A stretch of 32,000 nt of DNA from Mucisphaera calidilacus. GTDB lineage: Bacteria; Planctomycetota; Phycisphaerae; Phycisphaerales; Phycisphaeraceae. The position numbers were made by a program, and so were the translations under genes. The stretch lies in the NCBI RefSeq assembly GCF_007748075.1, contig NZ_CP036280.1:3000001-3032000 (forward strand), in the 5' to 3' direction. Below, one piece after another: positions 1 to 32,000 of this stretch (positions within the stretch are counted from its first letter, which is position 1; every line of letters starts with the position of its first letter). The notes beneath the pieces were generated by a model, which worked only from the letters and a program-made list of their open reading frames with translations, did not search any database and was not told where the DNA came from.

Positions 1-31
1 CCTCGATGATCTGCTGGATGTTCTGTGTCTT

Positions 32-829
32 GTGCCCTGGTGGATGGGCCCACCACTGATCTTCCTGGTCTGGTGGCTGTTACACGATCTCGTGCCGACG
101 CTGGCGACCGACTACTGGCCCGGGCGAGACCACGAGCTTGCGAAGCCCGGCATCCAGTTGCTGACCACGATGTCGGTGACCTTCTCGCCTGTTATCGCGG
201 GGGTGGTTGGTCTTGTCTGGGTGGTAGCGTTGCTTAAGAAGATGGGGCGCAGCCGTCGGCTGGAGCGGCAAACGGGGATCGAGAGCATCCGTTCGCTGTC
301 GTGGCGAGAGTTCGAGTTGCTGCTGGGCGAAGCCTTCCGTCGCCAGCGTTACATGGTCGAGGATACGGGCGGCGTCGCGGACGGCGGCGTCGATCTGATT
401 CTCTCCAGACGTGGGCAGGTGACGCTGGTGCAGGCCAAGCAATGGAAGGCGAGGAAAGTAGGCGTCAAGATCGTACGTGAGTTGTTCGGCGTCCAGATCT
501 CTCGCCAAGCGCACGATGCCATCGTCGTGACCAGCGGCGACTACACGCGTGAGGCCAGGCAATTCGCTGCGTCGAACGGTGTCAAGCTCGTCGATGGTCC
601 TGTGCTCGAGCGGATGATCGCTGACGTGCAACGCTCCGGCCGCGTTCAGCCAACACCCAAAACACGGTCATCGTCAACCAAGACCGCGACGGCTGCCGCT
701 AACCCCCGATGCCCGAAATGCGGAAAACCCATGGTGCAACGTGTCGCACAACGAGGAGCCAACGCCGGGCAGGCCTTCTGGGGTTGTAGCGGCTATCCCA
801 GCTGCCGGGCCACACGGAGGGTGGGGTAG
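32..829 (+). CDS. Membrane-anchored Mrr-like (Mrr_cat, PD-(D/E)xK) restriction endonuclease with C-terminal topoisomerase-type C4 zinc ribbon
   Basis: ORF 32-829 starts at GTG 32, but the frame stays open to the window start, so the true start may lie upstream. Two N-terminal hydrophobic helices (PPLIFLVWWLL, SPVIAGVVGLVWVVALL). Mrr_cat-like core (GGVDLILS...VTLVQAKQW...VVTSGDYTREA). C-terminal CPKCGKPM...WGCSGYPSC zinc-ribbon motif. Confidence 0.75.
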   Translation: MPWWMGPPLIFLVWWLLHDLVPTLATDYWPGRDHELAKPGIQLLTTMSVTFSPVIAGVVGLVWVVALLKKMGRSRRLERQTGIESIRSLSWREFELLLGEAFRRQRYMVEDTGGVADGGVDLILSRRGQVTLVQAKQWKARKVGVKIVRELFGVQISRQAHDAIVVTSGDYTREARQFAASNGVKLVDGPVLERMIADVQRSGRVQPTPKTRSSSTKTATAAANPRCPKCGKPMVQRVAQRGANAGQAFWGCSGYPSCRATRRVG

Positions 830-1261
830 GAGCAACCTGTCGACACACGCAAGCACGTCATCCGGCACACTCATGATCAAGACAATTGCGTCCCAGTAGC
901 TTAGCCTCTTTCATGTTGACGCCGGTTCGGAGGTATCGCCGAATATAACGATTACGTTCGTCTCGTGGTACGATTTATCAGCAATTATCTACTTCTCTTT
1001 GCTGGGCTGGCACGCCAGATCTCGGCCGGCTCTGTCAGCATGTATTAGGCCGGCTCCGTCCCCTTGAAGTAGCTAGTTATCGGCGTACGGGTACCTAGTC
1101 GTCTTGCCAGATCTCAATCTTGACACGGTGTGCTCGTCGAGCCCACACCTGGGCGCCGAAGGCTGGAACCTCGTCTGCCTGCTCTGGACCGCACGACAGG
1201 TCCACAACAAAGACCTGCCCGCGGAACTGGATGACTGGACCCTGGACCCGACAAAGACCGC

Positions 1262-1519
1262 ATGATCCACCTCACCCTTATCCTCCTGGCAGCCCTCGAA
1301 TCCGTCATCTACCTCTGGCGTATCCGATCGGCCAACCGATCCTCCGTCCTCTCCTCTTCCCTCTCCGCCGTTGCCGTACAAGCCGTCAGAGTGACGGGTA
1401 TGGGCTCCGTGGTCTACACGATGGATCAGGGTGACCTCTGGCCCCTCCTCAGCTACGTCGCCGCTACGGGCCTCTTCACGGCCCTCACGCATCACCTGCT
1501 ATCATGCGCGGATGCTTAA
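1262..1519 (+). CDS. Hypothetical small membrane protein (85 aa)
   Basis: ATG ORF with hydrophobic segments (MIHLTLILLAALESVIYLW, LWPLLSYVAATGLFTAL). Its stop overlaps the next ORF's ATG (ATGCTTAA at 1512-1519). No family recognised. Confidence 0.3.
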   Translation: MIHLTLILLAALESVIYLWRIRSANRSSVLSSSLSAVAVQAVRVTGMGSVVYTMDQGDLWPLLSYVAATGLFTALTHHLLSCADA

Positions 1520-1694
1520 CAAGCGACCCACCAACAGACAGCTCCTCATCATCATTGCTCTCCTCGCTCAGATGGCCTTCACAGCCATCCTCCACAGCGA
1601 ACATATCACCGACAGAACTACCCCCGCAGGGTTCTCCCACCTCATAAGCCTCGGCGTCATGACACTGACGATCTTCTGGACCAAACCCGAGTAA
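1512..1694 (+). CDS. Hypothetical small membrane protein (60 aa)
   Basis: Internal ATG of track ORF 1431-1694 (MLNKRPTNRQLLIIIALLAQMAF...GVMTLTIFW). The 8-nt overlap with the preceding ORF suggests coupling. No family recognised. Confidence 0.25.
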   Translation: MLNKRPTNRQLLIIIALLAQMAFTAILHSEHITDRTTPAGFSHLISLGVMTLTIFWTKPE

Positions 1695-1853
1695 CCCCGA
1701 AATTTCGTGGCGCCGTCGACTCGGGGGTATCTATGGGATTCGGGGGACCGAAAGATCCCTCCCCTAAGAATGTGCGCCTCTCCCCGAATCCTGATCCAGA
1801 TCTGATGCTCGTTATCGGCGACAATTCGGCCTTTGTTTGGAAAGGCCATTTTG

Positions 1854-2120
1854 ATGAAGAAGTCGAGATTTACCGAGGAGCAGATCGCGTTCGCACTCCG
1901 CCAGGCCGAGGGTGGTACGCCGGTGAAGGAGGTCTGCCGGAAGCTGGGTGTGCATGAGCAGACCTTCTACCGGTGGAAGAAGCAGTTCGCGGGTATGGGC
2001 GTGGCGGAGTTGCGCAAGCTCAAGCAGCTAGAGGAAGAGAACTCGAAGCTCAAGCGACTGGTGGCCGACCTGAGCCTGGATCGTCAGATCCTGCAGGACG
2101 CCCTCAAGGGAAAGCTCTAA
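1854..2120 (+). CDS. IS3-family transposase OrfA (HTH)
   Basis: MKKSRFTEEQIAFALRQAEGGTPVKEVCRKLGVHEQTFYRWKKQFAGMG...leucine-zipper-like LKQLEEENSKLKRLVADLSLD. Typical IS3/IS407-group OrfA. The track ORF starts at 1833, but the MKKSRF start is conserved in the second copy. Confidence 0.85.
   Translation: MKKSRFTEEQIAFALRQAEGGTPVKEVCRKLGVHEQTFYRWKKQFAGMGVAELRKLKQLEEENSKLKRLVADLSLDRQILQDALKGKL
2108..2114 (+). promoter_or_regulatory. Candidate -1 programmed ribosomal frameshift heptamer G_GGA_AAG (orfA->orfB)
   Basis: GGGAAAG sits in X_XXY_YYZ phase with the orfA frame (aaG GGA AAG), 2 codons before the orfA stop. A -1 slip reads GKALKPDHRRAMANR..., which is the orfB frame. Confidence 0.55.
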
Positions 2121-2673
2121 AGCCTGATCATCGCCGTGCGATGGCCAATCGAACGCAGCTCAAGTACGGCGTCAGCGAGCGTCGTGCGTGCAAGGTCCTG
2201 GGCCATGCAAGGGCGACGCAGCGTTACCAGAGCGTGGCGGATGATCAGGCAGCCCTTCGAAGCAGGATCAAGCAGATCGCTGGGGTCCATGTGACCTGGG
2301 GTTATCTTCGGATCTGGGTGAAGCTCCGACGCGAAGGCCATCATGTGAACAAGAAGCGTGTCTACCGTCTATACCGTGAAGAAGGCTTGGCGATGAGCCG
2401 GCGGCATAAGCCGCGTCGCCATCGCAGCAGTATGCACCGTCTCGAGCAGACCACCGCAACATGCGCGAACCAGAGTTGGTCGATGGACTTCATGGCCGAT
2501 GAGCTGTTCGACGGCCGTCGGTTCCGGCTGTTGACGTTAGTGGATGACTTTACGCGTGAGAGTCTGGCGATCGAGATCGGCCAGCGTCTGGGTGGTGTCG
2601 AGGTCGCATCGGTTCTAAGTGGTGTCGCCAGGGACCGAGGGGCTCTTCCAGAGAAGATCCGAGTCGACAATGG
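2108..2673 (+). pseudogene. IS3-family transposase OrfB, N-terminal part (interrupted at VDNG by the nested IS)
   Basis: Frame of track ORF 1973-2683: YGVSERRACKVLGHARATQRY...WSMDFMADELFDGRRFRLLTLVDDFTRESLAIEIG...IRVDNG (rve integrase core, first D). Homology stops at 2673. Confidence 0.8.
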
Positions 2674-2756
2674 AAAACTATGAAAGCCGGGTACACCGGG
2701 GGATGATCGGACACGTGTCCGACGTGTGCCCCGACCCTTTATCAGGAGACCCGGCG

Positions 2757-3802
2757 ATGCAACTACTGGCGATCGACCTCGGCAAATTCAAGAGTGTGGC
2801 GTGCCTCTATCGTGGTGATGATGACACGGAGTTCCGGACGATCGAGACCCGGCCACAGGTGATCCACGATCTGCTGACGGAGTGTGAGCCGGAGCGATTG
2901 GTGGTGGAGGTGGGGACAGTGACGGGCTGGGTGCACGACCTGGCGGCGGCTCTGGGGATCGAGGTGCAGGTCGCCAACCCGAATACCGAGGGCTGGCGTT
3001 GGCGTCGGGTCAAGCGTAAGACGGACCGAGACGACGCATTGAAGCTCGCTCGGCTATCGGCGGCAGGTCAACTGCCAACGGTGTGGATGCCCAAGCCGCG
3101 GGTTCGGCAGTGGCGTTCGCTCATCCACTACCGGCACGCATTGGTGAGCCGGCGGACGGCGATCCGCAACAACATCCGATCGGTGCTGGACGCTCAGGGA
3201 CTTGGTCTGGCGATGGGCAAGAAGGCGTGGACCGAGGAGGGCATGCTTCGTGTGGCGGAGATCGCCAAGCCGATTGTGTCGTGCTCGGCGGATGAGTTGT
3301 GGCGCGGTCAGCTCGATGTCGAGGCGACCTTGCTGGTACAGCTGCAATCGCAGCTCCAAGCGGTTGAAGACAGGCTTGATGCGCTCGCGGCGACCGACGC
3401 CCGCACGGCTCGGCTTCGCACGATCCCGGGCGTGGGCCCACGTCTGAGCGAGGCGGTGGTAGCTTGGGTGGACGACCCGGAGCGATTCCGCAATGCCAGG
3501 GCCGTGGGCTCGTACGTCGGCCTGGTTCCCCGGCGGCGGCAGTCGGGGACCTACGACCGTTCGGGGCGTGTGACCAAGCAGGGCCCGAGTCTCTTGCGGA
3601 AGCTACTGGTGGAGGTGGCTTGGATCATGCGGCAGCACAATCCGCACGCGGAGGCGTTGTTCAGGAAGCTGAGCAAGGGGAGCGGAGCCGGCACAAGCAG
3701 GCGATGGTGGCCTTGGCTCGGCGGGTGCTGACCTGGTGCTGGGCGATCTTGCGGGATGGCAGCACGTGGGACCCCGAACGGATCGGGTTGGAAGCGGCCT
3801 AG
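2757..3802 (+). pseudogene. IS110-family DEDD transposase, apparent frameshift near 3675-3695
   Basis: MQLLAIDLGK (D), VVEVGT (E), KRKTDRDDALKLARL (DD), then TIPGVGPRLSEAVVAWVDDPERFRNARAVGSYVGLVPRRRQSGTYDRSGRVTKQGPSLLRKLLVE (Transposase_20). The conserved C-terminus HKQAMVALARRVLTWCWAILRDG lies in another frame (track ORF 3464-3802). The frames switch around the GGGG run at 3677-3680. Confidence 0.8.
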
Positions 3803-4061
3803 AGCGGTGTTGATCTTAGACCGATGAGGAGCCTTGGTTGATGCGAAGATTGCTACGACCGCGGCGGCAGAGCTCGAGAACTCTGGTGAGCCTTAGCTCG
3901 ACAACGGAAATGAGCGCCGCCGTGTCGCAAAGTTGAATGGGCCCACCCCCAAACGGTGGTCAACCCGGATAGTGACCTAAACCGATCTCGCTGCATCAAG
4001 GCCAACAGACTTAACGGAGAAAAAGCATGAGCTGAATGTTGACAACCCCGGCTTCATAGTG
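3803..4061 (+). ncRNA. Candidate IS110-family bridge/seek RNA region (3' non-coding end)
   Basis: 259-nt non-coding tail. It contains tcgacaacggaaa (3898-3910), matching the left insertion junction tcgacaatggaaa (2664-2676) at 12/13. It also contains ctcgctgca (3987-3995), the exact reverse complement of the right junction tgcagcgag (4060-4068). RNA boundaries and promoter were not determined. Confidence 0.35.
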
Positions 4062-4346
4062 CAGCGAGTTCACGAGCAAGCGGCTGGACCAGTGGGCCTA
4101 CGAGCAAGGTGTCCGTCTGGACTTCAGTCGGCCAGGAAAACCCACGGATAACGGGCTGATCGAAGCCTTCAACGGTCGTCTGCGTCAAGAGTGCTTGAAC
4201 GAGAGTTGGTTCCTGAGCCTGGAGGATGCCCGGGAGAAGCTCGAAGCCTGGCGAACTGATTACAATCTCCATCGACCTCATAGCGCGTTGGGCAACCTGG
4301 CCCCCAGCGAGTTCGCTTCAACCGGCCAGGCATGCCTGGCCGGTTG
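4062..4346 (+). pseudogene. IS3-family transposase OrfB, C-terminal part
   Basis: Translates to SEFTSKRLDQWAYEQGVRLDFSRPGKPTDNGLIEAFNGRLRQECLNESWF...YNLHRPHSALGNLAPSEFASTGQACLAG* (rve second D and E, IS3 C-terminal signature). In frame with 2108-2673 once the nested IS is removed. Confidence 0.8.
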
Positions 4347-4483
4347 AAGCCTCGATCTTCTCGCTTCGCTTGGATCAGAAACTGGTTGCGGGTCAATTAT
4401 GCCAGAAGTAAGTTTTACACCTGGCACCAAACCCGGGGGGAGGTCAATGCAGGGTGGGCTATTGATATACTAATGGGACTGGA

Positions 4484-4714
4484 ATGGGTATTATTAAAAG
4501 AATATTAATCGGTGTCCCGATCGTAGTATTAGTGACTATTCCTATGCACTATACGGCCGACTACTTGTTCCGTGCGCAGGCGTCTCTTTGGGGGGCTTTC
4601 GTGAACTCTTTGTCTTACTGTGTACTTGCCGTGATTGCAGTGGAGCTGTATCTCCTATGGCGGGGATCGTCCAATTCTAATGGCCGACCTACTGATCCGC
4701 ATGACTCCGGATGA
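4484..4714 (+). CDS. Hypothetical small membrane protein (76 aa) in an AT-rich pocket between IS ends
   Basis: ATG ORF with two hydrophobic helices (ILIGVPIVVLVTIPM, LSYCVLAVIAVELYLLW). Locally low GC. No family recognised. Confidence 0.3.
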   Translation: MGIIKRILIGVPIVVLVTIPMHYTADYLFRAQASLWGAFVNSLSYCVLAVIAVELYLLWRGSSNSNGRPTDPHDSG

Positions 4715-4736
4715 CCCGCCCTCGGTTGCTGTGTGC

Positions 4737-4797
4737 GTCGTAACGCTTACCACTGGCTGATCTCCAGGGGTTCCAGAGCTGTCCGTGCGTAGCGGAG
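4737..4797 (-). repeat. 61-nt copy A of an unclassified repeat (inverted relative to copy B at 24475-24531)
   Basis: The reverse complement of 4737-4797 aligns by hand to 24475-24531: 52 identical of 57 aligned positions plus one 4-nt indel (cacg). Similarity ends sharply at the gcgttacgac end in both copies. Confidence 0.7.
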
Positions 4798-4813
4798 GGC
4801 GGCTCTGGAACCA

Positions 4814-4976
4814 AGACCTCCGGTGCCGGCGTGCCGCCCTCGGCCTGACGTAATGCGAACGCGATCTGTTCTTCCGTAAATCTCGACTTCTTCATCCAAA
4901 TGGCCTTTACAGACAAAGGCCGAATTGTCGCCGAATACGAGCATCAACAATGGATCAGGATCCGAGGAGAGGCGCA
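4814..4976 (-). mobile_element. Solo left-end remnant of a second IS3-family copy (IRL plus first ~23 codons of orfA)
   Basis: The reverse complement reads TGCGCCTCTCCTCGGATCCTGATCC...ATGAAGAAGTCGAGATTTACGGAAGAACAGATCGCGTTCGCA (MKKSRFTEEQIAFALRQAEGGTP). It is colinear with 1773-1925, and similarity is lost after ~4814. Confidence 0.75.
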
Positions 4977-5059
4977 GGGCCTAGATTGCGCTATTCTGGG
5001 ATCAGAGTGACGCAGATAATTCAATCACTGGTGGGCACCTCAGTCCCACGGGAGATCTA

Positions 5060-6445
5060 TTACCTGCCGGGACTTCGACCTCCATTAGGTGAAATCGAAG
5101 GCGGGAAGCCGGGATACGGATAACGCGTCTTGCTGATCAACCACATGAACAGTGGGGTGCACAGATAAGCAATGCCACCGAAGACGAAAGCGTACCGATA
5201 GTCATTACTCGCCCATAGGATCACCCAACCGGATAGCTGTGCACCGATGATCTGAAGTATCCGGCAGAATATCTGATTCGCACTTAACAGCTGGCCAAAG
5301 CGATCCTGAGGCAGATACGCAAAGAGCATCGGCAACAGTGTCGCTGTGAGGACCCCGTTCGCTGCTGCGAAGAGGACATAAACGACGACCAGCATAGACT
5401 GGCTTTCCGCGAGAAGAAGACCGATCTGTAGAGCTCCAACAACCGCGCAGCCCGCACCCCAGAGTAGTTTCGGCCCCGAGCGGTCGATCAGCCAACCCGC
5501 CGGTATGAGGAACAGCATTGAGGTGGCGGTGCCGATGGCAAGCAGATTCCCTAGATACTCGCTGCTCAGGCCAAGCCCCACGTCCTCACTCGTGACGTAG
5601 ATATTGAAGTAGCTTCCCATCACTGGGCCGCCTAACGCGGTGGCACCAATAACAAAACCCAACAGTATGATGTACCGATTACCGAAGCCCAGCTTGGCGT
5701 AGTCAGTAACCGCAGACATCAATGTCTTGCGTGCAGGAGGCGGAGGGTACTTGCCCTCCTTCACCAGAATCAGCATCCCCATCTCAACGATGAAGGCCAG
5801 CGTAGAGATCCCAATGAAGACGGCGACGGGGTGATCATCAAAGAAGCGGAGAACACCCGCCTGAAAGAAGATCGCACCCACGCCCCCGATCAGCCTCATG
5901 CCCGCAACAAAGCGCCCCATTAGTTCTGGTGGCACCACATCGTTGTACAACGCATTGAGAATATTCGATCCCGCACCTGCAAACGAGATTAGTGCCAGCG
6001 GAATGATCGCGGCTGCGAAGGAGTCGACAAAGGGGAGCATCAGAAGCCCCACGTACCAGATCGGCGTCGTGAGGAAGTCGTAGGGTCGTCTACGTCCCCA
6101 GCGGGTCTGTGTCCGGTCGCTCATTGTTCCGATGATCGGAAAGACGAGCAGAGCTCCCAACGGAATGATCGCCAAGAGCGTGCCAATCTGCCCCGCATCC
6201 ATTCCCTTGCTATGCAGCAGCAGTGGCAGCAGTACCGGGAAAGCCACAAACTCGAGATTGAACGTGAATTGTCCCACAAAAAGGATAGAGAATAGCCGTG
6301 CAAGTCGAGCGCGTGTGTAAATAAGTGACCCACAGCGCCAGACTCTCCGGCCTTGCTCGTCATAGAGGTTGCCTTCTCGCTCGAAGACAGCCACTTCGGG
6401 TGGTACTTCCACGCTCGCTTGCTCCGCGAGATTGTCATCAGGCAT
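5060..6445 (-). CDS. MFS transporter, glycoside-pentoside-hexuronide (GPH)-type sugar:cation symporter
   Basis: Multi-pass membrane protein with a GPH-type loop, GTMSDRTQTRWGRRRPY. Start chosen at ATG 6445 (AGAGG 9 nt upstream; ATGCCTGA overlap with the upstream stop). The track ORF extends to 6478. Confidence 0.8.
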   Translation of the reverse strand: MPDDNLAEQASVEVPPEVAVFEREGNLYDEQGRRVWRCGSLIYTRARLARLFSILFVGQFTFNLEFVAFPVLLPLLLHSKGMDAGQIGTLLAIIPLGALLVFPIIGTMSDRTQTRWGRRRPYDFLTTPIWYVGLLMLPFVDSFAAAIIPLALISFAGAGSNILNALYNDVVPPELMGRFVAGMRLIGGVGAIFFQAGVLRFFDDHPVAVFIGISTLAFIVEMGMLILVKEGKYPPPPARKTLMSAVTDYAKLGFGNRYIILLGFVIGATALGGPVMGSYFNIYVTSEDVGLGLSSEYLGNLLAIGTATSMLFLIPAGWLIDRSGPKLLWGAGCAVVGALQIGLLLAESQSMLVVVYVLFAAANGVLTATLLPMLFAYLPQDRFGQLLSANQIFCRILQIIGAQLSGWVILWASNDYRYAFVFGGIAYLCTPLFMWLISKTRYPYPGFPPSISPNGGRSPGR

Positions 6446-8879
6446 ATCGCTCAACCTCTTTGCAGTGCACCCAATCATCCTGGTGCATCAGACGCCATGC
6501 ATGGGCCCCTTCTCCAACAGCATGCACACCCGTTGGCAGATGAACTTCCGCACGGTGGCCTTGGGGGAGTTCAACGTTCACCTCAAGCAGGCGGTTAGTG
6601 AGCACCCAACTCGCCGTGATTATCCCATCACCGATGGGGACTGAACACGAAGCCCGGGAACAGAGGGTGCTCTCCCAGTGGGGCTTGATGACGACCTCTC
6701 CCCATGCAGGCGCGGTCGGCCTAAGCCCGCATAGCAGCTGAGGCAACAAATGAATCGGATGTGCTGACCAAGCATGCGAGCAGGTGGTGTCGCCATCACC
6801 TGGCGGCTCGAAGCGCTCCCAAGTACCGCCAAACGGCACCATGGGCAACCAATGTTCACGAAGATGATTGAGCGCCAGATCAGTCAGTCCCCAGTGATGA
6901 GCTGCTTCGTAGATGTAAGCCAGCCAGAAAGGTGTGGGTTGAGCCCCTTCGCTCAATTCACCCTTGAGGTAGCTGCCTAGATAACGATCGGCGAGTGCCG
7001 ATGCCTCTTCAGGCACTACATCAACCAACAGTGCTTGTACCTGTGTGTGCAGCGATGCTGAAGGATACAGACTTCCATCCTCAGCAAAGCCGTCCCTGAA
7101 GTGCTGATTCTCAGCATCCCAGAGCTTCTCAATGATCGAGTGTCTCAAGACCTCAGCCAGCTTGCCTACACGCTGGGCTCGCCCCCCCAGACCCACGACA
7201 TCAACAAGTTCCGCCACACGATCCAACGCTTCGAGGAGCATCATACTGAGCAAGGCAGGGCGGCCCTTACGTGGCAGATCAGGCGTCCAGTCAAGAAAAA
7301 GCCAGTACCGCGAGTCCGCAGGAACCAACTCGCCATCCGCCAGGCCATATTGCTCGAAGTAGCCCAAGACCTGATCGATCCTCGGCCAGAGCTCCTCAAA
7401 AAGACAGGGATCCCCAGTCTGAAAATAATCATCCCAGATCGTCAGCATCCAGATCGGCGCATAATCAGGCAAGACACAGTAATGGCCGATGGTCGGCGCG
7501 TGCCCATAGGTCAACCCCTCGGCTGTCGCCTGCTGAGGATCACCGACCTGACGGAGCCCACGACGAAATAGTCGCACGTCGTCCGACAGATAGAACGTGT
7601 TCCTGGCTTGGATGCGCGTGTCTCCCCACCACTGAGCCTGCTCACGCCATGGTGTGTCCACATAGGCATCGATCATGCAGTTGCGCTGAGTGCTCACCGA
7701 GACCCTGTATATCTCCATGAGATCATGTCGATCCGTTTCGAACTCACCTCTTATCTCCAGCGGATAGAGCGTCTCTCGATGCCCAACTGAGAGATTGATT
7801 TCTGAAGCAGGGCCATTAATGAGAAGCGTGGCAAAACGATGACCGATGATCTGGAAGGCATGATAAGCCTGTACTCCCTCACCAAAGCAGACTCGCGTTG
7901 CCATATCAACACGGCTGTGATCCCTAGGATCAGAGAGTATTGGTCGGCCGGTCTCATCCGCCGCTTCTGAATAAACGATGTCGAGCTTAGATTCAGATGC
8001 CGAACTATCTGCCTCGAGTAGCAACTCTCCCACACTGGGACGGCCAAGATCAATCGTCACGCCAACAGTATGGCCTTCTGTTACTTGAGGCAGCTGTAGC
8101 CGTAGCCAATCACCATCCTTGTCCCATTGAATGTGTGGCTGCTGCCAGTCAGCACTGTTTAGAGCCTCGAAGTATCGAGAGGTGATGCCATCGCCGTCTT
8201 CGGTAAGGTGATCATCACTGAGTATTGCCTGCCCGATGACTGACTGGTAGGGTAGCTGCTGTGTGGTGAGCGACGGTATGCCGCGTTGTTCTACGCGATC
8301 CCAAGGGCGACCCCCAAAAGGAAGAACAAAGGGTTCAACCCAGGAATCGCCCCCCAGATCAAGATCGGTCGCGTGCCAATCACCATCACGCTCGCGAAGA
8401 TCTACGCGCTCCTGAAACCCGAGTTGCTTACTCAGCTTGATCATCCTGCGCACGCGCGTTGGATCGTTTCGGCAGAGCCAGGAGGAATCAGATCGGATCA
8501 CGAGATCGCCGATCTCGGCTGCGCATAGCAGGCCTGCAGCCCCCTCGGATCGATAGCGGAAGGTGCCCACACCCGGGTTATGCACTAGCACACCTATAAC
8601 ATTGATGCCCTCACGTAGATATACATCCAATACATATTCATCAACCGGCCAGTGAGACTGATACCCCCGTGCTGGTCCACGCCCCACATACTGACCATTG
8701 ATGAATAGCTGATACGACTCGTCGGCCGTAATACACATTAGGCACTGTGTGGGAAGAAGCTTCAGCTCAAAGGTCTTGCGAAACTGTACGTAACGATTGA
8801 CCGGATCCAGCGTCGGCTCGTCATGCCAGAGCCACGAAGCTTCCGGAAGCACTTCCTGAAAGAGATCTTGGTTGTTCAT
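6438..8879 (-). CDS. Alpha-L-rhamnosidase-like glycoside hydrolase (GH78-type)
   Basis: N-terminal rhamnosidase-type region (ASWLWHDE...YVQFRKTFEL...LMCITADESYQLFINGQYVGRGP...EYVLDVYLREGINVIGV). Six-hairpin region (DTPWREQAQWWGDTRIQ...LPDYAPIWMLTIWDYFQTGD-like). No obvious signal peptide. Confidence 0.65.
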   Translation of the reverse strand: MNNQDLFQEVLPEASWLWHDEPTLDPVNRYVQFRKTFELKLLPTQCLMCITADESYQLFINGQYVGRGPARGYQSHWPVDEYVLDVYLREGINVIGVLVHNPGVGTFRYRSEGAAGLLCAAEIGDLVIRSDSSWLCRNDPTRVRRMIKLSKQLGFQERVDLRERDGDWHATDLDLGGDSWVEPFVLPFGGRPWDRVEQRGIPSLTTQQLPYQSVIGQAILSDDHLTEDGDGITSRYFEALNSADWQQPHIQWDKDGDWLRLQLPQVTEGHTVGVTIDLGRPSVGELLLEADSSASESKLDIVYSEAADETGRPILSDPRDHSRVDMATRVCFGEGVQAYHAFQIIGHRFATLLINGPASEINLSVGHRETLYPLEIRGEFETDRHDLMEIYRVSVSTQRNCMIDAYVDTPWREQAQWWGDTRIQARNTFYLSDDVRLFRRGLRQVGDPQQATAEGLTYGHAPTIGHYCVLPDYAPIWMLTIWDDYFQTGDPCLFEELWPRIDQVLGYFEQYGLADGELVPADSRYWLFLDWTPDLPRKGRPALLSMMLLEALDRVAELVDVVGLGGRAQRVGKLAEVLRHSIIEKLWDAENQHFRDGFAEDGSLYPSASLHTQVQALLVDVVPEEASALADRYLGSYLKGELSEGAQPTPFWLAYIYEAAHHWGLTDLALNHLREHWLPMVPFGGTWERFEPPGDGDTTCSHAWSAHPIHLLPQLLCGLRPTAPAWGEVVIKPHWESTLCSRASCSVPIGDGIITASWVLTNRLLEVNVELPQGHRAEVHLPTGVHAVGEGAHAWRLMHQDDWVHCKEVERYA

Positions 8880-8905
8880 AAATGTAGTTTAGTTGAGAAG
8901 TGAAA

Positions 8906-10621
8906 CTAGCCACGCCTAAAGAGAACCTGACGCTGATAGGTGCTATCCGGCATCGATCGGTGCACCATGTCATCCAGAGGCCTTAACACCGCCCCGCTCA
9001 CACGATCAATCAACGTTGCGGGTTCACTGACTTCCAGACGCTCCGGATGTAGCTGATCACCGATCAACCAAGGCATTGAGTAGCTGCCTAAGACCAACGG
9101 GCCCCACTGAATCCGTACTCGATCAGAGTCATGGCTCCATGCGTCAAGTGTCCAGGCCATCCGCCAGGTGCACTCAATTCGAGATCCAGCCTTTGGCATA
9201 AACTCAAAAACAGACCACTGCCCAACGCGCTCCACGGGATGCGCAATCCCATCAATCCGGATAATCGGATCCTCATCATCAAGAACCGGCAATCGCCAGC
9301 AAATAGACTCAGATATCGATGAAGACAGAACCTCAACAACGAGTCGCCCCTCACGGGGGTAACCGGAATCGATCTTGAGCTGCAGACGCTCGCCACCAAG
9401 GCTCAGTTCCGCCTGAACACTCTCTAATAAACCAAGACTGATCTGCTTGTCAACGACACGCAACGCCGAAGCCGCCGCATAAGCAAGCCCATCCGCGCCA
9501 CGCATTGTGCAGCACCAGGGAGCCTCAGGCGTCGAGATCCCAACATGATGACCGCGTACACCCACACAGCTGTCGCACCCATAGCCCCCATTACACCGCT
9601 GAGCGTGCCCCAGCCCGCTGTACCAGATTCCATGTAAAGCCTTAAGATGGCGAAACTGCCCTTTGGCCTGCCAGAGATGCTCCGCGACCATCATCGCATC
9701 AACGATCGCGCACGGCTCTGTCCAACTCGGTCGTCCAAACCAGTTCTGATTCTGATAGAGAGCCGTCGAGCCATACTGCAAGTACAGATCGAAACGAGAT
9801 TCAACTGAATCAATCAGATCAGGGCGGTTAAGGATTCTGGCCGCTCGTAGCAAAGCCCGGCAGGCGGTCAGGGTGGCGTGTGTTTGCGCCTGAGCCTGAA
9901 CTACATCGATCAAGAGAAAACGCTCGGCCATCGCCGAGATCAAGTCACGAAGCTCTTCTGAAGCATAATGCCGATAGAACGAGGTCAGGCCGTCAAGAAA
10001 GATGAAGGCACAGCCCACGTCGGTGGAAATCCGCCAGCCGTCGATCGCCTGACTCAGATGCCCCGCATGCAGGCCGCTCCGATCACCCGAGCTTGGCGGA
10101 GTGAGTGGGTAGCTCGCGATCAGACCCTTAAGGCCTTGCGTCAGCCCATCGACCACACGCCTGCCACGAACCAGCCAACGCGGATCACCAGTCACGTCGT
10201 AAGCCGCGCCAAGACCGCGCAGTACCCAGCCATGCGATGACAGCTGCTGCTCGTCTGCCAGCCCGCTTGAAACGATCGCCCCAAAATAGCCCTGCCTATT
10301 GACATGGCGCTCCCAGCCCTTATCCAGCGTCTCCACCAGGGGGTGGGCCATGCCGCTCGTAGCCGAAAGCCGCGAAGCTGCCAGCAACGCACGCCCTTCA
10401 TAATCTCCCGGCCACTCATAACCGGGCGTGTGCGTAAAAATCTCCTCAGCGGTGTAAGGCGACATCAATAACCGCTCGTAACTCAACAAAACACGCTTGG
10501 CAAGGTTTCCCGAGGCCGTAACTGAGAGAACTCGACTCTTACGACGTCGAGGGGGCACCTGCACGGATTGGCTGACAACCACGGCAGGTGTATCTGGAAT
10601 GGTGCGTGTGCCTGAATTCAT
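8906..10621 (-). CDS. Six-hairpin glycosidase-like protein, GH127/DUF1680-like (possible beta-L-arabinofuranosidase-type)
   Basis: (alpha/alpha)6-like motifs (YEGRALLAAS, QLSSHGWVLRGLGAAYDVTGDPRWL). Cys-rich putative active/Zn site (CNGGYGCDSC...PWCCTMRG) reminiscent of the GH127 CC motif. Lies 26 nt upstream of the GH78 gene on the same strand. Family assignment is tentative, and the start (10621 vs 10462) is uncertain. Confidence 0.5.
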   Translation of the reverse strand: MNSGTRTIPDTPAVVVSQSVQVPPRRRKSRVLSVTASGNLAKRVLLSYERLLMSPYTAEEIFTHTPGYEWPGDYEGRALLAASRLSATSGMAHPLVETLDKGWERHVNRQGYFGAIVSSGLADEQQLSSHGWVLRGLGAAYDVTGDPRWLVRGRRVVDGLTQGLKGLIASYPLTPPSSGDRSGLHAGHLSQAIDGWRISTDVGCAFIFLDGLTSFYRHYASEELRDLISAMAERFLLIDVVQAQAQTHATLTACRALLRAARILNRPDLIDSVESRFDLYLQYGSTALYQNQNWFGRPSWTEPCAIVDAMMVAEHLWQAKGQFRHLKALHGIWYSGLGHAQRCNGGYGCDSCVGVRGHHVGISTPEAPWCCTMRGADGLAYAAASALRVVDKQISLGLLESVQAELSLGGERLQLKIDSGYPREGRLVVEVLSSSISESICWRLPVLDDEDPIIRIDGIAHPVERVGQWSVFEFMPKAGSRIECTWRMAWTLDAWSHDSDRVRIQWGPLVLGSYSMPWLIGDQLHPERLEVSEPATLIDRVSGAVLRPLDDMVHRSMPDSTYQRQVLFRRG

Positions 10622-10820
10622 GCTAAAACTCGATGAACAATGAAGTCAGATATAGCATGCCTATCAAACGAAGCCCGGCGCTCTGGCTCATCTCCGATCA
10701 TTCCGGAATCGTCAGGTCAGTGAATAAAAACAACACCGAAAGCAGCCATGAGTCAGGTGAAATCGCCCAGATTCTCTGCTAACCTTTCTTGAATGGTTAG
10801 ATGAGGCAACCGACAACGCT

Positions 10821-11666
10821 ATGCCTACCGCCCCAGCATCTCGACAGGCCGGATTCGGCTTCAACGGCAATTACATGGACATTGAGCCCATGGCCGCACC
10901 TCATCAGCACCTCGACATCGAGATCGATTTCATCCTCGAGGGTGGTGCAGAATATACCATCGCCAACAAACATATACGCCTCATACCCGGTCATCTGCTC
11001 ATCTTCTGGTCGACTATCCCGCATCAGGTCAAGCGTTTTGAGCCTGAAACTAAAGGCTGCTACCTTCACCTGCCCATCATGGAATTCTTCCACTGGAACC
11101 TGAAGTCCGACCTCGTCGCACGTGTCAGTTCTTGCGAAACCGTCCTCATCGAGTCGGGCAGGTACTACGAACTCGACCGCAACCTCTTCAAGCTGTGGGT
11201 TGAAGATTTCCTTAGCCCAGGCTTTAAGAACTCGCTCGCCGTCAGAAGACAGCTGATGAATGAGATCGAATATCGATTTCGACGCGTCGAACCCGACGCC
11301 ATCAATGCCATGCCTACCGTCCTCAACGGGCCCGTCCCTGATGTCGTCATCGAGATGGCTAAGTGCATTGCCAGCGATTGCTGCGCCCCTTGTTTCACCG
11401 TACAGACGGTCGCACAACAGGTCGAGCTCAACGAACGCTACGCCATGACGCTCTTCAAAAAAAGCCTCGGAATGACCATCCACGAATTCATCCTCAGGCA
11501 CCGCGTCGCCCACGCCCAGTATCTCCTAGCGACAACCGATCAGACCGTCCTGGCCGTCGGCCTAGAAAGCGGCTTTGGCTCGCAAAGCAGCTTCTACGCG
11601 GCCTTCAAGCGCTACGCCAAGCTAGCTCCCGCCGACTACCGAGAGCAACTCCACAGCTCTAACTAA
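10821..11666 (+). CDS. AraC-family transcriptional regulator (cupin sensor + HTH_18)
   Basis: N-terminal cupin-like region (HQHLDIEIDFILEGG...IPGHLLIFWSTIPH). C-terminal AraC HTH (VQTVAQQVELNERYAMTLFKKSLGMTIHEFILRHRVAHAQYLLATTDQTVLAVGLESGFGSQSSFYAAFKRYAKLAPADYR). Divergent from the GH operon. Confidence 0.85.
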   Translation: MPTAPASRQAGFGFNGNYMDIEPMAAPHQHLDIEIDFILEGGAEYTIANKHIRLIPGHLLIFWSTIPHQVKRFEPETKGCYLHLPIMEFFHWNLKSDLVARVSSCETVLIESGRYYELDRNLFKLWVEDFLSPGFKNSLAVRRQLMNEIEYRFRRVEPDAINAMPTVLNGPVPDVVIEMAKCIASDCCAPCFTVQTVAQQVELNERYAMTLFKKSLGMTIHEFILRHRVAHAQYLLATTDQTVLAVGLESGFGSQSSFYAAFKRYAKLAPADYREQLHSSN

Positions 11667-11864
11667 CTACTGCCTGTAAATCTGGAGAATCTGATAATCC
11701 CGGAAGTGTCTGGGTGGCAGACGGAAGCCGTGGATTGAAGATCGCGGCATATTGTTGTACGAATCAAGAGTGATTTCCATGTTTCGTGCAGCCTAGATGC
11801 CAGATCAATGGTCTCAACCCCGAATTAATCGATTCATCTGGCATGAACATAACGGAGTCTCGAT

Positions 11865-12698
11865 ATGGCCAGCATGCCAGATATTCAGTTGATCAATAAT
11901 CGCGCCTTCACTCTTATTGAACTCCTCGTGGTGATCTCCATCATTGCCCTGCTCATCGGCATCCTGCTGCCGGCTCTTGGTGCCGCACGCGAATCTGCCA
12001 GGCTTATGTCCTGCCTCGCTAACGAAAGACAGATGGGCATCGCCATGACTAATTTTGCCTACAGTAAGGACGGCCGTCTTCCCTACGACGAACTCGATCT
12101 CTCGCAGGGCACTTGGCCCAACGCCCCCATACGTGTCACTTGGGACGACCAGCTCTCCCAGTACGACAGCCGCCAGCTCGATCAGCAGGCCGTCAATCAG
12201 GATCTCCTCGCTGAGGAAGACGGTGTTCAGAATCTCTACCTCTGCCCATCCGACGACCTCGATCGAGAAACCGCGGGCATCGCCAAACGAACTTACGCCA
12301 TGGCCGCTGGAAGCCAATTTCACCAGCAGAACCCTGACCTCGGTACTTGGGAAGTCGGCATCTATGGCTGGGACCAGATCATCCACGTGAACGAGGACCG
12401 CCGAACACTCTGGTCCGCGAAGATCGACAGTGTCTTCGATGCTTCAGGCACCATCGCTATCGGTGAATACGCCACCGAGACCAACTATCTGGGACGCGCC
12501 GAAGACCGCGTAATGGAGCTGTTGAACATGGAGGCCCCAGACGCACCCGAAGCCGGCTATACCCCACACCAGGCCAGCGGTCGCACCAATTTCCTCTATG
12601 TCGACGGGCACGCCTCCACCAGCTCCTATCCCGAAGTCTTCGAGAACCGCATAGCCAAGGGCAATTACAACGGAACCGCTTTTGACTGCTTCAAGTGA
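11865..12698 (+). CDS. DUF1559-type pseudopilin (prepilin N-terminal cleavage/methylation domain plus H-X9-DG-like C-terminal motif)
   Basis: [40 protein letters not shown] is the type IV pilin-like N-methylation signal. The C-terminus has [11 protein letters not shown]. Confidence 0.85.
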
Positions 12699-12744
12699 GC
12701 CGTCTTGCTCACGCATCTCTGTTTCAACCTTAAGGAGGGTTACG

Positions 12745-13350
12745 ATGATAGTAGATTCAATGATGAGAACATGTTGCACCTTCACGGCCGCCAGTCTGCT
12801 CGCGACAACAGCAGCCACGGCACAAGTTGGCCCCGGCCAACCCTTCATCGCCGACGACTTCGAGTCTGGCCTCGGTTCATGGGGTACTGAGGGCGGAACC
12901 GCCGCTGTCAGCATCACCGCGGATGCCTTCAACGGTGCAGGGGCATTGGAAGTCGATTACGCCGCTGATTTCGATGGGGCGCGTATCGATATCCCTCTCG
13001 ATCCCAGCAATATCTTCGCTGAGATGAATCTGGGATTCGTCTACAAGGCCGCCGTCGATAGCGCTTCTGCCCTCCCGGGTCTACGCGCACTCGTGGTTGA
13101 GTTCAGCCCGTCGGGTCTCACCTTCCATAACGGTGATTTCCTGTTTGCTAGCGACACATGGCAGGCATCGCCGCTACAGACCATCAACCTTGCTCGCCCT
13201 GATGCCGACGCGCTCGCCCTGATCATTCAGGGACACACCAACAAGCCCGGTTCCTTCATTGTTGATGACCTGACTCTCTCCAACGTTCCGGAGCCCGCCT
13301 CCGCAGCCTTGCTCGGACTCGCTGGACTCATCGCGACACGCAGACGCTGA
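12745..13350 (+). CDS. Secreted CBM-like (jelly-roll type) protein with PEP-CTERM anchor
   Basis: AAGGAGG at 12732-12738, then ATG 12745. Signal peptide (TFTAASLLATTAATAQV). ADDFESGLGSWG-type CBM4/9-like opening. C-terminal VPEPASAALLGLAGLIATRRR is PEP-CTERM. Paralog of 15047-16000. Confidence 0.75.
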   Translation: MIVDSMMRTCCTFTAASLLATTAATAQVGPGQPFIADDFESGLGSWGTEGGTAAVSITADAFNGAGALEVDYAADFDGARIDIPLDPSNIFAEMNLGFVYKAAVDSASALPGLRALVVEFSPSGLTFHNGDFLFASDTWQASPLQTINLARPDADALALIIQGHTNKPGSFIVDDLTLSNVPEPASAALLGLAGLIATRRR

Positions 13351-13434
13351 CACCGAGTTAACTCGCGTCACATCGCCTAACCGTGGTGTGACGCCTTATG
13401 TGACGGATCACATACACCGCAGCTAGGGATAAAC

Positions 13435-15039
13435 ATGCGTAAAGCACTCCAGATTGCGATCTCACTCGCCTTTTGTGCCTCGACCACCCAGGCTGATGTG
13501 TCATTCAGCGGTGCCCCTGTGTACCAGGCTACCGTCGGCGCATGGTGGACACCTTTCTACGACCTCAACTCATCAGAGCCGGCCAAAAACTGGGCCGATA
13601 CCCGCTACGACGCGTATCACTCCAACCCGTCTGGCCAAACCGCACTGGGTACCTATAGCTCCGGTTGGGTTCAGACCATCGATAGCCAGATCGCCCAGAT
13701 GAAAGCCGCGGGCATTGATTTTGTTCTCTCCGATCTCACCAACGGCGTCGGCAATGGCATGTCCGAAACTGAGATCCTGATTCAGCGAAACACGATCCCG
13801 GTCGCAGCCGCTATCGGTGGTCCCCTGTGGTTCGGCGGGCCCACCCCCGCCGATGTTCAGGCACAGATGCAGCTCGAAGTCGATGCCGTCTGGAACAAGC
13901 TCGCTAACCAGCCCAACTATGTGCAGTACGAGGGGCAGCCTCTGCTTGTGGCTTACGCCTCATACGACCAGGGGACCCAGAACATGCTTTTGCCGTTCTG
14001 GGGCGACTCTCGGTTTAACGTCCAGCGCGCCACCGGCCGACTCGATGCCGCCAATGCTAATCTCGATCTAGATCAACTTCCCTGGGATTCCTGGTGGGGC
14101 TGGCTCAACGAAGATCAGTTTGCAAGCCCCACCGCCATGGTCGTCAGCCCTGGTTACGACACCGTGCACCTGCGCGGCTCAGCCGGCTTCAAGAAAGACC
14201 GATTCGACGGCGAGGTCTACATCCAGCAATGGCTGGGTGCTATTGCCAACGATCCGGATTTCGTGATCATCGCCAGCTGGAACGACTACAACGAAGAGAA
14301 CCACATCGAGCCCAGCGAGCCCCGAGTCACGGGTGCTCCTCAATGGAAAGACATCAATGGCTTCCAGACCAGCGATCTCTACGTCCAGCTGACTCAGGGC
14401 TACACCGCTCTGCGTGCCAACGTTCTGATTGAAGGTTTCTACTACAGCGAGGAATCTTCTTCTGATATCTATCGTCTTGAGCAAGGCAGCCTAATTTACA
14501 TCGGGGCCGTCAGCCAGATCGAGCCCAACTCTGCTGTGGTCCGGCTGCCAGGCAGCCTTCTGACAGATATTCGCAACCATCGGACACTCTCGACCTACCC
14601 GCCTCCTACACTGCCTTCGGGTGATCTTGACAGCAATGGTATCATATCCGCCGCAGATTTTGACATACTTCTCGATGCCATCCACCTCGGAAGCATTGAC
14701 CCAGCCTACGACTACGATTTTTCAGGAACCATCGATGCCCTGGACGCCCGTGTCTGGCTCGTGCAGATCTTCAACACGCGCTCTGGCGACATCAATCTCG
14801 ATCATCTCATCGACCTGAATGACCTCTCGCTGCTCGCCACCTACTTTGGGCAAAGCGGGAGCTACAAGCAAGGTGACGCTAATTTTAATGGTGTAATTGA
14901 CCTACTCGATCTCTCCATTATGGCTACCAATTTTGGATATAACTCGGTTCCAGAACCAGCATTCGCTTGGCTGACGGCCACTCTCGTCGGTCACGTTTAC
15001 CGACGCACCCGATCAACACCCCTTAAATCAAGGAAGTGA
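13435..15039 (+). CDS. Secreted TIM-barrel glycoside-hydrolase-like protein (GH99-like motifs) with four dockerin-type repeats and PEP-CTERM anchor
   Basis: Signal peptide (AISLAFCASTTQADV). AGIDFVLSD and VIIASWNDYNEENHIEPSEP motifs. Dockerin/EF-hand-like repeats (GDLDSNGIISAADFD, DYDFSGTIDALDAR, GDINLDHLIDLNDLS, GDANFNGVIDLLDLS). VPEPAFAWLTATLVGHVYRRTRS is PEP-CTERM. The catalytic family is not established. Confidence 0.7.
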   Translation: MRKALQIAISLAFCASTTQADVSFSGAPVYQATVGAWWTPFYDLNSSEPAKNWADTRYDAYHSNPSGQTALGTYSSGWVQTIDSQIAQMKAAGIDFVLSDLTNGVGNGMSETEILIQRNTIPVAAAIGGPLWFGGPTPADVQAQMQLEVDAVWNKLANQPNYVQYEGQPLLVAYASYDQGTQNMLLPFWGDSRFNVQRATGRLDAANANLDLDQLPWDSWWGWLNEDQFASPTAMVVSPGYDTVHLRGSAGFKKDRFDGEVYIQQWLGAIANDPDFVIIASWNDYNEENHIEPSEPRVTGAPQWKDINGFQTSDLYVQLTQGYTALRANVLIEGFYYSEESSSDIYRLEQGSLIYIGAVSQIEPNSAVVRLPGSLLTDIRNHRTLSTYPPPTLPSGDLDSNGIISAADFDILLDAIHLGSIDPAYDYDFSGTIDALDARVWLVQIFNTRSGDINLDHLIDLNDLSLLATYFGQSGSYKQGDANFNGVIDLLDLSIMATNFGYNSVPEPAFAWLTATLVGHVYRRTRSTPLKSRK

Positions 15040-15046
15040 TATAATC

Positions 15047-16000
15047 ATGAAATCGAACACATGCCTGCTCGTCGCAACCGTCTCGTTCTTGTCCGCCACT
15101 GCCGCGAATGCCCAGGTCGGCCCTGGAGAGAACTTCCTTGCCGATGATTTCGAGGATGGAATCGGCCTGTGGTTCTCCGAGGGGGTCACCGGTGGAGTCG
15201 ATATCTCCAGCGACGCTTTCGAAGGCATTGGAGCTCTCGAAGTCGATTACATTGCTGACTTTCATGGAGCCAGACAGGACATCAGCCTCGATCCATCAAA
15301 TCGCATGGCTGAGATCGATCTCGGCTTCGTCTACAAAACCGCACCCGACAACTCAGTTGAGCTACCTGGAGCAAGAGCTGTTCTTGTCGAGTTCAGCCCA
15401 TCCGGGATCACTTTCCACAACGGTGATTTCCTGTTCGCGACCGACACATGGCAGGCTGCACCACCCACTCGCTTCACACTCGCACGACCCGACGCCGATG
15501 CACTCGGCCTCATCATCCAGGGACACACAAATCGTCCTGGATCATTCCTTATCGATAATCTCACCCTCACTAACGCCGCCGCGCCTGCCCTGCTCGGCGA
15601 TTTCGACAACTCCGGCGACCTCACCATCGCCGACGTCGATCTTCTTTCCGCAGCCATTCAAGGCGGACCTGCCGGCCCAGAGTTCGATCTGGACGAAAGC
15701 GGCACCCTTACCAATGCGGACCTGACTTTCTGGCTCGAAGATCTATTCGGTACCCGACTCGGCGACGCCAACCTCGATCATGAAGTCGATCTTCTTGATC
15801 TCTCAGCCTTAGCCTCAAAATTCGGCCAGCCCGCAAGCTACGCTGAAGGTGACTTCACTGCTGATGGTTTCGTTGATCTTCTCGACCTCTCAGCCCTCGC
15901 CACCAACTTCGGTTTAGAGGGTGGAACCGTCATTCCCGAGCCTGCTGTTGCTACGCTTGCTCTCATCCCCTTGATAGCCGTCAGAAGACGACACCACTAA
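15047..16000 (+). CDS. Secreted CBM-like protein with four dockerin-type repeats and PEP-CTERM anchor (paralog of 12745-13350)
   Basis: Signal peptide (LLVATVSFLSATAANAQV). The 154-aa domain is 107/154 identical, gap-free, to the upstream paralog (hand alignment). Dockerin-type repeats GDFDNSGDLTIADVD, DLDESGTLTNADLT, GDANLDHEVDLLDLS, GDFTADGFVDLLDLS. IPEPAVATLALIPLIAVRRRHH is PEP-CTERM. Confidence 0.75.
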   Translation: MKSNTCLLVATVSFLSATAANAQVGPGENFLADDFEDGIGLWFSEGVTGGVDISSDAFEGIGALEVDYIADFHGARQDISLDPSNRMAEIDLGFVYKTAPDNSVELPGARAVLVEFSPSGITFHNGDFLFATDTWQAAPPTRFTLARPDADALGLIIQGHTNRPGSFLIDNLTLTNAAAPALLGDFDNSGDLTIADVDLLSAAIQGGPAGPEFDLDESGTLTNADLTFWLEDLFGTRLGDANLDHEVDLLDLSALASKFGQPASYAEGDFTADGFVDLLDLSALATNFGLEGGTVIPEPAVATLALIPLIAVRRRHH

Positions 16001-16048
16001 TCCGTACTACGTCGCAGCCAGTCTCCTAAGAAAGATCAAAACGAATCC

Positions 16049-17806
16049 ATGAAGGCCTGCTTAATCCTCACCTACCTGCTGTTATTGATCATGAGTGATA
16101 CAGCGCCTGCGGCCGTAACTGAGTCCATGGTCACCGTGATCAATTCTACAGACCATGGTGCCATCGGTGATGGGAATAATGATGACACGGCCGCTATTGC
16201 GAGCATGCTTGCCACACTAGAGGTAATCGAAGGCCCGGCTAGGCTCCAGTTCGAATCGAACCGCGTCTACCGAATAGCCAAGCCTGTGATTGACGGCTTT
16301 GCGATTAAGCTTATGGGGCGAGTCGATGTCACAATTGATGGCGGTCAATCCACTTTCCTGCTCGCTCCGAACGTCCGATTCCTGCATGCAATCGACTGCA
16401 CGCATCTCAGCGTCCAAGGCATCAGAATCGACTACGACCCGCTTCCATTCGTCGAAGCCGACATTATCGACGCGCAGCCCGGACAACCCATCATCACCGT
16501 TCGTTCGCAGGAAGGCTTCGATCTTCGTCGCTCGGGCGGACCTACGAGAGACCCTGATGAACAGGCTTACTTCGGTATGTCCTGGCATCAGGGCCCCCAC
16601 AGCCTCATCGGCCATCACCAGATGATTGAAGAGGTCGAGCACCTTCCCGACAACACTGCGAGAATCCGGCTGGCACATCCCTATGAACCAGTAAACACTG
16701 GCGTAGACCACATACCCACTATCACACTACCCGTCCCTGGCATTGCGCATTTACAGGGCCCCGGTCACGTCTTCAAGATCTACAAATGCCATTCCGCTGA
16801 CCTCGAAGATATCGAAGTGTGGTCCGCGCCCTGGTTTGCCTTTGGCATCTTCGGAAACACCGGTGATCTCACCTTCCGCCACACACACGTACGCCCCAAA
16901 CCCGGATCTAGCCGGACCACCTCAACCTGGCGCGATGCCTTCCACGTCAAGAACAACGCTGCCTCTCTTCTGTTTGAGGACATCCACGCCCAGGGATGCA
17001 ACGACGACACCTTCAACATCTCGTCTCACGGCTCACGAGTCTGGAAGCAGATCGACGAGCAGACGTTCGATCTCGTACAGGTCTATCCCCTCGAAATCAC
17101 CCCACTCAACCCGGGTGATCAGGTCGCTTTCTATGACCCCACCAACCACCGCTTCCTCGCCAACGCCCGGCTTGTGAGCGTCCAAGGCGAGCAAGCTCCC
17201 GAGTTCCGTGACGGCCAACCCTACTCGCCCATCCTGCGTGTCAGAGTCGATCGACCAGTCCCCAGCGTCGTTCCCAATCAAACGCTGTTCTGGAGCGTCA
17301 CCTACTCCAATCCACAAACCACCCTACGAAGGGTCAGGCTTTACAACAGCGCTCGTCTCCGCTCACCAGTGACGATCGAAGATAGCCATATCGAAGCACT
17401 CTTGTGGATCACAGGATGGTCCGATGGCACCGAGCTTCCGGTGCCGACCGACATCGTGATCCGAGACTCACTGCTCCGTTACGGCCGTGGCAACCCAACC
17501 CACGCCATCATCGCCACGCCTCTAGAAGCACAAGGTGATACCGATTCACGCCACCTGCCTGGAACGCCACCTGTCACGAACGTTGTCTTCGAGAGGAATC
17601 GCATCTTCGGCGGCTTCTACATCGGACAGGCGACAGGCATCCGACTGATCGAGAATGAGTTTATCACCGAAGGACACCCCATCGAGCTGTTCGATATCAG
17701 GGCTGCACTGCTCCACGGCAACACCGTCGATGGTGAAGAACTTAAACAGAAGCACCTGACACTGAGACTAGCCAATGACACCGATGACGTCCGGATCACG
17801 CCTTGA
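16049..17806 (+). CDS. Secreted right-handed beta-helix protein (Pectate_lyase_3 / GH28-related fold)
   Basis: Signal peptide (LILTYLLLLIMSDTAPAAV). Hallmark N-terminal motif TDHGAIGDGNNDDTAAIASML. Repetitive beta-helix-like body. Confidence 0.65.
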   Translation: MKACLILTYLLLLIMSDTAPAAVTESMVTVINSTDHGAIGDGNNDDTAAIASMLATLEVIEGPARLQFESNRVYRIAKPVIDGFAIKLMGRVDVTIDGGQSTFLLAPNVRFLHAIDCTHLSVQGIRIDYDPLPFVEADIIDAQPGQPIITVRSQEGFDLRRSGGPTRDPDEQAYFGMSWHQGPHSLIGHHQMIEEVEHLPDNTARIRLAHPYEPVNTGVDHIPTITLPVPGIAHLQGPGHVFKIYKCHSADLEDIEVWSAPWFAFGIFGNTGDLTFRHTHVRPKPGSSRTTSTWRDAFHVKNNAASLLFEDIHAQGCNDDTFNISSHGSRVWKQIDEQTFDLVQVYPLEITPLNPGDQVAFYDPTNHRFLANARLVSVQGEQAPEFRDGQPYSPILRVRVDRPVPSVVPNQTLFWSVTYSNPQTTLRRVRLYNSARLRSPVTIEDSHIEALLWITGWSDGTELPVPTDIVIRDSLLRYGRGNPTHAIIATPLEAQGDTDSRHLPGTPPVTNVVFERNRIFGGFYIGQATGIRLIENEFITEGHPIELFDIRAALLHGNTVDGEELKQKHLTLRLANDTDDVRITP

Positions 17807-17888
17807 CTTTGTCTACCCCCGCAACGCCCAGCTGGTCGCCATGCGCAGCAGCCACTGACTGCACCGAAGCACAATCTCGAGCTATGCG

Positions 17889-19565
17889 ATGAATGCTCCA
17901 ACCTATGCCATCGGCGTCGACTACGGCACCAACAGCGTTCGCGCATTGGTCGTCGATACAGCCAACGGTGATGAGATAGCCACCGAAGTCTTCGAGTATC
18001 CCTCGGGTGATGCAGGCATCCTCATCGATCCCGCTGATCCCAACCTCGCCCGGCAAAACCCTCAAGACCACATCGATGGCTTCATCAGCACAGTCAAGAA
18101 CGTTGTAATCCAGGCTAGGCAGCACTCCGCTTTCACACCCGATCGGATCGTCGGTATTGGTGTTGATACCACTGGATCCAGCCCGTTACCGGTCGATCAG
18201 AATGGCACCCCTCTAGGCATCCTTCCAGAGTTTCAGAACAACCTGGCTGCGCAGTGCTGGCTGTGGAAAGACCATACAGCGCACGCTGAAGCCGCTGAGA
18301 TCACAGCACTCGCCGAGGAGCGTAGTGAGCCTTATCTGACCCTCTGTGGCGGCACGTACTCTTCCGAGTGGTACTGGTCGAAGATGCTCCACTGCGAACG
18401 CATCGCTCCCGAGGTCGCCAAAGCAGCCTACAGCTGGGTCGAACTCACCGACTTCATCCCCGCCTATATCACTGGCCAGCACAATCCAGACACTATGCCC
18501 CGGGGCATCTGTGCAGCCGGTCATAAAGCCATGTTCAGCCATCGATGGGGAGGACTTCCCTCCCTCGACTTCCTCGAATCACTCCAGCCAGGCTTCTCAC
18601 GATTCAGAAAGCGATACACAAGCAAACCACAGCCCTCTAGCCAACCCGCTGGTCAGCTCGACCAGAGAGTAGCTGATCTAGTCGGACTACCAGCCCGAAT
18701 CAATGTCGCAGCCGGAGCCTTCGATGCCCACCACGGGGCCGTCGGCTCCGGTGTATCCCCGGGAACCATCGTCAAGATCATCGGGACCAGCACATGCGAC
18801 ATCATGACCAGCCCGCTGGACCAAGAACTAGCCGACATCCCAGGTGTTTGTGGCATCGTCCCCGAATCGGCTCTGCCAGGAGCCTACGGCATTGAAGCGG
18901 GTCAATCTGCGGTTGGTGATCTCTTCAATTGGTTCATCAAACATCTAGGCCCTGTCGGTCACGAAGCACTCACTCAGGAAGCCCTAGAACTCCCCCCAGG
19001 AGCCTCAGGGCTTCTGGCCCTCGACTGGAACAACGGCAATCGCACTGTCCTCGTCGATCCCAGACTCTCTGGCCTCCTTGTCGGCCAGACTTTGCACACG
19101 ACCGCCGCCGAAATCTACCGCGCGCTCATCGAAGCCACTGCCTTTGGGTCCCTAACCATCATCGAGCGCATCGAAGAACACGAGGTCCCTGTCGAGCGCG
19201 TCGTGATGTGTGGTGGTATCGCCGAGAAGAATCCTATGGCGATGCAGATCTACGCAGATGTCCTCAATCGCCCAATCCGCATCGCTCGATCGCGGCAAGC
19301 CTGCGCACTCGGAGCTGCCATCTTTGGAGCCGTTGTAGGCCATGCCCATCGCAATACCCAATCCGCCATCGCAGCTATGGCTGGCACCAAAGAAACCGTC
19401 TACCAGCCTATTACTTCGAACGTCAACACCTACGCCGAGCTCTACACACTCTACCGACGGCTCCACGACGCCTTTGGCGGCGTCACTAAGCAGGCCGTGC
19501 TGGGAGACGTCATGAAGCGTCTCATCAGCATCCGTGATCGTGCCCGGAGTATCCGCCATGCTTGA
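17889..19565 (+). CDS. araB: Ribulokinase (FGGY family)
   Basis: 558 aa. YAIGVDYGTNSVRALVVD N-terminus, SSEWYWSKMLH, GTSTCDIM, MCGGIAEKNPMAMQIYADVLNRPI. Followed by araD and araA. Confidence 0.9.
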   Translation: MNAPTYAIGVDYGTNSVRALVVDTANGDEIATEVFEYPSGDAGILIDPADPNLARQNPQDHIDGFISTVKNVVIQARQHSAFTPDRIVGIGVDTTGSSPLPVDQNGTPLGILPEFQNNLAAQCWLWKDHTAHAEAAEITALAEERSEPYLTLCGGTYSSEWYWSKMLHCERIAPEVAKAAYSWVELTDFIPAYITGQHNPDTMPRGICAAGHKAMFSHRWGGLPSLDFLESLQPGFSRFRKRYTSKPQPSSQPAGQLDQRVADLVGLPARINVAAGAFDAHHGAVGSGVSPGTIVKIIGTSTCDIMTSPLDQELADIPGVCGIVPESALPGAYGIEAGQSAVGDLFNWFIKHLGPVGHEALTQEALELPPGASGLLALDWNNGNRTVLVDPRLSGLLVGQTLHTTAAEIYRALIEATAFGSLTIIERIEEHEVPVERVVMCGGIAEKNPMAMQIYADVLNRPIRIARSRQACALGAAIFGAVVGHAHRNTQSAIAAMAGTKETVYQPITSNVNTYAELYTLYRRLHDAFGGVTKQAVLGDVMKRLISIRDRARSIRHA

Positions 19566-20262
19566 GCAACTCCGTGAACAGGTTTGCAAAGCGAACAAGA
19601 GATTGGTTACCGAGAATCTTGTCACCCTGACCTGGGGAAATGTCAGCGGCATCAGTGAAGATAGAAAGGACATCGTGATCAAACCAAGCGGTGTGCCCTA
19701 CGACGAACTAACACCGGAGCAAATGGTCATCGTCAGTATCGATGGTCAAGTCATCGATTCACCACTTCGCCCATCCTCAGACACACCCACACACCTTGAG
19801 ATCTACCGCCACTTCCCGAACGCCAACGGCATCGCCCACACTCACAGTCGATATGCCACCATCTTCGCCCAGGCTCGACGAAGTATCCGCTGCACGGGTA
19901 CCACCCACGCCGATCACTTCAGGGGTGACATCCCCGTCACGCGCGCTCTGACCCCCCATGAAGTCGAATCCGGTTATGAACACGAAACCGGCAGGCTCAT
20001 CGTCGAAACCTTCCGCGAAAATCAACTCGACCCGCATTGTCTACCCGCCATCCTCCTCGCCGGGCACGCCCCCTTCGTTTGGGGGCCGTGTCCCGACAGA
20101 GCTATGGACAACTCCGTCGCCCTTGAAGCCATCGCTGAAATGGCTCTGCACCTCGAACTACTTGCGCCCAACGCCCCTGGTCTCGAAGCCCACATCCTGG
20201 CCAAACACCAGTCCCGCAAGCACGGGCCAGATGCGTACTACGGCCAGACAAATACGCCCTAA
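19558..20262 (+). CDS. araD: L-ribulose-5-phosphate 4-epimerase
   Basis: [32 protein letters not shown]...[17 protein letters not shown]...[26 protein letters not shown] (class II aldolase/adducin fold). The ATG overlaps the araB stop (ATGCTTGA). Confidence 0.9.
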
Positions 20263-20279
20263 TACGCTCAAAGATACCC

Positions 20280-21713
20280 ATGTCCAACATCTATCCCAAT
20301 CAACACGTCCGCCTGCTTGTTGGAAGCCAGCACCTCTACGGCCATGAAACACTCCAGCAGGTCGATCGCGACGCCAGCGAGATCGTCAGTGGGCTCAATC
20401 AGGATGGACAACGGCCCTCCGAGATACGTGCTCAGCCCGTACTCACGACACCACAGGCCATTCTCCACGCCATTCAGGAATCTGAATGCGACCCCCAATG
20501 CCTAGGCGTCATCTGCTGGATGCACACCTTCAGCCCGGCCAAAATGTGGATCGCAGGACTACAGGCGCTCCGCAAGCCAATGCTTCATCTGCACACACAG
20601 ACGCACCGCGACATTCCGTGGTCATCTATCGACATGGACTTCATGAACCTGCATCAGTCAGCTCATGGCGGCCGCGAGTTCGGACACATCTGCACCCGAC
20701 TCAATGTCCGACGTAAGGTCGTCGTCGGTCATTGGCAAGACGCCTCAGTCCTGTCCCAGATCGACAGCTGGATACGCGCCGCTGCAGCCGTCCACGACGG
20801 CCGTCAACTCCGAGTCGCACGGCTGGGTGACAACATGCGTCAGGTCGCCGTGACCGATGGTGACAAGGTCGAGGCACAAATCGTCTTCGGCTACGAAGTC
20901 CATGGATACGGTATCGGTGACGCCGTGCAGCACGTTGATGCCGTCAAAGAGGATAATGTCGATGAGCTCTGCCAAGCCTATGCCATCGATCACATACTCG
21001 ACCCGCAACTCCGACCGGGCTCACCGAGACACAACGATCTACGCGAAGCAGCACGCATCGAGCTCGGACTCCGCAGCTTCTTGAATGAAGTGAACGCTCA
21101 CGCCTTCACTGATACCTTCGAAGACTTGCACGGTCTACAGCAGCTTCCAGGCATCGCAGCTCAGCGGCTGATGGCCGACGGCTACGGCTTCGGAGCCGAA
21201 GGCGATTGGAAGCACGCCGCCCTCGTACGCGCCGTCAAAGTCATGACCAGAGGATTGCCCGGCGGCACCAGCTTTATGGAAGACTACACCTACCACTTCG
21301 ATCCCCAGTGCCCCGCCGTTCTTGGCGCTCACATGCTCGAGATCTGCCCCTCGATTGCAGATTCGAAACCACACGCCGAGATCCATCCACTAGGCATAGG
21401 CGGCAAGAAAGACCCTGTCAGGCTCGTCTTCAACGCTATCACTGGTCCCGCTATTAACGCTTCGGTCATCGACAAAGGCGACAGTTCCCGACTACTCATC
21501 AATCCCGTCACCGCCATTGAACCCAAACACGACCTGCCCAAGCTCCCGGTCGCTCGCGTCCTCTGGCAGCCCCACCCGGATCTCCCTACCGCTGCCGCTG
21601 AATGGATCCAAGCCGGCGGCGCTCACCACACCGCCTACTCCAACTCCGTTACCCAAGAGATGCTTGAAGACTATGCTCGCATCTTGGGCCTGGATATTCA
21701 GCTCATTGCCTAG
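20280..21713 (+). CDS. araA: L-arabinose isomerase
   Basis: 477 aa. [62 protein letters not shown]. Typical AraA. Confidence 0.9.
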
Positions 21714-21977
21714 GCGTAGTTGAGACAGACATTCTTACACCTACCTGCAGTAAGACAGAAATAGTGCAATATGTAATAAGTGGGTCTGGCCTGACCTTCT
21801 GGCTCATGAGTTCGTGGTTTTTGGATCCCTGCCGCAGATCGCTATCGATCCCGTGACCAACGGCGTCGAAGAGGCTCAGGCCTTCGGGCTGACCTCCTTC
21901 ACCGGCGTGTCATCTTCAGCCTGGCGTTGACCTTCCCCCCTCAAGCGAATCCATTTCCTAGACTTAGTTTTTAGGTA

Positions 21978-22102
21978 TACACCTCTCCCCATCTTGATAC
22001 CAGTCTCGATGCTAACCTCGGCCATCAATCGGCCGGGTGAACCCGGCCGATTGATTCAGCGAACTCCTCGGGGGCCAGGTTGCCCAAGGCGCTGTGGGGA
22101 CG
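21978..22102 (-). mobile_element. Right-end remnant of another IS3-family element (last ~25 codons of orfB plus terminal repeat)
   Basis: The minus strand reads RPHSALGNLAPEEFAESIGRVHPAD*, the IS3 OrfB C-terminal signature. The plus strand from 21978, TACACCTCTCCCCATCTTGATAC, matches the IR consensus of the 1773 copy (TGCGCCTCTCCCCGAATCCTGATCC). Upstream homology is lost at ~22102. Confidence 0.55.
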
Positions 22103-22516
22103 TGCTGCCGGGCGAGGAGGCATCCTCATGACCACGCCATCGCGACCAAATTCGGCGCGCCGCGAACTTGGAGCGCTTCGAGTTCACCCCATTTTGTGCG
22201 CGCGCTTCAAGTTCATGCGCTCCGAGTTCATGCGGCTCCCCATGAGGCGATTAGGTACTTCCGCGAAAGGTGTTCACGCGATGGCACGGGAACGCGTCGA
22301 GCGGATAGACACAGTTTGTTTTGAGCGTGACCTTTTTGCGTAACACGCTGTCGTGGCATAAGTGGTCGGGGGGGTCGGGGGTTCAAATGGTCCAGAAGCC
22401 CCAGCAGCGCGACCTATGGACCTTTTGAACCTGTGGACCGGGGGCCGTGTGTTGGCGACATTGGCGTGTGCGCTGGTCTCGAAGCCCACCAATAGCGCCA
22501 TCTCCACGGAACTAGC

Positions 22517-22624
22517 GGTCTTGGTGGTCTTCGTGGTCTTCGTGGTCTTCGTGGTTTTCGTGGTCTTCGTGGTCTTCGTGGTCTTCGTGGTCTTCGTGGT
22601 CTTCGTGGTCTTCGTGGTCTTCGT
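22517..22624. repeat. Tandem repeat, 9-bp unit GGTCTTCGT x12 (two variant units)
   Basis: Directly visible head-to-tail units from 22517 (first unit GGTCTTGGT, fifth GGTTTTCGT). No spacers. Confidence 0.9.
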
Positions 22625-22915
22625 GTTTTTCACACGAAAGAAAGAGAGTTCACCACGGTGGCCGTTGCCGCTGACCTCACGTAGAGCCTATCCGGGAAGG
22701 AGCCATGCCAGTGATGCCTCGCCTACCTGATTGCTCGCTTAGGCTTGAACTGGCCCATCCTGGCAATGGCCTTCAGTTCTTCAATGCTGGAAGCGTGGGG
22801 TGGCTTGAGGAATTGGTGCCATAGACACATGCCCTCCCGCAACCACCGAATGATCATATTTTATTGCGAAACGGCCGATTTGCCCCGACATTTCTCACTG
22901 GTGATCGGTAGCGGA

Positions 22916-24085
22916 TCACGCCCATTGCTGCGTGTGCAGATTGAGCCAAGGCACCAACTCGACGTCCGATCGCTTTTGGCCAGTTTCGCCGCCGTAGGCG
23001 ACATACGCCTTGCATGGCCGAACCTGCTCAATGACTTCACGGACCCGCCGGACGCCTTCGAGCAAACCGGAGTTCGCGGTCTGCGCCGCCTTGGCCTCGA
23101 CAAGAGACAATCGATCAGCGTGCTCAATGATCAGGTCGGCTTCGACGCCGTTTTGATCGCGGTAGTGGTAAAGACCGCCTGTCTCGCCAGCGTTGATGCG
23201 ATGCTTGGCGATTTCGGACACCACCCAACTCTCAAAGAGTGCTCCGCGCAATGGATGGCTGCGAAGCTGCTCAGTGGTACGGATGCCTAGCAGTCGGCAA
23301 GCCAGACCGGTGTCGTAGAAATGCAGCTTCGGCATCTTCACCAAGCGTTTGCGGATGTTGCTACTGAACGATGGCAGGCGGAACGCGATGAAGCTGGCTT
23401 CAAGGACGCTGAACCATGCCTTGGCAGTGGGCTGAGCGATGCCGCAGTCGTTGCTGAGCCGTGAGAAGTTGAGCAGTTGCGATGTGCGGCCGGCACAGAG
23501 TTCGACGAACCGCTGGAAGGTTGTCAGGTCGCCAACGTTGGTGATCAGTCGCACATCCCGTTCGATGTAGGTGGCGATGTAGGATGCGAGCCACTCTCCT
23601 GCGTCGAGTTGCTGGTCGAAGATGCGGGGATAGCCGCCGGTCAGGATCGACTCGTCAAGCGTCTCGGGAAAGCGTGGAAAGCGGATGGCTTCACTCCGCG
23701 CAAGCGGCAGCAGATGCAGCACTGCGGTTCGGCCAGCGAGGGACTGATTCACAGATTCCAGCAACGCCAGATTCTGAGAACCCGTCAGCACCCACCGGCC
23801 GGGTTGCGGGTGCTCGTCGATAATGCTTTGGATATATGACGTCAGTTCGGGCACGCGCTGGATTTCGTCCAGGATCACACCGTCGTCGAACTGGGCCAGG
23901 AACGCACGCGGGTCGTCCTGGGCAAAGCTGCGGAGATCCGGCGCTTCGAGATTGGCGTAGGCGTACTTCGGGAAGATCGCCCGGCAGAGGGTGGACTTTC
24001 CGCTCTGGCGGGGGCCCGTCAGCGTGACCGAGGGGAACTGGCCAGCCAGCTTTCGCAGTCGGGATGTCAGATCACGGTCGATCAT
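22916..24085 (-). CDS. AAA+ ATPase, AAA_14/DUF4143 family
   Basis: Walker A LTGPRQSGKSTL, Walker B GVILDEIQRVPEL, and a DUF4143-like C-terminal half (YHYRDQNGVEADLIIE...LVEAKA). Confidence 0.85.
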   Translation of the reverse strand: MIDRDLTSRLRKLAGQFPSVTLTGPRQSGKSTLCRAIFPKYAYANLEAPDLRSFAQDDPRAFLAQFDDGVILDEIQRVPELTSYIQSIIDEHPQPGRWVLTGSQNLALLESVNQSLAGRTAVLHLLPLARSEAIRFPRFPETLDESILTGGYPRIFDQQLDAGEWLASYIATYIERDVRLITNVGDLTTFQRFVELCAGRTSQLLNFSRLSNDCGIAQPTAKAWFSVLEASFIAFRLPSFSSNIRKRLVKMPKLHFYDTGLACRLLGIRTTEQLRSHPLRGALFESWVVSEIAKHRINAGETGGLYHYRDQNGVEADLIIEHADRLSLVEAKAAQTANSGLLEGVRRVREVIEQVRPCKAYVAYGGETGQKRSDVELVPWLNLHTQQWA

Positions 24086-24147
24086 GTCAGAACAGCGTAG
24101 CTTCTGATATAGGACAATTCAAGATTGAATCTTCATTTGTCCTATGG

Positions 24148-24276
24148 GCGGGTGGTACAAGGATTCGTACCAGCCCCGTGGGCTGGTGTCGTAAGCTGCG
24201 ACTTGATAGATGGATGGAACTGTGGTCGCCTGGCCTTCCAAGCTGAATGTTGTGAGTTCGAGTCTCATCACCCGCT
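24148..24276 (+). tRNA. tRNA-Gly(UCC)-like sequence, non-canonical: a fragment/att scar or an expanded tRNA-like RNA
   Basis: The 3' part is canonical: anticodon loop CTTCCAA (24235-24241), T-arm GTGAG-TTCGAGT-CTCAT (24252-24268), acceptor 3' strand CACCCGC plus discriminator T (24269-24276). A perfect acceptor 5' strand GCGGGTG sits at 24148-24154, 129 nt away rather than ~75. The D-arm is absent and the anticodon stem is weak. No encoded CCA. Confidence 0.35.
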
Positions 24277-24310
24277 TTCCCCCGCCCCCGGAAAGAAACT
24301 CGTCAGTATC

Positions 24311-24350
24311 CGCCTTCGCGTGACACATGTCGCCCGAAGGCGTCTTTGTT
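24311..24350 (+). terminator. Possible intrinsic terminator hairpin downstream of the tRNA-like sequence
   Basis: CGCCTTCG (24311-24318) pairs with CGAAGGCG (24335-24342), with further inner pairing, followed by TCTTTGTT. Confidence 0.3.
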
Positions 24351-24474
24351 GCGCCAAGCTCGGTTACCTGTATGCCTGAGCCGCCGTCGTGCCCTGATCC
24401 AACAACGTGTCGACGCCAAGGTTGCTTGACGATCTCTCCTGCCGGATGACGGTTGCGACCCATCCAGAAATGCG

Positions 24475-24531
24475 CTCCGCTACGGACAGCCTTGGAACCC
24501 TTGGAGATCAGCCAGCGGCAAGCGTTACGAC
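24475..24531 (+). repeat. 57-nt copy B of the unclassified repeat (inverted partner of 4737-4797)
   Basis: ctccgctacggacagccttggaacccttggagatcagccagcggcaagcgttacgac. See copy A for the alignment. Confidence 0.7.
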
Positions 24532-24833
24532 TGGCTGAACTCGAAAGTTTCCGTACTCATTTTAGCGTAGCGAGGGACGCCTCTGGACGGAAGGCTTCGG
24601 GTGATGGCGGGGGGTGATGGCCGGTCTGATTGTGAAGAACACTGGCTGTACCTTGTTTCCGCTGGACGTTGCGTGGATTGCGATGGCCCGCGGGGGCAGC
24701 GGGGCGGGTGGTGAGGCCGGCTCGCCGTGAACCTGTTAAAAAACAGGTGTGTGGGGCGTTGTTTGGCGGGCGCACGTGCGGGTTGTGCGCGTGGAAGGCT
24801 GGGACTGTTTTGGCGCGTGACGATCGACACAGA

Positions 24834-27548
24834 GTGCGTTTTTCCAGCAGCCTGAGCGGCCGTATTCTGCTGCTGGGGATCCTGCCGACGGTGGTGATTT
24901 TGACGGCGCTCATTCTGGCGCTGGCGGTGAGTGGTGTTCGTCGTCTGCACGAGCAGTCGCTAGAGGCGTTGGAGCTTCTGGCGAACGAGGTGGCGACGCA
25001 GATCAGCCACACGAACGAGCACGCGGGGCTGGGCACGATCATGATGGCGCAGGCGCAGCAGGCGGCGTTGTTCGGCCAGCGTGAGACGTCGGTGGAGTTC
25101 GCGCGTGAGGTGCTGGACCGCTTCCCGCAGCTCAATGGGGTGTCGTTTGTTTATGAGCCGGACGCGGACGGTCAGGACGCGTTGTGGGTGGGCGGTGCCG
25201 GGCCGTTGGCGGCGGGGATGGATGACCGCGGGCGGTTTCTGCCTTACTGGTCGCGTGGGGAAAACGGGTCGCTGGTGCTGGCCGGGGTGAGCGATCCGGA
25301 TGCGCGGCCGGGGTATGCGGAGGCGAAGCGCTGGTACGAGCAAGAGGGCGAGATTCGTGCGGTGATGGGCGAGCCGGTGCGTCTGGGCGACAAAATGCTG
25401 ATCGAGCTGACGTACCCGATCATCGTAGACGGCCGGTTTGTGGGCGCGGCGACGATCGATCGTTCGTTGACGACGATTCGTGCGTTGCTGGAGCGGATCA
25501 AGACGGACGCGTCGGTGGACATCTTTGTGATCAGTGGCGAGCATCGTTTTGTGGCTGCGACGACGGCGGAGCGTGAGTTATTGAAGACGCAGCCGGTGGA
25601 CGAGACGGCCTATCACAAGCTGTTCTCGCGCGAGGCGCTGATCGGCGGCATCGAGGGGATGTACGATCCGTACGACGGCGAGGCGTATTACTTCGCGACG
25701 TCGCAGGTGCGTGCGGGCGGTTGGACGCTGGTGGTGCGTGAGTCGCGGTCGGCGATCGTCGACCCGATCCGCGTGGACTTCACGGTGATCGTGTCGACGG
25801 TGGTGGTGGCGTTGCTGGCGGTGCTGTCGCTTTCGATGTGGATCCTTCGGCACACGAGCACGCGGATTCGGCGTGCCGTGGAGGTGGCGGATCAGCTCGC
25901 GAGGCGGGACCTGTCGGGCGATCTGGACCTGCGGTCGACATCGCGTGACGAGGTGACGCAGCTGGGCGAGAGTTTTCAGAGCCTGGTCGCGACGATGCGG
26001 GAGACGGAGGCGTTCGTGGGCGCGGTGGCGGAGGGTGATTTCAGCCGGACGTTCGAGCAGCGTTCGGAGGCGGACAACCTGGCGCGGTCGATCAACGCGA
26101 TGAGCCGGATGCGTCAGGAGGCGGAGGCGGCGCTGCGCGAGGCGCGTCTGGAGGCGGAGCAGGCGAACGTGGCGAAGAGCGTCTTCCTGGCCAACATGAG
26201 TCACGAGCTGCGTACGCCTCTGAACGGCGTGCTCGGCTACGTACAGATCCTGCTGCGTGACCGTTCGCTCAACGAGCAGCAGCGGCGGAGTCTCGACGCG
26301 ATCATGAACAGCGGCGAGCACCTGCTGATGCTGATCAACGACATTCTTGACCTGTCGAAGATCGAGGCGGGGCGTCTGGAGGTGGACCTGGCGGCGTGCG
26401 ACCTGCACAAGCTGCTCCAGTCGGTCGAGGACGTGCTGGCGCATCGGGCGAAGTCGAAGTCGCTGGCCTTCGAGGTGGACGTGGCGGCGGAGGTGCCGCG
26501 TGGGATCCGCACGGACGCGACGAAGCTCAAGCAGGTGCTGGTGAATCTGGCGGGCAACGCGGTGAAGTTCACGGAGGCGGGGAGCGTGACGATCTCGGTG
26601 GGTGAGACCGAGGACAAGCGTTTGCGGTTCTCGGTGCGTGACACGGGCATCGGGATGTCGGAGGAGGAGTTGGCGGGGATCTTTGACGCGTTCAAGCAGG
26701 CGGCGGCGGGCAAGGACGCGGGCGGGACGGGGCTGGGTCTGACGATCAGCCGTCGTCTTGTGCTGGCTCTGGGTGGCGTGTTGTCGGTGGAGAGTCGGCC
26801 GGGCGCGGGCAGCACGTTCTCGTTCACGCATCCCCTGGAGGAGGTGGACGAAGACGCGTTGAGTCTGGAGCAGACGGCGTCGCTCGCGGGTCATGCCTCG
26901 CTGTCGCTGCCTGAGGTTCAGCGGCGGACGGTGCTGGTGGTAGATGATCGCGAGGCGAACCGTGAGATCCTGGATCATGCGTTGCGTGGCGTCGGGTTTG
27001 CGACGGAGATCGCGGAGAACGGCCGGGAGGCGTTGGACGTGCTGGAGAAGACGCCGGTGGACGCGGTGCTGATGGACGTTCGGATGCCGGTGATGAACGG
27101 GATCGAGGCGACGGAGCGTCTGCGTGCCGACGAGCGATTCAGGGATCTGCCGGTGATCGCGGTGTCGGCGAGCGTCTTCCCGAATCAGCAGAAGAAATTT
27201 CGGGAGGCAGGGTGCAGCGATTTCCTGGCCAAGCCGGTGCGGCTCAATGAGTTGTTCGAGAAGCTCGCGCATCATCTGGGGCTGACGTATACGACGGAGG
27301 ATGCGGCGGAAGAGCCGATGCGCGCGACGACCAGCGAACCGTTGTCGGCGGAGCGAGCGGGCGAGGTGGTGGGGCCGCTTCGCGAGGCGTTGCGGGTTCG
27401 GAGCTTTACGGCGCTCAACGCACTGGCCGAGCGTCTTGCCGCGGACGAGGCGACGGCTTCGGTGGCCGAGCGGATCCGGTCGGCGACGCGTGGCTTTGAT
27501 TTTGATGCACTGGACAGGCTTGCGGACGAGCTTGAGAGAGGTGACTGA
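24834..27548 (+). CDS. Hybrid sensor histidine kinase/response regulator (TM-Cache-like-TM-HAMP-HisKA-HATPase_c-REC)
   Basis: FLANMSHELRTPLNGVLGY (H-box), N/G boxes (LVNLAGNAVKFT, DTGIGM, GGTGLGLTISRRL), REC (VLVVDDREANREIL...VLMDVRMPVMNG...FLAKPV). Two TM helices flank a ~280-aa extracytoplasmic region. Start uncertain: GTG 24834 gives MRFSSSLSGRILLLGILP, while the track ORF begins at TTG 24669. Confidence 0.85.
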   Translation: MRFSSSLSGRILLLGILPTVVILTALILALAVSGVRRLHEQSLEALELLANEVATQISHTNEHAGLGTIMMAQAQQAALFGQRETSVEFAREVLDRFPQLNGVSFVYEPDADGQDALWVGGAGPLAAGMDDRGRFLPYWSRGENGSLVLAGVSDPDARPGYAEAKRWYEQEGEIRAVMGEPVRLGDKMLIELTYPIIVDGRFVGAATIDRSLTTIRALLERIKTDASVDIFVISGEHRFVAATTAERELLKTQPVDETAYHKLFSREALIGGIEGMYDPYDGEAYYFATSQVRAGGWTLVVRESRSAIVDPIRVDFTVIVSTVVVALLAVLSLSMWILRHTSTRIRRAVEVADQLARRDLSGDLDLRSTSRDEVTQLGESFQSLVATMRETEAFVGAVAEGDFSRTFEQRSEADNLARSINAMSRMRQEAEAALREARLEAEQANVAKSVFLANMSHELRTPLNGVLGYVQILLRDRSLNEQQRRSLDAIMNSGEHLLMLINDILDLSKIEAGRLEVDLAACDLHKLLQSVEDVLAHRAKSKSLAFEVDVAAEVPRGIRTDATKLKQVLVNLAGNAVKFTEAGSVTISVGETEDKRLRFSVRDTGIGMSEEELAGIFDAFKQAAAGKDAGGTGLGLTISRRLVLALGGVLSVESRPGAGSTFSFTHPLEEVDEDALSLEQTASLAGHASLSLPEVQRRTVLVVDDREANREILDHALRGVGFATEIAENGREALDVLEKTPVDAVLMDVRMPVMNGIEATERLRADERFRDLPVIAVSASVFPNQQKKFREAGCSDFLAKPVRLNELFEKLAHHLGLTYTTEDAAEEPMRATTSEPLSAERAGEVVGPLREALRVRSFTALNALAERLAADEATASVAERIRSATRGFDFDALDRLADELERGD

Positions 27549-27554
27549 CCGGCC

Positions 27555-29654
27555 ATGGATCAGCCTGCCCCCGAACCCGAAGCGATCACGAGCAACGACC
27601 GCGTTCTGCTCGTGGACGACAACCCCGTCAACCTTGACGTGCTCGCGCAGTCGCTGGAGGCGCGCGGGCTTGAGTTGCTGATTGCCCGGAGCGGCGAGGA
27701 GGCGCTGGTGGTGGCGGCGTCGGCGAAGCCGGCGGTGATCCTGCTGGACATCAACATGCCGGGGATCGGCGGGTTCGAGACGTGTCGGCGGCTCAAGGCG
27801 GACACGAGCACGGCGGACGCGGTGGTGGTGTTCCTGTCGGCGCGAGACGCGGTGGAGGATCGCGTGCAGGGGCTGGAGCTTGGGGCGGCGGACTACATCG
27901 CCAAGCCGTTTCAGGTCGAGGAGGTTCAGGCCCGGGTGGCGCGGCAGATCGCGTTGTACCACGAGCGCCGGGAGCTCAAGACGCGAGCGGCGGACAAGGA
28001 CCCGGCCAGCGAGGAGCGTTTCCGGGCGATCGACCCCGCGTCGCTGCGGGCGATGATCGAGGCGGGTGAGTCGGACCGGTTCGAGCTGAAGTCGACGCTC
28101 CGGTGGAACCTCAAGTCGGACAAGGCGGGCAAGGAGATCGAGGACGCCTGGCTCAAGACGGTGGTGGCGTTTCTCAACACGGACGGCGGCGTGCTGGTGG
28201 TGGGTGTCGACGACGACGGCAACGCGCTGGGGATCGAGGCGGATCGTTTCGATAACGCGGACCGGTACCTGCTGCACGTGAACAACCTGATCCGTCAGCA
28301 CGTCGGCGCCGCGTACATGCACTTCATCCGATTCGACCTCGTGCCGATCGACGACAAGCAGGTGCTGGCGATGCGTGTGCTGCCCGCTGCCGAGCCGGCG
28401 TTCCTGCGGCGGAACAACGACGAGCTGTTCTTCATCCGGGTGGGTCCGGGCAGCCGGAAACTGACGGCGAGTGAGATGGTGGCGTACATCCAGAACCGCC
28501 GCGAGGATCAGACGCGTGAGGTGGTGCCCGCTGAGCCCACGCGAGTGGAAACGGCGCCCGAGTCGCAGGAGCGTGCGCCGGACCGGATCCTGCTGGTAGA
28601 CGACAACACGACGAACCTGCAGGTGCTGTTCCAGACGCTGAGCGATCAGGACTACGAGTTGCTGGTGGCGCGGAGCGGCGAGGAGGCGATCGAGGTGGCG
28701 ACGGCGGGTTCGCCGACGCTGATCCTGCTGGACATCATGATGCCGCCCGGGATTGATGGTTACGAGACATGCAAGCGGCTGCGGCAGAAGCCCGAGACGG
28801 CGGACGTGGCGGTGATCTTCATGTCGGCGTTGCAGGACACCGATGCGCGGGTGCGCGGCTTTGAGGTGGGCGCGGTCGATTACATCACCAAGCCGTTCCA
28901 GGCGGACGAGGTGATCGCGCGCGTGCGCACGCACCTAACGATCCAGAAGCTGCAGCGGAGCCTGAGCGCCGCGAACAGCGAGCTTCAGCGTTTCAATGCC
29001 GATCTTGAGGACAGGGTGGCGGAGCGGAGTGCGCAGCTGGTCAAGAGCCGGGACGCGATCATCTTCGGTCTGGCGAAGCTGGCGGAGTCGCGTGACGACG
29101 ACACGGGGCGGCACCTGGAGCGCATCTGCCGGTACGTGCGGATTCTCTCGGAGGAGTTGGCGCGGGAGGACCCGGGCATCGAGACGTCGTGGGTGGAGTC
29201 GGTGGCGGTGACGGCGGCGCTGCACGACATCGGCAAGGTGGCGATCCCGGACGCGATCCTGCTCAAGCCGGGGCGGCTGTCGGACGAGGAGCGGAGCAGG
29301 ATGCAGGAGCACGCGAAGATCGGCAGCGGCACGCTGAGCGCGATACGGGAGCGTTGGGGGAGTAGTCAGTTCCTGACGACGGCGATCGAGATTGCGCATC
29401 ACCATCACGAGCGTTGGGACGGCAGCGGGTATCCGGACGGGCTGGCGGGCGAGGCGATCCCCTTGCCGGCGCGGATCGTGGCGGTGGCGGACGTGTACGA
29501 CGCGTTGCGAAGCAAGCGTGTCTACAAGCCGGCGATGACCGACGACGAGGCGGCGCAGGAGATCATCAACGCGTCGTGCACGCAGTTCGACCCGCGGGTG
29601 GTCGAGGCGTTCGGGCGTGTGCGTGACGAGTTTCGTCGCGTGCTTGAGGGTTGA
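27555..29654 (+). CDS. Response regulator with REC - AlbA_2 (Schlafen-type) - REC - HD-GYP architecture
   Basis: REC1 (LLVDDNPVNL...ILLDINMPG...YIAKPF). AlbA_2-like region (GESDRFELKSTLRWNL...VVAFLNTDGGVLVVGVDDDGNALGIE). REC2 (LLVDDNTTNL...ILLDIMMPPG...YITKPF). HD-GYP (LHDIGKVAIPD...HHHERWDGSGYPDGL). Starts 7 nt after the kinase stop. Confidence 0.85.
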   Translation: MDQPAPEPEAITSNDRVLLVDDNPVNLDVLAQSLEARGLELLIARSGEEALVVAASAKPAVILLDINMPGIGGFETCRRLKADTSTADAVVVFLSARDAVEDRVQGLELGAADYIAKPFQVEEVQARVARQIALYHERRELKTRAADKDPASEERFRAIDPASLRAMIEAGESDRFELKSTLRWNLKSDKAGKEIEDAWLKTVVAFLNTDGGVLVVGVDDDGNALGIEADRFDNADRYLLHVNNLIRQHVGAAYMHFIRFDLVPIDDKQVLAMRVLPAAEPAFLRRNNDELFFIRVGPGSRKLTASEMVAYIQNRREDQTREVVPAEPTRVETAPESQERAPDRILLVDDNTTNLQVLFQTLSDQDYELLVARSGEEAIEVATAGSPTLILLDIMMPPGIDGYETCKRLRQKPETADVAVIFMSALQDTDARVRGFEVGAVDYITKPFQADEVIARVRTHLTIQKLQRSLSAANSELQRFNADLEDRVAERSAQLVKSRDAIIFGLAKLAESRDDDTGRHLERICRYVRILSEELAREDPGIETSWVESVAVTAALHDIGKVAIPDAILLKPGRLSDEERSRMQEHAKIGSGTLSAIRERWGSSQFLTTAIEIAHHHHERWDGSGYPDGLAGEAIPLPARIVAVADVYDALRSKRVYKPAMTDDEAAQEIINASCTQFDPRVVEAFGRVRDEFRRVLEG

Positions 29655-29660
29655 TGCGAA

Positions 29661-30710
29661 TCAGCGATCGACGCGGCCGGAGGCGTCGCCACCGGCGAGC
29701 TTGAGCACTTCGTCGGCGGAGAGGATGTTGAAGTCGCCGGGGATCGTCTGCTTCATGCAGGAGGCTGCGACGGCGAACTCGAGCGCCTCGCGGGTGGTGG
29801 CGAGGGTGTTGAGGCCGTAGATCAGTCCGGCAGCGAAGCTGTCGCCCCCGCCGACGCGGTCGACGAGCTGGATGTCGTAGACGCGTGAGCGCGTGGGCGT
29901 GGAGCAGTCCTTGTCGTCGAGCATCAGCGCGGACCAGCCGTTGCGTGAGGCGGAGTGGCTCTCGCGGAGGGTGATGGCGACGGTGGAGAAACTGAATTGG
30001 TCCTTGAGCGTCTGCGCGAGTCGGCCGTAGCCGGCCTCGTCGAGGTGGCCGGCGGTGACGTCGGTGTCGTCGGGCTTGATGCCGAGGGACTTCTCGGCGT
30101 CTTCCTCGTTGGCGATGCAGACGTCGACGTGCTCCATGAGCGGACGCATGACGGCCTGGGCCTGATCGGTCGTCCAGAGTTTCTTGCGGAAGTTGAGGTC
30201 GCAGGAGACGGTGCAGCCGGCGCGTTGGGCGGCTTCGAGTAGCTTGGCAAGCGTGGCTCGTGGCTTCTCGCCGAGCGCGGGGGTGATGCCGGTCCAGTGG
30301 AACCAGGACGCGTTCTTGAAGATGGCGTCGGGATCGATCTCGGCGGGCTCGAGGGTGGTGACGGCGGCGTTGGCGCGGTCGTAGACGACCTTGCTGGGCC
30401 GCTGGCTGGCGCCGGTTTCGAGGAAGTAGATGCCGACGCGGTCGCCACCCCGGACGATGAGGCCGGTGTCGACGCCGAAGCGACGCAGGTGGTTGACGGC
30501 GGCCTGGCCGATCTCGTGACTCGGGAGCTTGGACAGGAAGGCGGCGTCGAGACCGAACTGGGCGAGCGACGCGGCGACGTTGGCCTCGCCCCCGCCGTAG
30601 ACGGCGTCGAAGCGGTCGGTCTGGAGGAAGCGGCTGAAGCCGGGCGTCGAGAGACGCAGCATGATCTCGCCAAAGGTCACAACACGCACAGGGCTGGCAG
30701 GCATGGTCAA
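29661..30710 (-). CDS. kdgK: 2-dehydro-3-deoxygluconokinase (PfkB family)
   Basis: VVTFGEIMLRLSTPGFSRFLQTDRFDAVYGGGEANVAASLAQFG..., C-terminal DRVGGGDSFAAGLIYG. Adjacent to eda. Confidence 0.8.
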   Translation of the reverse strand: MTMPASPVRVVTFGEIMLRLSTPGFSRFLQTDRFDAVYGGGEANVAASLAQFGLDAAFLSKLPSHEIGQAAVNHLRRFGVDTGLIVRGGDRVGIYFLETGASQRPSKVVYDRANAAVTTLEPAEIDPDAIFKNASWFHWTGITPALGEKPRATLAKLLEAAQRAGCTVSCDLNFRKKLWTTDQAQAVMRPLMEHVDVCIANEEDAEKSLGIKPDDTDVTAGHLDEAGYGRLAQTLKDQFSFSTVAITLRESHSASRNGWSALMLDDKDCSTPTRSRVYDIQLVDRVGGGDSFAAGLIYGLNTLATTREALEFAVAASCMKQTIPGDFNILSADEVLKLAGGDASGRVDR

Positions 30711-30728
30711 TCCAATCGATCGGTGGGT

Positions 30729-31364
30729 TCAGGCATCGGCGCTGGCGCGGATGCGTTGGGCGTTGGCGGTGATGGCGGCCCAGTCCTTGCTCTCGAGGGC
30801 GGCCTTGGAGCAGAGCGCGCTGCCGGCACCGACGGCGATGGCTCCGGCGGCGATCCACTCGCCGGCGTTGTCGAGGGTGACGCCCCCGGTGGGCATCATG
30901 CGCAGGTGGGGCATGGGAGCACGGACCGCTTTGAAGAAGGGGATGCCCACCACGTCGGCGGGGAAGACCTTGACGACGTCGGCCCCGGCCTGGGTGGCGC
31001 GGTGGATCTCGGTGGGCGTGAAGCAGCCGGGCATAGCGGCGGCGTTGGCGGCGTGGGCGGCATCGATGACGGCGGGGTCGAAGACCGGGCTGACGACGTA
31101 CTTCGCACCGGCCTCGACGGCTGCGGTGGCGTCGTCGGTGGTGAGAACGGAGCCGACGCCGATGAACAGCTCGTCGCCGAACCGCTTGTCGAGGTCGCGG
31201 ATGCACTCGATGGCGTTGGTGGTGGTGAGGGTGACCTCGATCGCGCGCACGCCGCCGGCGGCGAGTGCCTCGGCGAGCGCGGGCATGTCCTCGGCGGCTT
31301 TGAGGCGGACGACGGCAACGATGCGTTCTTTCTCGAGACGCTGGAGTATCGCTTCACGACTCAT
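30729..31364 (-). CDS. eda: KDPG / 4-hydroxy-2-oxoglutarate aldolase
   Basis: IVAVVRL...GGVRAIEVTLTT...GVGSVLT...AGAKYVVSP...MPGCFTPTEI...GADVVKVFPA...MPTGGV. Typical Eda. Confidence 0.85.
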   Translation of the reverse strand: MSREAILQRLEKERIVAVVRLKAAEDMPALAEALAAGGVRAIEVTLTTTNAIECIRDLDKRFGDELFIGVGSVLTTDDATAAVEAGAKYVVSPVFDPAVIDAAHAANAAAMPGCFTPTEIHRATQAGADVVKVFPADVVGIPFFKAVRAPMPHLRMMPTGGVTLDNAGEWIAAGAIAVGAGSALCSKAALESKDWAAITANAQRIRASADA

Positions 31365-31385
31365 GGGGGATCCTGGACTCTCTTA

Positions 31386-32000
31386 CTAGAGGCGTTGGGT
31401 GGTGAGGCCGCCATCGACCATGATGGCCTGACCGGTAGCATACGGCAGGTCGCCTCGGACAAGGGCCGCGACCACGGAACCAACGTCTTCGGGTTTTCCC
31501 CAGCGTCGGTCGATCGCGATGCCCTCGGCGAAGAGCTTGTCGTACTTCTCGGTGACCCCCGAGGTCATGTCGGTTTGGATGATGCCGGGGCGGACCTCGT
31601 AGCAGGGGATGCCGAACTCGCCCAGGCGAGCGGCCCAGAGCTGCGCGGCCATGGAGAGCGCCGCCTTGCTCAGGCAGTAATCGCCTCGGTTGACCGAGAC
31701 GACGGTGGAGCTGATGGAGGTGACGAAGGTGATGCTGGGCGTGCGGGTGTCGTCGGCCTGCTTCTGCTGGATCATCCAGTTGGCGACGCGTTGGGTGAGG
31801 AAGTAGGGGCCGCGGAGGTTGATCGAGATCAGACGGTCGAAGCTCTCGGCGGTCGCCTCGCGGATGTCGGCACGCTCGTTGGGTGCGACGCCCGCGTTGT
31901 TGATCAGCGCATCGAGCCGGCCGAAGCGTTCGTCGATGGCCTGCACGAGTCGCTCGTGGTCATCGAGGGAGGCGATGTCGGCGGCGACGTAGAGGACATC
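31386..32000 (-). CDS. SDR-family oxidoreductase (3-oxoacyl-ACP-reductase-like), 5' end outside window
   Basis: NNAGV, SINLRGPYFLTQ, catalytic YCLSKAAL, PGIIQTDM, ...GQAIMVDGGLTTQRL*. The frame stays open to position 32000 (DVLYVAADIASLDDHERLV...). Confidence 0.75.
   Translation of the reverse strand, partial: DVLYVAADIASLDDHERLVQAIDERFGRLDALINNAGVAPNERADIREATAESFDRLISINLRGPYFLTQRVANWMIQQKQADDTRTPSITFVTSISSTVVSVNRGDYCLSKAALSMAAQLWAARLGEFGIPCYEVRPGIIQTDMTSGVTEKYDKLFAEGIAIDRRWGKPEDVGSVVAALVRGDLPYATGQAIMVDGGLTTQRL

Follow-up and report, generated by a model that had tools for sequence, protein, structure and literature searches.

We found that the 259-nt non-coding tail of an IS1111-type insertion sequence, itself nested within an IS3 element of the Mucisphaera calidilacus genome, very probably (we put the probability at roughly 0.9) encodes a bispecific guide RNA of the kind known as bridge RNA or seekRNA. 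Positions are given in the window, meaning the whole stretch of 32,000 nucleotides that was analyzed; the tail spans 3803-4061, and the predicted core of the RNA spans 3836-3997. A preliminary description of the window had proposed such an RNA on the basis of three short matches between the tail and the junctions of the element, and all three are present in the sequence. tcgacaacggaaa (3898-3910) agrees with the left junction tcgacaatgg|aaa (2664-2676) at 12 of 13 positions in direct orientation, ctcgctgca (3987-3995) is perfectly antisense to tg|cagcgag (4060-4068) across the right junction, and atagtga occurs at 3969-3975. The first two had been judged unlikely to arise by chance, and they are indeed rare: among 300 dinucleotide shuffles of the tail, none contained a 13-nt match to the left junction with at most one mismatch, and two contained the 9-nt antisense match to the right junction. 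Our comparative data bear out the proposal as a whole, in that the tail holds a conserved, structured RNA whose loops would recognize the two target strands as well as the element's two ends.

The element is a 1388-bp insert (2674-4061) that interrupts IS3 orfB, and the length of its tail is that given in the preliminary description. Its non-coding ends are unequal, with 259 nt lying 3' of the transposase gene versus 83 nt (2674-2756) lying 5' of it. The transposase matches Pfam families PF01548 (E 3e-12) and PF02371 (E 3e-24), it is similar to PDB transposases of IS621 (8wt6, E 2e-13 over the C-terminal domain) and ISCro4, and its residues D7, E51, D90, and D93 are invariant in seven relatives. 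The genome also holds a second copy of the element, 98% identical to the first over 1296 nt, with an intact 348-aa open reading frame in which GLVPRRRQSG corresponds to the motif GL-P----SG; the protein of this copy scores 217.5 bits against the NCBIfam model NF033542, "IS110 family RNA-guided transposase" (cut-off 140). Published marks of the IS1111 group are a GL-P----S(T)G motif, a transposase of 330 to 350 aa, subterminal inverted repeats of 7 to 17 bp that carry short terminal extensions, and a longer non-coding region on the 3' side (PMC11187229, PMC11208160). Assignment of our element to the IS1111 group of the IS110 family, as had been suggested earlier, is thus supported by its DEDD transposase, its subterminal inverted repeats, and its long 3' non-coding end.

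When the insert is excised in silico, gtc gac aat gg is joined to c agc gag ttc, and the rve orfB frame is regained together with the residues R-V-D-N-G-S-E-F. The frame is likewise regained upon removal of the insert in five relatives (L003 and L031-L034), and in six of the eight readable cases overall. Insertion is specific for both site and orientation and produces no target duplication, the two genome copies and the eight clade relatives whose junction can be read all occupying the same codons and pointing the same way. In the genome, an IS1111-type element disrupts each of the two full-length copies of the host IS3, and a genome search for an empty copy, which was meant to fix the crossover, returned just these two occupied copies and fragments. 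Therefore, the exact crossover (core) can be placed only to within the single base, G, that target and donor share at the junction (GG vs TG). Other traces of IS3 lie within the window: an inverted left-end fragment of the same IS3 type is found on the minus strand at 4814-4959, just downstream of the complete element (85.6% over 146 nt), and further remnants occur near 21882-22102.

Table 1. Positions in the window of the nested element, its host, and the predicted parts of the guide RNA
Feature	Position	Strand	Remarks
IS3 orfA	1854-2120		Pfam HTH_Tnp_1
Pfam matches in IS3 orfB, 5' portion	1973-2683		Pfam HTH_21 and rve
Left target half, tcgacaatgg	2664-2673	+	V-D-N-G codons of IS3 orfB, inside Pfam rve 1973-2683
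Nested IS1111-type (IS110-family) insertion sequence	2674-4061	+	1388 bp, without target duplication
Left subterminal inverted repeat, CTATGAAAGCCGGG	2678-2691	+	4-nt extension AAAA (2674-2677) before the repeat
Transposase gene (DEDD_Tnp_IS110 and Transposase_20)	2757-3802	+	Broken by a 1-nt deletion at 3679/3680
Bridge RNA/seekRNA gene core (predicted)	3836-3997	+	R1 covariance-model match
P0 closing stem, 5' strand	3843-3852	+	Pairs with 3983-3991; helices 1-2, changes on both sides in all 8 pairs; P(paired) 0.81, partner 0.94
P1 and P2, 5' strands	3856-3868 (P1), 3872-3876 (P2)	+	Target-loop arm; partners 3916-3927 (P1) and 3911-3915 (P2); RNAalifold
T guide (right-target), AGAACUCUGGU	3877-3887	+	5' side of target-binding loop
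Distal hairpin, UGAG(C)...(G)CUCG	3887-3900	+	Closes target-binding loop; helix 7, 94% paired, 4/4 pairs changed on both sides
B guide (left-target), GACAACGGAAA	3900-3910	+	3' side of target-binding loop
D5 multiloop segment, CAAAGUUGAA	3928-3937	+	AGUU (3931-3934) complements left end AACT (2676-2679)
P3 and hairpin	3938-3967	+	P3, UGGG 3938-3941/CCCG 3964-3967; hairpin, 3943-3947/3955-3959
D3 multiloop segment, GAUAGUGACCUAAAC	3968-3982	+	AUAGUG (3969-3974) equals right end atagtg (4056-4061); ACC follows
P0 closing stem, 3' strand (3983-3991), and 4 nt	3983-3995	+	Includes ctcgctgca; not a guide
TTGACA, -35-like hexamer	4039-4044	+	17 nt from right terminus
Right subterminal inverted repeat, CCCGGCTTCATAG	4047-4059	+	2-nt extension TG to 4061
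Right target half, cagcgagttca	4062-4072	+	S-E-F codons of IS3 orfB, inside Pfam rve_3/rve 4063-4347
Pfam matches in IS3 orfB, 3' portion	4063-4347		Pfam rve_3 and rve

We searched for relatives of the transposase in three collections. Reference genomes yielded nine loci, mostly from Planctomycetota MAGs, 400 genomes of the phylum yielded a few distant loci, and metagenomes yielded 80 loci at 50 to 79% identity. From nine close relatives we derived an RNAalifold consensus structure and built a covariance model, R1, upon it. The consensus has four parts, namely a closing stem (P0), a P1-P2 arm with an internal loop and a small hairpin, a P3 arm with a hairpin, and the unpaired strands of a multiloop. 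R1 matches the window with 168.1 bits (E 4e-40), and only two matches occur in the 3.49-Mb genome, one for each copy of the element. It also matches 64 related loci, in every case on the strand of the transposase and 3' of the transposase gene.

Conservation and covariation of this structure are plain in a 65-row alignment. Standard pairs fill 95.2% of its cells, versus 23 to 41% when the partners are slid by one to three columns, and although the former percentage is inflated, the alignment having been fitted to R1 itself, an artifact is made unlikely by the control with slid partners and by compensatory changes, which affect both sides in 33 of the 37 pairs. Helices 3 to 6, which make up P1 and P2, are 90 to 99% paired and have compensatory changes; helices 8 and 9, the P3 arm and its hairpin, are 98 to 99% paired, with changes on both sides in all five pairs of the hairpin. 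Ensemble pairing probabilities range from 0.24 to 0.42 for the guide segments and from 0.81 to 0.94 for the P0 strands.

The two strands of the internal loop in the P1-P2 arm are the segments that we call the T and B guides. The T guide has ACCAGAGTTCT as its reverse complement, and its GAACUC (3878-3883) pairs with gagttc (4066-4071), while the B guide matches the left junction gacaatgg|aaa (2666-2676) at 10 of 11 positions in the sense of the top strand. Left and right subterminal repeats were both located in 58 related loci, so that both flanks are known, and we compared guides with flanks across 32 non-redundant loci. The mean longest Watson-Crick run of the T guide was 6.50 with its own right flank versus 2.69 with other flanks, and that of the B guide was 6.34 with its own left flank versus 3.93 with others (0 of 5000 permutations in each case). 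The register of the T guide varies by 0 to 2 nt among clades; the test was run with offsets of 0 to 3, and a fixed register underestimates the matches. Guides thus co-vary with flanks, as single loci illustrate: L005 has the B guide GAAUAAGAA and the flank gaataag|aa, L054 has AAAAUCAAAC and gaaatcaaac, and in L041 the T guide matches 9 nt of its own right flank. L011 lies at a related N-N-G site (aataacgg), and its B guide (GGUAACGG) has changed to suit. The segment 3898-3910, which the preliminary description had taken as a guide, is largely one, given that 3901-3910 forms the 3' side of the target-binding loop, but its first three bases (3898-3900) belong to the stem of the distal hairpin. 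The actual guide for the top strand is AGAACUCUGGU (3877-3887), which shares an internal loop with the bottom-strand guide and forms the 5' side of that loop.

Together, the guides of the window copy spell GACAACGG|ACCAGAGTTCT, or VDNG|PEF, while the site actually occupied reads …AATGG|CAGCGAGTTC, or VDNG|SEF, and pairs with just 6 of the 11 bases of the T guide compared with 10 of 11 for the B guide. Given this partial pairing, and that the guides spell PEF rather than SEF, we consider the window site a suboptimal, near-cognate target. The earlier suggestion that the target loop is programmed for VDNG|SEF in IS3 orfB therefore holds for the D-N-G-x-E-F codons, but not for the serine. Since the loop is aimed at these codons of IS3-family orfB, the insertion of one insertion sequence into another is explained. 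Many guide/target mismatches in the relatives are G·T or U·G wobbles, and most members of the clade have G or U in the guide where it faces third-codon positions; synonymous variants might be tolerated in this way, but plain complementarity to an ancestral site would account for it equally well. The genome contains two further rve-type D-N-G-P-E-F sites (GATAAYGGGCCGGARTTT), at G000:C1:1794890 (+) and 1120858 (-). Both are unoccupied, and by manual inspection the T guide would pair with the latter better than with the window site if wobble is allowed.

The flanking gene could be read in 8 of the 10 loci of the clade (the window, L002, L003, L004, and L031-L034), and all eight of these interrupt rve-type transposase genes at GAC AAY GG|N CCN GAG TTY, the DNGxEF codons. 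Pfam rve precedes the insert and rve_3 follows it in each of the eight, and the interrupted genes belong to at least two transposase subfamilies. L009 has the same right-flank sequence as the target of the clade. Other clades of the same transposase family (L052, L055, L058, L069, L072, L073, L080, L083, and L092; L084-L091; L104) home to different repeats, for example a palindromic …gtgcagcGG|…|TGgcgggttatgc unit and a cgatccacgaAG|…|AAatcacacgaa unit, and L104 is inserted directly next to the right end of another element.

Besides the target, the RNA appears to read the ends of the element itself, through the multiloop strands that flank P3. AGUU in segment D5 is, on present evidence, the right-donor guide, and the corresponding position changes with the variants of the left end in relatives (GACT, (A)CACT, ACCCA, ATCCA, and AGC). 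AUAGUG, contained in the D3 portion GAUAGUGACC (3968-3977), is the candidate left-donor guide: in 43 of 44 loci, AUAG is followed by the same dinucleotide as the CATAG of the right end (TG in 17, GA in 12, AA in 11, and TC in 3). The segment atagtga, which had been equated with the inferred junction of the circular element, is accordingly part of a genuine donor guide within the donor-binding loop. Donor-binding bases also lie in a multiloop, not an internal loop, in many IS1111 orthologues (PMC11208160). We considered whether the three bases after AUAGUG (ACC) might serve as a "handshake"-like guide spanning the product, and rejected this because their tracking of the right flank is weak (1.39 vs 1.11 of 3 bases). 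An IS621-like core of 2 nt common to target and donor was likewise sought and was not found in this clade (GG vs TG); a GA core may fit the L005-like clade.

How should the antisense match to the right junction be understood? The preliminary description had placed the two target guides in separate parts of the RNA, with 3898-3910 reading the left side directly and 3987-3995 reading the right side in antisense. Both matches are real and, as noted above, rare in shuffles, and the antisense match extends further, with 3984-3995 complementary to 4060-4071 at 11 of 12 positions (a 12-nt match with one mismatch occurred in 1 of 300 shuffles). Nonetheless, we consider this arrangement very unlikely. 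Positions 3983-3991 are the 3' strand of the covarying P0 stem, with a pairing probability of 0.94 for the strand and 0.73 for the segment 3987-3995, and part of the match (CUCG vs cgag) follows from the conserved target. Folding had been proposed as a check on whether the matching segments lie in loops; the B-guide and donor segments are unpaired, but ctcgctgca falls within a base-paired stem, an outcome that the preliminary description had itself named as counting against a guide. A comparison with other copies, also proposed, divides the segments in the same way, because the loop guides change with the flanks while CUCGCUG is the same in L003, L004, L009, L011, L032, L033, and the second genome copy in spite of differing right flanks. 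When the P0 3' strand was itself evaluated as a target guide, a faint excess for its own right flanks over others emerged (4.43 vs 4.01, 17 of 2000 permutations), but the two values are nearly equal and the T guide gives a far stronger signal in the same test (6.63 vs 3.54, 0 of 2000); we therefore rejected it. The motif ACCCGC is common to the T guide, the P0 3' strand, and the target in the clade of L055, L058, L072, and L083, and the resemblance of the P0 strand to the T guide and target may stem from an ancient duplication or from alternative base pairing.

It might also be argued that the tail is a mere protein-binding transposon end with a 3' untranslated region, that it encodes no guide RNA at all, and that its similarity to the junctions stems from chance or from captured target bases. 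Indeed, an Rfam 15 scan of 2500-4300 at E values up to 10 returned no family match, just a spurious snoRNA hit, and the single-sequence fold of the 259-nt tail was not more stable than those of its shuffles (z -0.75), so that thermodynamics alone is uninformative for the tail. The compensatory changes in 33 of 37 pairs, however, indicate selection on an RNA (or single-strand) structure, and the loops change with the flanks at unrelated targets. Captured end DNA cannot account for these changes, with the guides lying 150 to 185 nt inside the element, and the transposase family is experimentally known to be RNA-guided (PMC11187229, PMC11208160). We thus give this explanation hardly any credence. 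A different objection concerns the history of the window copy, which might have arrived by homologous recombination or gene conversion from another IS3::IS1111 locus rather than by RNA-guided insertion, leaving its poor T-guide match uninformative about targeting. The second genome copy (L002; G000:C1:316760-321055, junction 2806/2807) lies at the same D-N-G codons of another, mosaic IS3 copy, and its right flank, accgagttc, lacks 1 nt that would be needed to restore the host frame. The host IS3 is in fact a mosaic in both copies, with 95% identity over the left 885 nt and divergence beside the insert, while the nested copies are strongly divergent over their first ~120 nt and 98% identical over the remainder, a pattern that points to past recombination; the 6 of 11 paired T-guide bases at the window site fit such a history as well. 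On the other hand, the immediate right flanks of the two copies differ (cagcgagttc vs accgagttc), so the junction was not simply copied, and the insertion point is identical to that in the eight clade loci with a readable junction. We regard arrival by recombination as improbable, and it would in any case bear on the past of one copy, not on the identity of the RNA.

The reading that we favor remains that of a guide RNA encoded by the tail. The copy in the window is, to judge from its sequence, decaying. Its transposase gene is frameshifted: aligned with the second copy (aagggtgagcg), the window reads aaggg-gagcg, a T having been lost between 3679 and 3680. Because of this frameshift, mobility of the window copy would require transposase from the second copy, which looks intact. 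Position 3979, in the D3 loop, lies within a UGA motif that almost every row of the alignment retains; it is A in the window copy and G in the second copy and close relatives. This G-to-A change may be another sign of decay.

These observations suggest a mechanism, which we frame by homology with IS621 and ISEc11. The closing stem P0 would open into the multiloop, and the P1-P2 arm would bear the target-binding internal loop. There, on the right of the insertion point, the top strand would be bound by the T guide; on the left, the bottom strand would be bound by the B guide, which runs 3 nt into the left end of the element. The multiloop strands around P3 would bind the donor, AGUU with the top strand of the left end and AUAGUG with the bottom strand of the right end. 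We infer that the RNA is transcribed and bound by the transposase, and that the DEDD/serine recombinase and its RNA would then synapse the circularized element with GACAAYGG|NCCNGAGTTY (the D-N-G-x-E-F codons), where catalysis would recombine the element circle with the target without target duplication.

No sigma-70-type promoter was found in the linear element. In 57 of 58 relatives a TTGAC lies 16 to 19 nt short of the right terminus (exactly 17 nt in 41 of them), and upon circularization the TTGACA of the window copy would face the left-end sequence AAAACT (2674-2679), probably creating a promoter at the junction from which the transposase gene and the RNA downstream of it could be transcribed. 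Junction promoters have been documented for ISEc11 (PMC11187229).

Because the site lies inside the catalytic-motif coding sequence of an rve transposase, insertion inactivates the host element. This raises the potential, tentative and in our view rather doubtful, that the clade is a dedicated RNA-guided hyperparasite of rve/IS3-type insertion sequences, and that each of its insertions knocks out the host. Under such a scenario, the catalytic D-N-G-x-E-F codons would be kept by protein-level selection across transposase subfamilies, G or U opposite third-codon positions would let one guide accept synonymous variants, and the T-guide-like P0 strand might contribute an additional level of recognition or serve as a structural switch. 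Our search of the literature, which was not exhaustive, returned nothing specific on IS110 or IS1111 elements aimed at IS3 transposase genes.

The mechanism itself was published in 2024, and our element is a well-supported new example of it rather than a new mechanism. It adds a natural IS1111-type bridge RNA, found in Planctomycetota and metagenomes and resolved in good detail, with all four guide segments assigned from comparative data, and a covariance model where Rfam has none. Its natural target is a protein-coding motif of other transposons, which explains the nesting of one insertion sequence in another and provides an instance in which a mobile element homes to members of a different family and inactivates them; that a whole clade homes to the catalytic-motif codons of another transposon family is a point of moderate interest. 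About 60 relatives with different guides and flanks could yield pairing rules for IS1111-type systems, which have received less study than IS621: how far wobble is tolerated, in which register the guides pair, and how long the terminal extensions are. In annotation, the 3' tail deserves the label of an RNA gene rather than that of a spacer.

The closest known systems are the IS1111 seekRNAs of ISEc11, ISPa11, ISKpn4, and ISPst6 (Siddiquee et al. 2024, PMC11187229). They share with our element the location of the RNA, in the long non-coding region 3' of the transposase gene, and the order of the guides, with the top-strand match (T) followed by the bottom-strand match (B). Subterminal inverted repeats with short extensions, the lack of a target duplication, a transposase of about 340 aa with GL-P----S(T)G, and a -35 hexamer at the right end fit for a junction promoter are common to both as well. 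The targets differ, being codons of rve-type transposases here versus attC, REP, or short linear targets there, and the left extension is 4 to 5 nt here versus the 7 bp assigned in ISEc11. Our transposase, whose relatives are planctomycete and metagenomic, is probably only distantly related to theirs; those systems were studied experimentally, and ours is described here from sequence.

The bridge RNA of IS621 and the IS110 group (Durrant et al. 2024, PMC11208160; excision study, PMC13626964) has the same four guide roles, with left guides reading the bottom strand and right guides the top strand of both target and donor, and it likewise has two binding modules per RNA and a homologous recombinase. 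However, the IS621 RNA lies at the left end of its element and ours at the right end, the order of guides in the target loop is reversed, and the donor bases of IS621 lie in a simple internal loop versus the multiloop seen here. Unlike IS621, our element has long subterminal repeats; the 2-nt core that target and donor have in common in IS621 has no clear equivalent at our junction (GG vs TG), and we identified no counterpart of the IS621 handshake dinucleotides. Site-specific insertion, in one orientation, into a conserved sequence of another mobile element is also characteristic of IS4321 and IS5075, which enter the inverted repeats of the Tn21 family, and of the IS1111-attC group. Our element likewise inserts site specifically and in a single orientation into another mobile element, but its site lies within the coding sequence of a catalytic D-N-G-x-E-F stretch whose protein-level conservation extends over at least two rve subfamilies.

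Follow-up and report, generated by a model that had tools for sequence, protein, structure and literature searches.

A probable polysaccharide-utilisation operon in Mucisphaera calidilacus with two distant glycoside hydrolases and a generic dockerin and PEP-CTERM tail

Introduction

What do five consecutive genes for exported proteins do in the genome of the marine planctomycete Mucisphaera calidilacus (Phycisphaerae), where an AraC/MelR-type regulator gene precedes them and araBDA follows? We analysed a window of 32,000 nucleotides around this block, whose genes we call g1 to g5. The initial annotation, made from the sequence alone, had described an exported, glycan-directed module unlike both Bacteroidota SusC/SusD PULs and classical cellulosomes. 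Here we report that the locus is probably, though well short of certainly, a PVC-type polysaccharide-utilisation operon, a reading that takes in the mechanism, the role of g1, the generic tail and the heteroglycan substrate described below.

Results

Table 1 Features of the window, with positions counted from its first nucleotide.
Feature	Position (nt)	Strand	Evidence
Low-GC segment	~4-24 kb		54-60% GC
MFS sugar-type transporter	5060-6478	-	Pfam MFS_1 1.9e-32
GH78 alpha-L-rhamnosidase	6438-8879	-	Pfam Bac_rhamnosid6H 1e-28 and C-terminal domain
Distant GH127-like (DUF1680-type) protein	8906-10621	-	Pfam GH127 catalytic domain E=0.01, below cut-off
AraC/MelR-family transcriptional regulator	10821-11666	+	HTH_18 8.9e-20, Cupin_2, MelR-like 4e-42 (below cut-off)
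Terminator-like hairpin 3′ of the regulator gene	11727-11748		
g1-g5 block	11865-17806	+	5 ORFs
g1, DUF1559 (SBP_bac_10) pseudopilin	11865-12698	+	PF07596, PF07963
g2, leader, 150-aa beta-sandwich (CBM-like), PEP-CTERM	12745-13350	+	PF07589, TIGR02595
g2 PEP motif	13288	+	
g3, leader, predicted GH99/GH71-clan domain, four dockerin loops, PEP-type tail	13435-15039	+	Pfam GH99, Dockerin_1
g3 dyad D284-x-x-E287	14284-14295	+	alignment with BtGH99
g3 dockerin loops	14623-14910	+	Dockerin_1
g3 PEP-type tail	14947-15036	+	
g4, leader, CBM-like domain, four dockerin loops, PEP-type tail	15047-16000	+	Dockerin_1, g2 paralogy
g4 dockerin loops	15599-15886	+	Dockerin_1
g4 PEP-type tail	15932-15997	+	alignment with named tails
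g5, leader, predicted GH110-like right-handed beta-helix hydrolase, no anchor	16049-17806	+	AF2, Foldseek, profile
g5 candidate catalytic D296	16934-16936	+	alignment with PdGH110B
g5 candidate catalytic D319-D320	17003-17008	+	alignment with PdGH110B
araB	17889-19565	+	NF003154 630.7 bits (cut-off 428)
araD	19534-20262	+	NF006047 315.8 bits (cut-off 257)
araA	20280-21713	+	NF002795 731.8 bits (cut-off 622)

The ORF coordinates agree with the earlier description of five same-strand genes, with intergenic gaps of 46, 84, 7 and 48 nt and 82 nt from the end of g5 to the start of araB (Table 1). Because homologues exist elsewhere for each of them, we take g1-g5 to be real genes. No terminator-like site was found in any intergenic gap from g1 through araA, and these short, terminator-free gaps indicate that g1-g5 and araBDA are probably co-transcribed, with the AraC/MelR-family protein as the candidate operon regulator. 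Export signals had been claimed for all five products and were found on each: g1 has a prepilin-type N-terminus, and g2-g5 have hydrophobic, Sec-like N-termini, as assessed by eye and with a hydropathy window. The database start of g2 lies at 12760 rather than at the ORF start.

Two glycoside hydrolases, g3 and g5, had been overlooked in the inventory of the block. On sequence grounds, we assign g3 to the GH99/GH71 clan as a distant relative of GH99, previously unrecognised as a glycoside hydrolase. It scores 41.9 bits against Pfam GH99 (cut-off 33) and 24.1 bits against GH71, below the cut-off of that model; likewise, its family profile matched GH99 structures at E=1.6e-10, with GH71 as the weaker match. 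The hydrolase domain (aa ~22-385) belongs to the same (beta/alpha)8 clan as the GH99 endo-alpha-1,2-mannanases and GH71 alpha-1,3-glucanases, and both dyad residues are invariant across 9 homologues and align with E329/E332 of BtGH99, the GH99/GH71 dyad position. The motif reads SWND-YN-E-ENHIEP in g3 versus SFNE-WH-E-GTQIEP, with the dyad at the same position; its first residue is Asp as in GH71, not Glu as in GH99, whereas the overall score favours GH99. With 9 homologues among 5.8 billion proteins at the sensitivity used, the family is very small, and its distance from GH99 means that substrate specificity is not transferable. Unlike mannan or mutan loci, moreover, g3 keeps the company of GH78 genes, GH110-like genes and sulfatases.

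The fold and active-site residues of g5 identify it, as far as a predicted structure and alignments can, as a distant GH110-like hydrolase with a conserved catalytic Asp triad, also previously unrecognised as a glycoside hydrolase. Its AF2 model (pLDDT 91.5) is a beta-helix, as had been proposed, and the top 15 Foldseek matches in the PDB are all GH110 (E=1e-26 to 1e-23, TM 0.65-0.73; next fold 4e-7). The family profile matched GH110 at E=1.4e-20, compared with merely 3e-4 for single sequences. The triad is invariant in 40 sequences and aligns with D321/D344/D345 of PdGH110B, so that g5 and GH110 have the same Asp/Asp-Asp constellation with 23-24 residue spacing; the beta-helix and N-terminal domain are likewise shared with the GH110 alpha-1,3-galactosidases (PdGH110B, AgaBb and the Akkermansia enzyme). 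However, identity to these enzymes is only 14-17% in structural alignments, and substrate specificity is therefore not transferable here either. All ~95 members of the g5 family are unannotated. The g5 leader is present solely with the upstream ATG at 16049, whereas the database gene call begins at 16127 (559 aa); 11 of 12 inspected homologues carry an N-terminal extension of 20-35 aa, usually with a hydrophobic stretch, which supports 16049 as the likely start.

In their N-domains, g2 and g4 are paralogues (65% identity). The label "CBM-like" is best kept as tentative for both, given a low-confidence model and sub-threshold HMM matches: g2 matches CBM_4_9 at E=0.06, below the cut-off, and pLDDT in the AF2 model of g4 is just 36-77 for the N-domain (aa ~23-178), compared with 86-97 for its four dockerin loop-helix units. 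Foldseek matches to g4 are almost all beta-sandwich CBMs (E=2e-5 to 6e-4). Two g2 orthologues (P0108 and P0109) adjoin GH99-like or GH127-like genes, and a g2/g4-type pair occurs with DUF1559 and GH99-like genes in one related locus (L012); in two others (L013 and L014) it is accompanied by a GH127-like gene.

The four dockerin repeats noted on both g3 and g4 were confirmed as four canonical 12-residue Ca-type loops each, with Dockerin_1 scores of 25.4 bits for g3 and 25.5 bits for g4 (gathering cut-off 22.9) and, when the regions were scanned alone, two matched stretches each (30.4 and 27.2 bits). As for the three PEP-CTERM ends, the PEP motif, hydrophobic stretch and basic cluster are present on g2, g3 and g4, but only g2 passes the models (PF07589 21.2 bits, cut-off 20.7; TIGR02595 19.3 bits, cut-off 16); the g3 and g4 tails matched no PEP-CTERM model, even scanned alone. 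NCBI-named PEP-CTERM tails nevertheless match the g4 tail in every column of an alignment, in which P297-E298-P299 are invariant (n=19 sequences).

The combination of dockerin and PEP-CTERM had been taken as a feature of the glycan locus, a view that its distribution contradicts. The four-dockerin and PEP-CTERM tail is found on at least 11 other M. calidilacus proteins, with GH5 and GH16 among its fusion partners. It also has matches in 2,093 cluster representatives (E<=1e-10), where it follows unrelated N-domains and hydrolases, among them GH10, PL6, esterases, proteases, beta-lactamase-fold proteins and many proteins without a recognised domain. In relatives, the tail-bearing genes sit amid housekeeping genes. 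Judged by these comparisons of sequence, the tail is a display cassette that Phycisphaeraceae use generically on secreted enzymes, and is not locus-specific. It resembles PEP-CTERM/exosortase sorting (TIGR02595; floc protein PepA) in the C-terminal PEP, hydrophobic helix and basic cluster of g2-g4, and in being carried by several secreted paralogues of an environmental bacterium that produces EPS. However, most tails of this kind, those of g3 and g4 included, fall short of the PEP-CTERM models (of 54 tail-bearing proteins, only 7 match Pfam PEP-CTERM at E<=0.001), a tandem dockerin precedes them in every case, and the exosortase partner is putative.

Could the dockerins instead build a cellulosome-like "planctosome", a multi-enzyme complex that depends on cohesins, in which g3, g4 and other tail-bearing enzymes dock onto a scaffold encoded elsewhere, and the PEP-CTERM signal merely delivers them to the surface? 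A cohesin/dockerin version has been proposed in other Planctomycetes (PMC6461901), and the above-threshold Dockerin_1 scores, the canonical loop-helix pairs of the model and a range of tail-bearing enzymes (GH5, GH10, GH16, PL6, esterases, proteases) close to the cellulosomal repertoire would all suit it. We consider this quite unlikely. In agreement with the initial annotation, a domain scan of 19 window ORFs found no cohesin, exosortase or T2SS core domain, and no cohesin appears among the genes shown around the relatives' tail-bearing proteins; an enzyme bearing its own membrane or surface anchor would need no scaffold, and dockerins are also on record in non-cellulosomal contexts (PMC6461901). 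The clostridial cellulosome (type I dockerin-cohesin) shares with g3 and g4 a Dockerin_1 whose Ca-binding loop-helix repeats come in pairs and which forms the C-terminal part of proteins active on glycans. In Mucisphaera, a diderm planctomycete, the dockerin is instead duplicated in tandem, a sorting signal that spans the membrane comes after it, no scaffoldin accompanies it in the scanned ORFs, and the tail extends to esterases, beta-lactamase-fold and domain-less proteins.

PEP-CTERM/exosortase systems have a classical link to EPS and floc formation. The module might accordingly serve matrix remodelling rather than nutrition, trimming or organising the cell's own exopolysaccharide with enzymes tethered into the matrix by their tails. 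Growth of the species has been described as viscous and colloid-like, with fimbriae or a polar matrix (PMC8882080), and the PEP-CTERM models that match g2 include, all below cut-off, floc-associated PepA and exosortase-dependent surface proteins. This role appears very unlikely to us, as domain scans of the window found no glycosyltransferase, polymerase or export genes and the locus connects to catabolism through a sugar-type regulator, import by an MFS transporter, GH78 and GH127-like enzymes in the cytoplasm, and araBDA. Sulfatases, LacI regulators and importers of the ABC or MFS type are present in related loci, a gene content typical of foraging.

Orthologues of g1, g3, g5, GH78 and the MFS transporter occur together in four or five Planctomycetota/Phycisphaeraceae loci (MAGs). 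In Verrucomicrobiota, a Luteolibacter MAG has adjacent GH127-like, g5-like and g3-like genes, with DUF1559 and GH78 genes also present, and a g5-like gene adjoins a g3-like gene in an Akkermansiaceae MAG. The block genes are conserved with one another in other PVC genomes. GH78 orthologues (47-48% identity) are found in L003, L004 and L008, and in the last two the MFS orthologue (56% identity) adjoins GH78 and GH99-like genes, making the transporter a probable importer of released oligosaccharides or monosaccharides. The GH127 family is known for beta-L-arabinofuranosidases. A homologue of the GH127-like protein (35% identity; GH127 middle domain 2.3e-11, catalytic domain 3.2e-5) is encoded directly upstream of g5-like and g3-like genes in L010; the protein itself had no PDB match by sequence. 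GH78 and the GH127-like protein lack a hydrophobic N-terminus or leader, and GH78, having no signal peptide, is therefore probably cytoplasmic.

The g1 product is a short DUF1559 protein (PF07596 41.4 bits, cut-off 23.3) with the N-terminus RA/FTLIELLVV (N_methyl, PF07963, 28.9 bits, cut-off 21.2; also TIGR02532). Full-length orthologues with 36-45% identity by tblastn (37-47% in an alignment) are present in the GH99-like loci L001, L003, L004 and L008; in L001 the orthologue is the first gene of the run, and in L004 it lies immediately 5′ of the g5-like gene. However, DUF1559 genes are among the largest planctomycete gene families (PMC4807772), and the neighbouring DUF1559 gene in L010 and L012 is a different paralogue, so part of this adjacency could be chance.

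The proposed link between the block and araBDA did not extend to other genomes: neither araBDA nor the AraC regulator is present in any related locus, where LacI regulators, sulfatases and GH36-like genes are found instead. Since, of the loci compared, only that of Mucisphaera has araBDA and the AraC regulator and only it lacks sulfatases, the arabinose link may be a local mosaic. By this account the block and araBDA, possibly also g1, are just adjacent in a horizontally acquired segment, and the glycan is unrelated to arabinose. The low-GC segment (54-58% GC across g1-g5, vs 63.9% genome-wide) has IS elements on both flanks, which would fit such an origin. On the other hand, the genes share a single strand, g5 and araB are closely spaced without a terminator-like site between them, and conservation ties the GH127-like gene to g5 and g3 in L010 and to g2/g4 in L013 and L014. 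We regard the mosaic as unlikely, yet as an alternative to be taken seriously.

Discussion

With two predicted hydrolases and genes that recur together in PVC genomes, the earlier reading of an exported, glycan-directed module holds. The arabinose/rhamnose glycan named as its target is one possible substrate only, as relatives carry sulfatases; we propose an alpha-linked heteroglycan with rhamnose and galactose or arabinose, probably sulfated in relatives.

In the polysaccharide-utilisation operon that we favour, g1-g5 and araBDA would form one long transcript under the AraC/MelR-type regulator. The g2, g3 and g4 products, whose architecture is observed, would be exported and held at the surface by the C-terminal PEP-type sorting signal, preceded in g3 and g4 by a tandem dockerin of four Ca-type loop-helix units. 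There g2 and g4 may act as paralogous beta-sandwich binding proteins and g3, with its D-x-x-E dyad, as an endo-alpha-glycanase, while g5, presumably secreted and with its Asp triad intact, would trim the fragments as a GH110-like inverting exo-glycosidase. Products would be imported by the MFS transporter, the leaderless GH78 and GH127-like enzymes would free L-rhamnose and, in M. calidilacus, L-arabinose inside the cell, and AraA, AraB and AraD would channel arabinose into the pentose-phosphate pathway.

For g1, we envisage a substrate-specific pilin-like or membrane-tethered binding component that would pass glycan to the cell. Planctomycete polysaccharide uptake via pilin-like "fishing rods" is a hypothesis on record (Boedeker et al. 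2017, as summarised in the review PMC12078418), and g1 resembles it as a pilin-like gene genetically tied to a glycan-degrading set. In that summary, however, the hypothesis is framed for Planctomycetia with crateriform structures, none of which was observed in M. calidilacus, and the Mucisphaera window contains no pilus-assembly genes.

Bacteroidota SusC/SusD PULs are similar in their regulated, co-localised surface glycan-binding proteins, surface endo-hydrolase, downstream exo-hydrolases and importer, and in their tie to monosaccharide catabolism. The claimed distinction from them nevertheless stands, as does that from classical cellulosomes: domain scans of the window found no SusC/TonB-dependent transporter or SusD, and lipoprotein anchoring is likewise absent. 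In contrast, the Mucisphaera locus has PEP-type tails for anchoring and MFS import, and the first gene of its operon encodes a DUF1559 pseudopilin.

Organization of the locus

The locus is best read as a PUL-like operon centred on a five-gene block, g1–g5 (see table). The run of consecutive plus-strand genes described in the initial annotation, separated by gaps of 46, 84, 7 and 48 nt, was borne out by ORF coordinates, and araB does begin 82 nt past g5, with araD and araA next. Homologues of all five were found elsewhere, and g1–g5 are therefore genes. The araBAD models scored above cut-off (ribulokinase, 630.7 vs. 428 bits; L-ribulose-5-P 4-epimerase, 315.8 vs. 257 bits; L-arabinose isomerase, 731.8 vs. 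622 bits). Whereas Bacteroidota PULs combine a SusC-like TonB-dependent transporter with a SusD-like partner, no such domains were found in the window ORFs scanned.

Features of the glycan/arabinose locus (window coordinates)
Feature	Position	Strand	Placement
MFS transporter	5060-6478	-	upstream of block
GH78 rhamnosidase	6438-8879	-	upstream of block
GH127-like	8906-10621	-	upstream of block
AraC/MelR-type regulator	10821-11666	+	directly before g1
g1 (DUF1559 pseudopilin)	11865-12698	+	consecutive ORF
g2 (CBM-like paralog)	12745-13350	+	consecutive ORF
g3 (GH99/GH71 clan)	13435-15039	+	consecutive ORF
g4 (CBM-like paralog)	15047-16000	+	consecutive ORF
g5 (GH110-like)	16049-17806	+	consecutive ORF
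araB	17889-19565	+
araD	19534-20262	+
araA	20280-21713	+

A terminator-like hairpin lies between the regulator gene and g1 (11727-11748), and no terminator-like site was found in any intergenic gap from g1 to araA. The promoter scan of the window was uninformative (1 site observed vs. 4.9 expected), and Rfam and tRNA scans of the window returned no matches. Hydrophobic N-terminal leaders are present on g2–g5 and absent from GH78, the GH127-like protein and AraBDA. The g5 leader appears only with an ATG at 16049; the database gene call starts at 16127 (559 aa) and loses it. An N-terminal extension of 20-35 aa, usually hydrophobic, is found in 11 of the 12 g5 homologues inspected. Since the ATG at 16049 yields a leader like that of most homologues, the public start is probably mis-annotated and the true start is probably 16049. 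On the minus strand, the MFS ORF as listed shares 41 nt with the GH78 ORF (6438-6478); its true start is probably further downstream, because similarity to the MFS orthologues starts no earlier than residue 33. A phmmer search of the GH127-like protein against the PDB gave no match.

Candidate hydrolases and binding domains

The initial annotation had read the block as glycan-directed. This reading stands, and the block is more enzymatic than proposed, the enzyme encoded by g3 having been missed. By Pfam, g3 scores 41.9 bits on GH99 (PF16317; cut-off 33), with good alignment only in the C-terminal part of the model, while GH71 (PF03659) reaches 24.1 bits, under its cut-off of 34, and WbsX is also sub-threshold. 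A profile built from nine g3 homologues retrieved GH99 structures at E=1.6e-10 and GH71 structures more weakly. The g3 motif SWNDYNEENHIEP aligns with BtGH99 SFNEWHEGTQIEP, placing D284 and E287 on the catalytic pair E329/E332, and both residues of this D284-Y-N-E287 dyad are invariant in the family. GH99 and GH71 have a D/E-x-x-E dyad in common, which typically begins with Asp in inverting GH71 and with Glu in GH99 (PMC12394665, PMC6001782). The first residue in g3 is Asp, departing from the E-x-x-E of GH99, and we rejected the assignment of g3 as a bona fide GH99 on account of this D-x-x-E dyad. As g3 scores as GH99 yet carries a GH71-type dyad, we treat it as a separate small family within the GH99/GH71 clan, with probable endo-alpha-glycanase activity. 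The family is rare (9 homologues among 5.8 billion proteins at the sensitivity used), and all homologues with a source name are labelled Planctomycetota.

The beta-helix protein of the initial annotation, g5, is predicted with high confidence (pLDDT 91.5) as a right-handed beta-helix with the domain arrangement of GH110. The best 15 Foldseek hits in the PDB are all GH110 alpha-1,3-galactosidases (E=1e-26 to 1e-23, TM 0.65-0.73), and the next-best fold follows at 4e-7. A g5 family profile matches GH110 at 1.4e-20 and single-sequence phmmer at 2.8e-4, the similarity being distant (14-17% identity). Residues D296, D319 and D320 align with D321, D344 and D345 of PdGH110B, where D344 acts as general acid and the role of base falls to D321 and/or D345 (PMC7939477), and all three are invariant in 40 homologues. 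We classify g5 from alignment and model as a predicted, distant GH110-like hydrolase with a conserved catalytic Asp triad. Its family counts ~95 members, none functionally annotated from any source.

The N-domains of g2 and g4 (150 aa) are 65% identical to each other. CBM_4_9 matches this domain below its cut-off (E=0.06; 14.2 vs. 25.9 bits), and their profile finds CBM22 among structures at E=0.01. The model of the g4 N-domain is poor (pLDDT 36-77) because only four informative sequences were available; Foldseek nonetheless returned mostly CBM70, 16, 22, 6, 4 and 61 (E=2e-5 to 6e-4), making a beta-sandwich CBM fold for g4 an indicative assignment. Taken together, the enzymes suggest that the substrate is an alpha-linked heteroglycan which contains rhamnose plus galactose or arabinose, and which in relatives is probably sulfated.

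The g1 pseudopilin

The assignment of g1 as a DUF1559 pseudopilin holds (PF07596, 41.4 vs. 23.3 bits), as does its prepilin-type N-terminus (PF07963, 28.9 vs. 21.2 bits; TIGR02532, 25.7 vs. 16.3 bits). The prepilin-peptidase site reads A|FTLIE, with Ala at -1 in place of the canonical Gly and with the Glu at +5 present. A G|F site is found in two of the three g1 orthologues and in one more distant paralogue, and the A|F form recurs in the remaining orthologue and in another paralogue. All of the aligned sequences, g1 and its orthologues as well as the more distant DUF1559 paralogues, have C50 and C127, and a C-terminal H-x(n)-N-x4-D motif is equally invariant; in g1 this motif is two residues longer than in the five others.

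We propose that g1 could serve as a substrate-specific pilin-like or tethered binding component. Such a role would be in line with the 'fishing-rod' hypothesis of pilin-like polysaccharide uptake in planctomycetes, summarised in PMC12078418; DUF1559 proteins have been described as PVC-specific and solute-binding-like (PMC4807772), which likewise fits. We found no literature on the combination of prepilins and polysaccharide utilisation in Planctomycetes.

A tandem dockerin and PEP-type tail

PEP-CTERM signals had been proposed for three genes. A PEP motif, a hydrophobic stretch and a basic cluster are present at the C-termini of g2 (VPEPASAALLGLAGLIATRRR), g3 (VPEPAFAWLTATLVGHVYRRTR onward) and g4 (IPEPAVATLALIPLIAVRRRHH), but the curated models are passed by g2 only (PF07589, 21.2 vs. 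20.7 bits; TIGR02595, 19.3 vs. 16 bits). Searched alone against Pfam and NCBIfam at E≤10, the g3 and g4 tails gave no PEP-CTERM match; the g4 tail aligns with NCBI-named PEP-CTERM tails, the P-E-P columns being invariant. The dockerin repeats seen on g3 and g4 are supported by Dockerin_1 (PF00404) at 25.4 and 25.5 bits against a gathering cut-off of 22.9, with two matched stretches when each dockerin region was scanned alone. Both proteins carry four loops of the canonical Ca-type, D-x-[DNT]-x-[DNS]-x3-[DSTN]-x2-D, seen in the g4 model as four loop-helix units (pLDDT 86-97), and thus two dockerin modules in tandem.

This tail is not particular to the locus. The g4 search found at least 11 other M. 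calidilacus proteins that end in the same tail, with GH5, GH16 or unknown domains at the N-terminus. A survey with the 140-aa tail against 1.84 billion representatives matched 14,845 proteins at E≤1e-3, of which 2,093 remained at E≤1e-10. All four repeats and the PEP region are covered in 108 of the best 149 matches, and 94 of these 108 matches end within 15 residues of the C-terminus. Among 54 such tail-bearing proteins, Dockerin_1 was detected in 40 and Pfam PEP-CTERM in 7, although they visibly end in PEP, a helix and RRR after the tandem dockerin; the models therefore badly under-call this variant. The N-domains of the 54 include PL6, GH10, GH5, GH25, SASA esterase, GDSL lipase and beta-lactamase folds, and members with a source name belong to Mucisphaera and Phycisphaeraceae. 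Two anchoring devices on one polypeptide, initially put forward as a feature of this locus, are thus ordinary for the lineage: occurring on unrelated enzymes lineage-wide, they represent a putative lineage-wide display cassette. We found no mention of dockerin and PEP-CTERM together in the open-access literature, and the combined tail is apparently undescribed.

Two tail-bearing genes in relatives have housekeeping neighbours with no exosortase around them, nor was an exosortase found in the window ORFs scanned. Assembly into a cohesin-based, cellulosome-like complex of the 'planctosome' type (PMC6461901) is an alternative of low probability; no cohesin was found in the window ORFs scanned or among the genes shown in related loci. 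In two related Planctomycetota loci, proteins combining sulfatase and Laminin_G_3 domains end in the same dockerin/PEP-type tail as g3 and g4 (L001, 3886-6342; L002, 2837-5254), and sulfatases would therefore also be displayed with the cassette.

Conservation in related loci

By tblastn, g1 (36-45% identity over the full length), g3, g5 and GH78 have orthologues that occur together in four or five Planctomycetota/Phycisphaeraceae loci, joined in L004 and L008 by an MFS orthologue. Their companions there are sulfatases, Laminin_G_3 proteins, a LacI regulator and a GH36-like gene. A Luteolibacter MAG of the Verrucomicrobiota (L010) has the order GH127-like, g5-like, g3-like, followed downstream by genes for DUF1559 and GH78 proteins and by a second GH99-like domain, and on an Akkermansiaceae contig a g5-like gene adjoins a g3-like gene. 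The g2/g4 domain recurs as a pair of long and short paralogues; the neighbours are DUF1559 and GH99-like genes in L012, and a GH127-like gene together with one for an ECF sigma factor in L013 and L014. The DUF1559 genes of L010 and L012 are more distant paralogues of g1. Downstream of the DUF1559 gene in L010, a 1,075-aa protein (11864-15091) joins FG-GAP repeats to the second GH99-like domain, which is divergent (23% identity to g3).

The gene order next to araBDA proved not to be shared with relatives: araBDA is absent from every related locus, and the AraC regulator was likewise found in none. From this pattern of recurrence, the conserved core consists of the hydrolases and the pseudopilin, and the arabinose genes are a local addition. 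GC content is 54-60% across the glycan/arabinose segment (4000-24000) and 65-69% in the right flank (25000-32000), relative to a published genome average of 63.9% (PMC8882080); with IS elements at its left, the low-GC segment looks like a horizontally acquired island. Alternatively, the locus could be a mosaic, with araBDA and possibly also g1 being mere neighbours of the other genes. The lack of conservation of araBDA and the low-GC, IS-flanked setting speak for such a mosaic, while the tight gene spacing and the co-conservation of the GH127-like gene speak against it.

Proposed function and significance

The analysis shows the domain architectures, the catalytic residues, which proteins carry leaders, and how the genes are ordered and conserved; on this basis we build the following model of the PUL-like operon. 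A single transcript would start past the hairpin at 11727-11748 and extend through araA. The g2, g3 and g4 proteins would be displayed at the surface; g3 may perform endo-cleavage and g5 exo-trimming; the MFS transporter would import the products, GH78 and the GH127-like enzyme would free rhamnose and arabinose in the cytoplasm, and AraBDA would catabolise the arabinose. That the module instead remodels the cell's own EPS is disfavoured, as the locus is wired for catabolism.

A broader proposal, which we consider unlikely, is that PVC bacteria possess their own undescribed, three-part polysaccharide-utilisation architecture. The first part would be a substrate-specific DUF1559 pseudopilin that co-evolves with a given hydrolase set and acts as a glycan-capturing 'fishing rod' or membrane-tethered binding protein. 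The second would be the tandem dockerin and PEP-CTERM cassette, processed by exosortase and displaying dozens of enzymes on the cell or in the EPS without cohesin. The third, at this locus, would be two new GH families conserved as a pair, one GH99/71-like with a D-x-x-E dyad and the other GH110-like, directed at an alpha-linked rhamnose/galactose/arabinose glycan that is sulfated in relatives.

Among the degraders of glycans in the sea and in soils, Planctomycetota and Verrucomicrobiota hold a major place, and to our knowledge they have no counterpart of the SusC/D scheme by which Bacteroidota loci can be read. This locus, from a genome that is apparently that of cultured strain Pan265, offers a compact and conserved test case for how the two phyla bind and import polysaccharides and display their enzymes. 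Three testable novelties emerge: a pseudopilin that goes with a particular set of hydrolases, a putative display cassette of wide distribution, and two candidate new families of hydrolases. Since g1-type orthologues travel with a defined set of hydrolases, the pilin 'fishing-rod' hypothesis becomes testable; the tail is very widespread (~2,000 cluster representatives at E≤1e-10) and mostly missed by PEP-CTERM models; and the uncharacterised g3 and g5 families, paired across two phyla, are obvious targets for enzyme discovery.

Other features of the window

At the left edge, by the IS elements, an ORF at 32-829 encodes a fusion of an Mrr-type restriction endonuclease domain with a C4 zinc ribbon of the topoisomerase type. 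At 1973-3731, an IS3-type ORF, with HTH_21 and an rve core that ends at position 76 of the 102 in the model, leads into an ORF for an IS110-family transposase (DEDD_Tnp_IS110 and Transposase_20), an arrangement that suggests a nested insertion that disrupted the IS3-type element. A 9-bp tandem repeat, GGTCTTCGT, present in 12 copies with 97% matches at 22517-22625, produces ORFs on both strands, (KTT)n and (VVF)n, that are artefacts. On the right, a hybrid histidine kinase (24669-27548) adjoins a response regulator of unusual architecture (27555-29654), comprising an N-terminal Schlafen AlbA_2 domain, two receiver domains and an HD-GYP-like HD_5 domain.

What the first reader, a model, noticed from the sequence alone, without database searches (positions are those of the whole stretch)
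27555..29654. Response regulator with an AlbA_2/Schlafen-type domain between two receiver domains, ending in HD-GYP
Seen in sequence:
- One 699-aa ORF carries two complete receiver domains. Both keep the acidic pocket, the phospho-acceptor Asp (LLDINMPG, LLDIMMPPG) and the conserved Lys (YIAKPF, YITKPF).
- The receivers are separated by ~160 aa (about 28017-28499) with the AlbA_2 signature ESDRFELKS...AFLNTDGGVLVVGVDDDG.
- A coiled-coil linker and an HD-GYP domain follow.
- The two REC segments are also similar at DNA level (gagttgctg...cggagcggcgaggaggcg), which suggests an internal duplication around the insert.
- The gene starts 7 nt after a hybrid kinase that itself ends in a REC domain.
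Established knowledge: REC-HD-GYP (RpfG-type) proteins are cyclic-dinucleotide phosphodiesterases. AlbA_2 is a putative nucleic-acid-binding module found in Schlafen proteins and in many defence or regulatory contexts.
Inference: this could couple phosphorelay input and a nucleic-acid or nucleotide cue to cyclic-dinucleotide turnover. I do not know this combination as a characterised system.
Basis: partly seen in the sequence, partly recalled or inferred. Interest (0 to 1): 0.7.

Follow-up and report, generated by a model that had tools for sequence, protein, structure and literature searches.

The report
Schlafen-type and HD-GYP response regulators fused
This gene joins two neighbouring signalling proteins into one: a phosphorylation-controlled Schlafen-type (probable RNA-cutting) module and a phosphorylation-controlled c-di-GMP-degrading enzyme. 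It points to a widespread, unstudied family in which Schlafen domains are outputs of ordinary bacterial environmental sensing rather than of phage defence.

Summary
ORF 27555-29654 (699 aa, Mucisphaera calidilacus, Planctomycetota) is REC - SLFN_AlbA_2 - REC - HD-GYP. All four domains score above Pfam thresholds and all key residues are intact.

The "insert between duplicated receivers" reading does not hold. In a related Phycisphaerae genome, residues 15-321 match a whole 329-aa REC-AlbA_2 gene. Residues 334-696 match the whole next gene, a 371-aa REC-HD-GYP. Both lie downstream of a hybrid kinase and upstream of a REC-PP2C gene. The protein is therefore a fusion of adjacent operon genes, and each receiver is closer to its positional counterpart elsewhere than to its partner.

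This AlbA_2 subtype occurs in about 550 species genomes. It appears as stand-alone REC-AlbA_2 regulators, as membrane receptors (Cache-like domain, TM helix, AlbA_2), and fused to Ser/Thr kinase, PP2C or HD-GYP modules. It therefore behaves as a signalling output, not a sensor.

It keeps the Schlafen nuclease motif Ex4ExK (141 of 142 relatives) and has the Schlafen fold. Most likely, receiver phosphorylation licenses a Schlafen-type nuclease in parallel with c-di-GMP hydrolysis. The nuclease activity is inferred, not shown. I found no publication describing it.

The parts
24669..27548 (+). Hybrid sensor histidine kinase: TM, dCache_1 (aa 247-356), TM, HAMP (391-444), HisKA (503-568), HATPase_c (616-724), REC (755-866), then a roughly 90-aa tail without any His. 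The true start codon is probably downstream of the TTG at 24669.
   Evidence: Pfam. Translation: no His in the last ~90 aa, so no Hpt. A hybrid kinase sits immediately upstream in relatives.
27555..29654 (+). Fused response regulator, 699 aa: REC1 - AlbA_2 - REC2 - HD-GYP.
   Evidence: Identical to the NCBI protein 'response regulator [Mucisphaera calidilacus]' (P0001).
27600..27944 (+). REC1 (aa 16-130): D21, D22, phospho-acceptor D65, S95, K117.
   Evidence: It is the positional orthologue of the REC in REC-AlbA_2 proteins.
28068..28463 (+). SLFN_AlbA_2 domain (Pfam aa 172-303; the folded unit spans about aa 160-322).
   Evidence: Pfam E=2e-20. AF2 model pLDDT 86.4. The top 24 Foldseek PDB hits are all AlbA_2/Schlafen proteins: SAMD9, DIP2311, SLFN5/11/12/13/14.
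28068..28091 (+). ESDRFELK, the Schlafen nuclease motif Ex4(E/D)xK (E172, E177, K179).
   Evidence: Motif as defined in PMC13056530. Kept in 141 of 142 relatives. In the profile match to SLFN14, query positions 13-73 align to chain residues 206-262. If the first residues align without gaps (that alignment was not printed), E177 falls on E211, the residue mutated in PDB 9uie.
28212..28214 (+). D220 in GVDDDG, the invariant Asp of the subfamily (A1 column D61) and the candidate third acidic active-site residue.
   Evidence: Invariant in A1 and A2. The xDxG pattern is kept across 142 relatives. Equivalence to the SLFN catalytic Asp is inferred.
28518..28553 (+). Fusion junction (aa 322-333, within the Pro/Glu-rich linker aa 318-343).
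   Evidence: Query aa 15-321 aligns to the whole REC-AlbA_2 gene and aa 334-696 to the whole next gene of L007. Low pLDDT at the C-terminal end of the model.
28587..28928 (+). REC2 (aa 345-458): D349, D350, phospho-acceptor D393, S424, K446. It carries the REC-HD-GYP-specific 'MPPGIDG' motif.
28929..29075 (+). Linker between REC2 and HD-GYP (aa 459-507). Its helical, coiled-coil nature is read from the sequence and was not modelled.
   Evidence: Sequence. Conserved in the stand-alone REC-HD-GYP.
29076..29600 (+). HD-GYP phosphodiesterase domain (aa 508-682): H557 D558, H586, H617 H618, G625 Y626 P627, D646. D515 lies at the position of PmGH E185.
   Evidence: Pfam HD_5 E=2.6e-36. Full-length alignment to PA4781 (4r8z, E=9.5e-52), PmGH (4mcw) and V-cGAP3 (5z7c).

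Best explanation
The gene is a fusion of two adjacent response-regulator genes from a conserved branched two-component operon: hybrid kinase, then REC-AlbA_2, REC-HD-GYP and REC-PP2C.

Proposed mechanism:
1. The upstream dCache/HAMP hybrid kinase senses an extracytoplasmic ligand and phosphorylates both receivers.
2. REC2~P switches on the HD-GYP domain, which hydrolyses c-di-GMP, as in RpfG and PA4781-type regulators.
3. REC1~P controls the AlbA_2 domain. This is a single-lobe Schlafen-type nuclease with an intact Ex4ExK site. I propose that phosphorylation-driven dimerisation brings two AlbA_2 lobes together into the two-lobed Schlafen architecture, which licenses RNA (probably tRNA) binding and cleavage.
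4. One signal would therefore lower c-di-GMP and remodel or arrest translation at the same time.

Shown here: the domain identities, the intact motifs, the fusion origin, the kinase linkage, and AlbA_2 acting as the sole output in many relatives.

Inferred: direct His-to-Asp transfer to both receivers, nuclease activity, activation by dimerisation, and the RNA target.
For: Fusion origin:
- two adjacent genes in L007 match the two halves end to end, at 56% and 61% identity.
- the same operon appears in L001, L002 and L005, with REC-SpoIIE alongside.
- the receivers show positional orthology.

AlbA_2 as an output:
- 119 of the 240 retrieved proteins have the plain REC-AlbA2 architecture (about 315-330 aa).
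- about 550 species genomes carry this subtype.
- membrane proteins with a TM helix, a periplasmic domain (sub-threshold dCache_1 in 4 of 8 scanned), a second TM helix, then AlbA_2 as the only cytoplasmic domain. In 34 of 34 cases a TM helix lies about 40 aa before AlbA_2.
- 377 clusters at 50% identity with E<=1e-30, mostly with AlbA_2 at the extreme C-terminus.

Kinase linkage:
- a hybrid kinase lies directly upstream in every fused variant examined, and in 10 of 31 stand-alone loci.

Nuclease competence:
- Ex4ExK and the invariant Asp are kept in 141 of 142 relatives.
- The fold matches SAMD9 and SLFN5/11/12/13/14.
- The profile match covers the active-site region of SLFN14 and SLFN11.
- An A-F-L-N 'Schlafen box' followed by GG is present.

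Precedent:
- Bacterial PF04326 domains are tRNases (PMC13056530).
- Single-lobe prokaryotic SLFN domains must dimerise to rebuild the two-lobed nuclease (bioRxiv 10.64898/2026.05.29.728809).
- The closest solved receivers are PleD and OmpR/PhoB-type. That OmpR/PhoB-type receivers dimerise on phosphorylation is established knowledge.

HD-GYP: all motif residues are present.
Against: - No enzymatic data exist for any member of this subfamily.
- The Ex4ExK motif is conserved across nearly all prokaryotic AlbA_2 domains, so its presence does not prove activity. Some eukaryotic Schlafens mainly bind nucleic acid.
- Oligomeric state could not be modelled with these tools.
- The kinase is a hybrid (it ends in a REC) but has no detectable Hpt, so the phosphotransfer route to REC1 and REC2 is uncertain.
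- In REC-AlbA_2-Pkinase proteins a single receiver precedes both AlbA_2 and the kinase. This leaves room for AlbA_2 acting as a relay or scaffold.
- The window lacks the REC-PP2C gene found in the relatives' operons.
Confidence: 0.5

Rival explanations
1. AlbA_2 is a non-catalytic nucleic-acid-binding output. REC1-AlbA_2 would then act as a phosphorylation-dependent DNA-binding transcription factor or RNA-binding regulator, or would tether the phosphodiesterase to the nucleoid or to RNA. It would be fused to an ordinary RpfG-type enzyme.
For: The best structural hit is the SAMD9 AlbA_2 domain crystallised with DNA (7ksp), and SLFN5 N-domain entries are described as DNA/RNA-binding. JGI annotators call relatives 'DNA-binding response OmpR family regulator' or 'predicted HTH transcriptional regulator'; these are automatic labels only. 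The same distribution evidence fits any intrinsic output activity. Membrane-anchored DNA-binding receptors exist (ToxR, CadC; established knowledge).
Against: Near-universal retention of the three acidic residues and the Lys of the nuclease site in 141 of 142 relatives is not needed for binding alone. SAMD9 and the bacterial PF04326 proteins tested so far proved to be tRNases. No HTH is present.
Confidence: 0.25
2. AlbA_2 is an input or regulatory domain that senses a nucleic acid or nucleotide and, together with two receivers, gates HD-GYP activity within one integrated protein.
For: AlbA_2 lies between signalling domains in the three fused architectures: HD-GYP, PP2C and Ser/Thr kinase. In REC-AlbA_2-Pkinase only one receiver is present.
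Against: The two halves are separate genes in close relatives. They are joined here by a short Pro/Glu-rich linker whose only modelled part (aa 322-342) has pLDDT about 55-57. In most family members AlbA_2 is the only domain besides the sensor or receiver, so there is nothing for it to regulate.
Confidence: 0.12
3. This is a phage-defence (abortive-infection) module. A two-component system would detect infection and release a Schlafen tRNase, like the pSlfn systems or Detocs.
For: Bacterial Schlafens tested so far are anti-phage effectors, and 69.6% lie near defence genes. An AAA_14-DUF4143 ATPase matching the PADLOC candidate PDC-S01 (E=1.7e-104) lies about 0.6 kb upstream of the kinase on the other strand.
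Against: The target's PADLOC matches are confined to the REC and HD regions, apart from one marginal pAgo hit on the AlbA_2 region (E=0.0095). No match to a Detocs component was listed. The conserved partners are housekeeping-type signalling genes: dCache/PAS kinases, REC-HD-GYP and REC-PP2C. Neighbourhoods in L001, L003, L005, L007, L013, L089 and L091 show no defence genes. Periplasmic Cache sensors point to small-molecule sensing. The authors themselves note that 30% of pSlfn genes may be non-immune.
Confidence: 0.08
4. The fusion is an assembly or frameshift artefact, or a decaying pseudogene, with no functional meaning.
For: Only three clusters in 5.8 billion proteins have the full architecture.
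Against: The three are only 55-60% identical to each other, come from independent assemblies and keep the same architecture and intact motifs. Parallel fusions of REC-AlbA_2 to REC-PP2C exist. The source is a 3.49-Mb contig.
Confidence: 0.03

Closest known systems
RpfG / PA4781-type REC-HD-GYP response regulators (c-di-GMP phosphodiesterases)
   Same: Residues 334-696 align end to end with stand-alone REC-HD-GYP proteins (61% identity). The HD-GYP domain aligns over its full length with PA4781, PmGH and V-cGAP3, with the HD, H, HH, D and GYP residues intact.
   Different: It carries a complete second response regulator (REC-AlbA_2) fused at the N-terminus. Substrate preference (c-di-GMP or cGAMP) is untested.
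Prokaryotic Schlafen nucleases (pSlfn: RorSlfn5, EcoSlfn7; PMC13056530) and SLFN-pAgo (RzAgo; bioRxiv 10.64898/2026.05.29.728809)
   Same: It has the PF04326 domain, the Ex4(E/D)xK motif, the Schlafen box and the single-lobe fold. It follows the same modular logic of a sensor module joined to a Schlafen effector.
   Different: The controlling module is a phospho-receiver (or, in relatives, a Cache-type membrane sensor), not a phage-protein or guide-RNA sensor. The genomic context is signalling operons, not defence islands. Receiver fusions are not mentioned in the main text of the pSlfn paper, and its supplementary table of 55 architectures could not be read.
Mammalian Schlafens and SAMD9 (SLFN11/12/13/14, SAMD9 AlbA_2)
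   Same: Homologous fold and an equivalent active-site motif.
   Different: Mammalian proteins have two lobes in one chain plus helicase or other domains. Here there is one lobe, which would need oligomerisation.
Branched multi-regulator two-component pathways and two-receiver regulators (for example PleD REC-REC-GGDEF)
   Same: One kinase is linked to several regulators with near-identical receivers, and one chain holds two receivers. The best PDB receiver match is PleD.
   Different: In PleD the second receiver is an adaptor for one output. Here each receiver has all its phospho-acceptor residues and its own output domain.
RNA-targeting response regulators (REC-ANTAR, e.g. AmiR/EutV) and Detocs (kinase plus REC-effector defence system)
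   Same: Conceptually, a receiver gates an RNA-directed output (ANTAR) or a toxic effector output (Detocs).
   Different: There is no sequence relationship. ANTAR binds terminators and does not cleave. No Detocs component appeared among the PADLOC matches, and Detocs kinases are cytosolic phage sensors (from my own knowledge).

Membership tests
Response regulator receiver (PF00072), two copies | Profile match above the curated threshold | tested here: met
   182.5 bits against a cutoff of 30.2, in two stretches
Response regulator receiver (PF00072), two copies | Acidic pocket, phospho-acceptor Asp, Ser/Thr and Lys all present | tested here: met
   REC1: D21, D22, D65, S95, K117. REC2: D349, D350, D393, S424, K446.
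Response regulator receiver (PF00072), two copies | Cognate histidine kinase and actual phosphotransfer | not testable with these tools
   An adjacent hybrid kinase lies 6 nt upstream, and the linkage is conserved in relatives. No Hpt was found. Phosphotransfer itself needs biochemistry.
HD-GYP phosphodiesterase (PF13487 HD_5) | Profile match above threshold and full-length alignment to solved HD-GYP enzymes | tested here: met
   125.4 bits against 27.2. 4r8z E=9.5e-52, 4mcw E=1.3e-35, 5z7c E=1.7e-35.
HD-GYP phosphodiesterase (PF13487 HD_5) | Metal-ligand residues (HD, H, HH, D) and the GYP motif | tested here: met
   H557 D558, H586, H617 H618, D646, G625 Y626 P627. An Asp (D515) sits at the position of PmGH E185.
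HD-GYP phosphodiesterase (PF13487 HD_5) | Hydrolysis of c-di-GMP or cGAMP | not testable with these tools
   Requires an enzyme assay
Schlafen / AlbA_2 nuclease domain (PF04326) | Profile match above threshold | tested here: met
   73.9 bits against 25.3, profile positions 1-117 of 118
Schlafen / AlbA_2 nuclease domain (PF04326) | Ex4(E/D)xK catalytic motif, plus Schlafen box and conserved Asp | tested here: met
   E172-x4-E177-x-K179, A205-F-L-N208-x-x-G-G, D220. The motif is conserved in 141 of 142 relatives. Motif definition.
Schlafen / AlbA_2 nuclease domain (PF04326) | Schlafen C-lobe fold | tested here: met
   AF2 pLDDT 86.4. Foldseek ranks 1-24 are all AlbA_2/Schlafen/SAMD9 chains, probability 0.96-1.00.
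Schlafen / AlbA_2 nuclease domain (PF04326) | RNA (tRNA) endonuclease activity | not testable with these tools
   No member of this receiver-linked subfamily has been assayed, and no paper was found.
pSlfn anti-phage defence systems | Location in defence islands or fusion to a phage sensor | tested here: not met
   Neighbours are signalling and metabolic genes in seven loci. The only candidate defence gene is PDC-S01 in the window. The fused module is a receiver.
Detocs (defensive two-component system) | DtcA/DtcB/DtcC profile matches | tested here: inconclusive
   No Detocs component appeared among the matches from PADLOC-DB v2.0.0. I did not verify that this release contains Detocs models. 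The kinase has a periplasmic dCache sensor.

The most novel reading that the evidence does not exclude
A widespread, unrecognised class of Schlafen-type RNases serves as the output of ordinary environmental signal transduction. It appears in receiver-coupled form and as Cache-type membrane receptors, in Planctomycetota, Desulfobacterota, Verrucomicrobiota, Gammaproteobacteria and other phyla. Signal-licensed tRNA or RNA cleavage would then be a physiological, non-immune response in bacteria. In this protein that response is physically coupled to c-di-GMP degradation.
Probability: 0.35. Interest if true: 0.8.

Novelty: new variant of a known kind. Interest (0 to 1): 0.62.

Why it matters
Schlafen nucleases have only just been shown to act in bacteria, and only as phage-defence effectors. 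The authors left open what the roughly 30% outside defence islands do. This locus gives a concrete, testable answer for one conserved subfamily. Its Schlafen domain is wired to canonical sensors: histidine kinase plus receiver, or a Cache-like membrane receptor. It is also genetically linked, and here physically fused, to c-di-GMP and PP2C signalling outputs. If the domain is active, it would add regulated RNA cleavage to the known outputs of two-component systems. It would also link second-messenger turnover to translational control. The fusion itself is strong guilt-by-association evidence that the two outputs act in one pathway.

Tried and rejected
- Recent internal duplication of the receiver. 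Rejected on positional orthology and the REC2-specific 'MPPGIDG' signature.
- An Hpt domain in the kinase tail. None: no Pfam hit and no His in the last ~90 aa.
- Defence-system membership. PADLOC hits on the target fall on the REC and HD regions, apart from one marginal pAgo hit on the AlbA_2 region (E=0.0095).
- Checking whether the pSlfn paper lists receiver fusions among its 55 architectures. The supplementary tables are not held for either version, and the main text has no 'CheY', 'receiver', 'Cache' or 'two-component'.
- Literature searches for AlbA_2 or Schlafen together with response regulator, receiver or two-component, and for 'divergent AAA domain'. Nothing relevant came up.
- A tRNA-like stretch at about 24149-24276. 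ARAGORN and Rfam found nothing.
- My first home-made HD-GYP profile was contaminated by the C-terminal receiver of REC-HD-GYP-REC proteins. I rebuilt it.
- I did not use the second structure job on the full-length protein. The tool returns no inter-domain error or coordinates, so it could not test domain packing or dimerisation.
Full report
**1. Observation**

ORF 27555-29654 (+) encodes 699 aa. Pfam finds two Response_reg domains (aa ~16-130 and 345-458, combined E=2.7e-54). It also finds SLFN_AlbA_2 at aa 172-303 (E=2e-20, 73.9 bits against a cutoff of 25.3) and HD_5 (HD-GYP) at aa 508-682 (E=2.6e-36). The protein is identical to the NCBI entry 'response regulator [Mucisphaera calidilacus]', on a 3.49-Mb contig. 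The organism belongs to Planctomycetota, Phycisphaerae. UniRef labels the protein an RpfG-type c-di-GMP phosphodiesterase.

The upstream ORF 24669-27548 is a hybrid kinase: dCache_1-HAMP-HisKA-HATPase_c-REC. Its stop codon ends 6 nt before the ATG. The two receivers are 53% identical. They share in-register DNA similarity, the best stretch being 82% over 90 nt.

**2. What it is: a fusion of two neighbouring genes**

A search of 5.8 billion protein clusters found only three with the full architecture (P0001-P0003, 55-60% identical to each other). The N-terminal REC-AlbA_2 unit recurs with other C-terminal partners:
- REC-AlbA_2-REC-SpoIIE/PP2C.
- REC-AlbA_2-Ser/Thr kinase.
- Above all, stand-alone REC-AlbA_2 proteins of about 315-330 aa. 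In one search, 119 of 240 retrieved proteins have this architecture.

In a Phycisphaerae MAG (L007) the gene order is hybrid kinase, REC-AlbA_2 (329 aa), REC-HD-GYP (371 aa), REC-SpoIIE. Target residues 15-321 align with the whole first regulator (56% identity). Residues 334-696 align with the whole second regulator (61% identity). That leaves a 12-residue junction inside a Pro/Glu-rich linker.

The two orthologous fused genes also sit between a kinase and a REC-SpoIIE gene. A Desulfobacteraceae MAG has the same four genes in permuted order. The target is therefore a Rosetta-stone fusion within a branched operon that has several regulators.

The 'internal duplication' idea fails. REC1 is 66-70% identical to REC1 of other REC-AlbA_2 proteins, and REC2 is 60-66% identical to the receivers of HD-GYP and PP2C partners. 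REC1 and REC2 are only 54% identical to each other. REC2 also shares the extra proline in 'MPPGIDG' with the stand-alone REC-HD-GYP. All receivers of this operon belong to one close clade, which fits their sharing one kinase.

**3. The AlbA_2 domain is a signalling output**

A scan of one genome per species with an alignment of this AlbA_2 subtype confirmed 550 loci. They span Phycisphaerae, Desulfobacterales, Methylococcales and other Gammaproteobacteria, Verrucomicrobiota, Krumholzibacteriota, Calditrichia, Cloacimonadota, Acidobacteriota, Kiritimatiellae, Lentisphaeria, Fibrobacteraceae and Bacteroidota. One is the cultured Desulfosarcina alkanivorans.

Of the 80 loci retrieved:
- 41 encode REC-AlbA_2.
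- 38 encode proteins of about 480-560 aa with AlbA_2 at the extreme C-terminus.

The longer proteins have an N-terminal TM helix, a periplasmic domain of about 300 aa, and a second TM helix about 40 aa before AlbA_2. In 34 of 34 cases that TM helix is present. The periplasmic part gives sub-threshold dCache_1 matches in 4 of 8 representatives (E from 6e-8 to 4e-5).

An exhaustive search of cluster representatives gives 377 clusters at E<=1e-30. Most of the best 150 have this C-terminal architecture. In these receptors AlbA_2 is the only cytoplasmic domain, so it must carry an intrinsic output activity.

A hybrid kinase lies directly upstream of every fused variant examined. It also lies directly upstream in 10 of 31 stand-alone loci with enough flank, and nearby in four more. 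The rest are orphan regulators.

**4. What the AlbA_2 domain probably does**

An AF2 model of aa 136-342 is confident (pLDDT 86.4). Its 24 best PDB matches are all AlbA_2/Schlafen proteins: SAMD9, DIP2311, a RecG-related N-domain, and SLFN5/11/12/13/14.

Two recent papers establish PF04326 as a nuclease. Bacterial Schlafens cleave tRNA through an Ex4(E/D)xK site (PMC13056530). Single-lobe prokaryotic Schlafen domains become active when they dimerise and rebuild the two-lobed mammalian architecture (bioRxiv 10.64898/2026.05.29.728809).

The target has E172-x4-E177-x-K179, an A-F-L-N box followed by GG, and an invariant Asp (D220). The motif is kept in 141 of 142 receiver-linked relatives. A profile of the subfamily matches the active-site segment of SLFN14 and SLFN11. 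By the reported coordinates, and assuming no gap in the first residues (that alignment was not printed), E177 falls on SLFN14 E211, the residue mutated in PDB 9uie.

The receivers resemble PleD and OmpR/PhoB-type receivers. That OmpR/PhoB-type receivers dimerise on phosphorylation is established knowledge. My proposal is that REC1 phosphorylation drives pairing of AlbA_2 lobes and so licenses RNA cleavage. This step is inferred. A non-catalytic DNA- or RNA-binding role is the main rival.

**5. The HD-GYP half**

It aligns over its full length with PA4781 (E=9.5e-52), PmGH and V-cGAP3. It keeps the HD, H, HH and D ligands and the GYP motif. It is most likely an active RpfG-type c-di-GMP phosphodiesterase gated by REC2.

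**6. Phosphorelay caveat**

The kinase ends in a receiver, but its last ~90 residues contain no His and there is no Hpt match. Direct His-to-Asp transfer to REC1 and REC2, with the kinase's own receiver acting as a sink or regulator, is the simplest route but is unproven.

**7. Defence?**

The target's PADLOC matches fall on the REC and HD regions, apart from one marginal pAgo hit on the AlbA_2 region (E=0.0095). Neighbourhoods in seven loci contain signalling, transport and metabolic genes. The one candidate defence gene is an AAA_14-DUF4143 ATPase (PDC-S01) upstream in the window. A defence role is unlikely. This subfamily is a good candidate for the 'non-immune' 30% noted by the pSlfn authors.

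**8. Novelty**

No paper describing receiver- or Cache-linked Schlafen domains was found. The main text of the pSlfn survey does not mention them, and its supplementary architecture table could not be read. The components are known kinds. New here are the wiring (a Schlafen domain as a two-component or one-component output) and this particular fusion. I rate it a new variant of a known kind, with interest 0.62.

Noticed in passing
L053:6876-8483 (Desulfosarcina alkanivorans), L037:6912-8453; representatives P0241-P0385: A large family of proteins of about 480-560 aa: TM helix, periplasmic domain of about 300 aa (sub-threshold dCache_1), TM helix, then the same AlbA_2 subtype as the sole cytoplasmic domain. 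This looks like a one-component membrane receptor with a Schlafen output. No description was found in the literature searches.
   Followed up: partly
P0014, P0024, P0101, P0120 (L089:7001-8914); P0004-P0008 (L091:7001-9094): Parallel fusions exist: REC-AlbA_2 with a Ser/Thr protein kinase, and REC-AlbA_2-REC-SpoIIE/PP2C. Each lies directly downstream of a PAS-type hybrid histidine kinase. In the kinase fusion a single receiver precedes both AlbA_2 and the kinase.
   Followed up: partly
L005:5445-7004; P0011-P0119: Many proteins of about 510 aa are REC-HD-GYP-REC, with a second, divergent receiver (about 26% identity) after the HD-GYP domain. In Desulfobacterales operons they are the HD-GYP partner of REC-AlbA_2.
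   Followed up: no
window 22916-24085 (-): An AAA_14-DUF4143 ATPase matches the PADLOC candidate single-gene defence system PDC-S01 (E=1.7e-104). It lies about 0.6 kb upstream of the kinase and is divergently oriented.
   Followed up: partly
window 1-24500: There is a composition break. G+C is about 0.55-0.58 with strongly negative GC skew from about 4 to 22 kb, against 0.66-0.68 from 25 kb onward. The low-G+C block carries IS3-like and IS110-family transposases (1973-3731), an MFS transporter, a rhamnosidase, an AraC regulator, glycoside hydrolases with dockerin matches, and araB/araD/araA. This is possibly an acquired carbohydrate-use island next to the signalling operon.
   Followed up: partly
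window 24109-24276: A perfect 9-bp-stem hairpin (ataggacaa...ttgtcctat, 24109-24145) lies after the DUF4143 gene. Next to it, at about 24149-24276, is a stretch with tRNA-like ends: 5' gcgggtg, a T-arm gtgagttcgagtctcat, 3' cacccgc, and a CTTCCAA loop. ARAGORN and Rfam call nothing, so it may be a degraded or interrupted tRNA-Gly remnant or att site.
   Followed up: partly
window 27279-27545: After its receiver, the hybrid kinase carries a helical tail of about 90 aa, rich in Ala, Glu and Arg. It has no His and no Pfam match, so it is not an Hpt. Its function is unknown.
   Followed up: no
window 8906-10621 (-), 16049-17806 (+): Two long ORFs (571 and 585 aa) inside the carbohydrate island have no Pfam match at E<=1e-4.
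   Followed up: no
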